From Obrimoposthia wandeli (Eukaryota), in contig CDROCS010006248.1 in NCBI GenBank assembly GCA_977020255.1, positions 1 to 64,000 of the forward strand: a DNA stretch of 64,000 nucleotides. Direction: 5' to 3'. Within the stretch, counting starts at the first letter, position 1. Every line of letters begins with the position of its first letter. This document shows, one piece after another, positions 1 to 64,000 of the stretch. The translations under genes and the position numbers were made by a program. Under the pieces are notes generated by a model, which made no database searches, had not been told where the DNA came from, and was given only the letters and a program-made list of their open reading frames with translations.

Positions 1-153
1 GTAACGCCTTTTGTCATGATGTCAGTCGCAGTGTTATTAGGTGGTCGCCGCTGGGTAGCAATGACAGCCGTTTCTATTGTAGTGCCGTTGATGGTTTTTT
101 ATGGATCAAGCCACTTCTTACGAGTCTTTTTACCGACTTGGTCTTTGTCATAA
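1..153 (+). CDS. tctB: Tripartite tricarboxylate transporter small membrane subunit (TctB), 5'-truncated by window edge
   Basis: Not in the ORF track. Frame 1 reads VTPFVMMSVAVLLGGRRWVAMTAVSIVVPLMVFYGSSHFLRVFLPTWSLS* to TAA at 151-153. It is hydrophobic, has a TctB-like 'F..FLRV.LP' C-terminus and lies directly upstream of tctA. Confidence 0.75.
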   Translation, partial: VTPFVMMSVAVLLGGRRWVAMTAVSIVVPLMVFYGSSHFLRVFLPTWSLS

Positions 154-168
154 ATAGGGATTAGCATT

Positions 169-1662
169 ATGTTTGACAATATTATAAATGGTTTTGGCTC
201 TATTCTAGCGGTAGGTCCTATTTTGGGAATTATCGCAGGTGTTTTGGTTGGCATCATCTTTGGCGCTATACCTGGCATATCAGGCATTATGGCCATTTCA
301 ATCATTTTACCACTGACGTTTTATGTAGACCCTATTATTGGTATCACCATGCTGTTGGCTGTTTATAAAGCGGGCATCTATGGTGGATCTATTTCGGCGA
401 TTTTGATCAACACACCAGGCGCCGCAGCTTCATTCTTAACCGCGCAAGATGGCCACGCGCTCACTAAAATGGGTAAGGCGGGTAAAGCATTAGATATATC
501 GCTTTTTTCATCAGTAACCGGTGAAGCACTAGCAACAATAGTGTTGATTTTTATTGCAGCCCCTATATCAGCCATTTCTTTACAAGCAGGGCCGATTGAA
601 AAAGTATTTCTACTGCTCTTTGCTTTTACCGTTATAGGTTCGTTAGCAGGGGAGTCTATCTCGCGAGGTTTGCTCTCTTGTTGCCTAGGCATGATTTGCG
701 CAATGGTCGGTTTATCAACCATTACCGGCGCATCACGTTTTACCTTTGGTGTGACTGAATTAATGGCAGGGTTCACGTTTATCCCTTTGCTAATCGGTAT
801 CTTAGTGATGCCAGAAGTCATCAATGTGATTAGGCGAAGGCACTTACCTGAGCACGAGATATCGCTAACAAAATCAGCCAACAAAGACGATAACCGTATC
901 AGTTGGAAAGAGTATCGCGGATTGTTCGGTACTATTTTGAAATCCACCGGTATAGGTACCTTTATAGGAGCGCTGCCAGGGCTAGGTTCTAGTACCGCCG
1001 CGTTTATCGCTTATGGAGAGGCTAAGCGTACTTCAAAAGAGCCAGAGAAGTTTGGTAAAGGTTCAGTTGAGGGGATAGCTGCAGCTGAATCCGCTAACAA
1101 TGCGGTATGTGGTTCAAGCTTGATACCCATGCTTACGCTGAGTATTCCAGGTGATGATGTTGCTGCACTGTTAATGGGCGCATTTTTGATTCACGGATTA
1201 ACGCCTGGACCAATGATCTTCTTCGAGCATACAGAAACCATTTATGCCATTTTTGCAGGCTTTTTGCTGACCGATTTATTCTTGCTAGTAATTGCACGCT
1301 CAGGCTTTAGATTCTTCACTAAAGTGGCTTCGCTTAAGCGTTATTTTATATTCCCATGTGTCACCGTATTTGCCTTTGCGGGTGCTTTCACTTCAGCACA
1401 AAACATGGATGACGTACTTATTTTAATCGTCTTCACTATTATTGGTTATGCCATGCGCTTAATTGGCTTAAACCCTGCGGTGTTTATTATTGGCTTTATT
1501 TTAACGCCTTTCTTAGAGCAAAACTTAGATCAAGCACTCGCGATTGTAGGTGATGATTATTACCTGTTTGTCGCCTCTCCTTTTTCTTGGGTCTTTATCG
1601 CGCTAGCCGCCTTTTTTGTCGGCTCTAGTGTGCATTTGAAACGTAAACATGCAAAACAATGA
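169..1662 (+). CDS. tctA: Tripartite tricarboxylate transporter large permease (TctA)
   Basis: 497-aa polytopic membrane protein with TctA motifs GAIPGISG, YGGSISAILINTPG, AAAESANNA and LSIPGD. Confidence 0.92.
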   Translation: MFDNIINGFGSILAVGPILGIIAGVLVGIIFGAIPGISGIMAISIILPLTFYVDPIIGITMLLAVYKAGIYGGSISAILINTPGAAASFLTAQDGHALTKMGKAGKALDISLFSSVTGEALATIVLIFIAAPISAISLQAGPIEKVFLLLFAFTVIGSLAGESISRGLLSCCLGMICAMVGLSTITGASRFTFGVTELMAGFTFIPLLIGILVMPEVINVIRRRHLPEHEISLTKSANKDDNRISWKEYRGLFGTILKSTGIGTFIGALPGLGSSTAAFIAYGEAKRTSKEPEKFGKGSVEGIAAAESANNAVCGSSLIPMLTLSIPGDDVAALLMGAFLIHGLTPGPMIFFEHTETIYAIFAGFLLTDLFLLVIARSGFRFFTKVASLKRYFIFPCVTVFAFAGAFTSAQNMDDVLILIVFTIIGYAMRLIGLNPAVFIIGFILTPFLEQNLDQALAIVGDDYYLFVASPFSWVFIALAAFFVGSSVHLKRKHAKQ

Positions 1663-1750
1663 GTATGCACTAAAGCTACTTTGAATAAAGAATTAGCAGT
1701 AAAACTGTAAACGAAACCTGTAATTAATAACAACAATGAGGAATTACCAA

Positions 1751-2694
1751 ATGAAATTATTCAACACAAAACTAACAACACTCGTGTCAGCAATTGGCAT
1801 CTGTTTAGCATCAAGCGCAGCGGTTGCAGGGTATCCTGAGAAACCTATTAAAATCATCGTTCCTTATGGCGCGGGTGGTGATTCAGATTTAACAACGCGT
1901 GTTTGGGCTGATGCTGTTGAGAAAGAGCTGGGCGTACCCGTGATTGTTATCAACAAAAAAGGCGCGGGCGGTATTGTCGGTACTTCTTTTGTTGCCAATG
2001 CTAAAAAAGATGGCTACACGCTGATTAATGCAGGTTTAGGCAACATGTTAGTAACGCCTAACTTTAGTAAAACGCCTTACAGCTTTGAAAGCTTTACGCC
2101 TGTACTTAAAATGACGGCAGTACCTTTAGGTGTAGTTGTTGCCAAAGATAGCCCTTACAAAACATTCCCAGAGTTCATTGCTGGTGCAAAGGCAAAGAGA
2201 TTGACACAAGGATCTTGGGGCGCGGCATCTTCAGGCACTATTCTGTTGTAAACATCGCTGATCAAGGGTTACACCGAAGTATGTAATAATGCAATACGAC
2301 AGCTGAATCAATGGTATCAGTTATTGGTGGGCATATAGACTCAGCCGTTTCGTTCCCACCGGCATTTGGTCCTCATGTAAAAGCGGATCGTGCACGTGTT
2401 CTCGTAATGAACCAGAAAATGGATCTATACCCGGGTGTACCCACTTTCTCAGAATTTGGTATTAAGGGAAGCTTCGAAGGTTGGTCTGGTATTTTTGCAC
2501 CAAAAGGTGTTCCACAGGAAGTTATAGACAAGCTAATTGCAGCAACTACTAAAGCAATGAAAGATCCTAAAGTTTTAAAAGCGTACGCAAACATGGGCGC
2601 TATTGTTAACTTTAGACATGGCGAAAAGTGGATTGCAGACATGACTGAAACATCTCAAATCATGAAAGATGCAGCAGCAAAAGTTAAAAAGTAA
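1751..2694 (+). pseudogene. tctC: TTT substrate-binding protein (TctC/Bug family), reading frame broken around 2249-2292
   Basis: N-half has a signal peptide plus YPEKPIKIIVPYGAGGDSD and NKKGAGG. C-half (2311-2694) has VIGGHID, PTFSEFG and GIFAPKGVP. The halves are in different frames with stops at 2249, 2284 and 2287. Likely start is the ATG at 1751. Could be a sequencing error. Confidence 0.75.
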
Positions 2695-2721
2695 GAAGCT
2701 TTAAACATAAGAGCTTCAACG

Positions 2722-2753
2722 ACTTACTTTGTGCCAATAGGCGCAAGGTAAGT
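2722..2753. terminator. Hairpin between convergent tctC and LysR genes
   Basis: ACTTACTTTGTGCC-AATA-GGCGCAAGGTAAGT, a 14-bp stem with G-U pairs. Confidence 0.5.
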
Positions 2754-2757
2754 TGCT

Positions 2758-3666
2758 TTACCACTGAGTGAATTGATCAGGTTGTTCGATTAAAGACGTT
2801 ATTTTTTCACGTACTTGTTGAGCAAAAGCTAAAGTGATACGCGATCTTGGTGTATCAGCTGGATACAAAATATTTACTTTTAAAGTGATGTTAGGGGTGA
2901 ATTTTCGAAAGACAATTTTTCCTGGCTGACTATAGCTACAGTAGCTTGCGATAGAGATTGGGTCCATTACACAAAAGCCCAAATCACGCTCTACAAAACG
3001 TAAAGCAGGAATAAAGAAACGTGTTTGTAAACGTACGTTAAGACGACTTTCATGCTTAGAAAAAGCTTTTTGTAAATCGTGAAATGTCATGTGATCTGGG
3101 TGCAAAGTAATCATCGGTTGGTTATCTAGCAATTGTGGAGTAATTACCGTTTCATTTGCTAGAGGATGGGATGCTGGAATAGCGCAGAGGCAATCGAGTT
3201 CAAAGGATTCACTCTCAAAGCTATTTTCTTGAGAAGAAATCTCTGCCAGACCAATATCGTATTGGCTAGATGCTATCCATTCTTTGACGCCATCAGAGGT
3301 ACGCGTTTGCATCGATATCTGAACTTTAGGGTGTTTTTCAAGAAAATCAGCCACTAAATCAGGCATGAAAAAATTAGAAGGCCCGGGCATGCAACCAATA
3401 CGCAAAAAACCAAACTGTTTGTTTTTAATATCTTTAACAGTTTGAGATACATCTTGAATACGGCTGAAAATAGATTCTACTTCATTATATAAGTAGTGCG
3501 CTTCAGGCGTTGGGTAGAGTCTTTTTTTACGGCGCTCAAACAGTTGGAATCCAACATTTTCTTCTAACTGATTGATTAACATACTTACAGCAGGCTGGCT
3601 TTTATACAGTTGCTTTGCCGCTTGTGAGACTGAACCTGAGAGTATGACGGCGCGAAAAGCTTCCAT
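2758..3666 (-). CDS. LysR-family transcriptional regulator
   Basis: N-terminal HTH (GSVSQAAKQLYKSQPAVS...LFER...PTPEA) plus a LysR substrate domain; divergent from the ridA operon. Confidence 0.93.
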   Translation of the reverse strand: MEAFRAVILSGSVSQAAKQLYKSQPAVSMLINQLEENVGFQLFERRKKRLYPTPEAHYLYNEVESIFSRIQDVSQTVKDIKNKQFGFLRIGCMPGPSNFFMPDLVADFLEKHPKVQISMQTRTSDGVKEWIASSQYDIGLAEISSQENSFESESFELDCLCAIPASHPLANETVITPQLLDNQPMITLHPDHMTFHDLQKAFSKHESRLNVRLQTRFFIPALRFVERDLGFCVMDPISIASYCSYSQPGKIVFRKFTPNITLKVNILYPADTPRSRITLAFAQQVREKITSLIEQPDQFTQW

Positions 3667-3725
3667 TTGTCGAAGATTGATAAGCGTGCTGCTCCTGAGT
3701 ACTTGTGATTAAACATAATTAAAAT

Positions 3726-3740
3726 TTATGAAGTTCATAA
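3726..3740. promoter_or_regulatory. Putative LysR recognition site
   Basis: Perfect palindrome TTATGAA-G-TTCATAA containing T-N11-A, about 60 bp upstream of the LysR start in the divergent promoter region. Confidence 0.55.
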
Positions 3741-3828
3741 TACTAAGTAGTAATTTTATATATAGCTAGTGATTTTAATGAAGCGAGCCGCATAGCCAAA
3801 ACGAATGATAAACCGAGAGCAAAACGAC

Positions 3829-4191
3829 ATGATAAACAGATTAAACAAAACTGCACGTATGAGCCAAATAGTGAGCTATAACGGCACAGTATTGCTTAGT
3901 GGCCAAGTTGCCAAAGATGCAAGCCAAGATGTACAGGGCCAGACTCGCCAAATACTACAACAAATTGATGATCTGCTAGCACAAGCTGGTTGTGAGAAGA
4001 GCGATGTGCTCAGCGCCAATATTTGGTTGAGCGACATTCGCCAATTCGCACTAATGAATGAAATATGGGATAGCTGGGTCGATGCTGAAAACCCACCAGT
4101 GCGTGCTTGTGTAGAAGCGCGTCTGGCTCGAGTTGAGCTGGCAGTAGAGATACAAGTAATGGCTGCTGAATCTTCAGCAAAAGGACACTGA
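3829..4191 (+). CDS. RidA/YjgF-superfamily imine deaminase (Rid2/YoaB-like)
   Basis: RMSQIV...LSGQVA, IWLSDI, MNEIWDSW and PVRACVEARL (conserved Arg), VEIQVMAA. The second ATG (3829) is the likely start; the ORF track starts at 3805. Confidence 0.9.
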   Translation: MINRLNKTARMSQIVSYNGTVLLSGQVAKDASQDVQGQTRQILQQIDDLLAQAGCEKSDVLSANIWLSDIRQFALMNEIWDSWVDAENPPVRACVEARLARVELAVEIQVMAAESSAKGH

Positions 4192-4195
4192 TTGC

Positions 4196-5473
4196 ATGAC
4201 ACAAGGTTCGGTAAATAACAGCCATTCCCAGAGCGAAGCCGCACAAAGTGTTGCGATACTTGGCGCGGGAATCGTCGGGCTAAACTGCGCTTTTTGGTTG
4301 CAACGCGCAGGCGTGAAAGTCACCTTAATCGACACCGAAAAGCCTGGCTTAGGTGCTTCTTTTGGTAATGCCGGATTATTTGCAGATTACGGCAGATTAC
4401 CGTTTGCCAATTACGCGATGCTGCGCAAAATACCAAAAATGTTGCTAGATAAGCAAAGCCCTTTAGCGATAGATCCAAGCTACACACCACAATTATTACG
4501 CTATGGCATGCAATACTTTAAAGCGTGCCGAAAATCGCGTTATGAAGCGGGTAAGCACGGCTTATTAAACTTACATAGCCTTGCTCACGAAGCAGACAAA
4601 GCTGTTATAGAAGCGACCAACAGCCAGCATTTAATTAACCAGCAAGGCTTTATGGGTTTGTTTTCAAACGTTGATAGTTTTGAAAGCGCTAAGCCAAGCT
4701 TTAAAGAGCGCGAGGCACAAGGGGTCGCGCTAGAGTTACTCAATGCTGCGCAAATTAAAGAACTTGAGCCACAGCTTAAGCTCGATTGTGCTGGTGCAGT
4801 TTATTATCCAAATACACGTCACACCATTGATCCTTCTGCGTATTGCCAATCTATTTTTGCGCATTTTATGGCAAACGGTGGAGTCTTTTTACAGCACAAA
4901 GTAGCGCAGATTACACAAACAGCTGAGCAAGTAACACTGCACAGTGCAGGGGCGGTGCACTCTTTCGATCAATTAGTCGTAGCAACAGGTGCAGCTACAA
5001 AGCAGCTAGTTGCACAATTACAGCTGCATATTCCACAAGTGTGCGAGCGCGGTTACCACTTAATGCTAAATGCAGGTGAAAAACAGATCACACGGCCGAT
5101 TGCATGGATGAACCAAGGCGTGCATATGACGCCGATGCAATCAGGTATCAGAGTGGCAGGCACCGCTGAATATACCCATCTAGATAGCGCCCCAAGTGAG
5201 CGTCGTAAAGCGGTAATGCTAGGCCATGCTAAAGCCATGTTAGGTGATGATGTAAGTGTTGAATCAAGCTGGGTAGGAAGTCGTCCCACTACACCTGATT
5301 CATTACCCGTGATTGCCAAAATGAAAGCGAAGCCGAATGTTACCTTAGCTTTTGGGCATGGCCATTTAGGTTTAACGCTAGCGTCAGTAACCGGAAAAGT
5401 AGTTGCCGATTTAGTAACAGGAAAGGCGCCAGCAGTTGATATCAGTGCTTTTAGCGCAGAGCGTTTTAATTAG
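4196..5473 (+). CDS. FAD-dependent D-amino-acid dehydrogenase/oxidase (DAO/DadA-like)
   Basis: GAGIVG Rossmann motif, ASFGNAG, ERGYH, WVGSRPTTPDSLPVI and FGHGHLGLTLA. Confidence 0.85.
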   Translation: MTQGSVNNSHSQSEAAQSVAILGAGIVGLNCAFWLQRAGVKVTLIDTEKPGLGASFGNAGLFADYGRLPFANYAMLRKIPKMLLDKQSPLAIDPSYTPQLLRYGMQYFKACRKSRYEAGKHGLLNLHSLAHEADKAVIEATNSQHLINQQGFMGLFSNVDSFESAKPSFKEREAQGVALELLNAAQIKELEPQLKLDCAGAVYYPNTRHTIDPSAYCQSIFAHFMANGGVFLQHKVAQITQTAEQVTLHSAGAVHSFDQLVVATGAATKQLVAQLQLHIPQVCERGYHLMLNAGEKQITRPIAWMNQGVHMTPMQSGIRVAGTAEYTHLDSAPSERRKAVMLGHAKAMLGDDVSVESSWVGSRPTTPDSLPVIAKMKAKPNVTLAFGHGHLGLTLASVTGKVVADLVTGKAPAVDISAFSAERFN

Positions 5474-5519
5474 CAGCACAAACAAGAATTATTTATAGAT
5501 CATTACACAGAGGATAAGT

Positions 5520-6239
5520 ATGACAATTTTAAAAGGCGGTTTTAACTATTACAGCATCCCAATTGGGGTTATCTGCTTAGAATCTTATTTTCCAAAACCG
5601 CTTGGTCACATTAAGCACCCAGCCGGTTTTGATTTTCCAGTATTGTACAAAACAGTACAAGGCGCCACGATTGCACGTTTAATCGGTCAACGAGATCCTG
5701 CATTACTGCAGCCTTTTATTGAAGCGGCGCAAGAATTAGAACGTGAAGGGGTTAAAGCGATTACAGCTAGCTGTGGTTTCTTAGCTTTATTTCAGCGAGA
5801 AATAGCAGATGCTGTTGATATTCCTGTATTTATTTCAAGCTTGATACAAATCCCTATGGTGTATAACAGCCTTGGACGTCATCGTAAAGTGGGCGTGGTT
5901 GTAGCTAATAGTGATGCGTTATCTGAAGATCATTTGATAGCCGTCGGTGCACAGAACATTCCTATCGCACTAGCCGGTATGCAGCATCAGCCACAGTTTG
6001 CAGATGTAATATTACATGCCAAGAGCAATGATTTTGATGTAGATATTTTTCGCGATGAATTATTCACAGTGATCGAGAATTTGATCAGTGAAAACCCTGA
6101 TCTGGGTTCTATCGTTTTAGAATGTACTGATTTATCACACTTCGCACCACAAGTGCAGGAGCGTTTTAACTTACCAGTGTACGACTTAACCAGTTTGACA
6201 AGAATGGTAGCTGCGACAGTAGAACGTAAAATCGCTTAA
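5520..6239 (+). CDS. Aspartate/glutamate/hydantoin racemase-family protein (PLP-independent)
   Basis: Two catalytic-type Cys motifs (ITASCGFL, VLECTDL) and the C-terminal PVYD typical of the family. Confidence 0.75.
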   Translation: MTILKGGFNYYSIPIGVICLESYFPKPLGHIKHPAGFDFPVLYKTVQGATIARLIGQRDPALLQPFIEAAQELEREGVKAITASCGFLALFQREIADAVDIPVFISSLIQIPMVYNSLGRHRKVGVVVANSDALSEDHLIAVGAQNIPIALAGMQHQPQFADVILHAKSNDFDVDIFRDELFTVIENLISENPDLGSIVLECTDLSHFAPQVQERFNLPVYDLTSLTRMVAATVERKIA

Positions 6240-6310
6240 TGTTGTAAAAATATTAAAAGCTGTGAAAATGGCAAAACAGTGTTTTTTACAAAACAGTGAC
6301 TGTTACAAAA

Positions 6311-6342
6311 CAAGATCAATTTTATCTATTAAATTGATCTTG
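6311..6342. terminator. AT-rich hairpin between convergent racemase and transaminase genes
   Basis: CAAGATCAATTT-N8-AAATTGATCTTG, a perfect 12-bp inverted repeat. Confidence 0.4.
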
Positions 6343-6366
6343 CTGTGCGCTTATCAGTATTAGCTA

Positions 6367-7335
6367 TTAACAGTTAGCTAACACAGTACCTTTAGTCAAC
6401 TGATCTTCAATAAGTAATGCACGTGCAGCTTTTGCAACAGGGCCAGGCTTTCCGTCACCTACCATCTTACCAGCAACTTCTACCACTGGAAGGGCATCTA
6501 GTGTGGTGCCAACCATGAATATTTCTTTAGCATTCATTAGGCCATCAGCTTGTTGCTTCTCTTCTTTCATTTCGCGAATAAGGCCTTGTTCAACCATCTT
6601 GTGCGATAATTCTTGAAGCCTTAACAGCGTAGTGCCTCTTAAGGTGTGATCGAAACTTGAGAAGATCAAATCATTTTCAGGCGTTAAGTAGGCGATGTTT
6701 TCAGTCGGGCCTTCACCAAGATCACCCTCTTCAGTGACGTTGATTACAAAGTTAAGTTTGCTATCAACTGCTTCTTTGCTCATCAGTACATTGGATAAGT
6801 AATTACATGATTTAGTTTTAGCCATGCCGCCACTTTTAACCGCTACTTGGCTGAAGCCAATTTTAGCGCCATCATCATAAAGGGTTGCAGCAGGGTTACT
6901 TAATGTTGAAACGATTAAGTACAACTGTGGGCCGATTGAAACATAAGGATTTGGCGTGAAACCACCTGGTCCGCGTGATGCGTACAAGCGAAACAGCGCA
7001 TTGTCTAGGCCACATACTTCAATCAACTGCTTACAAATAGCTTTGATTTCGTCTCTGTCGTGTTTCAAATCAAGGAATATATCAGCCGCTGAGCGCTCTA
7101 AGCGCGCTAAGTGCTCATCAAGTAAAAACACTTTTCCTTCAAGCATTTTAAAAGCTTCAAAAACACCGTCGCCTCTGTGTACTAAATGGTCATCCACTGG
7201 AATAGTCATCAATTTTGGGTCAGTTGTAATGCCGCCAAAGACGCTTGAATACATCGCGTGATAGTCATTTTGTGCAGCGTAGCTTGGGCAAGCTGCAACG
7301 ATTTGCTCTAAATTGTCATATACGGGAAAAGTCAT
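6367..7335 (-). CDS. Fold-type IV PLP aminotransferase, plant-type D-amino-acid transaminase-like
   Basis: IPVDDHLVHRGDGVFE, KSCNYLSNVL (PLP Lys), EGPTEN, LRGTT and EIFMVGT. Confidence 0.8.
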   Translation of the reverse strand: MTFPVYDNLEQIVAACPSYAAQNDYHAMYSSVFGGITTDPKLMTIPVDDHLVHRGDGVFEAFKMLEGKVFLLDEHLARLERSAADIFLDLKHDRDEIKAICKQLIEVCGLDNALFRLYASRGPGGFTPNPYVSIGPQLYLIVSTLSNPAATLYDDGAKIGFSQVAVKSGGMAKTKSCNYLSNVLMSKEAVDSKLNFVINVTEEGDLGEGPTENIAYLTPENDLIFSSFDHTLRGTTLLRLQELSHKMVEQGLIREMKEEKQQADGLMNAKEIFMVGTTLDALPVVEVAGKMVGDGKPGPVAKAARALLIEDQLTKGTVLANC

Positions 7336-7692
7336 GATGAAACCTTATAATTATTTGTTAACTGGAAGAGCGATACTCAAAGAAGTTATTAAAGTATTAC
7401 TTAGCCACTTTTATAGCTTGATCATGAGTGATCAAATGCCTGTTTGTATAGCGCCAATTTTCAAAAAAAATAACGCCAGTAAAAAACTGTTTTAAAACAA
7501 TGCTACTAGAGGCAAGAAGTTTTATGCATCATTTTTTGTGCTGGTGATACTGGCTTAAAATTTTACTTAATATGTGGTTTAAAGCATAAATTAAAAAAAG
7601 CTAAGGGTGTTTTTCATTAAATAAGAAGCTGCAGGTAAGGAATAAGCAGCGATCATCAATTTGATGAGAGCAAGGATAATATTAAAATGGCG

Positions 7693-7720
7693 TTGACATG
7701 AATTAGTTTTCATATATTAT
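7693..7720 (+). promoter_or_regulatory. Candidate sigma70 promoter for purU operon
   Basis: TTGACA (7693-7698), 16-bp spacer, TATTAT (7715-7720), about 130 bp upstream of purU. Confidence 0.45.
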
Positions 7721-7850
7721 CTTTAAAATGAAATTATTAAAGAAAATTTCATTTAGTAAAAAGCACTCTAAAGCTAGAGTTTTAGAGAGGCCACTAGAAG
7801 AACAGAAGTGATGCAAACTCAGTAAATAAGTTTTTTGAGGTTTAGAAGTA

Positions 7851-8705
7851 ATGTCGCGTAGTTATCGAATAATATTAGATTGTCCAGATCGCATTGGTAT
7901 CGCCAGTAGTGTAGGTGCTGTTATTACTGAACTAGGGGGCTGGGTAAGTGAAGCGGCTCATCATTCAGATGAAGAGAGTAAATGGTTTTTTTCGCGCATT
8001 GAAGTACAGGCCGATTCTCTGAGCATCAGCTTAGAGGCCTTTCGTGAAGCGTTTGTACCGCTAATTAAAGCGTTTAATCTCAATTTAAAAGTAGTCGATA
8101 GCGAAGCGCCAAAAAGAGTAGTGATGATGGCCAGTAAAGGCAGTCATTGTTTGGCTGATTTACTAGATCGCTGGAAAAATGGTGATTTGAACTGCGAAAT
8201 AAGCTGTGTGATTTCTAATCACCAAGATTTAGAGTCTTTGGTGCAGTGGTACGGTATTCCTTACCATTATGTGCCAGTAGACAAAGATAATAAAAGCAGT
8301 AGCTTTGCTAAAGTGGAAGCTTTGATTGAGCAATACCAAGCGCAGTGTGTTGTGCTGGCGCGATACATGCAAATTTTACCGCTATCGCTGTGTGAAAAAC
8401 TACCCTTTCAAGTGCTAAATATTCATCATAGTTTTCTGCCCTCTTTCGTCGGTGCAAAGCCTTACCATCAGGCTTCTCGTAGAGGGGTCAAGCTGATTGG
8501 TGCTACTTGCCATTATGTTACTGAAGAATTAGATCAGGGCCCTATTATTGATCAAGATGTGGTGCGCGTTAGACACTCTGATAAGGTTCAAGATTTAGTG
8601 CGCTTAGGTAAAGATGTTGAGAAAACGGTGTTAGCCAGAGGTCTGCGTGCACATTTAGAAGATAGAGTGTTAGTGCATGGTAATAAAACAGTCGTTTTCG
8701 ATTAG
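7851..8705 (+). CDS. purU: Formyltetrahydrofolate deformylase
   Basis: ACT domain CPDRIGI, HCLADLL, VISNH, LARYMQIL, NIHHSFLPSFVGAKPYHQA and GPIIDQDV. Confidence 0.96.
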   Translation: MSRSYRIILDCPDRIGIASSVGAVITELGGWVSEAAHHSDEESKWFFSRIEVQADSLSISLEAFREAFVPLIKAFNLNLKVVDSEAPKRVVMMASKGSHCLADLLDRWKNGDLNCEISCVISNHQDLESLVQWYGIPYHYVPVDKDNKSSSFAKVEALIEQYQAQCVVLARYMQILPLSLCEKLPFQVLNIHHSFLPSFVGAKPYHQASRRGVKLIGATCHYVTEELDQGPIIDQDVVRVRHSDKVQDLVRLGKDVEKTVLARGLRAHLEDRVLVHGNKTVVFD

Positions 8706-8825
8706 ACGTACCATTAAAAGTTAAATAACTAAAAATAAAAACATAGAGCATTGCACTAACAAACATATGACATGTGCACCGCTTATTTTTAATAACTGTA
8801 AAAACAGTTATATCAGGAGATTATA

Positions 8826-11276
8826 ATGAGTAATAAAGTACCTTCTAGCGCACAAATCGTGATTGTCGGCGGCGGTGTTATCGGCTGTAGTGTTGCCTAT
8901 CATTTAACTAAGTTAGGTTTTACTGATGTCGTGCTATTAGAGCGTCGCCAGTTAACTTGCGGTACTACTTGGCATGCAGCTGGTCTAGTACCTACGCTTC
9001 GTGCTACTTATAATATGTCTATGTTGGCTAAATATAGTGCTGATCTGTATGAACAGCTGCAAGCTGAAACAGGCCAAGCAACGGGCTTTGTGCGTAATGG
9101 CTCGTTAACAATAGCCACTAATAAAGAGCGTTTAGCAGAGCTTAAACGCGGTGCTTCTATGGCAAAAGTAGCAGGCTTTCCTTGTAATGTTATAGATCCT
9201 CAGCAAGCCAAAGATTTATGGCCACTATTAAATATTGATGATGTATTAGGTGCTATTCACTTACCGCTTGATGGTGTGGTTAACCCTGTTGATGTGACGC
9301 AAGCCTTAGCAAAAGGCGCACGTATGGGCGGTGCGAAAATAATTGAAGGCGTGAAAGTGCTTGATATGAAAATTCGCGATGGCAAAGCGGCAGGAGTAAT
9401 TACTGAGCAAGGTGATATAGATGCTGAGTATGTGGTCAACTGCAGTGGTATGTGGGCGCGTGAATTTGGGCGCAAAGCGGGTGTCAATGTACCACTACAT
9501 GCAGCAGAGCATTTCTATGTAGTTACTGAGAACATGCCCAACTTAGGTCGTGGATTACCAACATTGCGTGATATGGATGGCTATTGCTATTACAAAGAAG
9601 ATGCGGGCAAGCTTTTAGTCGGCATGTTTGAACCAGGCGCTAAGCCTTGGGGAATGGATGGCATTCCTGAAGATTTCTTTTTTGATGAGTTGCCCGAAGA
9701 TTTTGACCATTTAGAACCCTATTTAGAAGCAGCGATGCATCGTGTGCCTGAGCTTGAAAAAACCGGTTTGCAGGTGTTCTTCAATGGTCCTGAAGCCTTT
9801 ACGCCCGATGACCGTTATCACTTAGGTGAAGCGCCAGAGTTAAAGAATTATTTTGTAGCAGCAGGATTTAACTCTGTCGGTATTCAATCAGCGGGGGGTG
9901 CAGGTAAAATGCTCGCTAATTGGATCAAGAAAGGGCATGCCCCACAAGATTTATGGGATGTTGATATTCGACGCAACATGCCTTTTCAAGGTACCCAAGC
10001 TTACTTACAAGAGCGCACGACAGAAACGCTGGGTTTGTTGTATGAAACGCATTATCCTTTTAAGCAATTTAAAACAGCGAGAGGTGTGCGCCGTTCTGTA
10101 TTACATGATCAATTGAAAGCACAAGGCGCGGTATTTGGCACAGAAAGCGGCTGGGAGCGTGCTAACTGGTTCGCTAATGAAGGGCAAGAAGCGAGTTATG
10201 AGTACTCGTTTGGTCGCCAAAATTGGTTTGAAAATAATGCTCAAGAGCACCATGCTGTACGTAATAGTGTGGCTGTTATCGATCAGAGTTCGTTCTCTAA
10301 ATACCAAGTAGAGGGGCCGGATGCGCTGCGCTTTTTAAACAAGGTGTGCTCTAACAATGTTGATGTAGCACTTGGTAAAATGGTTTATACCCAATGGTTA
10401 AATGAGCGCGGTGGAATAGAAGCGGACGTCACTGTCACGCGTATAACCGAGCAACGCTTTTTGATTGTCTCAGGTGTCGCTTGTCAAAATCGTGATATGG
10501 ATTGGCTTAAGCGTAACAAGCCTGATGATGGTTTAATCGTCATTACCGATTTAACATCTGCTTATGCCGTTATTACGGTCATGGGGCCACGCTCAAGAGA
10601 GACGCTATCAAAGCTAACGCAAGCGGATATGAGCAACGAAGCTTTCCCATTTGGTAGCTCACAAGAGATCGATATGCATTATGCAATAGTGCGTGCATCA
10701 CGTATCACATACGTAGGCGAACTAGGTTGGGAGCTCTACATACCCACTGAATATGCGCCAAGTGTGTACGATGCTCTCTTTGAGGTAGGCAAAGAATTCT
10801 CAATACGCCCTTATGGTTATCACACCATGAATTCATTGCGCATGGAAAAATGCTATCGCCATTGGGGGCACGATATAACGGATGCCGATACAGCATTAGA
10901 AGCAGGTTTAAGCTTTGCCTCAGATTTCAATAAAGAGGGCGGTTTTATCGGCCGTGAAGCGCTGTTGGCACAAAAAGCAGAAGGTGCTCTTAAAAAGCGT
11001 TTTATAGCGTTCTTATTTGAAAATCCAGAGCCGCTTTGTTATCACGAAGAACCTATCTATGCCAATGGTGTCATTGTTGGGCGTACTACCGCAGGCATGT
11101 TCTGTCATACTTTAGGTGCAACGGTCGCGATGGGTTATGTTGAATACGAGCAAGGTGTGACGAAAGAGTGGTTAGATAGCAGTACATTTGAAATTGAAGT
11201 GGAATGTGAGTGCTATGCTGTACAAGCCTCGTTAAGACCATTTTATGATCCTAAAATGGAAAGGATTAAATGCTAA
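8826..11276 (+). CDS. GcvT-family FAD/THF-dependent demethylating dehydrogenase (dimethylglycine/sarcosine dehydrogenase-like)
   Basis: 816 aa. GGGVIGCS, LTCGTTWHAAG, NGPEAFTPD, GWERANWF, RITYVGELGWE and SLRMEK: DAO domain plus GcvT domain. Confidence 0.88.
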   Translation: MSNKVPSSAQIVIVGGGVIGCSVAYHLTKLGFTDVVLLERRQLTCGTTWHAAGLVPTLRATYNMSMLAKYSADLYEQLQAETGQATGFVRNGSLTIATNKERLAELKRGASMAKVAGFPCNVIDPQQAKDLWPLLNIDDVLGAIHLPLDGVVNPVDVTQALAKGARMGGAKIIEGVKVLDMKIRDGKAAGVITEQGDIDAEYVVNCSGMWAREFGRKAGVNVPLHAAEHFYVVTENMPNLGRGLPTLRDMDGYCYYKEDAGKLLVGMFEPGAKPWGMDGIPEDFFFDELPEDFDHLEPYLEAAMHRVPELEKTGLQVFFNGPEAFTPDDRYHLGEAPELKNYFVAAGFNSVGIQSAGGAGKMLANWIKKGHAPQDLWDVDIRRNMPFQGTQAYLQERTTETLGLLYETHYPFKQFKTARGVRRSVLHDQLKAQGAVFGTESGWERANWFANEGQEASYEYSFGRQNWFENNAQEHHAVRNSVAVIDQSSFSKYQVEGPDALRFLNKVCSNNVDVALGKMVYTQWLNERGGIEADVTVTRITEQRFLIVSGVACQNRDMDWLKRNKPDDGLIVITDLTSAYAVITVMGPRSRETLSKLTQADMSNEAFPFGSSQEIDMHYAIVRASRITYVGELGWELYIPTEYAPSVYDALFEVGKEFSIRPYGYHTMNSLRMEKCYRHWGHDITDADTALEAGLSFASDFNKEGGFIGREALLAQKAEGALKKRFIAFLFENPEPLCYHEEPIYANGVIVGRTTAGMFCHTLGATVAMGYVEYEQGVTKEWLDSSTFEIEVECECYAVQASLRPFYDPKMERIKC

Positions 11277-11338
11277 TCAGTTCTTCAATATTTACTTTGA
11301 AGCGTACGAAGAGATAGTTTCTCGACAATACGTGCTTT

Positions 11339-11365
11339 AAAACGGTGCCTAAATGGCACCGTTTT
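11339..11365. terminator. Intrinsic terminator after the dehydrogenase
   Basis: AAAACGGTGCC-TAAAT-GGCACCGTTTT followed by further T residues. Confidence 0.75.
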
Positions 11366-11802
11366 TAGTTGGCATAAATAGTTTTGCGTATCTATAGTCA
11401 TCATATTTATAGTGCCATAAAGCTCCATCCCTCTTTAGATAAACTATTTGATATGGCTAAACTCACAAACATATCAATGATCAAATAACTCTATCCACAT
11501 GCACACAAGAATATATCGCTGTGAATTAAGCTAAAAAAACCTCAAATTGCGCTGTTTTATCGATTTCTGAAGCTGCTGATTTTATCTCTAATATTTAAAT
11601 TTAATTAAAAATATTGGTCTATACTCTTACTTCAGTAAGGTATTTTAGTAACGTCAAAATTATGAAATTTCATATTTAATAGCGATGAATTAGGCGAAGC
11701 CTAAATCATCAGAGAGTTCATTCCCCAGAGTTTACAACGGGGCCGTTGATTTATCAGTTACTGCCACATGTTATCAGAAACGTTTTAATGGAGATGTTTC
11801 CT

Positions 11803-13026
11803 ATGTTTCTACACGCAGCTCGACAACCCATTTTAGATAAAGAACAAAATATTTATGCTTATGAATTATTGTTTAGAGACAGTGCTGACAATCTATTTCC
11901 AGAAATAGATGGTGATGCTGCAACATCTAGATTAGTGGCGACAAGTCAGTTTGAATATTCATTACCTGAGCTAACATCTGGCTACCACGCACACATTAAT
12001 TTTAATTTAAAATCTATTCTTAAACAGTACCCTAGCATGATTCCAGCAGACCAAGTGTCTATTGAAATAGTGGGTATAGATAAGCCCGGAAAACGCTTGC
12101 TTGAAGAGTGTATTAAACTTAAAGAAGCGGGATATAAGGTAGTGTTAGATGATTATGTGCATCAAAAGGCATGGATTCATTTTTATCCTTTTATTGAGAT
12201 GATTAAAATCGACATGTTAAAAGCATCAGTGCTCGATTTAAAGCAAGCGGTTAAGATTAAAGAAAAATTCAGTCATATAAAGTTGGCAGCGAAGAAAATT
12301 GAAAATAATGATGACTTCTTGCTTGTAAGAAACATGGGGTTTGATTTATTTCAGGGCTATTTTTTTGCTAAACCGCAGCAGATGAAAGAAAAAACTTTAG
12401 ATACTTCTAGTTACAATTTAGCAGAGCTTTTATTTGATATCAGTGATGAAGATTTTGAAGTCGAAAAAATAATAGATACATTCCAATCTGATGTGAGCTT
12501 AGCCTATAAGCTATTACGCTATAGCAATAGCGCAATTTTCAAAAGAGCAACTGAGATATCGTCGATAAAACAAGCGGTTATTAGTTTAGGCAAAGAAGAG
12601 TTATTAAAGTTTGTTACTATTTTGTTTGCAGCTCAAGCGACAGGTGAAAAATCATTAGAGCTAATTTCAATGGCGCTATTAAGGGCGAAAATGTGTGAAG
12701 GTCTCGCTATCCTTTCTGATAGGGCACAAAAGCCTGCCATGGCATTTTTAACCGGCATGTTATCTCTAATTGATGCCATGCTTGATGAGCCATTAGCTGA
12801 CATTTTACAAAAAATGAAGCTTGATAGTGAAATATCAAACATTTTACTCGAAGGTAAAGGGGAGATAGCTGATTACATTAGCATCATCATTGGTTATGAA
12901 TCTGCTGATTGGGCGCAGATCGGACTGATTGCTAACAAGCTAAGCTTTGAAGCGGATGATATGGCAAAAGTTCATCAAGAATCCTTAAGTTGGGTTAATG
13001 AGAAAATGCAGTACATTGCTGAATAA
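11803..13026 (+). CDS. EAL-HDOD c-di-GMP signalling protein (CdgJ/YuxH-like)
   Basis: ARQPIL, YELLFR (variant EAL), VLDDY, KID and QGYFF, then HDOD motifs (LAYKLLRYSNS, FLTGMLSLIDAML). GGAG RBS favours the ATG at 11803; the ORF track starts at 11746. Confidence 0.85.
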   Translation: MFLHAARQPILDKEQNIYAYELLFRDSADNLFPEIDGDAATSRLVATSQFEYSLPELTSGYHAHINFNLKSILKQYPSMIPADQVSIEIVGIDKPGKRLLEECIKLKEAGYKVVLDDYVHQKAWIHFYPFIEMIKIDMLKASVLDLKQAVKIKEKFSHIKLAAKKIENNDDFLLVRNMGFDLFQGYFFAKPQQMKEKTLDTSSYNLAELLFDISDEDFEVEKIIDTFQSDVSLAYKLLRYSNSAIFKRATEISSIKQAVISLGKEELLKFVTILFAAQATGEKSLELISMALLRAKMCEGLAILSDRAQKPAMAFLTGMLSLIDAMLDEPLADILQKMKLDSEISNILLEGKGEIADYISIIIGYESADWAQIGLIANKLSFEADDMAKVHQESLSWVNEKMQYIAE

Positions 13027-13036
13027 ACAACAATAA

Positions 13037-13663
13037 CTACTGATTAAAATTATTCAGTAGTATCTTAAGCCCTGCAAAGCCAAAGAAAGCAGCAAAAATA
13101 AACTCAAACGTTTTACGTGCTTTTAAATAAAAGTCTCTTACACAGGCTATCGAGAACAACAGCGCATAGCTAATAAAAATGGTAAAGCTGACAGAACTAA
13201 CAGCTAATATCACGCTAATCAATCCTTGAGTGCTCACGTCGTTAGGCACGCCAATGGAAAAAAGAGCGGCAAAAAATAGAATCGCTTTAGGATTAGTTAA
13301 ATGAATTAACAACCCGCGTAAGTAGGTGCTGAACAAACGGTTTTTATGAGATGCGTTAAGCTCCAAGCAATGATCACTTGTTGCTGATTTTATTGATTTA
13401 TAGGCTAAGAATAATAGATAACTAGCGCCGAGATAACGAAAGACCTCCACTAGCCAAACATGGCTACTTAAAATAGCCGCAAAACCAAATGCTGCGACAC
13501 AAGACCAAGTTAGCGACCCTGTTAATATGCCTAAAGCCATTGCTAGCCCATGAGACCTTCCATTGCTCATCGAGGCGCTTGCTATAGCTAATGTAGCAGG
13601 GCCTGGGCTCGCTATAGCAAATAAAGCTGCCAGCATAATGAGTAAATAATTTATATTCTCCAT
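13037..13663 (-). CDS. LysE/RhtB-family amino-acid exporter
   Basis: ASPGPA, LGASYLLFLA and LTNPKAILFF; six hydrophobic segments. Confidence 0.92.
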   Translation of the reverse strand: MENINYLLIMLAALFAIASPGPATLAIASASMSNGRSHGLAMALGILTGSLTWSCVAAFGFAAILSSHVWLVEVFRYLGASYLLFLAYKSIKSATSDHCLELNASHKNRLFSTYLRGLLIHLTNPKAILFFAALFSIGVPNDVSTQGLISVILAVSSVSFTIFISYALLFSIACVRDFYLKARKTFEFIFAAFFGFAGLKILLNNFNQ

Positions 13664-13911
13664 ATTTTAAAAGGCACTCTTTTATTGTTAATCTGTGATA
13701 ATAAATAGATATTTTTTAGCTGTACTGAAAATAATGGTACTTGAAGCGCATTGTTTTTGTTAACTATTATAGTCTCTTCTTTCATCTGTCTTGTTAGGTT
13801 ACAATGAAGTTCGAAAACAATAATATACTAAAGATGCTAAGCGCTGTAAGTATTTAAAAGCACTAATAAGAACCTGTGTATGGTTTAGCATTGTTTATGG
13901 TTAGGAGCGTT

Positions 13912-14574
13912 ATGAATATTGTGCGTAAGATAATAATAGCAGATGATCATCCGTTATTTCGACAAGCTTTATTACAAATTTTAACCTCGAAACTTCCTAG
14001 CGTTACTTGGGTTGAAGCCGAAACTGTTGAGCAGTTAAATAGTGCTTTAAGCCAACATCAAGATGCCGACTTGCTACTGCTAGATCTTAATATTCCGGGA
14101 GCGCATGGTTTTAACTCATTATTAAAAATACGCTCTCAACAGCCTAAGTTACCGGTAGTTGTTGTGTCAGCGCATGAAGATGATGACACAGTGATTAAAG
14201 CAATGGAGTTTGGAGCAGCGGGCTTTATTCCAAAATCTACTCAAGTAGAGCTTATTTTTAGTGCGATCAAGCAAGTGCTTAAAGGAGAAACGTGGATTCC
14301 TGAGCATATAAACTTAAATCGTATCAACGATAAATCTGATATTGGAGTGCGAGTAAGCTCTCTAACACCTCAACAGCATAAAATATTACTCATGTTTGCC
14401 GATGGCTTATTGAATAAACAAATAGCGCATCAACTAAGCTTATCTGAAGCGACCGTGAAAGCGCATGCAACGGCTATTTTTCGTAAACTAAAAGTGCTCA
14501 ATAGAACACAAGCGGTGATTGCGATTGGTCAATTAGAAGTAGGGTCTTCTTCGTTTTCGACAAGTAGTGAATAA
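13912..14574 (+). CDS. crbR: LuxR/NarL-family response regulator, CrbR/ErdR-like
   Basis: IADDHPLFR, LDLNIPG and GFIPKS; HTH LTPQQ..IL...GLLNKQIA..L.LSEATVKAH. Convergent with a CrbS-like sensor. AGGAG RBS before 13912. Confidence 0.75.
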   Translation: MNIVRKIIIADDHPLFRQALLQILTSKLPSVTWVEAETVEQLNSALSQHQDADLLLLDLNIPGAHGFNSLLKIRSQQPKLPVVVVSAHEDDDTVIKAMEFGAAGFIPKSTQVELIFSAIKQVLKGETWIPEHINLNRINDKSDIGVRVSSLTPQQHKILLMFADGLLNKQIAHQLSLSEATVKAHATAIFRKLKVLNRTQAVIAIGQLEVGSSSFSTSSE

Positions 14575-17500
14575 TCTTGTTGTAGCTTTTGAGTTAACAA
14601 AGTACTGATTAACGCTCTTAAATTAGCAGGTTGTATTGGTTTTTTCATGAAACTAAACCCTGCTTTTTCAACACTTGAAGGTAGCTCTTTATCAGCGGTG
14701 GCAGTAATTAGCACACCGGGTATTCCGTAGATCGATGCACTGTTTAGCTCTGACATAAGTGTTAAGCCGGTTTTTTCTTCAGATAATTGATAATCCATTA
14801 ACATGATATCAATCTCGTCGTTGTACTCAAGATAGTTTTTGTGCGCATCCTCTGAATTGTCACAGGCAAGCACACGACATTGCCATGATGTTAACAGAGC
14901 TTCCATGGCAGCTAACAGGTTAGGGTCGTTTTCTACGCACAGCACAGTCACCCCTTGTAAGCTCATATTAGTGTTATCTGTTACTTCACTCTCTACTGTT
15001 TGTGGTAATGTGACGGGCACTTCAATAGAAAAATTACAGCCTTTGTGCTCTTTAGATCGCAGCGATAAAGGGTGGTTTAGCAGCAAAGAAAAACTTTTAG
15101 CAATATTTAAGCCTAAACCTAAACCTTTGCTAGTATTTGCGTTATTAATGTCGAGTTGAATAAACTGTTCAAATACAAGTAGCTGCTTGTTCAGCGCAAT
15201 GCCTGGGCCGTTATCGATAACTTCTATAGAGAGCGTTTTGTTGTGCTTACGACAACCTAACACGACTTTGCCAGGGCTTGCATAGCGAAAGGCGTTGCCA
15301 ATTAAGTTATGTAATATGCGGCGCAGTAAATTAAGATCTGAATAAACCCAAGCGGAGCAGCTGACAACACTAAAGTGGATATCAATTTTTTCTTCATGGG
15401 CATTAAACTCACGACCTAAGCTGTGCAACAATTCGTTAATTGAAAAAGCTTGTTTTCTGACTTTAATATTGCCGCTTTCAATGCGAGCGATATCGCCTAA
15501 ATCGCTAAGTAAGCTACTGGCTACTTTTAATGAATTTTCGATATTAGAAATGTGTGATTGATGCTCTTTATTCAAACCTTTTTGTGCTGATAAGGCGGTG
15601 GTAAATAATCTAGCAGCTTCAAGTGGCTGCATTAAATCATGGCTGCAGGCATTTAGGTATTGGCTTTTTTTAAGATGGGCGAGTACTGCTTTTTCCCGCT
15701 CGCTTTCAAGCTCTCGATTGATTTGTTCTAACGTTTTAGTTCTTTCAGACACCCGAGTTTCAAGATCTTGGTTGGCTTCTCGTAATACTTGTTCCGCTTG
15801 TCTAAAGGCGCTTATGTCAGAAAATATCATAACAAAGCCACCGCCTGGCAAAGGGTTTCCTTGAATTCTAATAACTTGACCGGTGTTATGTCTGCGCTCT
15901 GAACTGTGCGGGTTACCACGCTGTAAATGCTGTAAACGTTTGCGGATTTTTTCTTCTACTTCACCAGGGCCGCAGCGCCCTTGTTCTACGTTATAGCGAA
16001 TTAAACTTTCAATAGAGCAACCGATATGAACCAGTGCTCTAGGATACTGAAATAATTCGATGTAGCGATTATTCCAAGCAACTAAATTCAAATGGCTGTC
16101 GATAATCGAAATGCCTTCAGCGCTATTTTCTATAGCGCTTTGTAACAAAGATTGGTTAAATTGAGTGCCTTGTGAGGAAGCATCTTCAATCAGAACGGCA
16201 ATTTGATCTAACGCGATTTCTTTGCCTTGTAAGGCGGATGAGATTACTAACCTGGAAGAAGAAGAGCCCATGACACTGGTGAGCATGCGTTCAGTGTGTT
16301 CTATTAGCTTATGATTATAAAGTCTTGAACCAAGGTATTTGGCGTCGTGAGATGCCAGAAACTGATTAAACCCTAGCTTTGCTTTTTGCTCGCCAATAAA
16401 TCTTGAGGCTAAAAGCTGTAGCTCGCTGGCGTCAATGTTTTTAGTAGTAGATGGTTGTAAGCTGTCTGGGTCTTGCCAATCAAGAAAATGAGAGGCTTGC
16501 ATACGCTCTTGTACACTTTGTCTACTGAACTGTGAAACCCACCACATGATAGTCACATTGACCAGTAAGCTGATTAATGACACCAGCATGTGCGTTGGGA
16601 TAAAACTGTTACCTTCAGGCTGCGTATAAAGTCCAAATTGGGGTAGTAAATTCAAAAAGAACCACAAACTAAAGCCTACGCTGAGTCCACTGATTACGCC
16701 GGTAAGGCTGCTTGAACGCCAGTAGAAAGCCGCGATAAGGGCGGGTGTTAGTTGAGCAAGAGCGCCGAAAGCTATTTCACCTAATGATGAAAGCTTGTCA
16801 GGTGAGGCCGCTAAAAATACGCCATATCCGAGTAAAATAACAAAGCAGGCAAGCAGCTTTCTGATGTTTAATAAGCGGGCTTTAAAGCGTGCAAAGTTGT
16901 TATCTTTTCCTTTATAGCGATTAAGAACCAGAGGGAAAAATATTTCGTTACTGAGCATAGTGCTTAGCGCAATGGCAGCAATAATAACCATCGAGCTTGC
17001 TGCTGAAATTGCGCCTAAAAAAGCGAGTAATGTGAGCCATATTTGGTTGTGTATGGCGGGTAAAAATAAAACGTAAGCATCAGGTGATACTGAATCGCCA
17101 AGTAGTAATTGCCCAGCAAGGCCTAAAGGAATGGCAAAAACAGCAAAGATAAGTAAATACACAGGGAAAATATAACGCGATAAATTTGAATCAGAAGCGT
17201 TGCGAAGTTCAACCACCATTACTTGAAATTGGCGCGGTAACGCCAAAAAAGCTGCCATACCGATAACGAGGGAGCCTAACATGGTGGCTATGTTGGGTAA
17301 CTTTATTTGCTCGCTAAGTAAATTACTTGCGCTTGCTGCACGCCATAATTGCGTAGGCGAATCAAATACAAACAACACTACAAATAGGCCTAAGATTAAG
17401 AAGGCGACCACTTTTAAGAGAGATTCAAAGGCAATAGCCAGCATAACACCTGGATGACGCTCTGTTACATCTACCTCACGAATACCAAAAAAGAGCGTGA

Positions 17501-17999
17501 AGGCTGCAAGAACAATGGCAACCACTAAGCCTGTTTGCCATGAATTTAGCTCGTGCGCCACGGTGAGCTGTTGGTATGAATAGACTATCGCCTTTAGCTG
17601 TAAAGCGATGTAGGGCATGGTACCAATGAGTGCGACTAAGGTAATAATGGCGGCAAGCTTTTGTGATTTACCGTAGCGAGCGGCTAATAAATCGGCAATA
17701 GAAGTTACATTTAAGCGCAAGCTGGTTTTTATAATGCGTTGAATAAAAGGCCATGCAAAAATAAACAGCAAAATAGGCCCAATGAAAATGGGTAAGTGAG
17801 AAAAAATATTAGTCGCTGCTTGTGCCGTAGTACCTAAAAAGCTCCACGAAGTGCAATAAACACCCAAGGTGAGTGCGTAAATAATAGGCTGGCTTTGCTG
17901 CGGTATTTTATGACGATATTTATCACCAAGGTAGGCGATGACAAAAAGTAAGCAAATATAGCCAAGGCTGATACTTATTAATTGCCAGTTTTGAAACAT
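14529..17999 (-). CDS. crbS: SLC5(SSS)-STAC-PAS hybrid sensor kinase, CrbS/MxtR-like
   Basis: N-terminal symporter domain (LGVYCTSWSF, SIADLLAARYGKS), PAS domain (LVAWNNRY), SHDLMQPL H-box, DNGPGI, GLGLGL and a C-terminal REC domain. ORF is open to 18020. Confidence 0.85.
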   Translation of the reverse strand: MFQNWQLISISLGYICLLFVIAYLGDKYRHKIPQQSQPIIYALTLGVYCTSWSFLGTTAQAATNIFSHLPIFIGPILLFIFAWPFIQRIIKTSLRLNVTSIADLLAARYGKSQKLAAIITLVALIGTMPYIALQLKAIVYSYQQLTVAHELNSWQTGLVVAIVLAAFTLFFGIREVDVTERHPGVMLAIAFESLLKVVAFLILGLFVVLFVFDSPTQLWRAASASNLLSEQIKLPNIATMLGSLVIGMAAFLALPRQFQVMVVELRNASDSNLSRYIFPVYLLIFAVFAIPLGLAGQLLLGDSVSPDAYVLFLPAIHNQIWLTLLAFLGAISAASSMVIIAAIALSTMLSNEIFFPLVLNRYKGKDNNFARFKARLLNIRKLLACFVILLGYGVFLAASPDKLSSLGEIAFGALAQLTPALIAAFYWRSSSLTGVISGLSVGFSLWFFLNLLPQFGLYTQPEGNSFIPTHMLVSLISLLVNVTIMWWVSQFSRQSVQERMQASHFLDWQDPDSLQPSTTKNIDASELQLLASRFIGEQKAKLGFNQFLASHDAKYLGSRLYNHKLIEHTERMLTSVMGSSSSRLVISSALQGKEIALDQIAVLIEDASSQGTQFNQSLLQSAIENSAEGISIIDSHLNLVAWNNRYIELFQYPRALVHIGCSIESLIRYNVEQGRCGPGEVEEKIRKRLQHLQRGNPHSSERRHNTGQVIRIQGNPLPGGGFVMIFSDISAFRQAEQVLREANQDLETRVSERTKTLEQINRELESEREKAVLAHLKKSQYLNACSHDLMQPLEAARLFTTALSAQKGLNKEHQSHISNIENSLKVASSLLSDLGDIARIESGNIKVRKQAFSINELLHSLGREFNAHEEKIDIHFSVVSCSAWVYSDLNLLRRILHNLIGNAFRYASPGKVVLGCRKHNKTLSIEVIDNGPGIALNKQLLVFEQFIQLDINNANTSKGLGLGLNIAKSFSLLLNHPLSLRSKEHKGCNFSIEVPVTLPQTVESEVTDNTNMSLQGVTVLCVENDPNLLAAMEALLTSWQCRVLACDNSEDAHKNYLEYNDEIDIMLMDYQLSEEKTGLTLMSELNSASIYGIPGVLITATADKELPSSVEKAGFSFMKKPIQPANLRALISTLLTQKLQQDYSLLVENEEDPTSN

Positions 18000-18063
18000 A
18001 GATATTGATACTCTTGCCAATGGGCTTAGGTTAATAGTTTTTCGTCATTAGCGCATGCAAAAT

Positions 18064-18501
18064 TTAGCGCGTGATACTTTCAAACTCACTAAGGTAAGAG
18101 CCACCTTTGATGTGTGCAATAATGCGTAGCTTTTGTTTAGCGCCTTTGTTTGCTAGGCGTTTACCTAAATCAGTTTTTGCTCTCCAATAATAAGGACTGG
18201 TACTCATACCTAAAGGGTATTCAGTGGCCTTGTTGTTGATATCAACGATGAATAGAGAGGCAGTATCGAGAGGGAAAGTTGAGTTGATTATTGTTTCCCC
18301 TTGCTTATCAGAGAAGCTTAATAAAAATTCACCTGATTTTAGTACGCATTGCTGGGCGTTGATATCGCACTCATTTTGCACTTTCATGCTAAATAAGCGT
18401 GTTTGTGACGCTTTATACTCACTGTACATATCAGCCGCAGCGAAACTAAGTATAGCGAGAAGAGGGGCAACTATAATGGCAATTTTTGTGTGTTTGTTCA
18501 C
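18064..18501 (-). CDS. Hypothetical protein with N-terminal membrane anchor/signal
   Basis: 145 aa with an N-terminal hydrophobic segment; co-oriented between the symporter and the sensor; no family recognised. Confidence 0.65.
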   Translation of the reverse strand: MNKHTKIAIIVAPLLAILSFAAADMYSEYKASQTRLFSMKVQNECDINAQQCVLKSGEFLLSFSDKQGETIINSTFPLDTASLFIVDINNKATEYPLGMSTSPYYWRAKTDLGKRLANKGAKQKLRIIAHIKGGSYLSEFESITR

Positions 18502-18592
18502 TTTGTTAATCCATAATTATTATTATTAGAATATACAGCTTTGATAGCGGTTGAACGAAGTTTTTTAATTAGATCTATGATTTAAATAAATA

Positions 18593-18610
18593 AGCCCCGG
18601 TTAAGGGGCT
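18593..18610 (-). terminator. Likely terminator of the symporter operon
   Basis: AGCCCC-GGTTAA-GGGGCT, followed on the minus strand by a T-rich run. Confidence 0.55.
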
Positions 18611-18648
18611 CATTAGAACTACATAAATAAACTGTGCATTACCACGTG

Positions 18649-20388
18649 TTAGTGATCTTGCGCAGCGTTTACGCCACCTGCTGGTGTGCGGAAATTATCA
18701 ACCATTTGTTGAATTTCCAAAGGTGCTGGGCCTGTAAATCTGCAAACAATAAAGGCTACACTAAAGTTTACAAAAGCGCCGACTGAGCCGAAGGCGTTTG
18801 GTGAGATACCAAAGAACCAATTAGCTTCTAGGCCACCTAAGAATGAAGTACCTGGGATAAACATAATACCTTTGTGCTGGAATACATACAGCATGGTAAT
18901 ACCGATACCCGAACACATGCCCCAAATTGCTGCTGTGCCACTCATCTTACGGGAGAATATACCCATCATTAGTGCTGGGAATATAGAAGATGCAGCTAAG
19001 CCGAAGGCTAGTGCTACTGTTCCGGCGGCAAATCCAGGCGGATTTAAACCTAAGTACCCTGACACTAAAATAGATATGGTCATGACAATTCGACCGGCTA
19101 GTAGCTCATTTTTCTCTGAAAGATCAGGTGTAAATATGCCTTTCATCAAATCGTGAGATATAGAGGAAGATATCGCCAATAGTAAACCTGCAGCTGTTGA
19201 TAGTGCAGCGGCTAATCCACCGGCAGCAACCAAGGCAATTACCCAGTTAGGTAGGTTTGCAATTGCAGGGTTGGCTAATACCATAATGTCTTGGTCAACT
19301 TTAACCATTTCATTAACTGCTTTATCAGCAGTGTATTGGATTTTACCATCACCGTTCTTGTCTTCAAATTTTAGTAGACCAGTACGTTCCCAATCTTTAA
19401 ACCATTGTGGACGCTCTTCATACACTAAATTTTCACCAGCTGTAGGCTCAATTGTATGCATTAAGTTTAGACGCGCCATTGCGCCAACAGCGGGTGCAAC
19501 AGTATAAAGTAAAGCGATAAATACTAGAGCATAACCTGCAGATGAACGAGCAGCTTTTACTGAAGGTACAGTAAAGAAGCGCATGATTACGTGAGGTAAA
19601 CCGGCAGTACCAATCATCAATGATAGCGTGTAGGCAATCATGTTTGCATTGTTACCGATAGTTTGTGTGGTGTACTCTTTAAAGCCTAGTTCAGTTACAA
19701 CTAAATCAAGTTTGTCGAGTAAGTAAGTGCCACTACCGTCTGCTAATGTGCTACCTAAACCTAATTGCGGTATAGGGTTGCCAGTCAGTTGCATTGAGAT
19801 GAATATTGCAGGAATAGTGTAAGCGAAGATTAGTACCACATACTGCGCGATTTGCGTGTAAGTAATACCTTTCATGCCGCCCAGTACTGCGTATACCCAA
19901 ACAACACCCATACCGATGTAAAGACCGGTAGCGTATTCAACTTCTAAGAAGCGAGAAAATGCAACGCCGACGCCCTTCATTTGACCGATGATATAAGTCA
20001 GTGAAGCGATGATCAAACAAATAACAGCAACTATTCGAGCTGTTTTTGAATAATATCGATCAGAGATAAATTCCGGTACGGTAAACTTACCATGCTTACG
20101 CATGTAAGGTGCTAGAAGTGTAGCGAGTAATACATAACCGCCTGTCCAGCCCATAAGGAAAACAGAGCCGCCGTAACCGTTAAATGCGATAAGGCCTGCC
20201 ATTGAAATGAACGAAGCAGCACTCATCCAATCGGCGCCAATTGCCATGCCGTTTTGAATAGGGCCTACGCCGCCGCCAGCAACGTAAAACTCTTTAGTTG
20301 ATCCTGCACGTGCCCACCAAGCAATGGCGAAGTACAAACCAAACGAGCCGAATACGGCAATGTTGGTATATAGTCTTAATTCATCCAT
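18649..20388 (-). CDS. Sodium:solute symporter, ActP-like (acetate permease family)
   Basis: GADWMSAASF, GKFTVPEFI, GTAGLPHVIMRFFTVP and AALSTAAGLLL. Confidence 0.9.
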   Translation of the reverse strand: MDELRLYTNIAVFGSFGLYFAIAWWARAGSTKEFYVAGGGVGPIQNGMAIGADWMSAASFISMAGLIAFNGYGGSVFLMGWTGGYVLLATLLAPYMRKHGKFTVPEFISDRYYSKTARIVAVICLIIASLTYIIGQMKGVGVAFSRFLEVEYATGLYIGMGVVWVYAVLGGMKGITYTQIAQYVVLIFAYTIPAIFISMQLTGNPIPQLGLGSTLADGSGTYLLDKLDLVVTELGFKEYTTQTIGNNANMIAYTLSLMIGTAGLPHVIMRFFTVPSVKAARSSAGYALVFIALLYTVAPAVGAMARLNLMHTIEPTAGENLVYEERPQWFKDWERTGLLKFEDKNGDGKIQYTADKAVNEMVKVDQDIMVLANPAIANLPNWVIALVAAGGLAAALSTAAGLLLAISSSISHDLMKGIFTPDLSEKNELLAGRIVMTISILVSGYLGLNPPGFAAGTVALAFGLAASSIFPALMMGIFSRKMSGTAAIWGMCSGIGITMLYVFQHKGIMFIPGTSFLGGLEANWFFGISPNAFGSVGAFVNFSVAFIVCRFTGPAPLEIQQMVDNFRTPAGGVNAAQDH

Positions 20389-20391
20389 AGT

Positions 20392-20640
20392 CTACTCCTC
20401 CACGCCGTATTTTTTATCTAATTTGTTCATTTTGTAAGAGTACCAAAATACGAGTGCGACAAAAGTAACAATAGATCCTTGTTGTGCAAACCAGAAACCT
20501 AATTTGTAACCACCTAATCTAATGGTGTTCAGTGGTTCTACCAAAACCAAACCGAAGCCGTACGAGACGATAAACCAAATGACTAAGCATATCGCGATGA
20601 TGCGCAGGTTCTCCTGCCAATACGATGAGTTTTCTTTCAT
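20392..20640 (-). CDS. DUF4212 small symporter accessory membrane protein
   Basis: YWQENL...LGFWFAQQGS...Y...MNKLDKKYGV; immediately upstream of the symporter, with an AGGAG RBS. Confidence 0.85.
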   Translation of the reverse strand: MKENSSYWQENLRIIAICLVIWFIVSYGFGLVLVEPLNTIRLGGYKLGFWFAQQGSIVTFVALVFWYSYKMNKLDKKYGVEE

Positions 20641-20919
20641 CATAATCTCCTTCATGCGTATTACCGATAGTAATACTCAATGCTGTTGTTTTTATATGTA
20701 AGGAATGGCATTTGTGAACAAAGCAGTGTGCTTTGTTGTTAACACCCTAATTAACAGTCTGCCAGAGGCGAATACACTGGTTGTACTGTATCTATAGGCT
20801 AACAACGTTTAATGTTTGCTCCAATTACACTTTAGTCTTAGATGGCTTGCTTAACATTGACGTAGCTTGGTGTTTTAAGGAAAGTAGGCGCATAAAAAAC
20901 ATAAAATGGAGCGTAAGAA

Positions 20920-22779
20920 ATGGCAGATGAGTTAGCGGATATTTCAGCCTTTGTAAAATCGATCCCCCCCTTTGATCGATTACCAGAGGATCGGGTAAGG
21001 CAAATAGTGAAGTTAATCGACATTTGCTATATTCGAAAAGATGACCCTTTGCCGCCAGCAGACGTGGTTGAGCCTAGGCTCTATATCTTACGAAAAGGAA
21101 GTTTAAGTTATTTTCAAAACGATGAAGAACTTCTAGGAAAATACACCGAAGGCGAAATATGTGCCCTTTATTGCCAAGAGCCGTTAGCTCACGATATAAA
21201 AGTTCTGGCCGATGAAGACTGTCTTATCTACTCCATTAGTTATTATGCTTTTAAGAAAAACCTTGAAGGGTTTACTCAAGTTAGCAATTTTTTCTCAGCC
21301 ACATCAGAGCAGCGCTTACAAGATGGTGTTAATCAGTTAGCAGATGACGCTAAAATATCTGCCTCATTAATGGATGTGACGATAGAGTCTATATATCAAG
21401 GCCCCGCAGCTACCATCGCGCATGATGTCAGCATTACAGACACAGCTAAACGAATGACTGAGTTGAACTTTTCATCTTTGTTAGTGATGAACGGGGAAGA
21501 GCTGGTGGGCATTATAACCGATAAAGATATTCGCAAACGTTGTGTCGCAGAAGGCGTGCCTGCGAGTAATAGCGTGTCAACTATTGCCACACAAGACCTG
21601 TTATCGATTGAAACCGATAAGAATGCTTTTGATGCTCTTATAATGATGAATGCCAAACGTATACATCATTTACCGGTAATGCATAATAATAAATTGGTAG
21701 GGATGATTACCTCCACTGACTTGATGAACAAAGAAGGCCAAAACTCGGTTTATTTAACGGGCGCTATTCAAAAAGCCGAAAATTTAGATGCGTTGGTCGA
21801 TATCAGCCTGCTGGTGCCAAAATTACAACAGCGCATGGCGAAGATGGGGACAACTGCTAATCATGTTGGCAAACATGTCACAGCTATTACCAACGGTATT
21901 ACTTCAAGGTTAATAGAGTTAGCGCAGCAGCAGCTAAAAGAGCAAGGGCTTGGTGAAGCGCCAATGGCGTTTGCATGGGTGGTGGCGGGCTCGCAAGCTA
22001 GGCATGAGCAGCTTTGCCATACAGATCAAGATAATGGCATTATATTAGCTCAAGAGCCGACAGCGGAACAAGATCAGTGGTTTTTTAAGTTAGCGACCTT
22101 TGTGTGTGACGGTTTGGCAAAGTGCGGTTATATTTATTGCCCTGGCGATATCATGGCTACCAATGATCAATGGCGTGTATCTAAAGACAAATGGAATCAA
22201 TACTTTAATAGCTGGGTAACCAAGCCAACGCCACAAGCGTTATTAAACAGTAGTGTGTTTTTTGATCTAAGTTTTGTTTATGGCGACATCCGTTTGTTGC
22301 AAGAAGTACGCACTAATTTTTTGAGCAAAACAAAAGCCAATACGTTGCTGCAATCTCATTTGAGTCGAAATGCGTTAACGCTGCGTCCTCCTTTAGGTTT
22401 CTTTCGTGATTTCGTTTTAGTGTCTAAAGGTGAAAACAAAGATACCCTTGATTTGAAACACAGTGGAATTGCTCCAATCATCGAGCTTGCGCGCGTGTAT
22501 GCTCTATCGCTAGGTATTGATGCTGTTAATACATTAGAAAGATTAGAAAAGTCAGCGGGTAGCTCGTTACTTACAGCACCATCAGCAAAAAGCTTAATTG
22601 ATGCTTTTGAGTTTTTAGGCGCATTGCGATTACAGCATCAAGCACGACAGATAAATACTAATAATGAGTTGGATAATTTTTTACCGCCTAAAGATATTTC
22701 AAAATTAGAGCGAGAACATTTAAAAGACACATTCAAAGTGATTAAAACGCTGCAAGATGCGCGACAAAAAGATTTTTAA
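20920..22779 (+). CDS. cNMP-CBS-DUF294 nucleotidyltransferase-like protein
   Basis: cNMP-like N-terminus (IPPFDRL), a CBS pair, NTase motif GSQARHEQ...TDQDN, CPGDIMATN and DLKHSG...IIELAR. Confidence 0.88.
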   Translation: MADELADISAFVKSIPPFDRLPEDRVRQIVKLIDICYIRKDDPLPPADVVEPRLYILRKGSLSYFQNDEELLGKYTEGEICALYCQEPLAHDIKVLADEDCLIYSISYYAFKKNLEGFTQVSNFFSATSEQRLQDGVNQLADDAKISASLMDVTIESIYQGPAATIAHDVSITDTAKRMTELNFSSLLVMNGEELVGIITDKDIRKRCVAEGVPASNSVSTIATQDLLSIETDKNAFDALIMMNAKRIHHLPVMHNNKLVGMITSTDLMNKEGQNSVYLTGAIQKAENLDALVDISLLVPKLQQRMAKMGTTANHVGKHVTAITNGITSRLIELAQQQLKEQGLGEAPMAFAWVVAGSQARHEQLCHTDQDNGIILAQEPTAEQDQWFFKLATFVCDGLAKCGYIYCPGDIMATNDQWRVSKDKWNQYFNSWVTKPTPQALLNSSVFFDLSFVYGDIRLLQEVRTNFLSKTKANTLLQSHLSRNALTLRPPLGFFRDFVLVSKGENKDTLDLKHSGIAPIIELARVYALSLGIDAVNTLERLEKSAGSSLLTAPSAKSLIDAFEFLGALRLQHQARQINTNNELDNFLPPKDISKLEREHLKDTFKVIKTLQDARQKDF

Positions 22780-22788
22780 GGAGCGGTT

Positions 22789-23514
22789 ATGATATTTGAT
22801 AGGCGCTCTATAGCAGGGGCCAAAGCAACATTACAATACTATTTTAGCTTGCAAGCCAAGCGAGAGAGATTGCTTAAGAAAGCGAGACCAGGGCCGCTGC
22901 AAGACTTTTTGTCAGTGCCTTTTCCCTCTATAGATCAGTTGTTATATGAAACGCAAATTCTCACGGTAGATTTTGAAACGACAGGTTTTAATGCCAATCA
23001 CGATCAAATACTGAGTATTGGTTATACCACCATGCAGCGCGGGCAAATATCTTTAGCTGATTGTTATCATGAAATCATAAATACAAAAGGCTCGTTAGAC
23101 GCATCTAACGTGGCAGTGCACAGTATTACAGATCAAAACAAAACGCAGGGTATAAGTTTAGAGCAGGGTGTCGAAGATTTATTGAAGGCTTTAGCGGGAA
23201 AGGTGATGTTAGTGCATTATGCACAAATAGAGCGCACGTTTTTACAAAAAGCGTGTTATCGGCTTTACGGCATCGCGCCTGTCTTCCCGATGATAGATAC
23301 CTTGATGATTGCAAAAAAGCGTAAAGATAAATCACTAACGCCCTATAGCCCAGATGAGCTACGTTTAGAAAGCTTACGAGAAGAACACGAGCTGCCACAA
23401 CACTTCGCACATAATGCTTTGAACGATGCGGTGGCAACAGCAGAGCTATTACTAGCGGAGACCTCTTTGCGAAAAAGGCCTCAAGCAATAGTGCTAGATA
23501 AATACTTGCTTTGA
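22789..23514 (+). CDS. DEDDh 3'-5' exonuclease (DNA polymerase III epsilon-like)
   Basis: DFETTG, IDTL and HNALNDA; 9 bp downstream of the DUF294 gene. Confidence 0.85.
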   Translation: MIFDRRSIAGAKATLQYYFSLQAKRERLLKKARPGPLQDFLSVPFPSIDQLLYETQILTVDFETTGFNANHDQILSIGYTTMQRGQISLADCYHEIINTKGSLDASNVAVHSITDQNKTQGISLEQGVEDLLKALAGKVMLVHYAQIERTFLQKACYRLYGIAPVFPMIDTLMIAKKRKDKSLTPYSPDELRLESLREEHELPQHFAHNALNDAVATAELLLAETSLRKRPQAIVLDKYLL

Positions 23515-23517
23515 ATA

Positions 23518-24120
23518 TTAGTTAGTTTTAAATAAACGGTAATGTACTTTGCCGCTGATCTTCTCGCGGTGCAAAGCCCAATCATGTTGCAATACCGCTC
23601 TTGGTTCTGTTTCAACATAGATATATGCGTTGCGATTGAGTAGTTTTTTCTCGGTGAGCAATGTACAAACGCTCTGCGCGAAACCTTTGCTAAATGGAGG
23701 GTCTAGAAACACGATATCAAATTTAGGGCTATCTTCTGCTGGCTCATCAGGCAGCTGCTTTAGCCATTGAATGACATCACGTTGAGCTACTTCTGCATCT
23801 GTACAGTCGAGTTTTTGAATGTTATCGCGCAGTGCTTTAGTAGATAAAGGCGCTATGTCGATGAACATGCAGCGACTTGCACCTCGCGATAGAGCTTCTA
23901 TGCCTAGTGCACCGCTACCAGCAAATAAATCTAAACAACGTGCTCCTGGAACAGCCGATTGTAGCCAATTAAATAATGTTTCACGGACACGATCAGGTGT
24001 TGGTCTCAAACCCTCTATTTCGGGGAAACTCAATTTTCTACTACGCCATTGGCCACCAATAATTCTTACTTGTGGCAAAGGTGCTTGAGGGGCTTTTTTA
24101 GATTTTGATTTTGCGGGCAT
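23518..24120 (-). CDS. rsmD: 16S rRNA m2G966 methyltransferase
   Basis: RIIGGQWRSR, LRPTPDRVRETLFNWL, LDLFAGSGALGIEALSRGA and DPPF. Confidence 0.96.
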   Translation of the reverse strand: MPAKSKSKKAPQAPLPQVRIIGGQWRSRKLSFPEIEGLRPTPDRVRETLFNWLQSAVPGARCLDLFAGSGALGIEALSRGASRCMFIDIAPLSTKALRDNIQKLDCTDAEVAQRDVIQWLKQLPDEPAEDSPKFDIVFLDPPFSKGFAQSVCTLLTEKKLLNRNAYIYVETEPRAVLQHDWALHREKISGKVHYRLFKTN

Positions 24121-24122
24121 AG

Positions 24123-25337
24123 TTAGCTCGGTTGTAAGCGAATAAAGATAGCTGATTCGCTGAATGTTTTATTTATTTGAGATCGGATCTGATCCACAGT
24201 TATATCATCTAGCAGTGCTTCAAATTCAGAATCTGATTGAGTAGGTAATTGATAATATAGTTTTTTACTGTAAAGCTTAAATAATCTTTCTCTATTGTTA
24301 ATTAGATCCGCATATTGGCTTATGAGGCGCTCTTTTATTGCTGATAGATCAGAATCTATATCTATTTGGGTAAGCGTGTTTTTGATTTTTAATAGAGAGT
24401 TCTCGCTCAAGCGTTTTTGAGTAGAGAGAATAAGGGCTCGGTAACCGCTTTCAAAAATAGGCTTTTTAATTATGCGAAATTGAATGTCTGATGTTTTAAA
24501 TTGCTGATTTAATAACTGGCTAATGACAAGATTAGTCATAATGTCAGAGGCGCTTTGCACATTCGATTGGTTAGCAAGTTGTGTGGCGATTAAAGTGTGG
24601 TGCAAGTCAGAGCGCTGCAAGATAGTAGCGGCGCTTGGTTTCCATGCATCTAACATCGCAAGGCGATTGGCCGGCTGCGGATAAACTTTAGAAAATTGTA
24701 AATCAATATCAAGCGTTAACGGAGCATCAAGATCGCTGCTGGTGATGAATAATGCGCTTGGAGATGATTTTAAAACGAACTGTAGCTGCCTTGGGCTTTT
24801 ATAAAAGCTAGCAATACGTTGGTTGAATTCTTGAAGCAGCTGATTATCAGGTGCTTTATTATCGACATATAATTGTGCACTCACTAGTTTACGCTGCTGC
24901 ACCGTTTTAAATTTTGAAGCACTGCTTAAAAGCTGATTAACGCTCTCTTCAATTGAAAAGCTTAGTGGGGTGTCGGATGGTTGTGCCCAACGAAAAGTGA
25001 TTTCTAATCGATCGCTTGTCCACAAAATAGATTGCACGTTATTCATAAGCTCAGCACTTGCTCGCAGTGCATAGTATTCGAGATTACGTGCAATTTGCTG
25101 CTGATTTGTCAGTGCCGGCTGTGTTGGATAAGAAAGTAATAAGCGATGCTGTTCAAGATCATCAACAGGCAATACTTTTAAATGTGAAACAGCGTTGAGA
25201 ATTGTCGTAGGTTGATCTAATGGAGAGGGAGCTTTTTCACTTAGAAACACGATAGCGATAGCCACTACAAAGCCCAAATACTTCAAATACGTGCGATTAA
25301 AGAGAGGTTTATATTCTTTTTTATGTGACGCTGACAT
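24123..25337 (-). CDS. Exported hypothetical protein, probably a degenerate M16 peptidase-like protein
   Basis: N-terminal TM/signal; C-terminus 'LLDDITVDQIRSQINKTF' resembles M16 C-terminal ends; no HxxEH. Sits between ftsY and rsmD. Confidence 0.5.
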   Translation of the reverse strand: MSASHKKEYKPLFNRTYLKYLGFVVAIAIVFLSEKAPSPLDQPTTILNAVSHLKVLPVDDLEQHRLLLSYPTQPALTNQQQIARNLEYYALRASAELMNNVQSILWTSDRLEITFRWAQPSDTPLSFSIEESVNQLLSSASKFKTVQQRKLVSAQLYVDNKAPDNQLLQEFNQRIASFYKSPRQLQFVLKSSPSALFITSSDLDAPLTLDIDLQFSKVYPQPANRLAMLDAWKPSAATILQRSDLHHTLIATQLANQSNVQSASDIMTNLVISQLLNQQFKTSDIQFRIIKKPIFESGYRALILSTQKRLSENSLLKIKNTLTQIDIDSDLSAIKERLISQYADLINNRERLFKLYSKKLYYQLPTQSDSEFEALLDDITVDQIRSQINKTFSESAIFIRLQPS

Positions 25338-25571
25338 CTTAGATAACCACCTTCATTTAAATGACTTTTGATTATCGCCAAAAAAACAAAAAAATTATAG
25401 TCATCAAACCAGTAAAAGTTGGAAAATTGAGCGATGAGTATTTTATATCTCTATGATAAGATAGCGCGTTCAAAATACAGTAGTTTATAAATGTCATGCT
25501 ACTGTTATTAATTAAAAAATTATTTGATAAATAATGATATTAGCAATTTTAAATTAAATTGAGGTAGGAAA

Positions 25572-27773
25572 TTGAATTCTCTTTATACATGGATGGCTGA
25601 AAACGGCTTTGATCCAGCGCTTATCGCCTATGCAGGTGCTGCTATTGCATTATTTGCTCTTATTAAACTGTATTTTTTCCAAAAGAAGAATAATGCAGAA
25701 ATTGAAAAACAAGCAGCGATGCAACGCGAAGAAAATGAAGCGGCAAAGCTGCAGGCGCAAAAAGAGAAACAACAGACTGCTGAACAGCTAGAAATTGAGA
25801 AACTAGAAGCAGAGAAGCTAGAAGCTGCGAAACTAGAAGCTGCGAAACTAGAAGCTGAGAAATTAGAAGCTGAGAAATTAGAAACTGAGAAATTAGAAAC
25901 TGAGAAATTAGAAACTGAGAAATTAGAAGCTGAGAAATTAGAAGCTGAGAAATTAGAAGCTGAGAAATTAGAAGCTGAGAAATTAGAAGCTGAGAAATTA
26001 GAAGCTGAGAAATTAGAAGCTGAGAAATTAGAAGCTGAGAAATTAGAAGCTGAGAAATTAGAAGCTGAGAAATTAGAAGCTGCGAAGCTAGAAGCTGCGA
26101 AGCTAGAAGCTGCGAAGTTAGAAGCTGAGAAAGTAGAAGCTGAGAAACTAGAAGCTGAGAAACTAGAAGCTGAGAAGTTAGAAGCTGAGAAGTTAGACGC
26201 TGAGAAATTAGACGCTGAGAAATTAGACGCTGAGAAGCTAGACGCTGCGAAGCTAGACGCTGCGAAGTTAGACGCTGCGAAGTTAGAAGCTGCGAAGTTA
26301 GAAGCTGAGAAGTTAGAAACTGAGAAGTTAGAAACTGAGAAGTTAGAAACTGAGAAGTTAGAAACTGAGAAGTTAGAAACTGAGAAGTTAGAAGCTGAGA
26401 AGTTAGAAGCTGAGAAGCTAGAAGTTGAGAAGCTAGAAGCCGAGAAACTAGAAGCTGAGAAACTAGAAGCTGAGAAACTAGAAGCTGAGAAACTAGAAGC
26501 TGAGAAACTAGAAGCTGAGAAACTAGAAACTGAGAAGTTAGAAGGAGAGAAGCTAGAAGCTGAGAAGCTAGAAGCAGAGAAGCTAGAAGCTGAGAAGTTA
26601 GAAGCTGAGAAGTTAGAAGCTGAGAAGTTAGAAGCTGAGAAGTTAGAAGCTGAGAAGTTAGAAGCTGAGAAGTTAGAAGCTGAGAAGTTAGAAGCTGAGA
26701 AGTTAGAAGCTGAGAAGTTAGAAGCTGAGAAGTTAGAAGCAGAGAAGCTAGAAGCTGAGAAGTTAGAAGCAGAGAAGCTAGAAGCAGAGAGACTAGAAGC
26801 AGAGAGACTAGAGGCTGAAAAGGTTGTTGAACCTGTAATCAAAGCAAGTTTCTTTAGCAAAGTAAAATCAGGTTTAGCTAAAACTAAAGCTAGCATGTCA
26901 AAGCAGATGGGAGATTTATTTCTCGGTGCTAAAGAAATTGACGATGAATTATTAGAAGATTTAGAGACGATTTTAATCACCTCAGATATCGGCATGTCTG
27001 CAACTACAGAAATAATTGCCAAGTTAACAGGTCAAGTTGATCGCAGTGAATTGAAAGACCCACAAGCTTTACACATTGCCTTAAAGCAAGAATTGTCTTC
27101 CATCTTACACGCCGTCGATAAGCCGCTAGAAATAGATAGCTCTAAAGCGCCTTATGTCATTTTAATGGTGGGTGTTAATGGTGTGGGTAAAACGACAACT
27201 ATCGGTAAACTGGCTAAAAAGTATCAAAATGAAGGGAAATCGGTGATGTTAGCTGCGGGTGATACTTTTCGCGCAGCAGCCGTTGAGCAGCTTCAAGTAT
27301 GGGGTGACAGAAATAATGTCCCAGTGGTTGCGCAGCATACCGGAGCTGATTCTGCATCAGTATTGTTTGATGCTGTGCAATCAGCAAAAGCAAAAGGAGT
27401 AGACGTCTTAATAGCGGATACAGCAGGTCGCTTACAAAACAAAGATAACTTGATGCAAGAATTAGAAAAAGTTATTAGAGTGATGAAAAAGCTAGATGAC
27501 ACTGCTCCACATGAAGTGATGTTAGTACTGGATGCCGGTACTGGTCAAAATGGTTTGAGCCAAGCACAAATTTTTGGTGAGTCTGTAGGTGTAACGGGAA
27601 TTACATTAACAAAGCTTGATGGTACAGCAAAAGGTGGCATTATTTTCGCAATTGCTAAGTCTCTTAAATTGCCGATTCGCTTTATTGGCGTCGGTGAGCA
27701 AATTGATGATTTACAACCTTTTGTTGCAGAACAGTTTGTTGAAGCATTATTTGATCAAGAAGTAGAAAGATAA
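25572..27773 (+). CDS. ftsY: SRP receptor FtsY with N-terminal TM segment and very long repeat A-domain
   Basis: NG domain with GVNGVGKTTTIGKLA, DTFRAAA, DTAGR and TKLDGTAKGG; TTG start with GAGG RBS. Confidence 0.96.
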   Translation: MNSLYTWMAENGFDPALIAYAGAAIALFALIKLYFFQKKNNAEIEKQAAMQREENEAAKLQAQKEKQQTAEQLEIEKLEAEKLEAAKLEAAKLEAEKLEAEKLETEKLETEKLETEKLEAEKLEAEKLEAEKLEAEKLEAEKLEAEKLEAEKLEAEKLEAEKLEAEKLEAAKLEAAKLEAAKLEAEKVEAEKLEAEKLEAEKLEAEKLDAEKLDAEKLDAEKLDAAKLDAAKLDAAKLEAAKLEAEKLETEKLETEKLETEKLETEKLETEKLEAEKLEAEKLEVEKLEAEKLEAEKLEAEKLEAEKLEAEKLEAEKLETEKLEGEKLEAEKLEAEKLEAEKLEAEKLEAEKLEAEKLEAEKLEAEKLEAEKLEAEKLEAEKLEAEKLEAEKLEAEKLEAEKLEAERLEAERLEAEKVVEPVIKASFFSKVKSGLAKTKASMSKQMGDLFLGAKEIDDELLEDLETILITSDIGMSATTEIIAKLTGQVDRSELKDPQALHIALKQELSSILHAVDKPLEIDSSKAPYVILMVGVNGVGKTTTIGKLAKKYQNEGKSVMLAAGDTFRAAAVEQLQVWGDRNNVPVVAQHTGADSASVLFDAVQSAKAKGVDVLIADTAGRLQNKDNLMQELEKVIRVMKKLDDTAPHEVMLVLDAGTGQNGLSQAQIFGESVGVTGITLTKLDGTAKGGIIFAIAKSLKLPIRFIGVGEQIDDLQPFVAEQFVEALFDQEVER
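25791..26825 (+). repeat. In-frame 15-bp tandem repeat (about 69 units), consensus GAAGCTGAGAA(A/G)(T/C)TA = EAEKL
   Basis: Units in exact 15-bp phase from 25791 to 26825, in homogeneous sub-blocks (EAEKL, ETEKL, EAAKL, DAEKL, DAAKL, EAERL). Confidence 0.95.
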
Positions 27774-27847
27774 TTGCTTTTAACCAATAGCTAAGCCTTA
27801 ATTAAGGTAATGAAATCAATAGAGCTTAAAAAGGAAGCGCTCACTAA

Positions 27848-28507
27848 ATGATCAACTTTGAACAAATAACAAAAAAGTATCCTGCGGGGTTCGAAGCAGT
27901 TCAAGATGTATCCTTTACCATTAAACCTGGAGAATTGGTTTTTTTAACAGGGCATTCAGGTGCCGGTAAAAGTACTATCTTGAAATTGATCATGTTGATG
28001 GAGCGCGTTTCAAGTGGCTCAATAACCGTTAATCAAAAAATTCTCGCTGACATGGGGCCAAAAGATATCCCATTACATCGACAGCAGATAGGCGTGGTGT
28101 TTCAAAACCATCAATTATTGTTTGACCGATCAGTGTTTGACAATATAGCGCTACCTTTAAGAATATGCGGTTATGATGCCCAAGATACGGCAAAAAGAGT
28201 GCGTGCAGCACTCGATAAAGTGGGGTTGCTCAATCGAGAGAAAGTCAATCCTAAGATGCTTTCAGCAGGAGAGCAGCAGCGTATAGGCATCGCTAGAGCA
28301 ATTGTGCATAAGCCTAAAATATTATTAGCAGATGAGCCAACGGGCAATTTGGACCCACAGTTATCCGCAGAAGTGATGACGTTGTTTCAACAGTTTAACC
28401 AAGTAGGCACGACGGTACTTGTGGCAAGTCACGACTTGAGTTTAATTAGGCGTATGAACTGCCGTACTTTGACCTTAAATAAAGGTAGGCTGGTGGACGA
28501 TGTCTAA
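27848..28507 (+). CDS. ftsE: Cell division ABC ATPase
   Basis: GHSGAGKST, LSAGEQQRIGIARA and LLADEPTGNLD; follows ftsY. Confidence 0.95.
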   Translation: MINFEQITKKYPAGFEAVQDVSFTIKPGELVFLTGHSGAGKSTILKLIMLMERVSSGSITVNQKILADMGPKDIPLHRQQIGVVFQNHQLLFDRSVFDNIALPLRICGYDAQDTAKRVRAALDKVGLLNREKVNPKMLSAGEQQRIGIARAIVHKPKILLADEPTGNLDPQLSAEVMTLFQQFNQVGTTVLVASHDLSLIRRMNCRTLTLNKGRLVDDV

Positions 28508-29498
28508 ATTACAAACGAATCAAAGTAACTCAGCGGCCGGCCCAGTAAAACGTGGCGCTGAGCAGCACAAACTAACGGCTAAAGACAAAAGGCGTCGCTG
28601 GCAAGAACATCATGCTGAAGTAGCGAAAGATAGCTTAAGGCAGTTGTTGTCTTCTCCTATTTCTACTTTTATGACCGTCTTAGTGTTAGCGGTTGCGTTA
28701 GCGTTACCCAGTTTTTTATTCACATCATTAGATAACATGTCTCGATTAACAGATAGTTGGGACAGTGAAAATAAAATTTCATTATATTTATCGACTGATT
28801 TGAATGAGCAAGAAATAGATAGTTTTGTGCAACAGTTGTTATTGAGACAAGACTTAATTGCTATTGATTTAATAGATTCAGAGCAAGGGCTGTTAGAGTT
28901 TAAGCAGTTTTCTGGTTTTTCTGATGTGTTGGATTCAATGCAAGGAAACCCTCTGCCTGCTGTTGTATCTGTCTTGGCAAAAGATGCGAGTGAAGTAGGC
29001 CTTGAAAGATTAAAGCAAGAGTTGCTAGCAATGCCTAGTGTGGATCAAGCTGTGCTAGATTTGGATTGGGTAAAACGTTTTAATGCCATTTTGTTGGTGA
29101 TAGAGCGGGCTGTGATTGCGTTGAGTATATTGCTCGCTTTTGCTGTATTACTCATCATAGGAAACACGATACGTTTAAATGTAGAGAGTAGACGTGATGA
29201 AATTTTAGTTTCTTCTTTAATGGGAGCAACTAATCCATGGATTCGACGCCCCTTTCTATATACGGGCATTTTTTATGGTGCTGTAGGCGCTAGCTTAGCT
29301 TGGGTTATTCTTGAGTTCGCACTTATGGTGATGCACACCCCTGTAATTGAGCTTGCACAGCTATATCAAAGTAGCTTTAGCTTATCAGGTTTAGGTTTTG
29401 GCGGTGGTCTTTTGCTTGTATTGCTTGGAGTTGTTCTGGGATGTTTAGGTGCTTTGCTATCAGTGAATAAGTTTCTAAATAAACTAGCGCCTCAATAG
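28500..29498 (+). CDS. ftsX: Cell division permease
   Basis: NPLPAV, IIGNTIRL, GATNPWIRRPFLYTG; overlaps the ftsE stop. Confidence 0.95.
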   Translation: MSKLQTNQSNSAAGPVKRGAEQHKLTAKDKRRRWQEHHAEVAKDSLRQLLSSPISTFMTVLVLAVALALPSFLFTSLDNMSRLTDSWDSENKISLYLSTDLNEQEIDSFVQQLLLRQDLIAIDLIDSEQGLLEFKQFSGFSDVLDSMQGNPLPAVVSVLAKDASEVGLERLKQELLAMPSVDQAVLDLDWVKRFNAILLVIERAVIALSILLAFAVLLIIGNTIRLNVESRRDEILVSSLMGATNPWIRRPFLYTGIFYGAVGASLAWVILEFALMVMHTPVIELAQLYQSSFSLSGLGFGGGLLLVLLGVVLGCLGALLSVNKFLNKLAPQ

Positions 29499-29660
29499 TG
29501 GTTATTTCTGAAAAATAGTCTTAAATAAGGGCTAGCAAATACTTTTTCTTGTTAAAGTCATTTATATCTGTATGCTTGCATGTTCGCTGTGCTTTGTGTC
29601 GATAATTAGTGTTAAAATGAACCTAGAAAGTGTAGTTGAAAATTAATTATGGAACTTTTA

Positions 29661-29678
29661 TAAGGCAATATTGCCTTA
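29661..29678. promoter_or_regulatory. Perfect 18-bp palindrome upstream of rpoH
   Basis: TAAGGCAATATTGCCTTA, next to a GGAACTT (sigmaE -35-like) hexamer. Confidence 0.35.
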
Positions 29679-29738
29679 CTGATGTGCATAGTTAATATGT
29701 TTTTTTTATTACAAGATTAAATGAAGGTGGTTAAAGAA

Positions 29739-30614
29739 ATGGGCAAGAGCTTATTAGCAATTGATCATGTTTCTCCAGGGCAAAACCTAGAGGCTTATTT
29801 GCAAACAATTAGCGCAATACCTGTGCTAACTGTGGTAGAAGAGCGCGCTTTGGCTGAGCGCTTAAAAGATCAAAACGATCTTGAGGCAGCTCGCCATTTG
29901 GTTATGTCTCACTTACGCTTTGTTGTACATATTGCCAGAAGTTATTCGGGTTATGGTTTGCCGTTGGGTGACTTAATTCAAGAAGGCAATGTCGGTATGA
30001 TGAAAGCAGTTAAACGCTTTGATCCAGAAGTAGGAGTGCGACTAGTATCTTTTGCTGTGCATTGGATTAAAGCAGAAATGCACGAGTATATTTTAAAGAA
30101 CTGGCGCATTGTAAAAATAGCGACAACCAAAGCGCAACGTAAATTGTTTTTCAACCTACGCTCTAAAAAGAAAGACTTAGGTTGGATGAACAACAAAGAA
30201 GCTTCTAGCATTGCTGAAGATTTAGGTGTTGAGCTTAAAACGTTACGTGAAATGGAAGGTCGCTTAGCATCATCTGATACTGCTTTTGATATGTCAGGTT
30301 CTGACGATGACGAAGGCGCATCATTTGCACCAGCGCAGTATCTAGAAGATCACTCAGAAAACCCTGAAGCGTTGCTTGAAAAATCAAACTGGCGTTCGCA
30401 CTCACAAGGAAAGCTTATTAGTGCGTTGCAAGGTTTGGATGAGCGTAGCAGAGATATTCTATCGCAGCGTTGGTTGAGTGATACTAAAGCGACTTTACAC
30501 GAGCTAGCAGCTGAATATGAAGTATCGGCTGAGCGTATAAGACAGCTTGAAAAGAATGCGATGAAAAAGTTGAAAGATGCAATGGGAACTGAAGAAAGTG
30601 GTTTAATGGCCTAA
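29739..30614 (+). CDS. rpoH: Heat-shock sigma factor sigma32
   Basis: [21 protein letters not shown] and RpoH box [21 protein letters not shown]; downstream of ftsEX. Confidence 0.96.
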
Positions 30615-30665
30615 TCTTTAACCTGTATCGATTACTCAGTTAGCTTATATTGAGTAAAAATAAAT

Positions 30666-30692
30666 AAACCGTCTCTATAGACGGTTTTTTTT
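30666..30692 (+). terminator. Intrinsic terminator of rpoH
   Basis: AAACCGTCT-CTAT-AGACGGTTT followed by a long T run. Confidence 0.85.
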
Positions 30693-30734
30693 TGCGAGCA
30701 CTACTGTGTTAAGTAATAAGGAAAATTTTTACAA

Positions 30735-31112
30735 ATGAAAGCTAAGTATTTAATTGTTTTTGCAGCAGCTTTTGCGCTATTAGCAGTAGCGGTAGGTGCG
30801 TTTGCGAGCCATGGCTTAAAAGAGAGCTTGTCAATTAAGCAAATGCAATGGCTGGCAACAGCCAGTAGTTATCAAATGTACCACGCATTAGCGTTGTTTT
30901 GTGTCGCTTTGTTGGTGCTCAAAATAGGACCTAATCGATGGCTAACGTTTAGTGCAATAAGTTTCATAAGTGGCACATTGTTGTTTTCTGGCAGCTTATA
31001 CGTATTAGCTTTAACAGGTTATAAGCAAGTGGTGTATTTAACGCCATTAGGCGGCATGGGGTTTTTATTAGGCTGGTTAGGTTTAATGGTCAGCGGTTTC
31101 AGAATGAAGTAA
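30735..31112 (+). CDS. DUF423 family membrane protein (YgdD-like)
   Basis: GAFASHGL, YQMYHAL, LFSGSLY and TPLGG. Confidence 0.9.
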   Translation: MKAKYLIVFAAAFALLAVAVGAFASHGLKESLSIKQMQWLATASSYQMYHALALFCVALLVLKIGPNRWLTFSAISFISGTLLFSGSLYVLALTGYKQVVYLTPLGGMGFLLGWLGLMVSGFRMK

Positions 31113-31310
31113 GTGCAGTACGAAATAGCTAAAACACGGTATTGTAGTTAAAATACAATGATTGATAATGTGCATAGCAAAATATTTGAAAGCAAGGCGC
31201 TGAGCTTAACAAAATGTTAGGAATATAATTAATGCCTTGTGTTGTTTGATTTGAAAGCCGTGAACTTTACTGTAAGTAATAGATAAGTTAGTAGGAATAT
31301 TGGTAACAAA

Positions 31311-32003
31311 ATGACAGAAGAAAAGAAGTATTTACGTACGATACGCAGCTTTGTAATGCGAGCGGGTAGAACAACTCTAGGTCAGGAAAAGGCGTTAGAG
31401 GAAGTGTGGCCTTTGTTTGGTCTTGAGGTGAAGAACGGGCTGCTTGATCTTGAGCAAGTGTTTGCAAGAAAAGCGGAGACTGTTTTGGAGATTGGCTTTG
31501 GGATGGGGGAATCGCTGATTTCAATGGCTAAAGCAGCGCCAGAGCTGAACTTTATTGGTATTGAAGTGCATCGACCCGGTGTCGGGCGTTTGTTATCTCG
31601 AGTGGCAGAGGAAGAGCTGACGAATATTCGTGTGTTTTCAGAAGATGCTATTGAAGTGCTAGATCAGTGTATTGCAAACGATTCGCTACATACATTGCAG
31701 TTGTTTTTTCCAGATCCTTGGCATAAAAAGAAGCATCATAAACGACGCATCGTACAGGCAAGTTTTGCACAGACTATTAAGAACAAGCTACAGCTAGGTG
31801 GCTGCTTTCATATGGCAACAGATTGGCAAAACTATGCCGAGCATATGATGGAAGTGATGGAAGTGGCACCAGGATTTGATAATAAGGCCGGAGCAGGAAG
31901 TTATTCGCCTCAGCCTGAAACGCGACCAGTGACTAAATTTCAGCGTCGAGGAGAAAAGCTTGGTCATGGCGTGTGGGATTTGATATATCAGCGCAACGCA
32001 TAA
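31311..32003 (+). CDS. trmB: tRNA (guanine-N7)-methyltransferase
   Basis: [32 protein letters not shown] and TKFQRRG. Confidence 0.96.
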
Positions 32004-32334
32004 CGTAGTGATTTTATGAATGCTGTTTTCATATTAAGATTAGATGAAGAGTTTGATTTTACTGAAATTTAAAAGTAATAAATTAAAACGCATAAATTAT
32101 TGATATTAAAGAGTACTAATTAGCATGCTAGCTAAAAAATAATGCTCTGAAGTAGAAGATTATTTGTAAAAATGCGTTTTAAGATCTATATTTGTTCAGA
32201 GTAATGAGCGCCTTTTGTTAGTTTTCATATTTTAATGAAAGCGATAAACGATGGAAATCCCGTGGCTTATTCTCATAATCGACAAGCAATCAAGGCAGCG
32301 TGCGAGTTGAGAGTAAATTAACCTACATATTAAA

Positions 32335-33285
32335 TTGATTGAAAGGATGATCTCAGTGACAGATACAAAATACCGTTTAGTAACGCGCAGTGACTTTGAT
32401 GGTTTGGTTTGTGCGGTTTTGCTTAAACACTTAGATTTAGTCGACGAAATTAAATTTGTTCATCCAAAAGATATGCAAGACGGCAATGTTGAAGTGTCTA
32501 GTTGCGATATCACAACTAATTTACCCTATGTGCCGTCCGTACATATGGCGTTTGATCACCATTTATCTGAAACTATTCGTAATGGTAAAGCCGAGAATCA
32601 CATAATTGATGCGACTGCTCCATCAGCAGCACGTGTGGTATTTGATTATTATGGTGGTTTTGATACATTCCCTAAAGAATGGGATGACATGTTAACTGCT
32701 GTAGATATAGGCGATTCTGCGCAATATCAACGAGATGATGTTTTAAATCCACAAGGTTGGTCTTTGCTTAATTTCTTGATGGATGCTAGAACGGGCTTAG
32801 GGCGTTTTCGTGAATTCAGAATCTCTAACTACGAACTGATGATGGATTTAATTGACTACTGTAAAGATCATAACATCGATAGTATTTTAGAACTTGCGGA
32901 TGTGAAAGAACGTGTTGAGCTTTACATGGAGCAGCAGATTAAGTTTGTAGAGCAGATTAAGCGCTGCTCTCAAGTGTTTGACAATTTAGTGGTACTGAAT
33001 TTGTTGAACGAAGATGAGATTTGGGCGGGTAACCGTTTTATGATTTACGCTTTGTTCCCAGAAGTGAATATATCAATTCATAAAATTTGGGGAATGAAGA
33101 AGCAAAATACAGTATACGCAACAGGTAAATCGATTTTTAATCGTAGCTCGAAAACCAACGTTGGCGAATTGATGCTTAAATATGGTGGCGGCGGACATGA
33201 GGCTGCAGGTACTTGCCAAATAGATAATGATAAAGCTGAAGATGTGTTAACTGAGTTAATTGAAACGATTAACGCACACGGTTAA
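32335..33285 (+). CDS. DHH/DHHA1 phosphoesterase (NrnB-like; often annotated exopolyphosphatase)
   Basis: RSDFDG, FDHH and GGGHEAAG. True start is probably 32347 or 32356. Confidence 0.8.
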   Translation: MIERMISVTDTKYRLVTRSDFDGLVCAVLLKHLDLVDEIKFVHPKDMQDGNVEVSSCDITTNLPYVPSVHMAFDHHLSETIRNGKAENHIIDATAPSAARVVFDYYGGFDTFPKEWDDMLTAVDIGDSAQYQRDDVLNPQGWSLLNFLMDARTGLGRFREFRISNYELMMDLIDYCKDHNIDSILELADVKERVELYMEQQIKFVEQIKRCSQVFDNLVVLNLLNEDEIWAGNRFMIYALFPEVNISIHKIWGMKKQNTVYATGKSIFNRSSKTNVGELMLKYGGGGHEAAGTCQIDNDKAEDVLTELIETINAHG

Positions 33286-33306
33286 TTTTTTACAAGTAAC
33301 AGCAAT

Positions 33307-33344
33307 AAAAAAAGGGTACTGAATTCGTTCGTACCCTTTTTTTT
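33307..33344. terminator. Bidirectional intrinsic terminator
   Basis: A7-GGGTAC-N11-GTACCC-T8 between the convergent DHH gene and ilvD. Confidence 0.85.
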
Positions 33345-33367
33345 GATCTTAGCTAAGTGTTTGAATG

Positions 33368-35212
33368 CTAATCAAGCATTGATAGATCTCTTACCGCGCC
33401 CTTGTCAGCAGATGTTGCTAGCAAGGCGTATGCCTTCAATGATGCTGAAACCTTACGAGGGCGTGATTTAACAGGCTTCCAGGCTAGTTTTCCTCTGGCT
33501 TCCATCTTTTCGCGGCGCAGAGCGAGTTCTTCATCAGAGATTAGTACGTTGATTCCGCGCTTAGGGATATCTATGCAAATTCTATCGCCGTTTTCGATTA
33601 AACCAATGGCACCGCCAGCTGCAGCTTCAGGAGAAGCGTGACCAATAGACAAACCAGAAGTCCCCCCTGAAAAACGTCCATCTGTTAATAGCGCGCAAGC
33701 TTTACCTAATCCTTTAGATTTTATATAAGATGTAGGGTAGAGCATTTCTTGCATGCCAGGGCCGCCTTTAGGTCCTTCGTAGCGAACAATAACGATATCA
33801 CCCGCTTTTACTTTGTCAGCAAGGATGTCAGCAACTGCTTCATCTTGAGATTCAGTAACATGAGCACGCCCTTCAAAGACTAGAATAGATTCATCAACGC
33901 CCGCTGTTTTGACGACACAGCCATCGAGTGCAATATTGCCATACAATACAGCTAAACCGCCTTCTAATGAGTAAGCGCTATCTAAATCACGAATACAGCC
34001 AGACTTTCTGTCAGCATCAACGCTAGCCCAGCGAGTTTCTTGGCTAAATGCTGTTTGCGTTGGGATGCCAGCAGGGCCAGCGCGGAAGAACTTAAGAACT
34101 TCAGATGAAGGGTTGCGCATGATGTCCCACTTATCTAAACCTTCTTTCAGCGTTGCGCTGTGAATAGTTGGGATGTCAGTATGTATTTTTCCTGCTCTAT
34201 CTAGTTCGCCCAATATTGCAAAAATTCCTCCAGCACGGTGAACATCTTCCATGTGATATAGCGGAGAGTTCGGTGCTACTTTACATAATTGGGGTACGTT
34301 ATGTGACATCGCTTCCATGTCTTCTAGCGTGAAATCGATCTCTGCTTCACGGGCAATAGCCAGTAAATGCAATATTGTATTTGTTGATCCGCCCATGCAA
34401 ATGTCTAATGTCATTGCGTTTTCAAATGCTTTCATGCACGCAATGCTTCTAGGTAGAACATCGTAGTTATCGTCTTCGTAATGGCTCTTAGTAATAGAAA
34501 CAATAGAGCGGCCTGCTTCTAAGAACAGATTGCGTCGATCAGCGTGAGTCGCTAATAATGTACCGTTGCCCGGTAAAGCCAAGCCTAAAGCTTCAGCAAG
34601 GCAGTTCATGGAATTTGCAGTAAACATGCCTGAGCACGAACCGCAAGTTGGGCAAGCAGAGCGCTCATATTCGGCAACTTTTTCATCTGAAGCGGTGTCA
34701 TCTACTGCAATAACCATCGCATCGACTAAGTCGAGTTTATGTTCTGAAAGCTTTGTTTTACCTGCTTCCATTGGTCCGCCTGATACAAAAATAACAGGAA
34801 TATTCAAACGCATAGCGGCCATTAACATGCCGGGTGTGATTTTATCGCAGTTAGAAATGCATACAAGAGCATCTGCACAATGTGCATTGACCATGTACTC
34901 AACCGAATCAGCAATTAAATCTCTAGAAGGTAAAGAATACAGCATGCCATCGTGGCCCATTGCGATTCCGTCATCTACTGCAATAGTGTTAAATTCTTTA
35001 GCAACACCGCCTGCCTTCTCTACTTCACGAGCAACTAGCTGTCCCATGTCTTTAAGATGAACATGACCTGGTACAAATTGCGTAAAAGAGTTGGCAATAG
35101 CAATGATAGGTTTGTTGAAATCATCATCTTTCATGCCAGTAGCACGCCATAGTGCACGAGCACCAGCCATGTTGCGACCACCGGTGGATGTTTTGGATTT
35201 ATATACAGGCAT
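33368..35212 (-). CDS. ilvD: Dihydroxy-acid dehydratase
   Basis: [45 protein letters not shown] and TDGRFSGGT. Confidence 0.97.
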
Positions 35213-36033
35213 GAGGCTTCCTTCTTGATAATTTATTGTGTGATTCGCATAGAGGGTAAATCAAGGCAGTGCAAATGATAGCGCTAGTAAAATAAAGTAA
35301 ATACTTCACTAGAAAAACCGACTGTTGAATACGCTGTTTTCAATTCAAAACTGCGCTTCTTGCGAAAACTTATGATGTGAGGGGAGTATATCAGACATTT
35401 CGATTGGCTATATTCGAAAAAACAAGATTAATTATCCCGAATAGTTAAACGCATGTAAGAAAAAAAAGAGCTCAAATCAGTCTGCAGCATTAATATCCTA
35501 AAGTTATATCTCTATATGCCGACAATAAGCTATAAATTCATATAAAACAGATTGATAACGACAAAAATTAGATCAATATACACTGAAATCTGTATGTTGA
35601 TTGCTCTGTAGACGATAATTTAACCGCTTAGGTTAAGTTTGAGTCATGTATAGTGCCGCGAGCTAGATGACCGCTATCTATATAATCAAAATATTCTGAA
35701 AATTCGAATTATTGAGTTCAGTTAGCTATTAGTAAACTGGTACTCTGAATAAAAGCAAGCTAGTGATATCGTTACATTTATAGTATTTTGAGTTTAAAGG
35801 TTGGTTAATCGTTTGTTATAAGCTAGATTGCTTAGTATGATGTTTTAAACGTGAGTTACATTTAAATAGTACGATTTGTTATAAATCAAAAATCTCTTTG
35901 AAAACAACAGAATTTTAAGTGATGCTACATATAAAGCTCGCTTTTAAGGGTGATAGTTTTCATAATAAACTCGTTAGTATCGAGTTATTAATATTAAAGA
36001 GAGTAAACATTTTTTAGTTACGGGAGTATTCGG

Positions 36034-36714
36034 ATGAAGCTATTGGTCGTAGAAGACGACGCAGATTTACGTCGTCAACTGGTCAGTGGACTTGAATCAA
36101 GAGGCTACACTATCGAAGAGACAGGCGACGGTAGAGAAGCGCTATATATGGGGTGTGAGTTTAATTACGATTTAGCTATCGTAGATTTAGGTTTGCCCTC
36201 CCTTTCAGGTGTTGATTTAATTAAGCAGTGGCGTGCTGCTGAGCGCAATTTCCCTATTCTGATTTTAACCGCTAGGGGCGAATGGCAGGACAAAGTTGAA
36301 GGTCTTGAAGCTGGAGCGGATGACTTTTTAGTTAAGCCTTTCCATATTGAAGAACTTGTGGCTCGATTAAACGCTTTATTGCGTCGTGCTGCTGGACATG
36401 CAAAGCCCGTTTTAGAGTTCGGAAACTTGTCGCTAGATACAGTGGGTCGAGTAGTTGCTTTTAACGGTAGGCCTATTAATTTAACCAGCTATGAGTACCG
36501 CACATTAGAATATTTGATGATGCATGCGGGTAAGACAGTCTCAAAAGCTGAGTTAACAGAGCACTTGTACCATCAAGATTTTGATAGAGACAGCAACGTG
36601 TTGGAAGTATTTATTCGACGCTTACGACAAAAGCTTGATCCTGACCAAACGATGTCGCCGATTACAACGGTGCGAGGTTTAGGGTATAGATTTGATCTAG
36701 TTCGCACGTCTTAA
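36034..36714 (+). CDS. phoP: OmpR-family response regulator, PhoP-like
   Basis: DLGLP, ILILTARGEWQDKVEGL.AGADD, FDRDSNVLEVFI and TVRGLGY. Confidence 0.75.
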   Translation: MKLLVVEDDADLRRQLVSGLESRGYTIEETGDGREALYMGCEFNYDLAIVDLGLPSLSGVDLIKQWRAAERNFPILILTARGEWQDKVEGLEAGADDFLVKPFHIEELVARLNALLRRAAGHAKPVLEFGNLSLDTVGRVVAFNGRPINLTSYEYRTLEYLMMHAGKTVSKAELTEHLYHQDFDRDSNVLEVFIRRLRQKLDPDQTMSPITTVRGLGYRFDLVRTS

Positions 36715-38072
36715 TGAATAAATGGCTCGGAGGTAAATCTCAGTCGATTAGATTTCGGCTTTTATTTGCCTTCTTGCTAATGATTATTGTTGTTTTTACA
36801 TTAGTTGGTTTGTTTTTAGACAGTACCTTCATAAAAGTAAAACAGCAAAACCTCGAACAAGAATTTTCCTCGCAAAGCAAAATCTTTAGCTCTTGTATTG
36901 ACGGCAACGTACTCGTTGACATCTCTCGTTATACTCGCTGCAGTGAAGTGCAGTATTTGATTAGTCAAAACAATAATTTGTATCTATACAGTTCAGAAGA
37001 AGAACTAATATGGCAGTACGAAGCGGACTCTACGCGACGTCATATTGTATCTTTGCATAACCTGAAAAAGGCTAGGACAAGTTTTAAAAGCTCTGAACAA
37101 AAAATATTAAAGATTAAAAATTATTATTTGTATGGGTCCCTGCTGAAAAAAGATCAAATTTTGATATTGAGTACAGATGGTGAATGGCTAAACTCAGAAA
37201 TAGCCAGTAATCGATTATATCTATTTGTTTTCTTATTGTTGTTCGCCTTAATTTTGTTGTGTAGCTTCATTTTTATTATGCACAGAGGACTGAAGCCGTT
37301 AGATAAAATGGTGCTCGATTTAAATGAAATAGCCACCGGAAACTCTCAAGAGCTGACTGATGAATATGCGACAGAGTTTCACGCAATCAGAAATAGCTTA
37401 AACAATTTGCTTAATGCCGAACGCTTGCAGCGAGAGCGTTATCGCAATACTTTAGCTGATTTAGCTCATAGTTTGAAAACACCTCTTGCCGTGTTGCAAG
37501 GTGCTGGGAACGAAGGCTTGCAATACTCTGATTATTTGACTGTCAGTGGTGAGCAAATACGTCGCATGGATCAAATAATTCAGTACCAGCTTACAAGAGC
37601 GGTTAAAAGCATAGATGACGGTGCTAAAACTAGTGCTGTTGCAGTCACGCCGATAATAGAGCGTATATTGACAGCGCTTGGTAAAGTGTACCGAGAGAAA
37701 GAAGTGCGAGCGATATTGAATCTAGAGCGAGATATCGAACTTAAGGCCGATGAACGTGATTTAATGGAAATGCTCGGTAATATGCTGGAGAATGCATTTA
37801 AGTACTGTCGTTCCGAAGTTGCTGTATCGCTATATAGCGACGATGATAACGTATTTATTGTGTTAGAAGATGATGGTGCGGGTGTGTCTGAAAATATGCG
37901 CAATACTATCTTAGAGCGAGGCGAAAGAGCTGATACATCGGCAGCTCCAGGGCAGGGAATAGGGCTAAGTGTATCGGTTGATATATTGAGTTCGTACAAT
38001 TGCCGATTAGAAGTAGAAGAATCTTACTCGCTAGGTGGAGCTAAATTCAGTATTACTTTTCCTAAAAGCTAA
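36714..38072 (+). CDS. phoQ: Sensor histidine kinase, PhoQ-like
   Basis: Two TM segments, RERYRNTLADLAHSLKTPLAVL, GNMLENAFKY, DDGAG and GQGIGL; start overlaps the phoP stop. Confidence 0.7.
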   Translation: MNKWLGGKSQSIRFRLLFAFLLMIIVVFTLVGLFLDSTFIKVKQQNLEQEFSSQSKIFSSCIDGNVLVDISRYTRCSEVQYLISQNNNLYLYSSEEELIWQYEADSTRRHIVSLHNLKKARTSFKSSEQKILKIKNYYLYGSLLKKDQILILSTDGEWLNSEIASNRLYLFVFLLLFALILLCSFIFIMHRGLKPLDKMVLDLNEIATGNSQELTDEYATEFHAIRNSLNNLLNAERLQRERYRNTLADLAHSLKTPLAVLQGAGNEGLQYSDYLTVSGEQIRRMDQIIQYQLTRAVKSIDDGAKTSAVAVTPIIERILTALGKVYREKEVRAILNLERDIELKADERDLMEMLGNMLENAFKYCRSEVAVSLYSDDDNVFIVLEDDGAGVSENMRNTILERGERADTSAAPGQGIGLSVSVDILSSYNCRLEVEESYSLGGAKFSITFPKS

Positions 38073-38091
38073 TCGGCTGAAAGTTTAGTTG

Positions 38092-38403
38092 TTACTCGCT
38101 TTTTGTGTTTAACTTATCGTTTACACTATCAATCTTGTCTTGAATCGTTTGCGCCTTATCTGTGCGCGTACCCACTTTCATATGGCTTGTTATACGTACC
38201 GCACCCATATCATGTAATTCAGTATGGCAGCGCTTTACGGCAGCCATTACATCATCCCATTCACCTTCAACGTTGGTGCCGTAGCTATGCATTTGGTGGC
38301 TTAGACCTGCTTGTTGAAATATTTTTTGGCAATGCGCGACATAAGGTGAAACAGAAATTCCAACGCCGCCAGGTGAAACCATAATGTCCATAATTACATA
38401 CAT
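38092..38403 (-). CDS. MTH1187/YkoF-like thiamine-binding family protein
   Basis: VSPYVA, YGTNVEGEWDDVM and KVGTRTDK..T..DKI.SV. Confidence 0.85.
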   Translation of the reverse strand: MYVIMDIMVSPGGVGISVSPYVAHCQKIFQQAGLSHQMHSYGTNVEGEWDDVMAAVKRCHTELHDMGAVRITSHMKVGTRTDKAQTIQDKIDSVNDKLNTKSE

Positions 38404-38902
38404 GTTAGAGCCTATTTGTTATTTGAGAAATGAGTTGAGTCGTTTTAATGTGCAGCATTAAGCTGCTATTCTATTTTTTTGATTGAAAATTTGAAAACGC
38501 AAATGCTATTAGCGTTAAACTTTGCAGTCTATTTTACGCTTAATTAGCATCAATAAAACTTAAATATAAAGCTAAGTGGGCGTGTACACAATCAAATAAC
38601 AACTTGGTTCTATTGGGCAATGCTAGTTGTATCCAAAATTTATTAGGAAATGAATCAACATGTTTTTTGCCTTTAATAAATAATGTTCTATCCTTTGTAT
38701 ATGGCTTGTCGAAAAGGTCAGTAATATTGAATCAGTTTTATTAAAACGAATCGATATAAAGCAATATTTTTATTAGAGTGAAACCGCACAACTTAACCCA
38801 TTATTTAATCTAGCCTGTGCAGAAGTTTGCACTTTTGTTAGTCATGATTCGGTGTTTGTTCTGTTTTACACCGCAAATTACAGCACAGGAGTAGGAGATA
38901 CA

Positions 38903-39280
38903 ATGTCTTCATCATTACGTATTTTGGTTGTAGATGATTCGCTTAGTATGCGATTAGTCGTCACTCAACTTGTTACTAGCTTAGGTCATAAGGTGATTGG
39001 CGAAGCTAAAGATGGTTTGGAAGCTTTGAAATTATATATGGAGCATAAACCAGACGTTGTTATGCTTGATTTGGTTATGCCCAAGTTTGATGGGAAAAAA
39101 ACTTTAAGAAAATTGTTGCAAGTAGATAGCAATGCTCAAGTAGTTATATGTAGTTCATTGGGATCTGAAGGTGATATTGAATACTGTTTAAGAGAGGGTG
39201 CTAAGTTTTATTTGCAAAAGCCGTACGAAATAGACGGGGTTAAAACAGCATTAAATAGCTTATCTGAAACAGTTGATTAG
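38903..39280 (+). CDS. Stand-alone CheY-like response regulator
   Basis: VVDDS, LDLVMPKFDG (phospho-Asp), CSS and QKP; AGGAG RBS before 38903. Confidence 0.88.
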   Translation: MSSSLRILVVDDSLSMRLVVTQLVTSLGHKVIGEAKDGLEALKLYMEHKPDVVMLDLVMPKFDGKKTLRKLLQVDSNAQVVICSSLGSEGDIEYCLREGAKFYLQKPYEIDGVKTALNSLSETVD

Positions 39281-39290
39281 AGAGTAACGT

Positions 39291-40139
39291 ATGTCAAATA
39301 AATTTTTTGGTCAATTTTTGTTAGAAAAAGGGGTGATCAATAAAGAACAATTATTGGATGCCATAGATCGACAAAAAGCATCACATCTTAGCTTAGGGCA
39401 AATAGCAGTTAATAAAGGCTATTTGACAGAAGATGATGCAACAAAAATAAACATTGAACAGCAAAGAACAGATGAGCGTTATGGTGCATTAGCTGTTTCA
39501 ATGGGATATTTAAAAGGAAAACAAGTTTCTGAGTTATTCATTATTCAACAAAACACCCGTAAGTTTTTCGGTGAAGTGTTGGTTGAACAAGAAATAATTG
39601 ATAAAATTAATTTAATCAAATACTTGGAAGAGCACGCTGAGCTCAAGAAGAAGTCTACTTTGCAGCTTGATGGTGCAATTTATGCGCATCGACACGGCAA
39701 ACTAATAGCAGATACGATTAACAACACGGTTAAACTGTTTTTACGTATCATTAAAACTCAGGTTCAAGTTTCCAGTGTGAGTGAAGAAGAAGTAACTGTA
39801 GGTGAGGGGGAGCTATCGTTTTCACAAGCTTCAAATCTGCCTAAGCCAATTAGAGTAGGCTATGTTATGGATTCCAATTTGATGGTCTCTGTGGCTAGCA
39901 GCTTCTTGGATATGGATGTCAGCGGTAACCCAGCTGTTTATCAAGATGCAGTGTGTGAGTTTTTAAATATCGTATTAGGAAACTCTTTAGCAGGGCATAA
40001 CGGGGGTGCTGGTACCGAATTGTCACCTCCCGAAATACATGAGCCAGGCTATGATTTAAAAGGTGAGCACCAATCGGTTTTTAAAATAACGATGGCGGCA
40101 CCTAATCAGACGTTTACCTTGTTTTTCTACGATAATTAA
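39291..40139 (+). CDS. Four MshEN-like repeats fused to a CheX/CheC-type phosphatase domain
   Basis: N-terminal repeats xxGxxLLxxGxxxxxxLxxxxxxQ; C-terminal DAVCEFLN (D-x3-E-x2-N) followed by PP about 20 aa later. Confidence 0.65.
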   Translation: MSNKFFGQFLLEKGVINKEQLLDAIDRQKASHLSLGQIAVNKGYLTEDDATKINIEQQRTDERYGALAVSMGYLKGKQVSELFIIQQNTRKFFGEVLVEQEIIDKINLIKYLEEHAELKKKSTLQLDGAIYAHRHGKLIADTINNTVKLFLRIIKTQVQVSSVSEEEVTVGEGELSFSQASNLPKPIRVGYVMDSNLMVSVASSFLDMDVSGNPAVYQDAVCEFLNIVLGNSLAGHNGGAGTELSPPEIHEPGYDLKGEHQSVFKITMAAPNQTFTLFFYDN

Positions 40140-40150
40140 AACAAGCGCTC

Positions 40151-41509
40151 TTACGGTTTAGAGGTTAAGTTTTTAGAGAATACTTTAGAGTTGCGCTGCA
40201 AATTGTATATTTGCTGCTTCTCTTTAGGTAGTTGTTCTACGCTAATTTCCTTAAACCCTTGTTCTAAAAACCAATGAGCTGTTTTGGTGGTTAACACAAA
40301 GAGTGAGGTGAGATTTTTTGTTAGTGCTCTTTGTTCAACAGCTTTTAATAAAACATCTCCGCGATTATTTCCTAGATAACCTTGGTTGACAGCAATGCAA
40401 GCAAGTTCACCTATTTTTTCGCCTTCAAAACAATACAGTGCGGCACAAGCAATGATCGCATTATCTCTTTCAATGACGGTGAACTGCTCTATTTCGGCCT
40501 CTAAACGTTCTCGAGATCTGCGAACTAAGATGCCCTTCTCTTCTAAAGGGTTAATAAGTTCAATAATGCCGCCTATATCCTCAACCGTAGCGTCACGCAC
40601 TTGTTCGTAAGACTCTTTCGTCACCATCGTGCCACTACCATCACGAGTGTATAATTCAGCCAGCATAGCGCCATCAATTTTGTAAGAAATCAAATGGCAA
40701 CGCGGAACGTCATTATTGCAAGCTTCAATTGCAGCTTCTAACAACAAAGCCGTTTCTGAAAGTGATTGGTTAGGATCACTTATTTGATGCTGGTATTGGC
40801 TTAATAAGCGTTGTGCAGTACTGTTAATAAGCTCGCTACGTGTATCACCATTACTGTCCGTGATACCTTGCTCTTTGCCAAATAAAATTAATTTGTCAGC
40901 TTGCAGTGCAATAGCAGCACTGGTGGCTACTTGTTCTACTGGCAAATTGAAAATCTCACCAGTTGGTGAGTATCCAATCGTTGAAATTAACACTATTGAT
41001 TTTAGATCAAGTGTCTTTTCTATTGCTTGATGATCTACACGTCGCACTTCACCTGTGTGACATAAATCGACGCCATCGAAAACTCCTACCGGACGAGCAG
41101 TGATAAAGTTACCCGAAGCTAAGCGGATCTTCGCACCATGCATAGGAGTGTTGATCAAACCCATCGATAGTTTGGCTTCAATAATGGCTCTAATTGAGCC
41201 GCTAGCCTCAATTGCGCATTGCAAAGTATTGCTGTCAGTAACACGTCTTCTATGATGCAGTTGGGCTTGTAGGCCTTGATCGGCAAGCTTCTGCTCTATC
41301 TGAGGTCGAGCGCCATAGACTAATACTAATCGAATGCCTAAGCTGTTAAGTAATGCGATATCATGGATAACATTATCGAAGTTAGGATCTTTTATTGACT
41401 CCCCACTAAGCATGATTACCACCGTGTTATTACGAAGGGCATTAATATAAGGGGATGATTGGCGAAACCAGTTTAAATATTGGTTAACATCTGCCACAGC
41501 TAGCTCCAA
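40151..41509 (-). CDS. argA: Amino-acid N-acetyltransferase (N-acetylglutamate synthase)
   Basis: WFRQSSPYIN, GYSPTGEIFNL, ELYTRDGSGT, GNAT domain ELACIAV and RNSKV. Confidence 0.96.
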   Translation of the reverse strand: MELAVADVNQYLNWFRQSSPYINALRNNTVVIMLSGESIKDPNFDNVIHDIALLNSLGIRLVLVYGARPQIEQKLADQGLQAQLHHRRRVTDSNTLQCAIEASGSIRAIIEAKLSMGLINTPMHGAKIRLASGNFITARPVGVFDGVDLCHTGEVRRVDHQAIEKTLDLKSIVLISTIGYSPTGEIFNLPVEQVATSAAIALQADKLILFGKEQGITDSNGDTRSELINSTAQRLLSQYQHQISDPNQSLSETALLLEAAIEACNNDVPRCHLISYKIDGAMLAELYTRDGSGTMVTKESYEQVRDATVEDIGGIIELINPLEEKGILVRRSRERLEAEIEQFTVIERDNAIIACAALYCFEGEKIGELACIAVNQGYLGNNRGDVLLKAVEQRALTKNLTSLFVLTTKTAHWFLEQGFKEISVEQLPKEKQQIYNLQRNSKVFSKNLTSKP

Positions 41510-41688
41510 ACAAAGAGATTAAAAGGGTTATTGTGCAGTGTTTTAATAAAGACGTCGAGTGACAATCTCACTATATTTACGCACAAAGTAGAGATAAGTC
41601 TTAAAAATGATGAGTATTACACAAAAGGGGATTTTTAATACAGCTAGACATGATTGCAATCTTCAGTGTCATAGTTATCGCGTGTAAA

Positions 41689-41722
41689 GCGGCGCTCTGT
41701 TAAAGATGTAACAGAGCGTCGC
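41689..41722 (-). terminator. Hairpin downstream of pit
   Basis: GCGGCGCTCTGTTA-N6-TAACAGAGCGTCGC, a 14-bp stem. Confidence 0.5.
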
Positions 41723-41756
41723 TATATACGAGCGTAAAAACTAGTGCTGCTAATCT

Positions 41757-43022
41757 TTAACTAAAGATACCTTTAAACATAAAGAAGAACATAATTGATA
41801 GACCTGCTCCGGCGGGCAAGGTGACTATCCAAGATATAAAAATAGTGCCAATGACCCGTAGGTTTAAAGCGGCTAAGCCACGTGCTAAACCCACACCCAA
41901 AACAGCACCTACTAAAGTGTGAGTAGTCGAAATAGGTAAGCCAGTACCTGAGGCAACTACAACGGTTGTTGCTGCCGCAAGTGTCGCTGCAAAGCCGCGA
42001 GAAGGCGTAAGTTCAGTGATGTTATTACCTACGGTCGCGATAACTTTGTGGCCGTACATAACAAGACCGGCAACGATGCCTGCACCACCTAAGAGTAGAA
42101 TCCAAGGAGGCATGACTGATTTTTGTAATACTTCACCACCGGCATTAACGACGCCAACAATTGCTGCGATTGGGCCAACAGCATTCGCTACATCGTTTGA
42201 TCCATGAGCAAATGCCATGGCACAAGCAGTAAACATCATCAGCACACCAAACACTTTTTCAACACTAGAGAAGTGGTAGTCTTTATCTGCTTGTTTATCT
42301 TCTTTTATTCTAATTAACATCACTTTGCCAATGATCATGGTAGCTAAAGCAACGCCAACAGAAATAAGGGCACTATTAGAAAAACTGATATCTAAGCCAA
42401 TGTGCTTCAAGCCTTTAGTGAAAGTAACCATTGAAATGATGAAGCCGACTAAAAAGATATATCCTGGGACGTATCTTTGCGCATTTGCAAAGGGGTTCGC
42501 GGTATCTAAAACTAATTTTTGCACCGTCCTGAAGAGGAAGAATGCAATAAATCCGGCGGTGAGCGGTGAGACCACCCAACTCGCCACAATTTTAGCAACC
42601 TTTGGCCAATTAACGGCGTCAGGTGAAATACCTACCGCTGCGAAGCCAACAATAGCGCCGACAATAGTGTGTGTAGTAGAAACAGGCCAGCCAAAGTGGG
42701 TTGCGACTAATAGCCATATAGCAGCGGCTAATAACGCCGCCATCATCCCGAAAACGAGCAGCTCAGGCGCGCCAGTTAGCAGTGCCGGATCGATAATACC
42801 CTTGCGAATAGTCGCTGTAACAGCGCCGCCAGCAAGGTAAGCTCCTGCAAATTCAAACACAATAGCAATCATGATTGCTTGTTTTAAAGTAAGGGCTTTA
42901 GATCCAACAGATGTTCCCATTGCGTTGGCAACATCGTTTGCGCCTACACCCCAAGCCATGAAAAAGCCGAAAATACAGGCCAAAATGATGATCACATCAC
43001 CGTACTGAGCAATAATATTCAT
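41757..43022 (-). CDS. PiT-family inorganic phosphate transporter
   Basis: GANDVANAMGT, PVSTTH, HGSNDVANA and PISTTHTLVGAV. Confidence 0.95.
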   Translation of the reverse strand: MNIIAQYGDVIIILACIFGFFMAWGVGANDVANAMGTSVGSKALTLKQAIMIAIVFEFAGAYLAGGAVTATIRKGIIDPALLTGAPELLVFGMMAALLAAAIWLLVATHFGWPVSTTHTIVGAIVGFAAVGISPDAVNWPKVAKIVASWVVSPLTAGFIAFFLFRTVQKLVLDTANPFANAQRYVPGYIFLVGFIISMVTFTKGLKHIGLDISFSNSALISVGVALATMIIGKVMLIRIKEDKQADKDYHFSSVEKVFGVLMMFTACAMAFAHGSNDVANAVGPIAAIVGVVNAGGEVLQKSVMPPWILLLGGAGIVAGLVMYGHKVIATVGNNITELTPSRGFAATLAAATTVVVASGTGLPISTTHTLVGAVLGVGLARGLAALNLRVIGTIFISWIVTLPAGAGLSIMFFFMFKGIFS

Positions 43023-43045
43023 AAACCTAAACTCTTAAATATCGC

Positions 43046-43726
43046 TTATTTAGCGAGTAGTAATTGAAGTCTACCGCCAACATCTTGTGCGCGGTCAGCG
43101 AGATCTCCAATCCATGAGATTACTTTGTATAGAAAAATAGCATCGATAGGATCTAGCTCTTTTTCTACTTTGAAAATGGAATAACGAATATGACGTTCTA
43201 ATTCATCAGTTTTGTGTTCTAAGTCATCTAACTTATCAATCAGTGCTTCAACCACTTCAACTTCGCGTCCTCTGAAACCTGCACCGACTAATTCATCTAG
43301 TTCATTAAGGGCAGTAAGGGCTTGCTTTGAAGTTTCGATAGCAGCCGTGACAAATTCAAGCATTTCTTTTTGAATTAAACTGGGGACTGACATTCTTCGA
43401 CCCAACATGATGCCGGAGATGTCTTTTGCTGTATTCGCTATCTTATCTTGCATGCGTAGCAAGTTTAATAAGTCAGAGCGTGGGACCGGCAAGAAGAGAT
43501 TGCTGGGCAATGATTGACGAATATCTTTTTTGATTTCATCTGCTTGGTGTTCAAGATCGGCAATAGTAAGTTGAAGTTGCTCAGCCAACTCCCAATCATC
43601 AGCGAATGAAGCTTCAAAAAAAGGGATGAGTTGTTCTGCGCAGTCTTGTGCTTTTGCAATGTGTTCCTGCATAGGTTTGAACGGAGAACGCGCAAACATT
43701 TGCATGAAAGGATTAGTTGAGCCCAT
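43046..43726 (-). CDS. TIGR00153/DUF47 phosphate transport regulator
   Basis: SPFKPMQEH, EHQAD..K and LFLPVPRSDLL; directly upstream of pit. Confidence 0.9.
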   Translation of the reverse strand: MGSTNPFMQMFARSPFKPMQEHIAKAQDCAEQLIPFFEASFADDWELAEQLQLTIADLEHQADEIKKDIRQSLPSNLFLPVPRSDLLNLLRMQDKIANTAKDISGIMLGRRMSVPSLIQKEMLEFVTAAIETSKQALTALNELDELVGAGFRGREVEVVEALIDKLDDLEHKTDELERHIRYSIFKVEKELDPIDAIFLYKVISWIGDLADRAQDVGGRLQLLLAK

Positions 43727-43881
43727 AATCCCAAGCCTCTTGGTTATGATTTTCGCGAAGTATAAGTGCTGGTGTCATAAATTTGTAGCAAAAACTGGAA
43801 GTTTCGACATGTTTATCTAGTTTGGGAAACACTGTAGAGTTCACAATATAAATATGTTTTTGAAATATAGGGATTTATCAA

Positions 43882-44517
43882 TTGAAACAAGAAATTGAAA
43901 TAAAACTGGAAGTACCAGCAGAGCAAGTAGAAAATTTGCTCGCAACGCGCTTTTTTAAATCGATATCAGAGAAGTTTGAGCAGCGAAAATTAGAAAATAC
44001 TTATTTCGATACTGACGATTTGATGCTCAATAAATTGAAAATAGCACTGCGAGTTAGAAAGAGTGATGAGCAATATATTCAAACGCTAAAAACTCAAGGG
44101 TCGAGTGATAACGGACTGCATAAACGCTTAGAATGGGAATGGGATATAGCAAATAACCAATTAGATGCAGCATTACTGCCAACGGATCATTGGCCTAAAG
44201 AAGTTGATGTTTCAACGCTGAGCGCTCAATTTAGTACCAATTTTACGCGCAAACTGTGGTTAATTGAATATATGGCTAAAGATGGCACTAAAAGCCATGT
44301 TGAAGTTGCACTTGATCAAGGGGTGATCGCTGTAGATGGGTATCAAAAAAAAGTTTCATTATGTGAGCTTGAACTTGAGTTGGTTGAAGGTAATGAGGAT
44401 GTATTGCAAGAAATAGCAAGTATGCTGGTATTGCAGTGCCCGTCTTTGACATCAAGCAACATAAGTAAAGCACTAAGAGGGTACAATTTGCTAGATGAGT
44501 TCAAGAGAAGTAAATGA
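43882..44517 (+). CDS. CYTH-domain protein (inorganic triphosphatase-like)
   Basis: EIEIKL (ExExK), NTYFDT, IALRVR, ELELEL and SKALRGY. Confidence 0.9.
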   Translation: MKQEIEIKLEVPAEQVENLLATRFFKSISEKFEQRKLENTYFDTDDLMLNKLKIALRVRKSDEQYIQTLKTQGSSDNGLHKRLEWEWDIANNQLDAALLPTDHWPKEVDVSTLSAQFSTNFTRKLWLIEYMAKDGTKSHVEVALDQGVIAVDGYQKKVSLCELELELVEGNEDVLQEIASMLVLQCPSLTSSNISKALRGYNLLDEFKRSK

Positions 44518-44584
44518 GCTTTCATTAAAGTAGTCGTTTTTAAAAAATAATTAGTGCACAAAACAGATAAAGAAAAGGAATGTT

Positions 44585-47494
44585 ATGTATCAAGCTCAAT
44601 TAAAATCTATTCCACAGCCATTGCACGAATATGTTGAGCAGCAATGGGCACGTTTATTTGATGCGATAGACGTTGCTGAGCTAGATGACAACACTCTATT
44701 AGCTTTGACTAAAGTGATCGTGGGTAGTGATTATGTTGTCGAGCAGCTGATATCAAAACCTTTTTTATTGTCTGAGCTAGTTAAGTCTAAAGTGTTTGAG
44801 CGCAAAGTTGCTGCGGGAGAATATGCGCAGCAGCTCGCCTCTATTATTGCTGATATTCACGATGAAGCAGAGTTAGAAAAGCAGCTTCGACTGTTTCGCC
44901 AGCGTGCAATTATTCGCCTTATTTGGCGTGACTTGAATAGACTTGCTTGCACACATGACACTATTAGAGAGTTAAGTGCACTTGCAGATGCCTGCATAGA
45001 TGAGACATCCAAAAAGCTCTATGACCTCTTATGTTTAAGATGGGGCACGCCCTATTCAAAAGCTGATGATCGGAGCGAAGGTGAGAAGCAGTATCTGGTT
45101 GTTTTAGGGATGGGCAAGCTAGGCGCAAGTGAGCTTAACTTGTCATCCGATATAGATTTAATGTTTTGTTACCCTAAAAACGGTGAAACGAAAGGACAAA
45201 AGAAATCAATCGATAACCAAGACTTCTTTATACGCCTTGGCAAAAAATTGATTAAAGCGCTAGATGCGCCTACTGCGCATGGCTTTGTGTTCCGAGTTGA
45301 TATGCGCTTGCGTCCATTTGGCTCAGTTAGTCCATTGGCGTGCAGCTTTATCGCGATGGAAAACTATTATCAGCAGCATGGTAGAGAGTGGGAGCGTTAC
45401 GCCATGATCAAAGCGCGCATTGTTTCTGGTGCGACAGATGAATCGGCGCAATTGATGCGAGACTTAAGGCCTTTCGTTTATCGAAAATACATTGATTACT
45501 CTGCGTTTGAGTCTCTTCGGGAGATGAAATCGATGATCAGCAGTGAAGTGCGGCGCAAAGGTTTAACCAATAATGTAAAGCTGGGCCCAGGTGGTATTCG
45601 TGAAATAGAATTTATTGCACAAGCGTTTCAATTGATTAGAGGGGGCAGAGATACTCAGCTGCAGCAAAGAAGTTTGTTACAAATTTTACCATTATTGCCT
45701 GCCACTGTTGGCATGCCTGAGCATGTTGTAACAGAGCTAACCAATGCGTACTTGTTTTTACGCGATACTGAACATGCAATACAGGCCATTGCAGATAAAC
45801 AAACTCAAGAGCTACCGGCAACTGAGCGTGAAGTATTGCGAATTTCTTGCAACCTAGGTTTTGACGACTCAGAAAGCTTTTTTGATTGTTTAGCTCTACA
45901 TCGAAACACGGTCAGTAAACACTTTAGTGAAATATTGGCATTGGATGAGGAAGAGGGTGAGACAACACAAGACAACACAGATTGGTTGTTGCTATGGGAA
46001 GATAAACTGACAGTACAAGAAGCGGTCGATTTGTGTTCAGAGGAAGGGTTTGACGACCCTGTACGCGCGAGCAAGTTAATTACCGATATGGCGTGCTCAA
46101 AAAGCGTAAAAATGCTGCAGCCTATCAGTGCTGAGCGGCTTAAATTGGTCGTTCCAAAAGTATTAAAGAACGTAAGTAGCAGTAAGAATAATGTACAAAC
46201 GCTTGATAGAGTTTTAAAACTTATAAGTGCGGTACTAAGGCGTTCAGCCTATTTAGTATTATTAGCTGAAAACCCAGATGCTCTTAATCAGCTAGTTAAA
46301 CTGTGCTCTGCTAGTGAGTGGTTTTCTAATATATTGACCAAACAGCCCGTGCTACTTGACGAGCTGATAACGCCTCAAACATTGTATTCACCACCAGATA
46401 AGCAAGAGCTGGGGTTAGAGCTAAACAGCCAGATGTTACGCGTGCCAGAAGATGATGAAGAGCAATTAATGGACAGTTTGCGCTACTTTAAGCATGCACA
46501 TGTTTTGCGCGTTGCGGCTAGTGATATCACAGGCAAGCTCGCGTTAATGAAAGTAAGCGACTATTTAACCTGGTTAGCGGAAGCAATTTTGCAGCGTGTT
46601 TTAGATATTGCTTGGAAAACGTTGGTAGATAAACACGGGCTGCCTTGTAATAGTGATGGAGAGGAGCAAGAGCGAAACTTTATTGTTGTTGGCTACGGTA
46701 AAATGGGTGGTATAGAACTTTCTTATGGTTCGGATTTAGATTTAGTATTTCTTCATGGGGCGGATTCTAATGCCTTTACTAATGGGATTAAACCTATCGC
46801 CAATTCAGTGTTTTTTACCCGATTAGGACAAAAAGTTATCCACATGCTCAATACATATACGACCAGTGGGCAGTTATATGAAATTGATATGCGCTTAAGG
46901 CCTGCTGGCAACTCAGGTTTGTTGGTAAGTACTTTAGATGCGTTTGAAAAATACCAATTGAAAGAGGCCTGGACCTGGGAGCATCAAGCGTTAGTTCGCG
47001 CTAGAGTGATTAGCGGCAGCAAGCCTTTAGCGGCAAAATTCGAAAAAGTAAGAAAAACAGTAATAGAGCAGCACAGAGATGATGCCGGTTTACGTATCCA
47101 GGTAAATGACATGCGTGAAAAAATGCGCACGCATTTAGGATCAACAGAACAAGAAAAAAACCAGCAATTTAATTTAAAGCAAGATAAAGGAGGAATTGTC
47201 GATATTGAGTTCCTAGTACAATATTATTGCTTGAGCTATAGCCATAAGCATCCTGAAATATCTTATCATACTGATAATATTCGCATTCTAGATGCAATAG
47301 AAAAGGTAGGTTTATTGAAATCGACAGAAGCGGATGTATTAAGAGAAGCTTATAAAGCGTTTCGTGCTGTTGGGCATCGCCAAGCAATGCAAGAGCGTTC
47401 ATCAACAGTAGAAGCTAATAAACTACGAGGTTATCGTGAGCAAGTTGCTGTGTTATGGGATAGATTGATAACACAAGATGCTAGTTGTGCGTAA
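44585..47494 (+). CDS. glnE: Glutamine synthetase adenylyltransferase
   Basis: Two NTase domains (GMGKLGASELNLSSDIDL; GYGKMGGIELSYGSDLDL), RVDMRLRP and GGIVDIEF. Confidence 0.97.
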   Translation: MYQAQLKSIPQPLHEYVEQQWARLFDAIDVAELDDNTLLALTKVIVGSDYVVEQLISKPFLLSELVKSKVFERKVAAGEYAQQLASIIADIHDEAELEKQLRLFRQRAIIRLIWRDLNRLACTHDTIRELSALADACIDETSKKLYDLLCLRWGTPYSKADDRSEGEKQYLVVLGMGKLGASELNLSSDIDLMFCYPKNGETKGQKKSIDNQDFFIRLGKKLIKALDAPTAHGFVFRVDMRLRPFGSVSPLACSFIAMENYYQQHGREWERYAMIKARIVSGATDESAQLMRDLRPFVYRKYIDYSAFESLREMKSMISSEVRRKGLTNNVKLGPGGIREIEFIAQAFQLIRGGRDTQLQQRSLLQILPLLPATVGMPEHVVTELTNAYLFLRDTEHAIQAIADKQTQELPATEREVLRISCNLGFDDSESFFDCLALHRNTVSKHFSEILALDEEEGETTQDNTDWLLLWEDKLTVQEAVDLCSEEGFDDPVRASKLITDMACSKSVKMLQPISAERLKLVVPKVLKNVSSSKNNVQTLDRVLKLISAVLRRSAYLVLLAENPDALNQLVKLCSASEWFSNILTKQPVLLDELITPQTLYSPPDKQELGLELNSQMLRVPEDDEEQLMDSLRYFKHAHVLRVAASDITGKLALMKVSDYLTWLAEAILQRVLDIAWKTLVDKHGLPCNSDGEEQERNFIVVGYGKMGGIELSYGSDLDLVFLHGADSNAFTNGIKPIANSVFFTRLGQKVIHMLNTYTTSGQLYEIDMRLRPAGNSGLLVSTLDAFEKYQLKEAWTWEHQALVRARVISGSKPLAAKFEKVRKTVIEQHRDDAGLRIQVNDMREKMRTHLGSTEQEKNQQFNLKQDKGGIVDIEFLVQYYCLSYSHKHPEISYHTDNIRILDAIEKVGLLKSTEADVLREAYKAFRAVGHRQAMQERSSTVEANKLRGYREQVAVLWDRLITQDASCA

Positions 47495-47513
47495 ATGAAG
47501 AAGTGCTACTTAG

Positions 47514-47656
47514 TAGCCACTTTATAGATAAGGTAATAAATATCAGTATCAATATAAAGTGGCTATGGAAACGACAGCTAATTAGTGCTCATCCACAGAC
47601 GGGGGCGTCACGAGTTCGCAGTAGGCACCTGTTTGTAGATCGGGACTAACTAGTTG
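47514..47656. other. Two consecutive long imperfect hairpins in the glnE/ilvE convergent gap
   Basis: A 13-bp perfect inverted repeat TAGCCACTTTATA...TATAAAGTGGCTA (47514-47565), plus an about 82-nt imperfect hairpin (47575-47656). Confidence 0.55.
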
Positions 47657-48652
47657 CTAAACATCAGATAACCAATTGTGCTTATCTTCAGCAAGTCCCC
47701 ATTGAATATCGTTCATCGCTTGGCGCAACTTCTTGGTAACAGGGCCTTCTTTGCCATCTCCCAAGTTGTATTCTTTGTTGTTGTAGATAAAAGTGCCGAC
47801 AGGTGCTAGTACTGCGGCAGTACCAGATAATGCAGCTTCACATGTTGATTTTTGTGAGCGCTCAAGCATTTCATCAATCGATATTTCACGTTCTGAGACT
47901 TTCATACCCATATCACGCGCAAGCGTTAAGATTGAATCTCTAGTTACGCCGTGTAAGAAGCTTTCATCAAGTGCTTTGGTGATGATTTCTCCGTCATCAA
48001 TAAGCAAGAAATTAGCAGCGCCAGTTTCTTGAGCAAAACCACCTGGGCAAAAAAGTACTTGATCTGCTTGGTACTTATCTCTCGCTTGCATGATCGGGCG
48101 AAGAGCACTGGCATAGTTGCCGCCACTTTTAATCATTCCGTTGTGAGGTGCGCAGCGCATACCTGTTTCATCTAGTAAAAGGCGAAGTCCGCCTGCATCA
48201 CTATTGAAATATTCTCCAACAGGAGATAGCAGTATATATTGCATAGAAGTAAGAGACGGTGAAGCAGCTTTGCCGATAGCAGGGTCTATACCAAAATGTG
48301 TTGGGCGTATATACATAGAGCCTGGTGGTGCTGGCACTTCACTTTTGTACAAAGCGACAGAATCGATAATCATTTGTGCGGTAACAGCTTTATCGATGGC
48401 AGGTAGCGAAAGAAGGTCGCTGCTTTGCGCAAATCTATCGATATTCTTATCCATGCGAAACATTTTAATGCTTCCATCGGGTTGCTTGAACGCTTTAAGC
48501 CCTTCAAAACAAGTACTTGAATAATGCAGTACATGTGCGCCAGGATGCAAAGTAATGCTATCGCTAGCGACCATCTCAGCGGGGCTCCATTGAGATCCTT
48601 CAAAACGAGAAATTGCCATCTTTGGCATGAAAACTGTACCGAACGCAGCCAT
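47657..48652 (-). CDS. ilvE: Branched-chain amino acid aminotransferase (ilvE group II type)
   Basis: LHYSSTCFEGLKAF, MYIRP, KSGGNYAS, ETGAANF, LHGVTRDS and SGTAAV; GAGG RBS before 48652. Confidence 0.88.
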   Translation of the reverse strand: MAAFGTVFMPKMAISRFEGSQWSPAEMVASDSITLHPGAHVLHYSSTCFEGLKAFKQPDGSIKMFRMDKNIDRFAQSSDLLSLPAIDKAVTAQMIIDSVALYKSEVPAPPGSMYIRPTHFGIDPAIGKAASPSLTSMQYILLSPVGEYFNSDAGGLRLLLDETGMRCAPHNGMIKSGGNYASALRPIMQARDKYQADQVLFCPGGFAQETGAANFLLIDDGEIITKALDESFLHGVTRDSILTLARDMGMKVSEREISIDEMLERSQKSTCEAALSGTAAVLAPVGTFIYNNKEYNLGDGKEGPVTKKLRQAMNDIQWGLAEDKHNWLSDV

Positions 48653-48978
48653 GTTTAACCTCAAAATTATTGATTTTGTCGATCTGTTATTTTTATGATT
48701 AACAGAAGTAGATTTAAAAATTACAACAAATTTAAATGAACAGTATTTTACATCTAAGAGGTGAAATAACCTGCTAAATGTAGTTGCTCATTTTGTTAGA
48801 GCACCGATTGTAGTCACCACTGAGCCAAAAAGGAATTGGCATCAGTAATAAATATCGAGTTTTATCGAATAAACTGGGGAATGTGGCGCATCTTTAGTAT
48901 GATATGTCGCTAATTAAAAAAAGAAAAATAGATTTTCTGGCTAAGTTATAATGAAAATCAAATTTAACAGCTCACTTA

Positions 48979-50019
48979 ATGGAGGATACATTGAATATAT
49001 TGGTAGTAGGACCTTCATGGGTGGGAGATATGGTGATGAGCCAATCATTGCTATTAAGGTTAAAAGAAGATCATCCAGATTGCACTATTGATGTGCTTGC
49101 GCCCGATTGGTGTCGACCAGTGCTGGAAAGAATGCCGCAAGTAAATCAGGCAATAGCGATGCCTGTCGGCCATGGATCTTTGCAGTGGAGTGTTAGAAAA
49201 AAGGTAGCAGAACAGTTGATGTTAAATGATTATGATCAAAGCATTGTGCTGCCGCATTCGTTAAAATCGGCTTTGATTCCTTGGATGGCTAAAATTGCTA
49301 AAAGGACTGGTTGGCGAGGCGAAATGCGCTATGGCTTAGTCAATGATATGAGAGTATTCGATAAGCAATTGTTTCCGTTAATGGTGCACCAATATATTGC
49401 ATTAGCACAACCTGAAACAAAATCTAGCGCTGAGTTAAAGCCACTTATCACTCCTTGTTTAACAGTAGATGAGCTACAACAACGTGCTATTTTGCAGCAG
49501 TTCTCTATTACCAGTACTGATAATTTAATTGCTTTTTGTCCTGGTGCTGAATTTGGGCCGGCTAAACGCTGGCCGCATTATCATTTTGCAACATTGGCAT
49601 CGATGCTGATTGAGCAAGGGCAAAAGATTGTTTGTTTAGGTTCCGCTAAAGATACGGCAGCCATTCAAGAAATAGAAAGTTTATTAAAAGATGATCAGCG
49701 CGCGCATTTTGTGGATGTATCGGGCAAAACAAGCCTGACTCAGGCAATTGATATTCTTGCTGCATCAAAAGCTGTTGTTTCAAATGACTCAGGGTTGATG
49801 CATATAGGCGCTGCGGTTAACGCACCAATGATCGCTCTTTATGGACCTACAAGTCCTAATTACACCCCGCCGCTAAGTGGTAATGCTGAAGTTATTCGCT
49901 TAATCGACGGTTATATTAAATTGCGTAAAGGGAATACGGAATTAGGCTACCATCAAAGTATGATCGATATTCAACCAGAAATGGTGTTTGAAAAACTTAA
50001 AGCTAAGGTGACTTTTTGA
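48979..50019 (+). CDS. waaF: Heptosyltransferase II
   Basis: GPSWVGDMVM, CPGAEFGPAKRWP and VSNDSGLMH. Confidence 0.95.
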   Translation: MEDTLNILVVGPSWVGDMVMSQSLLLRLKEDHPDCTIDVLAPDWCRPVLERMPQVNQAIAMPVGHGSLQWSVRKKVAEQLMLNDYDQSIVLPHSLKSALIPWMAKIAKRTGWRGEMRYGLVNDMRVFDKQLFPLMVHQYIALAQPETKSSAELKPLITPCLTVDELQQRAILQQFSITSTDNLIAFCPGAEFGPAKRWPHYHFATLASMLIEQGQKIVCLGSAKDTAAIQEIESLLKDDQRAHFVDVSGKTSLTQAIDILAASKAVVSNDSGLMHIGAAVNAPMIALYGPTSPNYTPPLSGNAEVIRLIDGYIKLRKGNTELGYHQSMIDIQPEMVFEKLKAKVTF

Positions 50020-51008
50020 GAGTATTAATAGTTAAAACCTCATCAATGGGAGATATTATTCATACACTTCCAGCCTTAACAGATGCAATGAATGCGATAG
50101 CAGGAATTAGATTTGATTGGGTAGTAGAAGAAGGTTTTAAAGAAATACCGCATTGGCACAGTACTGTTGATAAAGTGATTCCGATAGCTTTGAGGCGTTG
50201 GCGAAAATCGCCATTAGATGCTTGGCGAAGCGGTGAGTGGAGAACCTTTAAAAACAACCTTCAAGAACGTGAATACGATGCTATTATCGATGCTCAAGGT
50301 CTCTTGAAAAGCGCATTGATGGTGGTTAAGCATGCATATGGTCCGAGTTATGGCTTAGACAAAAATAGTGCAAAAGAGCCATTTGCCAGCCGTTTTTATG
50401 AGCACCGCATTAGCATTGAAAAGAAGCAGCACGCAGTAGAAAGAATCAGACAGTTATTTGCGCAATCTTTAGGCTATACCTTATCGAAAGAGCAAGGAGA
50501 GTTTTCAATAGTTGAGCATTTTGACAAAGTATCAGCAGATGAATACTTAGTGTTTAATCACAGCACAACACGTGATGATAAACATTATCCTGAAGCGTAT
50601 TGGCATCAATTACTAGAGCTAGCAACACACGATGGTTGGGTGGTTAAGCTGCCCTGGGGCAATGAGCAAGAAAAGCAGCGAGCAGAACGCTTGGCCGTTG
50701 ATAATCAAAAAATAGAAGTACTACCCAAACTAACGCTATGTGAAGTCGCGCAAGTAATAGCGAATGCAGCAGGATGTATTTCAGTTGATACCGGGCTATC
50801 GCATTTAAGTGCAGCGTTGAATCGACCAAACATCACATTGTTTGGGCCGACTGATCCGGGCTTGGTGGGAGGATATGGGCAGAATCAAATATCTATGTTG
50901 GCTAAAGATTACCCAAAAAGTGATAGCGAAGTAGAGCCAGCTGTTTTTCGATCTTTACAGCCTAGTTTGGTGTGGGAAAAATTTAGATTATTGGTTTTAA
51001 AGGATTAG
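50016..51008 (+). CDS. waaC: Heptosyltransferase I
   Basis: KTSSMGDIIHTLPAL, DAQGLLKSA, HAVERIRQLFA and VDTGLSHL. Confidence 0.95.
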   Translation: MRVLIVKTSSMGDIIHTLPALTDAMNAIAGIRFDWVVEEGFKEIPHWHSTVDKVIPIALRRWRKSPLDAWRSGEWRTFKNNLQEREYDAIIDAQGLLKSALMVVKHAYGPSYGLDKNSAKEPFASRFYEHRISIEKKQHAVERIRQLFAQSLGYTLSKEQGEFSIVEHFDKVSADEYLVFNHSTTRDDKHYPEAYWHQLLELATHDGWVVKLPWGNEQEKQRAERLAVDNQKIEVLPKLTLCEVAQVIANAAGCISVDTGLSHLSAALNRPNITLFGPTDPGLVGGYGQNQISMLAKDYPKSDSEVEPAVFRSLQPSLVWEKFRLLVLKD

Positions 51009-51015
51009 GAAATTT

Positions 51016-52281
51016 GTGTTGTTAAATATGTCGATTGAAAAAATAGCTAAGTATTATGTCAGCATCAGTGTTTTTTTGTTTTTAGCGTTAAGCGTAGCTT
51101 TTGACGGCAGTTACGGTATTACAGGGCCCATTATAGTATCAAGCTATTTCTTTTTGTTTTCCTCAAAAATACGAGCGAGAATAGCATTAACCAATATCGA
51201 AAAAGGGTTGTTATGGATGTTTATGGTTTATCTTGGTTCAGTATTGATCGAGATATTATTTCATCAAATACCTTTTCGAGTGATGGATTCTGAAGGGAAA
51301 CTTTTATTATTTACTCCTTTGATTTTTTTGTTAAATGCGGTGCGAATACACCACTTGGTGCTTATATTAGGTATTGCTGTGGGCTCAATAGGGTTGTTTT
51401 TACTAGCTGCTTATGAGAGATATTATTTGGGAGTGCCAAGGGTAGGGTCATTTTTAAACGCAATTCAATTCGGCAATATCGCCCTAAGTTTTGGCCTGTT
51501 ATCATTATCTTTGTCGATTACAAACCTTGCACCTGGGAGGTTTAATATACCTTTAAAAGTAATGTTGATCAGTAGCGGCTTGATGGCGGCTTTCGCTTCT
51601 GTATTAACAATGACAAGGGGAGGTATTACTTTTTTACCTTTAATTGTCGCTGCCGCTATTTGGTACTATAAAAAAGAGCTACTTAGTCATTATAAAAAAG
51701 TAATCCTTATTGTGTCGGTGTTAGCTGTGTGTGCTGTGCTTTGGTTACCTCAATCTACGACTATGTCTAGGATTCAAGCTGGAGTAACTAATACAGAGAA
51801 TTATTTTTCAAAGGGAAATGCCAATACATCGGTGGGGATAAGGCTGGAGCTTTGGAAGGCGGCTATTTTAGTGACAATGGAAAATCCATTGCTTGGTGCT
51901 GGTTATACTCAGTATGTTGCAAGAAAATCTGAATTAATTACAGCAGGGGTGATACAAAAATCTACTAAAAGATACCACAGTCCTCATAACGCCTACGTCT
52001 ATGCAAGTGCTAGAAGAGGAGTGGTTGGCTTTGCTATCTTTTGCGTGTTCTTGCTCTACCCGGTTTATGTTGGTCATAAAGAGGCAAATAAGAGCAGTGG
52101 GAATAAGAAGGCTGTGGGTGTGAGTTTGATTGTTTTTGGATTGTTTTTTATTTTTGCAAACTTAACTCAAGTTCTATTTGCTCACAACAGTGGCATGATT
52201 ATGTACACTGGTCTTTTGATTTCTCTAGTCTCTATTCTAAATTCAGTCAAACGAGAATCAGCGATACCCATCAAAGCATAA
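51016..52281 (+). CDS. waaL: O-antigen ligase family membrane protein
   Basis: Polytopic membrane protein with TMTRGG, RLELWK, NPLLGAG and HSPHNAY. Confidence 0.8.
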   Translation: MLLNMSIEKIAKYYVSISVFLFLALSVAFDGSYGITGPIIVSSYFFLFSSKIRARIALTNIEKGLLWMFMVYLGSVLIEILFHQIPFRVMDSEGKLLLFTPLIFLLNAVRIHHLVLILGIAVGSIGLFLLAAYERYYLGVPRVGSFLNAIQFGNIALSFGLLSLSLSITNLAPGRFNIPLKVMLISSGLMAAFASVLTMTRGGITFLPLIVAAAIWYYKKELLSHYKKVILIVSVLAVCAVLWLPQSTTMSRIQAGVTNTENYFSKGNANTSVGIRLELWKAAILVTMENPLLGAGYTQYVARKSELITAGVIQKSTKRYHSPHNAYVYASARRGVVGFAIFCVFLLYPVYVGHKEANKSSGNKKAVGVSLIVFGLFFIFANLTQVLFAHNSGMIMYTGLLISLVSILNSVKRESAIPIKA

Positions 52282-52282
52282 G

Positions 52283-53173
52283 CTATTTATACAGCTTATG
52301 CTTTCCGTCTGGCTGCGTTTTAAAACGCTTGTGCATCCACATATATTGATCAGGCTGCTTTCTTATAGCATGCTCAATAGCGTCGTTAATTGCTTGCGCT
52401 AAAGATTGTTTATCGTCGTTGGTATATTCGGGTATTTCGCTAAACTCCAAAATATACCCGCTGTTGTCAGGCTTCCTATAATGGGCAAGCATGAGTAAAG
52501 GCGACTGATTAAAGCGCACAAAATTTGAAGTAGCTGTAACAGTGGATGCTGTGTGATTAAAAAACGTAGCAAAGACACAGCCACTAGATTTTAAATCTTG
52601 ATCAGGTGCAAACCAAATGCATTGATTCTCTTTTAGTTTGCGCACTACTAATCGCATATTTTTACGCTCGATAGGCTGGCAGTATGTGGATCGACCTTCG
52701 AGTATTGCTTTATCAAGCGTAGGGTTGTTATGTTTTCTATATAATGTGTTTAAAGGAGCTTGGGTGTATGAAAATAATACCCCTCCTAAATCAAGAGTGC
52801 TAAAATGTGCGCCGAGTAAAATAACGCCTTTTTGTTGTTCTAGAGCCGTTGTAAGTAATTGCTGCCCGATTATTTCCACTTTGCCATCAAACATATCCCG
52901 ACTAGCGTAGTGAGCCCAAGCTGTTTCTACAATACCGATGCCATTGGCTATAAAAATATCTTTTATTAATTTTTGCTGTTGCTCAGAATTTAGTTCTGGG
53001 AAGCACAATTTTATGTTTACTTCTGTTACCTTGCGTCTATTTACCGCAATAACACGTATTAAATTACCGAGTGCAGCGCCTATGAAAACCCCCCATTTAA
53101 AAGGCAGTTTTGCAAGCGCACGAACGAGTAATAAGGTTAACATTGCAGAGTAATATTTTTTTTTAATATTCAC
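52283..53173 (-). CDS. lpxL: Lipid A late acyltransferase (LpxL/HtrB family)
   Basis: NIKLCFPEL, HFSTLD (HX4D), APDQD and QYMWMHKRFKT. Confidence 0.85.
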   Translation of the reverse strand: MNIKKKYYSAMLTLLLVRALAKLPFKWGVFIGAALGNLIRVIAVNRRKVTEVNIKLCFPELNSEQQQKLIKDIFIANGIGIVETAWAHYASRDMFDGKVEIIGQQLLTTALEQQKGVILLGAHFSTLDLGGVLFSYTQAPLNTLYRKHNNPTLDKAILEGRSTYCQPIERKNMRLVVRKLKENQCIWFAPDQDLKSSGCVFATFFNHTASTVTATSNFVRFNQSPLLMLAHYRKPDNSGYILEFSEIPEYTNDDKQSLAQAINDAIEHAIRKQPDQYMWMHKRFKTQPDGKHKLYK

Positions 53174-53367
53174 GATTGTTTACGGCTTTCTATAGATGAA
53201 TTCAGTTACAATAAAGCACATTATATTCAGTTGTATTAAAGGGTGCTATCTCCAAAAGCTCAAATACAAGAATAAGCTCCAGCTTAAAGTATATAGCGGA
53301 TTAAAATAGCTTGATAAAGTATTATCAATGCTTACATACAGTGTTTAGCGCAATACAGGTCATCAAA

Positions 53368-55107
53368 TTGAATTTAACTCCCTGGCAGATTTACAAAAGG
53401 CTTCTAAGTTATTTAGTGCCCTATTTAGGTTTCTTCTTTTTAAGCGTTTTTGGTTATGTGTTATACGCCTTAACCCAAACTGGTTTCGCGGTTTTGATGG
53501 AGAAAATTGTTTCTCAAATGGATAACCCATCAGAGAAAGCTTACTTATATCTTCCATTGGCGATTATGGGATTAACGCTAGCTAGAGGCATGGGAAGCTT
53601 TATTGGTACTTATTTTTTAGATCGAGTGGCTTTTAGTGTGGTGTTTGAGCTTCGAAAGCAGATTTTTTCATCGATTATGCTGCTACCTAGGCAAGAGTAT
53701 CTAAAATCAGATTCTGGCCAGTATTTAGCCATCCTCATTTATAATGTAGAGCAAGTGACGTCAGCTTGTACATCTGTAGTGCGCGCTATAGTACGTGAAG
53801 GTGCCACAGTTATTGGGTTGATCGGCTATTTAGTTTATTTGAACTGGCAGCTGTCATTACTCTTTTTTGCTGTGAGCCCTTTTATAGCCCTAGTGATAGG
53901 CGTGGCTTCTAAGCGTTTTAGAAAGCTTGCTAAAAAAATGCAAAGTTCTATTGCTGATATCACACATGCTGCAACAGAAAGCTTGCAAGGTATTGAAGTG
54001 GTGAAGTCTTTTGGCGGGCATGATGCTGAGCTAAAGCGTTTTAGTAAAGCGAGTGACGACTTTAAGCGCCAATCCTTAAAAATGACAGTAACAACAGCGC
54101 TAAACTCTCCAATAGTGCAATTTTTTGTATCTGTCGCAATGGCTCTGCTTATTTTTGCAGCACTTTATCCAGGCTTTATGGAACAAATGCCGGGTAGCGA
54201 ATTCGTGGCATTTTTGATTACTGCTGGATTAATTGCAAAACCGTTAAGAGCGCTAACAGAAATTAACGGGCCATTACAAAAAGGCATTGCAGCAGCAAAA
54301 AGCTTATTCGATGTGATTGATAATCCGCCAGAAATTGATAGTGGCAAGGTAGTAGTGGCTAGAGCGGCCGGCGAATTAGCGTTTGAAAACGTCAGTTTTA
54401 GCTATACCGATGAGCTAATACTTAAAAAAATTAACTTCAGCATGAAAGCTGGCGAAACCATCGCCTTAGTTGGGCGCTCTGGCAGTGGTAAAAGTACTTT
54501 GGCCAATTTGCTACCGCGTTTTTTTGATGTGTCAGCAGGATGTATTAAGCTTGATGGGGTGCCGCTTTGTGAATATCAGTTGCACAATTTACGAGAGCAA
54601 ATAGGTATTGTGAACCAGCAAGTCGTGCTGTTTGCAGGTACTATTAAGCATAATATTGCCTATGGTAGTTTGTGTGATAAAACAGAGGATGAAGTGGAAC
54701 AAGCGTTATCCATTGCAAATGCAACTGAGTTTGTAGAGAAGTTACCGCACGGCATACATACTAGATTAGGCGAGAAAGGATTAAGCTTGTCAGGTGGGCA
54801 AAGGCAGCGATTAGCAATTGCTAGAGCGGTGTTAAAAGATGCCCCAATATTGATATTAGATGAAGCAACCTCTTCTTTAGATAATCATTCAGAGCGTTAC
54901 ATACAGCAAGCGCTAGAACAGGTGATGAAAGGTAGAACAACTTTAGTCATCGCCCATCGCTTATCAACAGTGCAAAATGCGGATATGATTTTGGTCATGG
55001 ATAATGGCGAGATCGCTGAAAGAGGAACGCATCAGCAATTGTTAGGTCAAAATGGCCTATATGCTCAGTTATATCAGCAGGGCTTTGATGAAGAAAAAAA
55101 CAGTTAG
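53368..55107 (+). CDS. msbA: Lipid A flippase ABC transporter
   Basis: YNVEQV, GRSGSGKST, LSGGQRQR and ILDEATSSLD; located in the LPS locus. ORF is open from 53311. Confidence 0.92.
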   Translation: MNLTPWQIYKRLLSYLVPYLGFFFLSVFGYVLYALTQTGFAVLMEKIVSQMDNPSEKAYLYLPLAIMGLTLARGMGSFIGTYFLDRVAFSVVFELRKQIFSSIMLLPRQEYLKSDSGQYLAILIYNVEQVTSACTSVVRAIVREGATVIGLIGYLVYLNWQLSLLFFAVSPFIALVIGVASKRFRKLAKKMQSSIADITHAATESLQGIEVVKSFGGHDAELKRFSKASDDFKRQSLKMTVTTALNSPIVQFFVSVAMALLIFAALYPGFMEQMPGSEFVAFLITAGLIAKPLRALTEINGPLQKGIAAAKSLFDVIDNPPEIDSGKVVVARAAGELAFENVSFSYTDELILKKINFSMKAGETIALVGRSGSGKSTLANLLPRFFDVSAGCIKLDGVPLCEYQLHNLREQIGIVNQQVVLFAGTIKHNIAYGSLCDKTEDEVEQALSIANATEFVEKLPHGIHTRLGEKGLSLSGGQRQRLAIARAVLKDAPILILDEATSSLDNHSERYIQQALEQVMKGRTTLVIAHRLSTVQNADMILVMDNGEIAERGTHQQLLGQNGLYAQLYQQGFDEEKNS

Positions 55108-55212
55108 AGTAAGCGTCGCGTTGTGATTGGATGCCAATTAGCGATTGTTTCTTATGTAGTCATTAGATGAATTAGTATAGCGATTAAAGATAATATTTTA
55201 GGAGATAGGTTT

Positions 55213-56637
55213 GTGCTTGAATTAACAATGCCAGAATTTGATAAAACCCGCATATTAGTGGTGGGCGATGTTATGTTAGACCGATATTGGCATGGTGCTA
55301 CCGAGCGTATTTCACCAGAAGCTCCAGTACCTGTGATCAATGTTTCGCGCCAAGATGATAGACCCGGTGGAGCGGCCAACGTAGCGCTCAATACAGCGGC
55401 ATTAGGTGCGCAAACTTATTTGTTAGGCTTGGTAGGTAAAGATGAAGCCGCTCAAGTATTAGAGTCGAGATTGCAAGGTGCCGGTGTAGCTTGTGATTTT
55501 AATGTGACTGATAGTGAACCCACTATTATGAAACTGCGCGCCATTAGCCGTAATCAGCAGTTGATACGTATGGATTTTGAACAGCGTTTTAGTGAGAAGT
55601 ATTCACAGAGTATTTGCGAATCTGTTGCTAATCAAATAGAAAAAGTTGATGTGCTTATTTTGTCTGATTATGACAAAGGCACGTTAGCAAATTGCCAGCG
55701 TATTATCGAAATAGCCAAATCAGCAAATAAAATAGTGTTGGTTGATCCAAAAGGCAGTGATTTCAGACGCTATAGTGGAGCAGACTTACTCACGCCTAAT
55801 ATGTCTGAGTTTGAAGCGGTGGTTGGTAAGTGTCATACAGAAGATGATGTCATTGTACGTGGTACGGCTTTAATAAAAGAATTGAATTTAACATGTCTTC
55901 TAATCACGCGCAGTGAAAAAGGCATGACCTTATTGCAAAAGGATGGATCAGAAGCGCATTTTCCCGCAAGGTCACATGAGGTTTTTGACGTAACAGGCGC
56001 TGGTGATACAGTTATATCGACCTTAGCTGCAGCATTAGGGGCAGGTGAACAGATGCAACAAGCCGTCGCGATCGCTAATATGGCGGCAGGTATAGCGATT
56101 GGCAAGCTAGGAACGTATGCCATTAGTGGCCCAGAAATTCGTAAAGAAATATTGGCCACTAAGCGCAGCGCTAGAGGGGTTGTGAGCGAAGAGCAACTGA
56201 AAATAGCAGTAGAAGATGCACGTGCAGCGGGTGAAAAAATCGTTTTCACAAATGGTTGCTTTGATATATTACATGCTGGGCACGTTGGCTATTTAGAGCA
56301 AGCTAGGCAATTGGGACAGCGTTTGGTCGTTGCTATTAACTCAGATGCATCGGTTAAACGGTTAAAAGGTGATGGCCGTCCGATTAATAGTGAAGATAGG
56401 CGTATGATTGTGCTCTCTAGCTTAGAAGCTGTTGATTGGGTTGTATGTTTTGATAAGCCTACACCAGAGTATTTACTTGAACTAATACGCCCTGAAGTAT
56501 TGGTGAAAGGTGGAGATTACGGTATTGAAGGTGTTGTAGGTGGCGACTTTGTTCGCAGCTATGGCGGTGATGTGCAAGTATTATCGTTACTTGATAACTG
56601 CTCTACTACCGCGATTGTAGAAAAAATAAAGCAATAA
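55213..56637 (+). CDS. hldE: Bifunctional heptose-7-phosphate kinase / heptose-1-phosphate adenylyltransferase
   Basis: RISPEAPVPV, PGGAANVA, DVTGAGDT and TNGCFDILHAGHV. Confidence 0.97.
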   Translation: MLELTMPEFDKTRILVVGDVMLDRYWHGATERISPEAPVPVINVSRQDDRPGGAANVALNTAALGAQTYLLGLVGKDEAAQVLESRLQGAGVACDFNVTDSEPTIMKLRAISRNQQLIRMDFEQRFSEKYSQSICESVANQIEKVDVLILSDYDKGTLANCQRIIEIAKSANKIVLVDPKGSDFRRYSGADLLTPNMSEFEAVVGKCHTEDDVIVRGTALIKELNLTCLLITRSEKGMTLLQKDGSEAHFPARSHEVFDVTGAGDTVISTLAAALGAGEQMQQAVAIANMAAGIAIGKLGTYAISGPEIRKEILATKRSARGVVSEEQLKIAVEDARAAGEKIVFTNGCFDILHAGHVGYLEQARQLGQRLVVAINSDASVKRLKGDGRPINSEDRRMIVLSSLEAVDWVVCFDKPTPEYLLELIRPEVLVKGGDYGIEGVVGGDFVRSYGGDVQVLSLLDNCSTTAIVEKIKQ

Positions 56638-56725
56638 ACTATCATCGATAAATGATTAGATTTGTTCGTTAAAATTTTACAGTTCTCAATATCGGTTGCT
56701 TAAGTGATGAAAGAAAGGGGCGAAA

Positions 56726-57355
56726 ATGAGTAACCAGCATGAAAATCAATTAATATTGAATGAAGAGTTGTTGTTAGCGAAAGGAGGAGAGAGATATTGC
56801 TATCTTCATCCTCAAGATGAGTTAAAGGTCATAAAAATTTCAAAAACTACAACAAAAAGTAATCATCAAAATAAATTAGAATTTATATACCTTCAATATC
56901 TGGTAAAGCATAATCGGGACTTACAGCATCTCGCTAAATGTTATGGATACGTAGAAACCAACTTTGGTGAAGGTCTGGTTTTTGATCGCGCTTTGAATTT
57001 TGATCAAAGTCCAGCTCACTCTTTGCAATATATGATGCTTAATAAGACAATTGCGGTGGATGTACAAGAACAGTTAATAAATGAGCTAGTTGAGTATTTA
57101 GATAAGCAGCAAATACTTTTTGTTGATACCTGCTTGAGTAACGTTTTTTGTATTAAAAAGAACGCTAATGATTATAAGTTAATTATAGTAGATGGCTTAG
57201 GAGCGAAGCGGCTTAATTACAAGTACTGGCTTTATATTTATATTGGATTGTACCGAAGATATAAAATTTATAAGCAAGGATTAAAATTGAAGCGTTTTCA
57301 TAAATCTGATTTAGTAAAGATCGCCAATGGCAAAACAAGTTTTTCTAGAATGTAA
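56726..57355 (+). CDS. YrbL-family kinase-like protein (copy 1)
   Basis: GGERYCYLHP...IK, ETNFGEGLVF, DTCLSN and IIVDGLG. Confidence 0.8.
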   Translation: MSNQHENQLILNEELLLAKGGERYCYLHPQDELKVIKISKTTTKSNHQNKLEFIYLQYLVKHNRDLQHLAKCYGYVETNFGEGLVFDRALNFDQSPAHSLQYMMLNKTIAVDVQEQLINELVEYLDKQQILFVDTCLSNVFCIKKNANDYKLIIVDGLGAKRLNYKYWLYIYIGLYRRYKIYKQGLKLKRFHKSDLVKIANGKTSFSRM

Positions 57356-57411
57356 ACTATTCAGTCTCTGTTTTTTTAAGTTTTAGTAACGTAATCAATA
57401 AGATAACAATA

Positions 57412-57981
57412 ATGATAGAATTAAATGATAGCTTGTTACTTGGTGAAGGGAATGAAAGATATTGCTATCTTCATCCAAATGATCCACTTAAAGTAATAAA
57501 AATAGAAAAGAGTCATAAATCGAAGAAACAAAATAAAATTGACTCTATTTATTACCGTCACCTAGCACGCCAAAAAGTGGATTTTTCATCTATTAGTAAA
57601 TGCTATCAATGGGAAGACACTTCACTAGGAGAGGGCTTAGTATTCGAGAGAGTGACTAATTATGATCAATCTCCGGTGCTTTCTTTTGAGGAAGTGGTTG
57701 TCCAAAAGTTATTGTCTCAAGAGCAGCAAATAAAGCTAATGAAAGAGTTAGAGTTGTATCTTAGGAAAAACAACATTTTATTTATTGATGTCAGTCTATC
57801 GAATATTATTTGTAAGAAGGTCAGCGATAAAAAATGGTTGTTAGTGATTATTGATGGGCTAGGGGCAAGACGTTTAAAGCTGAAGTTCTGGTTTCAAAGA
57901 AATATTAAAATATATGCTCAATATAAAGTTCGAAAACAGTGGAAAGTTTTCTTAGAAAATCATCGACAGCTCACCGTTTAG
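57412..57981 (+). CDS. YrbL-family kinase-like protein (copy 2)
   Basis: GNERYCYLHP...IK, DTSLGEGLVF, DVSLSN and VIIDGLG. Confidence 0.8.
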   Translation: MIELNDSLLLGEGNERYCYLHPNDPLKVIKIEKSHKSKKQNKIDSIYYRHLARQKVDFSSISKCYQWEDTSLGEGLVFERVTNYDQSPVLSFEEVVVQKLLSQEQQIKLMKELELYLRKNNILFIDVSLSNIICKKVSDKKWLLVIIDGLGARRLKLKFWFQRNIKIYAQYKVRKQWKVFLENHRQLTV

Positions 57982-58085
57982 TTTTCCTTTGATTCTCTGC
58001 TTAGCGTTATGTTACTGATGCGTTCAGTTGTTGCTATGATAATCTCTACAAATTACCAGTACTGAATAACCTATAGCGATCATTA

Positions 58086-59867
58086 TTAAGCGCTTAAATG
58101 GTTTCTATCAAGGTTTGATATGATCTGTTCGATATGTAAAAGTGCGGCGTGTAGATCTAAACACACATAGGCGCCAGCCAATGTTAATTGTTCACAAACA
58201 TCTTCTGGCAAACTATTGATTGAATCTTGGCTGATTTGATTTAATCGACCACCAATTAGCACCGGCATATCTCGGTATAGCTTTTTCAACTCATCATCAA
58301 GTGCATTGTAATAGTTTAAAGCAACGCCGTTATAGGTACTTAGTGCAATAAAATCTACGTTTTGATCGGTAGCTGCTGTTGCAAGTATTTGTGCATCGAC
58401 TGAAATACCACCGTCTATAATTTCAATACCCAGTTGATCGAAACACAATGAAACAAGCACTTTACCGTGCTCGTGCACATCTGATGTGGCGGTCATACAG
58501 CGTAATTTACTCTTTGCAATGCGCTGAGCATAACCATCAGGTAAGTTGCTAATAAAAGCGTGCGCTAGCGCTTCTAATTCGACATAAGTAGTAGCGGTAA
58601 CTATTGGCTTGCGACCGTTAGGGCTCTTTTTGTCTAATAAGCCTGGGCCATAAAGCTGCTCTAAACGACGCGCTCCTATGCGTCTTAGAGCAAGTAACAT
58701 TTCAGCGGGGTCAGTGATGTTAAAACCACCTGCTTGTAATGCGAGTAATACATTGTTTTTAAAACGCTCAGCACCTTCAAACATTTTTTGCGCTATAGGC
58801 TCAATATTATCTAGAGATATAAGCTGAGTGTAACCACTACCTTGTTCAACTAAAGTAGCAGCAAACGTTTGCGCTTGAATAATCTCTTCTATATCAGGTA
58901 TGCGGATATTTTCAGTGACAGGCACTGGGTTGATCGCATGGCCTGTAGGCATTATTTTTTGACCAATAATGTCGGTGAGTAAATAGCTGCCTAAACTGGC
59001 AAAATTAGCGGCAGCATCCCCTTTATAATTCACCGTGGCGCCGAAAATCATGGTGCCGCTACTGGGATTGGTTTTTTGAAGTGCTCTTTGAAAAGCCAAG
59101 CGTGCGAAAGGCTCGCTAAAGTGGTGTCCATAACAATGAGCCATGGTGCCGCCGATTAAATCTTCAACAATGTACTTTTCAATCATGATGGCGCCTAAAC
59201 AGCACGCTAAGTCAGAAAACTGCGCGCCGAAGCCATCATCTATATTGGAATGAATGAGAACTTTTTCAGGCTGTGCGGCAATTAAACCTAATGCCTTTAC
59301 TGTGGCCTCTGTTGTCGCAATATCATCATCCCAACCAGGCAGTCTAAAAGTAAAGTATTGACCTAAGTTACCTAGCGCTGTGGCACCTGCACTTAAAGCG
59401 CCTTGAGTGTTTTCTAAAGAGCCTGGAAAGCCTAGCATGAAGTCACCAAAGTGAGGTGCTACTGGGCTATTTTGGGTGAGTTCACAAAACTGTTCTACGT
59501 CTTTAAGCATGATGCCCGTGCCACTAGCCCCCATCTTTTGACGAATAGCTAGCGGGTACCCCATTGACCAATCTAAGCAGAGACCAAAGCGATCTATACG
59601 AACGCCTTTTTTTATGCAGCGCTCGTAAATGTCGGCGCAGGCATTAATGGTTTTTTGTGGATCACGAAAGCCAATGTGCGCATGCTGCATCACTCGGCCT
59701 TTCTTGACCTGTAATCGCTTGTATTCATCTTCACTAGAGACATTGTATTCATCAAAAAAAGCACAGCGACCAATCGGCCAAGCTACTTGTAAAGCAGCGC
59801 CTTCTGCTAGTAGCTCTTTGCCGTTGCGTAATTCGCCGTCTTTGATAATGCTGTTTTTTTCGATCAT
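58086..59867 (-). CDS. Single-chain cobalamin-dependent mutase-like protein (catalytic barrel plus B12-binding domain)
   Basis: C-terminal base-off/His-on motifs SDVHEHG (DxHxxG), IALSTYNG and LIGG. Barrel segment PVTENIRIPDIEEI resembles glutamate/2-methyleneglutarate mutase-type enzymes. 593 aa. Confidence 0.75.
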   Translation of the reverse strand: MIEKNSIIKDGELRNGKELLAEGAALQVAWPIGRCAFFDEYNVSSEDEYKRLQVKKGRVMQHAHIGFRDPQKTINACADIYERCIKKGVRIDRFGLCLDWSMGYPLAIRQKMGASGTGIMLKDVEQFCELTQNSPVAPHFGDFMLGFPGSLENTQGALSAGATALGNLGQYFTFRLPGWDDDIATTEATVKALGLIAAQPEKVLIHSNIDDGFGAQFSDLACCLGAIMIEKYIVEDLIGGTMAHCYGHHFSEPFARLAFQRALQKTNPSSGTMIFGATVNYKGDAAANFASLGSYLLTDIIGQKIMPTGHAINPVPVTENIRIPDIEEIIQAQTFAATLVEQGSGYTQLISLDNIEPIAQKMFEGAERFKNNVLLALQAGGFNITDPAEMLLALRRIGARRLEQLYGPGLLDKKSPNGRKPIVTATTYVELEALAHAFISNLPDGYAQRIAKSKLRCMTATSDVHEHGKVLVSLCFDQLGIEIIDGGISVDAQILATAATDQNVDFIALSTYNGVALNYYNALDDELKKLYRDMPVLIGGRLNQISQDSINSLPEDVCEQLTLAGAYVCLDLHAALLHIEQIISNLDRNHLSA

Positions 59868-60062
59868 TACAATGGCCTTTTTTAACGTTGACTAATGACT
59901 GGTTTAAGTAATTCGTCAATGGATTTGGCTGTTGATAGTTTTTGTATAAGCTTTCGTAAATAACTCAATGATGAGCTATTTGTGGAGATCTAATACTTAT
60001 TACTTGGAGGATATATCAGATTAAGTGATGATTATAAATTAAGAAACGCAAACGGAGAACGG

Positions 60063-60890
60063 CTAAACAGCGCTTGATATGGAATGCTTAAAGCGTAAAT
60101 ATTTTTCAACATTAGCGCGTAGGTTTTCTTCGGTGATGGTACCAATAACGGCGCTGTTAACCGCAGGTTGTGAGAAAATTAGTTTTAAGCTTTCATAAAT
60201 AGCATCGGTTTTAAGAGCTGCATCTGAGCTGTTTTTTGGTAAGTGACCTGATGCAAAGGCTTTTTTTATAAAAATACCTTTAGCGTGTTGTTGAGCGTAA
60301 TCAATAACAGGCATTTCTAACTGAGTACTTAAGTTAAGGGTCACCATGGCGCAGTCGGCTTGCTTAAGAGTAGCAATACCACCTTCAATTGTTTTAGTCG
60401 ACATGCCTGTTGCGCGTATTTTCCCCTGCTGCTTTAGCGTGTTTAATGTATGCAGCGCACAGTCTTGCTCAATGATTTTTAAGTCGTCACCGTTAGAATG
60501 AATCATCACGATATCTAAATAGTCTGTTTTAAGTGTGCGCAAGCTGCGCTCTACACTTTGCGTAATCGCGCTAGGGCTGAAATCATAAGAAGATAAACCG
60601 CTTTGACTATTAAACTCTTCACCTGCTTTGGTGCTGATGATCCAGTTTTGACGCTCATTAGTTGACAGTAATTCGCCAAGACGCTGCTCGCTATTGCCAT
60701 AAGCAGGCGCTGTATCTAATAAGTTAATGCCCATCTCTTGGCAAATACTCAGTAGCTGCAATACCTGTTGATCATCGGGAATGGTAAAGCTATTAGGGTA
60801 CTTTACGCCTTGATCACGCCCTATTTTGACTGTTCCAAAGCCAATTGCGCTGACGTTTACGCCGGTATCTGCAACTTCACTATAGTGCAT
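60063..60890 (-). CDS. Aldo/keto reductase
   Basis: SAIGFGT, LDTAPAYGNSE, ISTKAG, SLRTLKTDYLD, GTI and NLRAN. Confidence 0.92.
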   Translation of the reverse strand: MHYSEVADTGVNVSAIGFGTVKIGRDQGVKYPNSFTIPDDQQVLQLLSICQEMGINLLDTAPAYGNSEQRLGELLSTNERQNWIISTKAGEEFNSQSGLSSYDFSPSAITQSVERSLRTLKTDYLDIVMIHSNGDDLKIIEQDCALHTLNTLKQQGKIRATGMSTKTIEGGIATLKQADCAMVTLNLSTQLEMPVIDYAQQHAKGIFIKKAFASGHLPKNSSDAALKTDAIYESLKLIFSQPAVNSAVIGTITEENLRANVEKYLRFKHSISSAV

Positions 60891-60891
60891 G

Positions 60892-62076
60892 TTATGTCTG
60901 CCAAGCATGGGTGGCGATTGAAGGGCGCGCTAAGTGCTCTAGCTGTTCATCATCAATTGAGTACTGAGGTATGATATTTTGCTCTTTTAGTAATTGCTGA
61001 ACCTTGTCACTTAAGTCGGGGGCAAGTGCCAGCTTAGTCGGCCAGGCAACGAAATAGTTTTGATCACTTTGTACAAAGGCGCAATCAGGGCGGCTTAAGC
61101 TACTCTGTTTAGGTTCGGCGCGATTAATGCGTAAGGTATCCCAATGTGCTTCTTGTAAATCTACCCAAGGCAGCAATTTGGCAATAAGCTGCTTGGCGTG
61201 CTCAATTTGTTGCTCTTTATCGCGTTCAACACCTGTTTCTGCTAAGTCGCCACCTAAATACCAGGTAAAACTAGCGTCACTATTTTCATGGTGCGTGATG
61301 GTCACCAGAGGCTTGCTGCTAGCACCAATACAATGTGCGTAAATGGGTAAATTAGTTTGGTGAGTAATCGTCACCATATGTAATGGGCGCAGTTGCATTT
61401 TTGGCTGACTGATATTTAGTTGATTCAAAATAGCGCCATTGCCTTCGCCCGCTGTAAAAATAAAGCGCTGTGCAGTAATTTTTAAGGCGTGTTCATGGCA
61501 AGTTATTGAACTAATGTTTTGTTGGGCGTCTTGTTGCCATTCACATTGGTTAGTGTCTATTTTTAAAATGCGTTGCGGAATATTTTTAGCTAAGGTTTGT
61601 AGCACAGAGGGTACATCTAACACTATTTCATTGAGCTTATACAAATTACCCTTAAACTCAGGATGGTTAAATATAGCGGGGTAGTTTGCAGGTGCGACGC
61701 TATCAACGCGTCCACTCATCGCTTTTTTAGCGAAAAAAGAGGTGATTTTAGCGCCTAGCGATTGTTGAGACCATAAATAATGAGCATCACTGTATTGCTT
61801 TACGCCTTGTAAATTAATATCACCAGTGCCAGCGATGCATTGTTTCCAGCGCTCTGGCATTTCTTTAATCGCATCACTCGCTTGAGATAAAACACCATTG
61901 AGCGCATATTTCATGCCCCCGTGAATAATCCCTTGAGAGCGCACTGTTTGGCCACCGCCAATAGTATCTGCCTCAAGTAAGAGCACGCTATAACCTTGTT
62001 TGGTTAAACTATTAAGCATCCACAGTCCAGCGACACCGGCTCCGATAATGACAATATCTGTATTTAGTTCTTTCAT
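60892..62076 (-). CDS. FAD-dependent oxidoreductase (DAO superfamily)
   Basis: IIGAGVAGLW, SQGIIHGGMKY, RINRAEP and WPTKLALAP. Confidence 0.85.
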   Translation of the reverse strand: MKELNTDIVIIGAGVAGLWMLNSLTKQGYSVLLLEADTIGGGQTVRSQGIIHGGMKYALNGVLSQASDAIKEMPERWKQCIAGTGDINLQGVKQYSDAHYLWSQQSLGAKITSFFAKKAMSGRVDSVAPANYPAIFNHPEFKGNLYKLNEIVLDVPSVLQTLAKNIPQRILKIDTNQCEWQQDAQQNISSITCHEHALKITAQRFIFTAGEGNGAILNQLNISQPKMQLRPLHMVTITHQTNLPIYAHCIGASSKPLVTITHHENSDASFTWYLGGDLAETGVERDKEQQIEHAKQLIAKLLPWVDLQEAHWDTLRINRAEPKQSSLSRPDCAFVQSDQNYFVAWPTKLALAPDLSDKVQQLLKEQNIIPQYSIDDEQLEHLARPSIATHAWQT

Positions 62077-62125
62077 AGGTATGCTGATCTGTGTTTTGAG
62101 TGAATGATAAGCTTAGTACCCTATT

Positions 62126-62671
62126 TTAAGAATTGGTTTCATTGATAATAAATTGGCTAAAATGCGCGAGATCATCAAAGATTAATGTATCGTTTGAAAT
62201 TATGCCTTTATCAATGCTACGTTGACCTTTGCCCGTTTTTACAAAAGCAACTTGCATATTTATCTGCTGAGCAGCTTGAATATCTCGCAAGCTATCACCT
62301 ACAAACCAAATCTCGCTATCATCGCCGCGGTGGCCTTGTAAAATATCTAGCAGCATACCCGGTAACGGTTTACGACACTCACAGCCATCATCAGGTGTAT
62401 GTGGGCAGTATGCAATTTGCGAAATATTGCCACCTGCATGAGCAACCAAATCATGCATTTTTTGATGCATAGCATGTAAGGTCGTTAGCGAATAGTAATG
62501 ACGGCCAATACCGGATTGATTAGTGGCAACCGCAATACGGTAGCCAGCTTTGCTTAAATCAGCGATTGCTTGAATGCTACCGGGTAATGCTATCCACTGA
62601 TCAACTGTACGAATATAATCATCTGAATCATAATTGATGACGCCATCTCTATCTAAAATAATGAGCTTCAT
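62126..62671 (-). CDS. gmhB: D,D-heptose 1,7-bisphosphate phosphatase
   Basis: LDRDGVIN, TNQSGIG, CPH...C.CRKP.PGM and GDSLRD. Confidence 0.95.
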   Translation of the reverse strand: MKLIILDRDGVINYDSDDYIRTVDQWIALPGSIQAIADLSKAGYRIAVATNQSGIGRHYYSLTTLHAMHQKMHDLVAHAGGNISQIAYCPHTPDDGCECRKPLPGMLLDILQGHRGDDSEIWFVGDSLRDIQAAQQINMQVAFVKTGKGQRSIDKGIISNDTLIFDDLAHFSQFIINETNS

Positions 62672-62677
62672 AAACGA

Positions 62678-63277
62678 TTAACGCTGCGCTTTTTCAAGTG
62701 CACGACGATCAGCATCTTCGCACAACCAATGGCCGACAAAAATATGCGCTTCCTGTACTCTCGCGGTTTCAGTCGCAGGCACCGTTAGTGTGTGATCGGC
62801 AATGTCTTTAAGTAAACCACCGTCTTCTCCGGTCCAAGCCCAAGTGGTAACGCCTAAGCCTTTAGCCACTTCTATCGCATGAATAATGTTTTTGCTGTTA
62901 CCAGAGGTTGAAATGCCGATAATAATATCTTCAGCTCTCGCAAGTGCTGCCACTTGGCGGCTAAAGACAGTATCGAAAGAGAAGTCATTGGCATGTGCGG
63001 TTATCAATGAAGTGTCAGTGGTTAATGCGATGGCTGCTAAAGGTGAGCGTTCTGCTTTATAGCGTACAACAAACTCAGTCGCTAAGTGTTGGCAATCAGC
63101 TGCACTGCCGCCATTACCCATGAATAATAGTTTGCCGCCGTTGTCGAAGCACTTATTTACTTGTTCAGATAGTGTTATAAGAGCTGGTTCACATTGTGCC
63201 ATTTTTGAAAATAACTGCTGGTGGCGTTGCAATGCATTTTGGTATGAAGACTGTGCTGCAGGCATAATGATATTCAC
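62678..63277 (-). CDS. gmhA: Phosphoheptose isomerase (SIS domain)
   Basis: GNGGSAADCQH, ANDFSF, ISTSGNS and RVQEAHI. Confidence 0.9.
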   Translation of the reverse strand: MNIIMPAAQSSYQNALQRHQQLFSKMAQCEPALITLSEQVNKCFDNGGKLLFMGNGGSAADCQHLATEFVVRYKAERSPLAAIALTTDTSLITAHANDFSFDTVFSRQVAALARAEDIIIGISTSGNSKNIIHAIEVAKGLGVTTWAWTGEDGGLLKDIADHTLTVPATETARVQEAHIFVGHWLCEDADRRALEKAQR

Positions 63278-63472
63278 TCAGTAAATTTTATGAAATTCTA
63301 ACTGATAAGGCGTGCGTGATAAACTACAATAGCGGACTAGGTTAATATTTATGTGGCGAAACTCTCTTTTATCTAATATCTACCGCCTAAGAAGAGATAG
63401 GTAAAAGCTAAGAGCTGCGAGCTAATGAAGCGTTAATTTTACCCAGCCATTATTTTTTATTTGTGAGCAGCA

Positions 63473-64000
63473 ATGTTAAGAGCAATATACAGCATCATTT
63501 TTTATTTAATCACACCACTATTATTACTAAAGCTGTGGCGACGAGGTGCGCAAGCTCCTGCTTATCGCGAGCGTATTGCTGAGCGTTTTGGTTTTGCGCC
63601 CATTACGTTACAAATACTGCAAAAGAATCAGCAATCAGCTGCGCTTGATATGATGTTTGCCAAACCGTTATGGGTACATGCTGTGTCAGTTGGAGAGGTA
63701 GTTGCAATTGCTCCGGCTTTAACAAAACTGCTGCAACAGCATCCACAATTGGCTATTTTAATGACAACATCAACGCCGACAGGGGCAGATAGAGTTACTA
63801 AATTATTTTCGCAACACCCTCAAGTATGGCACCAGTATTGCCCATACGATCAACCGCTCGCAGTGGCTCGGTTTTTAAAGCACCACCAACCATTAGGTTT
63901 GCTTATTGTCGAAACGGAGCTGTGGCCTAATATGCTCGCTCAGTGTAAAAAACTACAAGTGCCAATTGTGTTGGCAAATGCGCGTTTATCTGAAAAATCA
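63473..64000 (+). CDS. waaA: Kdo transferase, 3'-truncated by window edge
   Basis: Not in the ORF track (no stop). Reads MLRAIYS...RERIAERFG...WVHAVSVGE...TTSTPTG...CPYD...ETELWPN...NARLSEKS. Confidence 0.93.
   Translation, partial: MLRAIYSIIFYLITPLLLLKLWRRGAQAPAYRERIAERFGFAPITLQILQKNQQSAALDMMFAKPLWVHAVSVGEVVAIAPALTKLLQQHPQLAILMTTSTPTGADRVTKLFSQHPQVWHQYCPYDQPLAVARFLKHHQPLGLLIVETELWPNMLAQCKKLQVPIVLANARLSEKS

Follow-up and report, generated by a model that had tools for sequence, protein, structure and literature searches.

A CheY-type receiver and an adjacent CheX-domain protein with four MshEN_N-like units form a candidate c-di-GMP-responsive cassette

The window analysed here, a stretch of 64,000 nucleotides, carries an intact two-gene operon in which a gene for a single-domain CheY-type receiver (gene A) is followed by a gene encoding four MshEN_N-like units fused to a CheX domain (gene B) (Table 1). 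We consider it reasonably likely that gene A is a CheY and gene B its dedicated CheX phosphatase, equipped with a c-di-GMP-type sensing array, the two forming a self-contained cassette. The initial annotation had proposed a nucleotide-gated CheX phosphatase with a dedicated target, and this reading appears largely supported, since all computational tests, based on sequence comparisons and predicted structures, agree with it. Domain identities, folds, the conservation of catalytic and ligand-contact residues, and gene pairing and fusions were computed here. The design of the gene pair is not new: it was catalogued in 2016 and is of an experimentally uncharacterised kind. The (MshEN_N)2-CheX architecture was listed for Geobacter lovleyi Glov_2742 (Wang et al. 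2016, Nat Commun 7:12481, Supplementary Table 4 and Supplementary Fig. 3c) as a predicted architecture only, in Deltaproteobacteria and Firmicutes. The examined part of that paper makes no mention of a dedicated CheY as constant partner, of REC fusions or of che-cluster versions, and we found no experimental study of any (MshEN_N)2-CheX family member in the literature.

A CheY-type receiver and a CheX domain

Gene A displays the complete receiver feature set (fold, acidic pair, phospho-acceptor Asp, Thr/Ser, aromatic switch and Lys), with the acidic pair at D11/D12, the phospho-acceptor at D56, S84, the aromatic switch at Y103 and K106-P107. D11, D12, D56, K106 and P107 were found in 81/81 partner RECs of related loci, and S84 in 80/81. 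When compared with the PDB, its top eight matches were CheY proteins or a CheY fusion construct (4e-27 to 9e-24), including those from Pyrococcus (6ER7, 4e-27) and Thermotoga (1TMY/4IGA, 7e-27). Borrelia CheY3 (3HZH_A), a known CheX substrate, matched at 4e-20, and the first natural non-chemotaxis receiver among the matches was Spo0F, at about 3e-16. With 94 bits, the NCBIfam model CheY_Halo did not reach its equivalog cutoff of 200. The canonical single-domain receiver described initially is thus borne out by the Pfam match and by its nearest solved relatives, which are CheYs, and gene A is, as judged from its residues and homologs, a phospho-competent CheY of the Thermotoga/archaeal type.

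The C-terminal domain of gene B scored above the Pfam gathering score for CheX, and profile comparison matched it to 3H4Y (7e-7) and 3HM4 (8e-7) as well as to 1XKO and 3HZH_B, with the E..N of gene B aligning with the E..N of Desulfovibrio CheX (3H4Y/3HM4). A Foldseek search with the full-length AF2 model (pLDDT 89.6, pTM 0.78) gave TMt values of 0.73-0.79 to CheX structures, namely 0.77 for 1XKO_A (E 3.6e-8), 0.79 for 3HM4_B and 0.77 for 6VPW. The Pfam CheX model scored 48.6 bits on one relative, P0032. The CheC/CheX signature noticed at the outset, D-x3-E-x2-N and then a Pro, is present and near-invariant among 86 relatives. The Pro residues lie at +20/+21 after the catalytic Asn in gene B; the CheC/CheX consensus has Pro at +23.

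Table 1. Features of the gene pair and its upstream context, in window coordinates
Feature	Position	Strand	Basis or remark
OmpR-type regulator + PhoQ-like histidine kinase (context)	36034..38072	+	0.8 kb upstream of pair, same strand
Shine-Dalgarno AGGAG	38893..38897	+	5 nt upstream of REC start codon; direct sequence reading
Gene A, single-domain CheY-type receiver, 125 aa	38903..39280	+	ATG 38903, stop 39280; Pfam PF00072 6e-23
Gene B, (MshEN_N-like unit)x4 - connector helix - CheX, 282 aa + stop	39291..40139	+	ORF, HMMs, conservation, AF2 model
Unit 1 (aa 5-28), FFGQFLLEKG...Q	39303..39374	+	position 1 Phe for Arg; Gly3, Gln24 kept
Unit 2 (aa 34-57), SLGQIAVNKG...Q	39390..39461	+	position 1 Ser; position 21 Asn; Gly3, Gln24 invariant
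Unit 3 (aa 63-86), RYGALAVSMG...Q	39477..39548	+	canonical motif, 11/11 positions
Unit 4 (aa 92-115), FFGEVLVEQE...H	39564..39635	+	position 1 Phe; Gly10 -> Glu; Gln24 -> His
Continuous predicted helix (aa 105-132)	39603..39686	+	DSSP on AF2 model; long helix of unit 4 running into CheX connector
CheX phosphatase domain (aa 136-282)	39696..40136	+	Pfam PF13690, 30.8 bits vs cutoff 27
Catalytic signature D219-x3-E223-x2-N226	39945..39968	+	relatives: D 84/86, E 84/86, N 83/86
P246-P247, after catalytic helix	40026..40031	+	relatives: P 80/86 and 84/86

The four-unit N-terminal array

The MshEN_N motif consists of two copies of RLGxx(L/V/I)(L/V/I)xxG(L/V/I)(L/V/I)xxxxLxxxLxxQ, each of 24 residues and with 5 residues between them (Wang et al. 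2016). The four tandem 24-aa units with MshEN spacing that had been noticed initially in gene B recur at a constant period of 29 aa, since a 5-aa spacer follows every unit. The resemblance far exceeds chance: the NCBIfam model NF053729 ("c-di-GMP motif, MshE-related") matched in 3 stretches and scored 74 bits (cutoff 38, E 6e-21). Weaker NCBIfam matches were obtained to PRK15489, EpsG and NfrB. The family profile matched Thermus PilF at 7.6e-15 and V. cholerae MshE (5HTL) at 1.8e-6, the latter aligning in register between residues 62-113 of gene B and residues 8-59 of MshE. Of the 11 constrained positions in the relaxed motif defined by Wang et al. (2016), units 1 to 4 keep 10, 9, 11 and 8, respectively. 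By its sequence and in the conventional reading, the array would comprise two tandem MshEN_N c-di-GMP-binding modules built from four half-motifs.

In MshE, the backbone amide of Gly3 is reported to read guanine O6/N7, with guanine specificity arising from the backbone amides of Gly3 and the next residue, while Gln24 contacts the ribose and the phosphate; changes at Arg9 altered affinity at most five-fold, and those at hydrophobic positions more than ten-fold (Wang et al. 2016). Of the contact set Arg1/h2/Gly3/h17/h21/Gln24, gene B has Gly3 in 4/4 units, Gln24 in 3/4 and Arg1 in unit 3 only, which is also the only unit with a full motif match. Among the 86 relatives, the most distant of which share 25% identity, each of the four units has an invariant Gly3, and Gln24 of units 1-3 occurs in 86/86, 86/86 and 85/86; unit 1 served as the seed of the locus search, which inflates its conservation. 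The hydrophobic ligand-contact positions are mostly kept as well, the exceptions being position 21 of unit 2 (Asn, a deviation common to the family) and position 24 of unit 4 (His or Phe, with His in 58/86). At position 10 of unit 4, the Glu of the window protein corresponds to Gly in 65/86 relatives. Asp61, in the spacer between units 2 and 3, is invariant in the family and lies outside the canonical motif. Folding by itself may account for the conservation of Gly3 and the hydrophobic positions.

The AF2 model of the N-terminal region (pLDDT 92.1) adopts a four-helix-bundle fold. Its best matches (VIA) were c-di-GMP-bound MshE, on which it superposed with Z 11.4 and an rmsd of 1.4 Å over 58 residues (5HTL_B), and PilF-GSPIIB (Z 10.2-10.6), suggesting a fold related to MshEN. 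Foldseek gave an rmsd of 0.8-0.9 Å over 56 columns, at weak E-values (0.3). Three overlapping unit pairings are geometrically possible: sequence profiles favour 1+2 and 3+4, whereas structural alignment favours 2+3 (residues 32-89), which gave the best superposition on MshE.

Neighbourhood, pairing and distribution

A REC is found beside the relatives of gene B in 78 of 86 loci drawn from several phyla (upstream in 75 and downstream in 3) and is fused to them in 3 more, one of which, P0032, was confirmed by Pfam as a CheX-REC fusion. In two loci (L004 and L061), the pair stands at the end of a CheA-MCP-CheW-MCP cluster, and the examined portion of the cluster has no stand-alone CheY besides the partner REC. 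The window REC shares 39% identity with the partner REC of L004, and 24% and 36% with the two CheYs that a close relative encodes in che clusters.

In the window, gene B begins 10 bp downstream of the receiver gene, as initially described, and no che genes surround the pair. The accompanying claim that no kinase lies nearby does not stand, because a PhoQ-like kinase is encoded 0.8 kb upstream. This kinase and its OmpR-type regulator are syntenic in Nitrincolaceae relatives and absent from distant carriers of the pair; it was rejected as the partner of gene A, since it has its own OmpR-type regulator and was not found beside the pair in more distant carriers. No RNA element or c-di-GMP riboswitch was matched with Rfam in the 500 bp upstream (E up to 1), and a scan for promoters and terminators gave no more than shuffled controls.

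A search of GTDB species genomes with one peptide pattern returned 204 matches, so the family is widespread; it occurs in Gammaproteobacteria (Nitrincolaceae, Psychrobiaceae and many Lysobacterales), Nitrospirota, Planctomycetia and Thermoanaerobaculia. The source assembly holds 1.35 Gb in 6912 contigs and many bacteria, and the surveys of CheA, CheX and GGDEF proteins were made in complete genomes of close carriers. The five genomes checked for GGDEF proteins encode 4-40 each, and FliM with 2-3 CheAs was present in 5/5 carrier genomes of a partly overlapping set. In the closest complete genome, che cluster 2 (STAS-CheY-CheA-CheW-MCP-CheR-CheD-CheB) is without a phosphatase. A link between the pair and this cluster is nevertheless unsupported, because cluster 2, like the other che cluster of that genome, has its own CheY.

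Proposed mechanism, alternatives and known systems

Beyond the computed features, we infer for the pair that a ligand binds and in what stoichiometry, that the coupling is allosteric, and what the substrate and the kinase are. An unlinked kinase, perhaps one of several CheAs in the organism or a hybrid kinase, would phosphorylate gene A on D56, and E223/N226 of the CheX domain would enter the active site of gene A to hydrolyse the acyl phosphate. Binding of c-di-GMP to the N-terminal helical array would move the long helix of unit 4, which is predicted to run unbroken into the CheX connector, and phosphatase activity or the CheX dimer would change in response. The cellular c-di-GMP level would in this way set the lifetime of gene A CheY-P, with activation and inhibition both conceivable, and a "settle down" second messenger probably sets the duration of a motility signal through gene B.

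YcgR, acting at the motor, and MapZ, acting on CheR1, are two of the routes taken by c-di-GMP. By which path this messenger enters the chemotaxis phosphorelay is under active study, and the known routes are indirect, as for PlzC on CheX in V. cholerae (PMC12799141). If true, the mechanism proposed here would connect messenger and phosphorelay more directly than any route known to date, c-di-GMP setting the half-life of CheY-P. Cultured and tractable genera are among the carriers of the family (Pseudoxanthomonas, Luteimonas, Cognatilysobacter and Geobacter), which makes the prediction testable with two small soluble proteins.

A more far-reaching version, which we regard as speculative and rather doubtful, is that the REC and the four-repeat CheX constitute a portable cassette from a che cluster, here freed of CheA and serving as a c-di-GMP-tuned phosphate sink or timer, perhaps with a novel binding mode in the array. 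Such a freed cassette could couple global c-di-GMP to chemotaxis or to another phosphorelay. The evenly spaced four-unit array might bind c-di-GMP unlike MshE, for instance at a site across units 2+3 or cooperatively at multiple sites, with transmission via the continuous unit-4/connector helix.

One objection concerns binding itself. The initial annotation had remarked that only one repeat keeps the leading Arg and had drawn from this a doubt about the ligand; the observation holds for unit 3, but the doubt is weaker than supposed, because the effect of Arg9 on affinity is at most five-fold (Wang et al. 2016). The four repeats could still be a degenerate MshEN_N-like scaffold, used for dimerisation, localisation or docking without nucleotide binding, next to a constitutive CheX for the adjacent CheY. 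Besides the missing Arg1 of units 1, 2 and 4, the L21N of unit 2, the Q24H of unit 4 and, in the window protein, its G10E are consistent with this, as are the weak Foldseek E-values for so small a domain. Wang et al. (2016) describe XpsE as a protein that keeps the MshEN fold without binding, having undergone the substitutions G11V, G40L and Q61V, and substitutions of the general type seen in gene B units abolish binding there. Yet the positions lost in XpsE are those that the family retains, Gly3 in four units and Gln24 in three, NF053729 lies well above its cutoff, and the model resembles the ligand-bound forms of MshE and PilF, so that we judge a scaffold unlikely. Because the residues at positions 1 and 24 differ from canonical MshEN, the ligand might alternatively be another cyclic dinucleotide or a linear pGpG-type nucleotide, or the stoichiometry might be unusual. 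The Phe kept at position 1 of unit 1, the His/Phe at position 24 of unit 4 and the invariant Asp61, none of them canonical, would fit such a ligand, and so would the three possible unit pairings. The guanine-reading geometry of the Gly3 and following amides is retained, however, and the literature examined reports no MshEN_N domain with a different ligand; we hold this to be highly improbable.

As to the substrate, the CheX domain might act mainly on the CheY of a flagellar or other che cluster, with the adjacent REC as a regulator or phosphate sink. The carriers are flagellated and have several CheAs, che cluster 2 in the nearest complete genome lacks a phosphatase, and the window pair is remote from all che clusters. 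Against this stand the adjacent or fused REC in 81/86 loci across phyla, its position as the sole stand-alone CheY in the examined part of the L004/L061 clusters, and the partner RECs as a group of their own, closer to a distant partner (39%) than to local CheYs (24-36%), and we find this alternative very unlikely.

The preferred reading, a CheY with a dedicated, c-di-GMP-sensing CheX phosphatase, can be set against several known systems. Glov_2742 belongs to the same family: it has the same domain order and the KFFGQF signature (it starts MAVKFFGQFLVEQ, the window protein MSNKFFGQFLLEKG), and both proteins have four half-motifs, an arrangement that Wang et al. (2016) read as two MshEN_N modules. 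The c-di-GMP receptors V. cholerae MshE (5HTL) and Thermus PilF GSPII (8PDK and others) resemble gene B in the repeat of 24-aa motif and 5-aa spacer, in the four-helix bundle predicted for gene B and, as regards contact residues, in Gly3 (4/4 units) and Gln24 (3/4). Unlike them, gene B is without the MshEN_C subdomain and the secretion ATPase, has a phosphatase output, carries four half-motifs in a row instead of two, and has Arg1 replaced in three units. Stand-alone CheX proteins (T. maritima 1XKO, B. burgdorferi CheX-CheY3 3HZH and V. cholerae CheX) share the fold and the catalytic Glu/Asn helix and act on the non-enteric-type CheY class to which gene A belongs, but gene B is longer by about 135 residues at the N terminus. 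V. cholerae brings c-di-GMP signalling and CheX together in trans, via the PilZ protein PlzC, with an effect that is c-di-GMP-independent (PMC12799141), whereas in gene B the c-di-GMP-type sensor is fused in cis. Finally, in the NfrB (glycosyltransferase) and EpsG-type (tyrosine kinase) fusions, an N-terminal MshEN_N serves as the input of an enzyme, as in gene B, although the output domain and the pathway differ.

Locus organization and distribution of the gene pair

The gene encoding a CheY-type receiver (gene A) and the gene encoding four MshEN-type units fused to CheX (gene B) have, judging from the DNA, the layout of a two-gene operon. Matches to consensus promoters and terminators were no more frequent at the pair than expected by chance, and an Rfam search returned no RNA element within or upstream of the pair.

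Features at and around the receiver–CheX pair
Feature	Coordinates	Strand	Remarks
OmpR-type regulator and PhoQ-like histidine kinase	36034-38072	+	0.8 kb upstream of the pair
Thiamine-binding-protein gene	38092-38403	-	divergent from the pair
AGGAG motif			5 nt ahead of the gene A ATG
Gene A, receiver, 125 aa	38903-39280	+	ORF
Gene B, 282 aa	39291-40139	+	ORF; starts 10 bp past the gene A stop
argA-like gene	40151-41509	-	convergent with the pair

The initial annotation had described the pair as having no kinase nearby, which is incorrect given the PhoQ-like histidine kinase on the same strand. We nevertheless rejected this kinase as the partner of gene A, since it comes with its own OmpR-type regulator and was not found beside distant carriers, synteny with the pair being restricted to close Nitrincolaceae relatives. 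The PhoPQ-like pair also lies upstream of the receiver and CheX genes in other Nitrincolaceae loci (L001, L014-L020), and the order ilvD/PhoPQ-like/Thiamine_BP/REC/CheX/argA/pit/phoU/CYTH/glnE is kept in an Osedax-symbiont relative.

A word-based protein search recovered 35 relatives, the best being 73% identical to the window protein; that of Osedax symbiont Rs1 is 65% identical, with identical synteny. Scanning GTDB with a single pattern and one genome per species yielded 204 relatives, found in Nitrincolaceae/Oceanospirillales, Psychrobiaceae, and many Lysobacterales (Pseudoxanthomonas, Luteimonas, Cognatilysobacter, Novilysobacter), as well as in Nitrospirota, Deltaproteobacteria, Planctomycetia, and Thermoanaerobaculia. 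Conservation was counted over 86 family members that share 25-66% identity with the gene B product.

The window lies on a bacterial contig within a large host or holobiont assembly (1.35 Gb, 6912 contigs, many bacteria). CheA matches in this assembly number at least 20 and GGDEF matches exceed 150, spread over many contigs. The contig looks Nitrincolaceae-like, its nearest relatives being Osedax symbiont Rs1 and Oceanospirillales MAG-10. Because the assembly holds many bacteria, searches across it describe no single bacterium, and carrier genomes were therefore used as proxies. All five carriers checked for CheA and FliM encode FliM and two to three CheAs, and a partly overlapping set of five carriers encodes 4 to 40 GGDEF proteins per genome. 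The closest complete genome has a flagellar cluster with CheY-CheZ-CheA-CheB and a second cluster (L094:8231-16943) with STAS-CheY-CheA-CheW-PAS-MCP-CheR-CheD-CheB, in which no phosphatase gene is present; the cassette is far from both.

The N-terminal MshEN-type array

The four tandem 24-aa units read by the initial annotation as MshEN-like were borne out: they occupy residues 5-28, 34-57, 63-86, and 92-115, each followed by exactly five residues, giving a 29-aa period. The curated NCBIfam model NF053729, for an MshE-related c-di-GMP motif, matches gene B in three stretches with 74 bits (cutoff, 38; E value, 6e-21), a score so far past the cutoff that the units are not a product of chance. 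The relaxed motif of Wang et al. 2016 constrains 11 positions, and units 1 to 4 satisfy 10, 9, 11, and 8 of them, respectively, so that unit 3 alone matches completely. Among the 86 members, Gly at motif position 3 is invariant in all four units and Gln at position 24 is present in 86, 86, and 85 proteins for units 1, 2, and 3, respectively, while His (58) or Phe (22) replaces it in unit 4; conservation of unit 1 is inflated by the seeding of the locus scan on that unit. Unit 1 begins with an invariant Phe preceded by Lys, and the hydrophobic position 21 of unit 2 is Asn family-wide, a real deviation. The turn Gly of unit 4 is Glu in the window protein and Gly in 65 of 86 relatives. Between units 2 and 3 lies the best conserved of the three spacers (residues 58-62, window 39462-39476), where a near-invariant Asp61 (85/86), flanked by the invariant Gln57, falls outside the published MshEN motif.

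In the MshE crystal structure described by Wang et al. 2016, guanine O6/N7 is recognized by the backbone amide of Gly3, the Gln makes bonds to both ribose and phosphate, and the guanine is sandwiched by residues at the hydrophobic positions; these positions are lost in their non-binder XpsE (G11V, G40L, L54H, L58C, Q61V). The initial annotation had noted that a single repeat keeps the leading Arg, and this is so (unit 3, 67/86). The doubt that it drew about the ligand carries little weight, since changing Arg9 alters affinity by at most five-fold, compared with more than ten-fold for each conserved hydrophobic residue in the same work.

Structure prediction also places the array with MshEN. 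The N-terminal 125 residues, modeled separately (pLDDT, 92.1), are best matched by c-di-GMP-bound Thermus PilF-GSPIIB and V. cholerae MshE (5HTL), with an rmsd of 0.8-0.9 Å over 56 columns. The Foldseek probability is 1.0, with an E value of only ~0.3 because the domain is small. In VIA-align, 5HTL_B gives a Z of 11.4 (rmsd, 1.4 Å; 58 aligned residues), exceeding the unrelated helical matches, which are fumarase C-terminal domains (Z, ~8). The family profile agrees (PilF 6F8L, 7.6e-15; MshE 5HTL, 1.8e-6, with residues 62-113 in register with MshE 8-59). The class II fumarase/aspartase C-terminal domain superposes on residues 32-92 (window 39384-39566) with an rmsd of 1.5-2.6 Å, and family proteins P0030 and P0032 have weak Pfam FumaraseC_C matches; this resemblance probably reflects a common small helical arrangement rather than homology.

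How the units pair into sites is ambiguous. Since all three spacers are five residues long, any two adjoining units can resemble an MshEN_N bundle. By sequence profile, units 1+2 align with PilB/PilF and units 3+4 with MshE, and the Geobacter lovleyi relative Glov_2742 is likewise taken as two modules by Wang et al. 2016; however, the best superposition of the predicted model on MshE covers residues 32-89, i.e., units 2+3.

The CheX domain and its probable dedicated CheY partner

The CheC/CheX catalytic signature proposed initially is confirmed by Pfam CheX PF13690 (30.8 bits; gathering score, 27; residues 189-251) and by conservation of D219 (84/86), E223 (84/86), and N226 (83/86), followed by P246 (80/86) and P247 (84/86). 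An AF2 model of full-length gene B, built from an 18-sequence family alignment (pLDDT, 89.6; pTM, 0.78), shows eight short and long helices forming four helix-turn-helix units, then one unbroken helix (residues 105-132) and an alpha/beta domain. Foldseek matched the C-terminal half to CheX from T. maritima (1XKO; E value, 3.6e-8; TMt, 0.77), Desulfovibrio (3HM4; TMt, 0.79), Vibrio vulnificus (6VPW; TMt, 0.77), and Borrelia (3HZH_B, CheX-CheY3 complex), with CheC, FliY, and FliM lower in the list. The family profile (3H4Y, 7e-7; 3HM4, 8e-7) places E223/N226 on the catalytic E and N.

Gene A carries all receiver hallmarks (D11, D12, D56, S84, Y103, K106, P107). Among 81 partner receivers, D11, D12, D56, and K106 are invariant and S84 is found in 80. 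The solved structures closest to gene A all belong to CheYs: Pyrococcus 6ER7 (4e-27), Thermotoga 1TMY and 4IGA (~7e-27), and Borrelia CheY3 (4e-20), the substrate crystallized with CheX. The highest-ranking natural receiver from outside chemotaxis, Spo0F, reached only ~3e-16. A neighborhood survey upheld the dedicated receiver: in 75 of 86 loci a single-domain receiver gene immediately precedes gene B on the same strand, in 3 it immediately follows, in 3 the receiver is fused to the C terminus of the CheX protein (P0032 confirmed with Pfam), and in 5 it is absent. The window receiver shares 39% identity (3e-31) with the L004 partner receiver, compared with only 29% between the corresponding CheX proteins, and 24% and 36% with the CheYs encoded in the two che clusters of that closest complete genome. 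Receiver and phosphatase therefore travel as a unit.

At L004 and L061, the pair forms the final two genes of a CheA-MCP-CheW-MCP cluster. A TPR hybrid kinase lies directly upstream of the pair at L003 and L021 (Psychrobium group), and a ~1550-aa hybrid histidine kinase with two receiver domains directly follows it in two Pseudoxanthomonas genomes (L036:9027-13682, L045:9094-13713); each is a candidate for the cognate kinase in its own lineage. In two uncultured bacteria, fused CheX-receiver genes are followed by CheW and MCP genes (L082:2563-4847, L078:146-1426), and at L082 an unfused second paralogue lies immediately upstream.

Proposed mechanism and relation to known systems

Profiles, predicted folds, conservation, and gene pairing, all computational, favor the initially proposed nucleotide-sensing phosphatase with an adjacent target. 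Gene B is likely a CheX phosphatase for the neighboring CheY and probably binds c-di-GMP; that it does both seems reasonably likely. The gene A product would be phosphorylated by an unlinked kinase and dephosphorylated by the CheX domain through E223 and N226, with c-di-GMP on the N-terminal array modulating this step. The most plausible route would be the long unit 4 helix, which in the AF2 model runs on unbroken as the connector that leads to the CheX domain; alternatively, CheX dimerization may be altered. The cassette would tie CheY-P lifetime to c-di-GMP cleanly and directly, in a form that lends itself to testing.

Such a finding will not surprise a specialist. Wang et al. 2016 name both CheA and CheX as associating with MshEN, and their Supplementary Table 4 has an entry "(MshEN_N)2 - CheX" (example, Glov_2742; Deltaproteobacteria and Firmicutes). 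In their alignment, the Glov_2742 N terminus, MAVKFFGQFLVEQ, has a signature identical to that of gene B; because this signature and the architecture agree, both belong to one family, already catalogued there. Full-text searches for MshEN or T2SSE_N with CheX brought up no experiments on the fusion and led to only two works, that paper and a V. cholerae study from 2026 (PMC12799141). In the V. cholerae study, c-di-GMP signaling meets a stand-alone CheX in trans via PlzC, independently of c-di-GMP. To the catalogue entry, our analysis adds a much wider taxonomic range, a near-constant dedicated CheY partner with receiver fusions and che-cluster versions, a residue-level conservation pattern, and the ambiguity in unit pairing.

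What the first reader, a model, noticed from the sequence alone, without database searches (positions are those of the whole stretch)
58086..59867. Orphan single-chain B12 radical mutase embedded in the LPS locus
Seen: a 593-aa protein with an intact DxHxxG/SxxxG/GG cobalamin domain fused behind a barrel. The barrel lacks recognisable acyl-CoA mutase signatures and resembles glutamate or 2-methyleneglutarate mutase types. From memory, Eubacterium barkeri Mgm is a single chain of similar size and layout. None of the expected partners (methylitaconate isomerase, methylaspartase, MeaB/MutL chaperone, cobalamin uptake, riboswitch) is in the window. It lies downstream of, and co-oriented with, gmhA-gmhB-oxidoreductase-AKR. 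Inference: a carbon-skeleton rearrangement on an unknown non-CoA substrate, either a stray insertion or a new B12-dependent step in envelope or small-acid metabolism.
Basis: partly seen in the sequence, partly recalled or inferred. Interest (0 to 1): 0.75.

Follow-up and report, generated by a model that had tools for sequence, protein, structure and literature searches.

The report
Orphan single-chain B12 radical enzyme
This is an intact gene for an uncharacterised but widespread vitamin-B12 enzyme built like a fused glutamate mutase; it was inserted by chance into a lipopolysaccharide gene cluster, and its relatives sit next to proline and hydroxyproline genes, which hints at a B12 reaction not yet described.

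Summary
Window 58086-59867 (minus strand) encodes a 593-aa protein with a C-terminal His-on B12 domain (DVHEHG, STYNG, GG) behind a 445-aa TIM-barrel module.

The barrel matches no Pfam, NCBIfam or PDB sequence. A confident AlphaFold model is closest in fold to glutamate mutase GlmE, then to the lysine and ornithine aminomutases and methylmalonyl-CoA mutase.

The protein belongs to a large unnamed family: at least 1498 clusters and at least 576 loci in species-representative genomes, mostly Alphaproteobacteria.

The LPS setting is incidental. Two related Oceanospirillales genomes keep the same locus with gmhA-gmhB-oxidoreductase-AKR directly facing hldE. They lack the B12 gene and the two yrbL genes. 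None of 80 homologous loci shares these neighbours.

Across 75 analysed loci the recurrent partner is a divergent pyrroline-5-carboxylate reductase, found in 29 and often overlapping the B12 gene's stop codon. Also recurrent are 4-hydroxyproline epimerase, D-amino-acid dehydrogenase, DapA-like and ArgE-like genes.

Best reading (inferred, untested): an adenosylcobalamin radical enzyme acting on a hydroxyproline-type amino acid. The likeliest reaction is 4-hydroxyproline to P5C, an oxygen-tolerant counterpart of glycyl-radical HypD. It is not an Mgm, GlmE, MCM or PLP-aminomutase orthologue.

The parts
58086..59867 (-). Complete ORF, 593 aa plus stop: single-chain B12-dependent enzyme of an unnamed family
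   Evidence: Searches give the ORF and its translation. One search finds >=1498 homologous clusters, best 79% identity. One search gives a full-length AF2 model with pLDDT 90.6 and pTM 0.91.
58533..59867 (-). N-terminal catalytic module, aa 1-445: N-terminal helices, (beta/alpha)8 barrel (aa ~56-325, nt 58893-59702) and a helical tail
   Evidence: No sequence-family hit. Domain model pLDDT 91.1. Foldseek best hits are GlmE 1cb7_B and 6h9e_B, then KamD, MCM and OAM. Family-invariant polar residues sit at or just after all eight strands.
58221..58499 (-). B12-binding Rossmann domain, Pfam match at aa 457-549 (the whole C-terminal module is aa 446-593, nt 58086-58532)
   Evidence: PF02310 E 8.3e-09. 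PDB profile hits to the B12 domains of MetH, MCM and GlmS.
58464..58481 (-). DxHxxG motif (D463-V-H465-E-H-G468), with the histidine expected to replace dimethylbenzimidazole as the lower cobalt ligand
   Evidence: Read directly from the sequence. D463 and H465 are invariant even across the wider superfamily.
59868..60062 (-). 195-bp upstream intergenic region containing a 47-nt block (59983-60029) shared with the upstream region of the 79%-identical homologue, which has a different upstream gene
   Evidence: Local score 15 against shuffle mean 10.3, sd 1.6; 11 of 500 shuffles reach it. This is weak evidence for an own regulatory region. No convincing promoter or terminator was found by consensus scan.
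56638..60062 (.). Segment absent from the syntenic locus of two related genomes: two yrbL-like genes (56726-57355 and 57412-57981, + strand, GC 0.32-0.33) and the B12 gene (GC 0.43)
   Evidence: In L097 and L098, hldE and the AKR gene are convergent with only about 80-110 bp between them. No flanking repeats were found.

Best explanation
The gene encodes an apparently functional member of a widespread, so far uncharacterised family of single-chain adenosylcobalamin-dependent radical enzymes. A GlmE-like TIM barrel holds the substrate, and a fused His-on B12 domain supplies the 5'-deoxyadenosyl radical.

Shown: the architecture, the fold class, the conservation of the active-site face, the family size, and the gene-neighbourhood pattern.

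Inferred: the substrate is a free amino acid of the proline or hydroxyproline group. The most likely reaction is conversion of 4-hydroxyproline, or a close derivative or isomer, into delta1-pyrroline-5-carboxylate. The proposed steps are H-abstraction at C5, then a 1,2-shift or elimination of the C4 hydroxyl, then return of the hydrogen. A P5C reductase then makes proline. Many genomes carry a dedicated reductase paralogue translationally coupled to this gene. In this genome the housekeeping enzyme is presumed to do that step.

In this genome the gene is a stand-alone horizontal insertion into a conserved LPS-core locus and has nothing to do with LPS.

Confidence by tier:
- AdoCbl radical enzyme on a small non-CoA substrate: about 0.85.
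- Proline/hydroxyproline-group substrate: about 0.5.
- The specific Hyp-to-P5C reaction: about 0.3.
For: Fold. The full-length model aligns to MCM alpha (E 2e-13) and GlmE. The barrel module alone is closest to GlmE (E 8e-10), then to 5,6-LAM KamD, MCM and OAM, all of them AdoCbl isomerases.

Cofactor. DxHxxG, SxxxG and GG are invariant.

Active site. Family-invariant polar residues (H62, R68, R93, D99, H139, D142, N167, Q170, H206-S-N, D210-D211, E230, H244-C245, H248-H249, H310, N313, E319, R322) lie at or just after all eight barrel strands. The window protein has all of them.

Neighbourhood of 75 loci:
- A P5CR-like gene lies within 5 genes in 29 loci and is adjacent in 28.
- Its start overlaps the B12 gene's stop in 11 loci.
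- Gene order is inverted in Paracoccaceae and divergent in two others.
- The pair occurs in Alpha- and Gammaproteobacteria and in Acidobacteriota.
- This reductase scores below the proC cutoff (96.9 against 196.75), so it is a paralogue.
- At least one of P5CR, AspDH-like, proline-racemase-family, D-amino-acid dehydrogenase or DapA-like genes lies within 5 genes in 48 of 75 loci.

Specific operons:
- In Ancylobacter the operon reads D-amino-acid dehydrogenase, 4-hydroxyproline epimerase (NF010578, 579.7 bits against cutoff 376), NIPSNAP, B12 gene, DapA-like, t3Hyp-dehydratase-like.
- The Phyllobacterium plasmid has GntR-P5CR-B12 next to a complete hydroxyproline catabolic cluster.
- ArgE-like deacylase, amidase and S33-type hydrolase genes also recur.

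Parsimony. The frequent two-gene module, and the many solo genes, argue that the product is a central metabolite such as P5C.

Precedent. Glycyl-radical HypD makes P5C from Hyp and is encoded next to a P5CR (PMC7077986; PMC13450708).

Insertion. Shown.
Against: No biochemical datum exists for any family member, and everything about the substrate is guilt by association. About a third of loci are uninformative, including this one and its closest relative.

One subgroup sits with AspDH-like, cupin, alpha/beta-hydrolase and 2-oxoacid dehydrogenase E1/E2 genes. That fits an amino-keto-acid product better than P5C.

Every characterised AdoCbl eliminase I recall (diol dehydratase, glycerol dehydratase, ethanolamine ammonia-lyase) binds B12 base-on. 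His-on enzymes are mutases, aminomutases or methyltransferases, so a His-on dehydratase would be unprecedented (this point is from memory).

Operons that already contain the full canonical Hyp pathway do not obviously need a second route.

No adenosyltransferase, G-protein chaperone or reactivase was seen near the proteobacterial members.

The B12 domain's best sequence hits are to methionine synthase.

Loci from related genomes are not independent observations.
Confidence: 0.4

Rival explanations
1. A carbon-skeleton mutase of the glutamate mutase or 2-methyleneglutarate mutase type, acting on an acidic amino acid or dicarboxylate (for example glutamate to 3-methylaspartate) in a fused E+S format.
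For: GlmE is the best structural match of the barrel module. The architecture equals a GlmE-GlmS fusion. The invariant arginines R68, R93 and R109 could bind carboxylates. An AspDH-like dehydrogenase, which could oxidise an aspartate analogue, is adjacent in 9 loci and passes an aspartate dehydrogenase subfamily cutoff (196.8 against 177). From memory, Mgm is a single chain of similar size.
Against: PF06368 does not match any of 30 members, even at E<=10. hhalign of the barrel profile against E. coli GlmE gives 0.2% probability. No methylaspartase, GlmL/MutL, methylitaconate isomerase or other nicotinate-pathway gene is in the window or in any of the 75 loci analysed. A P5C-reductase partner has no role after such a rearrangement.
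Confidence: 0.17
2. A radical C-N lyase or PLP-independent aminomutase that opens or rearranges a hydroxyproline, ornithine or lysine-type substrate to an amino-keto acid such as 2-amino-4-ketopentanoate. This would be the B12 analogue of glycyl-radical HplG or of ethanolamine ammonia-lyase chemistry.
For: The subgroup operons contain cupin, AspDH-like, alpha/beta hydrolase, B12 gene, E1alpha, E1beta, E2, NIPSNAP and a 3-hydroxyacyl-CoA-dehydrogenase-like gene. These would fit deamination of an amino-keto acid and cleavage of a diketo acid. Distant clades in anaerobes sit with class-III aminotransferases, aldehyde dehydrogenases, E1/E2 and an ASKHA ATPase. 4-Hydroxyproline contains the vicinal amino-alcohol motif used by ethanolamine ammonia-lyase (established chemistry). 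HplG is listed in PMC13450708.
Against: The commonest partner is a P5C reductase, often translationally coupled, and it needs a cyclic imine. The PLP-binding lysine of the known B12 aminomutases is missing. These operon types form a minority, about 9 of 75 loci.
Confidence: 0.15
3. A methylcobalamin-type methyltransferase, with a corrinoid domain fused to a substrate-activating barrel. It could, for example, demethylate N-methylproline, N-methyl-hydroxyproline or a betaine.
For: The best sequence hits of the B12 domain are to methionine synthase and corrinoid proteins (34.3 and 27.9 bits against 22.5 for MCM). An invariant H244-C245-x-G-H248-H249 cluster could bind a metal. A Ruegeria locus has an OYE/FAD 677-aa oxidoreductase next door, of the kind annotated (from memory) as N-methylproline demethylase.
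Against: The top 21 structural matches of the barrel module are all AdoCbl isomerase barrels; MetH appears only through the B12 domain. The four-helix cap domain PF02607 of corrinoid methyltransferases is not detected. No second methyltransferase or pterin-binding partner recurs in the neighbourhoods. Anaerobic relatives sit next to an ASKHA ATPase of the kind that reactivates AdoCbl enzymes. That similarity to GlmL is only marginal.
Confidence: 0.1
4. A B12-dependent step in heptose or LPS-core (envelope) biosynthesis, co-transcribed with gmhA-gmhB-oxidoreductase-AKR.
For: The genes are co-oriented and 195 bp apart, inside an LPS-core cluster: GT9 x2, O-antigen ligase, LpxL-like, MsbA, HldE, gmhB and a gmhA-like gene. 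No terminator was predicted after the AKR gene.
Against: Two related genomes have the identical locus without the B12 gene. None of 80 homologous loci has these neighbours. The 79%-identical homologue lies between an ABC-F ATPase and a LysR regulator. A shared upstream block suggests an own control region.
Confidence: 0.02

Closest known systems
Glutamate mutase (GlmE/MutE + GlmS/MutS), AdoCbl-dependent carbon-skeleton mutase
   Same: The barrel module has the same fold plus a following helical region (best Foldseek hit, E 8e-10, TMq 0.55 over about 425 columns). Both have a His-on B12 Rossmann domain with DxHxxG. The substrate is a free small molecule, not a CoA ester (inferred). The family profile hits GlmS chains at E about 2e-5.
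   Different: This is one fused chain instead of two subunits. There is no detectable sequence homology of the barrel: PF06368 is absent and hhalign probability is 0.2%. BLASTP finds no alignment between the C-terminal domain and E. coli GlmS. No GlmL reactivase or methylaspartase lies nearby. The gene partners are different (P5C reductase and hydroxyproline genes).
2-Methyleneglutarate mutase (Mgm) of Eubacterium barkeri
   Same: From memory only: a single chain of about 600 aa with a C-terminal B12 domain and a barrel that showed no obvious sequence similarity to other mutases.
   Different: No Mgm sequence was available, so this could not be compared directly. No named Mgm appeared among the listed best hits of two searches in this superfamily: the 120 best of 1498 and all 53. 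Family members occur mostly in aerobic Alphaproteobacteria, without nicotinate-fermentation genes.
PLP- and AdoCbl-dependent aminomutases (ornithine 4,5-aminomutase OraSE; lysine 5,6-aminomutase KamDE)
   Same: The barrel modules are structurally similar (E 1.5e-6 to 5e-5). Both use His-on B12 binding and act on amino acid substrates. Anaerobic relatives sit near an ASKHA ATPase.
   Different: The PLP-binding lysine lies 11 residues after the cobalt-ligating histidine in both known enzymes (H618/K629 and H133/K144; PMC3958899). Here that position is Phe476, and it is hydrophobic in the family consensus. There are no Pfam matches to the aminomutase families.
Methylmalonyl-CoA mutase and other acyl-CoA mutases (ICM, HCM, IcmF)
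   Same: MCM is the best full-length structural match (E 2e-13), because both the barrel and the B12 domain align in one chain.
   Different: TM-scores are only about 0.5 with rmsd 12-17 A. There is no PF01642 match. NCBIfam hits are confined to the B12 domain and lie far below cutoffs. No MeaB-type G-protein chaperone is nearby.
Glycyl-radical trans-4-hydroxy-L-proline dehydratase HypD with its P5C reductase (functional analogue, not a relative)
   Same: The proposed reaction (Hyp to P5C by radical H-abstraction at C5 and loss of the C4 hydroxyl) and the genomic pairing with a P5C reductase are the same (PMC7077986; PMC13450708).
   Different: The fold and cofactor are entirely different: B12 instead of a glycyl radical with a radical-SAM activase. 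The organisms are mostly aerobes. The activity is only inferred here. [quoted passage not shown]

Membership tests
His-on cobalamin-binding domain proteins (Pfam PF02310) | Pfam PF02310 match above the gathering score | tested here: met
   35.8 bits against cutoff 32.1 at aa 457-549. All 30 family members match.
His-on cobalamin-binding domain proteins (Pfam PF02310) | DxHxxG ... SxL/SxxxG ... GG motif set | tested here: met
   D463-V-H-E-H-G468, S510-T-Y-N-G514 and G539-G540 are invariant in alignment A1.
His-on cobalamin-binding domain proteins (Pfam PF02310) | Actual binding of cobalamin, and which upper ligand (adenosyl or methyl) | not testable with these tools
   Needs purified protein, UV-vis and EPR.
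AdoCbl-dependent isomerase superfamily (TIM barrel capped by a B12 domain) | (beta/alpha)8 barrel structurally similar to known AdoCbl isomerase barrels, in one polypeptide or complex with the B12 domain | tested here: met
   Models have pLDDT about 91 and pTM 0.91-0.92. The top 21 Foldseek PDB hits of the barrel module are GlmE, KamD, MCM and OAM.
Glutamate mutase E subunit (Pfam PF06368 Met_asp_mut_E) | Sequence-profile membership | tested here: not met
   No PF06368 hit at E<=10 in any of 30 members. hhalign of A2 against E. coli O157 GlmE gives probability 0.2%.
Glutamate mutase system | Genomic association with GlmL/MutL reactivase and methylaspartate ammonia-lyase, as in the E. coli O157 locus ECs_0760-0764 | tested here: not met
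   Absent from the 75 analysed loci; among the window's own ORFs only those were scanned and none matched. The reference locus was seen.
Glutamate mutase system | Active-site 'arginine claw' and catalytic Glu at equivalent structural positions | not tested
   No residue-level structural alignment could be obtained. The invariant R68, R93, R109 and E319 are candidates only.
2-Methyleneglutarate mutase (Mgm) | Orthology to E. barkeri Mgm, with a methylitaconate isomerase or nicotinate-pathway context | tested here: inconclusive
   No Mgm sequence was available. No nicotinate-pathway neighbours were seen in any locus, and no source names any homologue Mgm.
Acyl-CoA mutases (MCM, ICM, HCM) | Pfam PF01642 or NCBIfam mutase-barrel match, and a MeaB-type chaperone | tested here: not met
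   Only the B12 domain matches, at 22.5 bits against cutoff 876. No barrel match and no chaperone in the neighbourhoods.
PLP/AdoCbl aminomutases (OAM, 5,6-LAM) | PLP-binding lysine 11 residues after the Co-ligating histidine in the Rossmann domain | tested here: not met
   H618/K629 and H133/K144 per PMC3958899. Here H465+11 is F476, and the family consensus is hydrophobic at that position.
Corrinoid-dependent methyltransferases (MetH-like, MtaC/MtgC systems) | Four-helix cap domain (PF02607) before the Rossmann domain, and a partner methyltransferase module | tested here: not met
   PF02607 was not detected in any member at E<=10. No recurrent methyltransferase neighbour was found. One weak phmmer alignment to MtaC extends over aa 354-563 (E 0.0038), so the exclusion is not absolute.
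Hydroxyproline-to-P5C radical dehydratase function (as in HypD) | Conserved genomic coupling to a P5C reductase | tested here: met
   Adjacent in 28 of 75 loci, with stop/start overlap in 11, across several phyla. Not met in the window itself.
Hydroxyproline-to-P5C radical dehydratase function (as in HypD) | Catalysis of Hyp dehydration to P5C | not testable with these tools
   Requires an enzyme assay.

The most novel reading that the evidence does not exclude
The family is the first adenosylcobalamin-dependent hydroxyproline dehydratase (4-hydroxyproline, or an N-methyl or epimeric form, to P5C). That would make it an oxygen-tolerant counterpart of glycyl-radical HypD. It would also be the first 'base-off/His-on', GlmE-fold B12 enzyme to catalyse an elimination and not a mutase reaction. 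With its coupled P5C reductase it would let aerobic marine, rhizosphere and animal-associated bacteria turn collagen- or plant-wall-derived hydroxyproline directly back into proline.
Probability: 0.3. Interest if true: 0.85.

Novelty: new variant of a known kind. Interest (0 to 1): 0.63.

Why it matters
Only about a dozen reaction types are known for adenosylcobalamin enzymes, and new ones are rare.

This family has at least 576 loci in species-representative genomes, a confidently predicted mutase-like fold, an extremely conserved active-site face, and no name, no Pfam barrel family and no literature.

Its gene partners give a concrete, cheap and falsifiable hypothesis: hydroxyproline to P5C, then proline. 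A 2020 paper on the glycyl-radical enzyme explicitly says this chemistry has no B12 precedent.

If confirmed, it would:
- add a new B12 reaction;
- explain a B12 requirement in hydroxyproline or collagen scavenging by Roseobacters, rhizobia, Brucellaceae and sponge symbionts;
- extend the recurring B12 / glycyl-radical enzyme duality.

For this window specifically, the result removes a misleading link to LPS biosynthesis.

Tried and rejected
1. Plus-strand reading of the stated coordinates is full of stops; the gene is on the minus strand.
2. Sequence searches of the barrel against Pfam, NCBIfam and PDB, both as a single sequence and as a profile, found nothing beyond the B12 domain.
3. hhalign against a real GlmE, fetched from the E. 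coli O157 Sakai locus, gave no signal. BLASTP of the C-terminal domain against its GlmS gave no alignment.
4. I looked for a named relative through a divergent Clostridia clade. All hits are 'cobalamin-dependent protein' and none is Mgm.
5. Exact look-up of the window protein in the contig index found it not on record.
6. Literature searches for a B12-dependent hydroxyproline enzyme, for family descriptions and for Anaerovorax B12 enzymes found nothing relevant.
7. Rfam scan for a cobalamin riboswitch found none. Promoter and terminator scans were not above the shuffle expectation.
8. The small 33-34-aa ORFs called after the B12 genes in anaerobe loci are dissimilar to each other and probably spurious; the window has no equivalent.
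9. The ASKHA (Hydantoinase_A) neighbour in anaerobes shares only the phosphate-1 motif with GlmL (E 0.007), so 'reactivase' remains a guess.
10. The window's DAO-family gene is unrelated to the D-amino-acid dehydrogenase found in hydroxyproline-type loci, apart from the FAD motif.
11. No repeats flank the inserted segment.
12. GC content does not mark the B12 gene as foreign (0.43 against 0.40), unlike the yrbL pair.
13. The first ORF-picking pass lost 13 targets in high-GC loci; it was redone with a GC3-weighted choice. Six of the 81 loci were still left out because the STYNG motif filter failed.
Full report
**1. Observation**

The window has a single long ORF at 58086-59867, read on the minus strand. 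The plus-strand frame of the same coordinates is full of stops. The product is 593 aa.

Pfam recognises only a B12-binding domain, PF02310, at aa 457-549. NCBIfam gives only sub-threshold hits of the same region to MetH, corrinoid proteins, MCM and GlmS.

- D463-V-H465-E-H-G468
- S510-T-Y-N-G514
- G539-G540

All are invariant in a 30-sequence family alignment (A1).

Residues 1-445 match nothing in Pfam, NCBIfam or PDB sequences, either as a single sequence or as a profile.

The window contains no N and nothing that looks human, viral or toxin-like. No step had to be referred.

**2. Fold**

AlphaFold2 with the family alignment gives a confident model for the whole chain (pLDDT 90.6, pTM 0.91). 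The model for residues 1-445 alone is equally confident (pLDDT 91.1).

The N-terminal module consists of a few helices, an eight-stranded (beta/alpha)8 barrel (about aa 56-325) and a helical tail. A Rossmann B12 domain follows.

Foldseek results against the PDB:
- The whole chain is closest to methylmalonyl-CoA mutase alpha (E 2e-13), where both domains align, and to GlmE.
- The barrel module alone is closest to glutamate mutase GlmE (1cb7_B, E 8e-10, TMq 0.55 over 425 columns).
- Next come lysine 5,6-aminomutase KamD, MCM and ornithine 4,5-aminomutase. The first 21 hits are all AdoCbl isomerase barrels.
- Methionine synthase appears only through its B12 domain.

The relationship to GlmE holds at the fold level only. 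PF06368 is not matched by any member at E<=10. hhalign of the barrel profile against a genuine GlmE, taken from the E. coli O157 Sakai glutamate mutase locus, gives 0.2% probability.

The PLP-binding lysine that defines the B12 aminomutases lies 11 residues after the cobalt-ligating histidine: H618/K629 in OAM and H133/K144 in 5,6-LAM (PMC3958899). Here that position is Phe476, and it is hydrophobic in the family consensus.

The protein is therefore a fused 'E+S'-type, His-on, AdoCbl-isomerase-like enzyme. It is not a sequence-level member of the GlmE, acyl-CoA mutase or PLP-aminomutase families.

**3. The family**

- The word-index search finds at least 1498 clusters at E<=1e-3. All are about 590 aa, and all are called 'cobalamin-dependent protein' or mis-called 'MCM cobalamin-binding subunit'.
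- The best hit is 79% identical, from an Oceanospirillaceae MAG. Everything else is <=64%.
- A pattern scan of species-representative genomes finds at least 576 loci. Most are in Hyphomicrobiales, Rhodospirillales, Rhodobacterales and Brucellaceae. Some are in Gammaproteobacteria, with a few in Acidobacteriota, Chloroflexota and Gemmatimonadota.
- A profile of the barrel module alone, searched against 1.84 billion representatives, hits only 526 proteins at E<=1e-3 (175 at E<=1e-30), many of them fragments. The barrel therefore defines a small, distinct superfamily that does not reach GlmE.

Family-invariant polar residues are H62, R68, R93, D99, W100, R109, H139, D142, N167, Q170, H206-S-N, D210-D211, E230, H244-C245, H248-H249, H310, N313, E319 and R322. 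They lie at or just after every one of the eight predicted strands, on the face that would meet the corrin. The window protein has all of them, so it looks functional.

In a wider alignment with members at 22-38% identity (A4), a smaller set is retained: P105, D211, D219, T278, N288, E319 and E403, several glycines, near-invariant R109 and D142, and the B12 motifs. This set probably serves cofactor and radical handling. R68, R93, H139, H206-S-N and the HCYGHH cluster are specific to this family and probably serve substrate binding.

**4. Local context: an insertion into an LPS-core locus**

The surroundings are indeed an LPS inner-core cluster:
- two GT9 heptosyltransferases
- an O-antigen-ligase-like gene
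- an LpxL-like acyltransferase
- MsbA and HldE
- two yrbL-like genes
- on the minus strand: the B12 gene, an AKR, a DAO-family oxidoreductase, gmhB and a gmhA-like SIS gene

The window's DAO-family protein has 68-73% identical homologues in Osedax symbionts and other Oceanospirillales. That places the source organism in this group.

In two of these genomes (Osedax symbiont Rs1, L097, and strain AS21, L098) the same synteny is kept from GlnE through GT9-GT9, LpxL, MsbA and HldE to AKR-DAO-gmhB-gmhA and WaaA. There, however, hldE and the AKR gene are directly convergent with about 80-110 bp between them. The two yrbL genes (GC 0.32-0.33) and the B12 gene (GC 0.43; window 0.40) are extra in the window.

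gmhA-gmhB-DAO-AKR is thus a conserved operon that exists without the B12 gene.

Conversely, none of the other 80 homologous loci has these neighbours. The 79% homologue sits between an ABC-F ATPase and a LysR regulator.

The 195-bp region upstream of the gene shares a 47-nt block with the upstream region of that homologue, even though the upstream genes differ. The local score is 15 against 10.3 +/- 1.6 in shuffles, and 11 of 500 shuffles reach it. This is weak support for an own control region.

No cobalamin riboswitch is present. No flanking repeats mark the insertion.

On the family tree, the window protein and its Oceanospirillaceae relative form a long-branched pair nested among alphaproteobacterial sequences. 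This is consistent with horizontal acquisition.

The reading 'B12-dependent envelope step' is therefore essentially excluded, and 'stray insertion' is supported.

**5. What the family does: evidence from other loci**

I called ORFs in 75 loci (the window plus 74 of the 80 genome loci; six were dropped because the motif filter failed). I clustered the neighbours and annotated cluster representatives.

The dominant partner is a roughly 260-aa pyrroline-5-carboxylate-reductase-like protein:
- It lies within five genes in 29 loci and is adjacent in 28.
- Its start overlaps the B12 gene's stop by 4-8 nt in 11 loci.
- It lies upstream instead in Paracoccaceae and is divergent in two others.
- It is present in Alphaproteobacteria, sponge-associated Gammaproteobacteria and a Holophaga.
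- It scores below the proC equivalog cutoff (96.9 against 196.75), so it is a dedicated paralogue.

Other recurrent neighbours:

| Neighbour | Loci |
|---|---|
| Proline-racemase-family genes | 11 |
| D-amino-acid dehydrogenase (DAO family) | 8 |
| DapA-like | 6 |
| ArgE-like deacylase directly upstream | 7 |
| AspDH-like dehydrogenase | 9 |
| Cupin | 10 |
| S33-type alpha/beta hydrolase | 5 |
| Amidase | 5 |

At least one of P5CR, AspDH, PRS, DAO or DapA-like is within five genes in 48 of 75 loci.

In Ancylobacter and Brucellaceae the B12 gene lies inside a tightly packed operon. The order is D-amino-acid dehydrogenase, 4-hydroxyproline epimerase, NIPSNAP, B12 gene, DapA-like, t3Hyp-dehydratase-like. 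The epimerase is an NCBIfam equivalog (NF010578, 579.7 bits against cutoff 376).

On a Phyllobacterium plasmid, GntR-P5CR-B12 lies back-to-back with a complete hydroxyproline catabolic cluster. That cluster holds an amino-acid ABC transporter, dapA-like, an FAD oxidoreductase, an aldehyde dehydrogenase and a proline racemase family gene.

A minority type occurs in Bosea, Falsochrobactrum and a Neorhizobium plasmid. It reads cupin, AspDH-like, alpha/beta hydrolase, B12 gene, E1alpha-E1beta-E2, NIPSNAP and a hydroxyacyl-CoA-dehydrogenase-like gene, with proC and GntR at the end in Neorhizobium.

Twenty-two loci, including the window, have no operon partner.

**6. Distant clades**

Members at 22-32% identity in anaerobes (Anaerovorax odorimutans, Lactonifactor and MAGs) occur next to the following:
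- class-III aminotransferases
- aldehyde dehydrogenases, Fe-ADH or AFOR
- E1/E2 components
- a GAPDH-like, PGK and Iso_dh trio
- a 560-660-aa Hydantoinase_A-type ASKHA ATPase

Sometimes two paralogues share one locus. The ASKHA protein resembles the GlmL reactivase only in its phosphate-1 motif. It is at best a hint that these enzymes need reactivation, as radical B12 enzymes do. None of these relatives has a name either.

**7. Mechanistic proposal**

Shown:
- a GlmE-fold barrel fused to a His-on B12 domain
- a fully conserved catalytic face
- tight, order-independent coupling to a P5C reductase paralogue
- repeated embedding in hydroxyproline gene clusters

Inferred: the enzyme uses AdoCbl to abstract a hydrogen from a proline-type amino acid and produces a cyclic imine.

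The most economical reaction is 4-hydroxyproline to P5C. The steps would be H-abstraction at C5, migration or loss of the C4 hydroxyl, and return of the hydrogen to C4. A 4-to-5 hydroxyl shift would give the carbinolamine form of P5C.

This is the reaction of glycyl-radical HypD, which is likewise encoded next to a P5CR in Clostridia (PMC7077986; PMC13450708).

The proposal explains two patterns. A two-gene module suffices because its end product is proline. Many genomes, including this one, can carry the gene alone because P5C is a central metabolite handled by ProC or PutA.

The ecology fits as well. Carriers include rhizobia and Brucellaceae (plant hydroxyproline-rich glycoproteins), Roseobacters (algal walls), sponge symbionts, and here a relative of bone-eating-worm symbionts (collagen).

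Literature searches found no B12 enzyme for this reaction. [quoted passage not shown]

**8. Caveats and rivals**

- Everything about the substrate is inferred from association, and related genomes are not independent observations.
- The AspDH/cupin/E1-E2 operons suggest that at least some members yield an open-chain amino-keto acid. That would be a C-N lyase or aminomutase-like outcome, analogous to HplG or to ethanolamine ammonia-lyase chemistry.
- From memory, every characterised AdoCbl eliminase binds B12 base-on, so a His-on dehydratase would be unusual.
- A glutamate-mutase-like carbon-skeleton rearrangement remains possible, given the best fold match and the three invariant arginines. 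It leaves the P5C reductase unexplained, and none of its usual partners is present.
- A methylcobalamin methyltransferase is less likely. The barrel resembles only AdoCbl isomerase barrels, no cap domain was detected, and no second methyltransferase recurs. It is not excluded, because the B12 domain scores best against MetH and there is a His/Cys cluster in the barrel.

My estimates:

| Reading | Probability |
|---|---|
| AdoCbl radical enzyme on a small non-CoA substrate | about 0.85 |
| Proline/hydroxyproline-group substrate | about 0.5 |
| Hyp to P5C specifically | about 0.3 |

**9. Verdict**

It is a single-chain GlmE-like B12 enzyme, locally orphan, and a stray insertion. It is not an envelope enzyme and, as far as can be tested, not an Mgm orthologue.

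The gene is one member of a large, unnamed and experimentally untouched B12 enzyme family, with a specific and testable functional hypothesis. I rate it a new variant of a known kind (the AdoCbl isomerase superfamily), interest 0.63. The novel reading is a B12-dependent hydroxyproline dehydratase, at probability about 0.3 and interest 0.85 if true.

Noticed in passing
window 56726-57355 and 57412-57981 (+ strand): Two tandem yrbL-like (PhoP-network, PF10707) genes with very low GC (0.32-0.33 against 0.40 for the window). They lie between hldE and the B12 gene and are absent from the syntenic locus of two related genomes. They are probably a separate horizontally acquired insertion in the LPS-core cluster.
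   Followed up: partly
window 60063-63277 (- strand); L097 7754-10982; L098 7841-10973: gmhA-like, gmhB, a DAO-family FAD oxidoreductase (394 aa) and an aldo-keto reductase form a conserved four-gene operon in Oceanospirillales (Osedax symbionts, Amphritea, Neptuniibacter, Hahella, Endozoicomonas homologues). The oxidoreductase and AKR overlap by 17 nt in the window. This may be an uncharacterised heptose-modifying or related module. The gmhA-like protein scores below both gmhA equivalog cutoffs (189.7 against 276; 186.8 against 209).
   Followed up: partly
window 1736-2251 and 2311-2694 (+ strand): A TctC-family tricarboxylate receptor is split into two ORFs, matching profile positions 2-118 and 147-264. 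This is a frameshift, a pseudogene or a sequencing error.
   Followed up: no
window 2758-7335: A D-amino-acid-type catabolic cluster: LysR regulator, RidA, a DAO-family dehydrogenase (425 aa, 30% identical to the dehydrogenase of hydroxyproline-type loci), an Asp/Glu-racemase-like gene and a class-IV aminotransferase. It lies about 50 kb from the B12 gene and no link was established.
   Followed up: partly
window 7851-11276: A PurU-like formyltetrahydrofolate deformylase is followed by an 816-aa DAO+GCV_T fusion (dimethylglycine/sarcosine dehydrogenase type). This suggests glycine-betaine-derived one-carbon catabolism in this marine organism.
   Followed up: no
L085/L086/L087 1023-2777 and 9001-10758; L095 2444-4222 and 5854-7608: Distant anaerobic relatives of the family occur as two paralogues in one locus. 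Their neighbours are class-III aminotransferases, an aldehyde dehydrogenase or AFOR, a sigma-54 activator and a Hydantoinase_A-type ASKHA ATPase. A GAPDH-like, PGK and Iso_dh trio recurs in L085 and L096. This may be an unknown amine or amino-acid fermentation pathway (Anaerovorax odorimutans is, from memory, a putrescine fermenter).
   Followed up: partly
L024 and L060 (two strains of Brucella pseudogrignonensis): The species carries two family paralogues in different operon types, one hydroxyproline-type and one AspDH/cupin-type. This suggests sub-functionalisation within the family.
   Followed up: no
window 59983-60029 (- strand); L005 about 9834-9881: A 47-nt block upstream of the B12 gene is shared with the upstream region of the 79% homologue. 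It contains an imperfect dyad, CTGATA...TATTAG, and may be a regulator binding site.
   Followed up: partly
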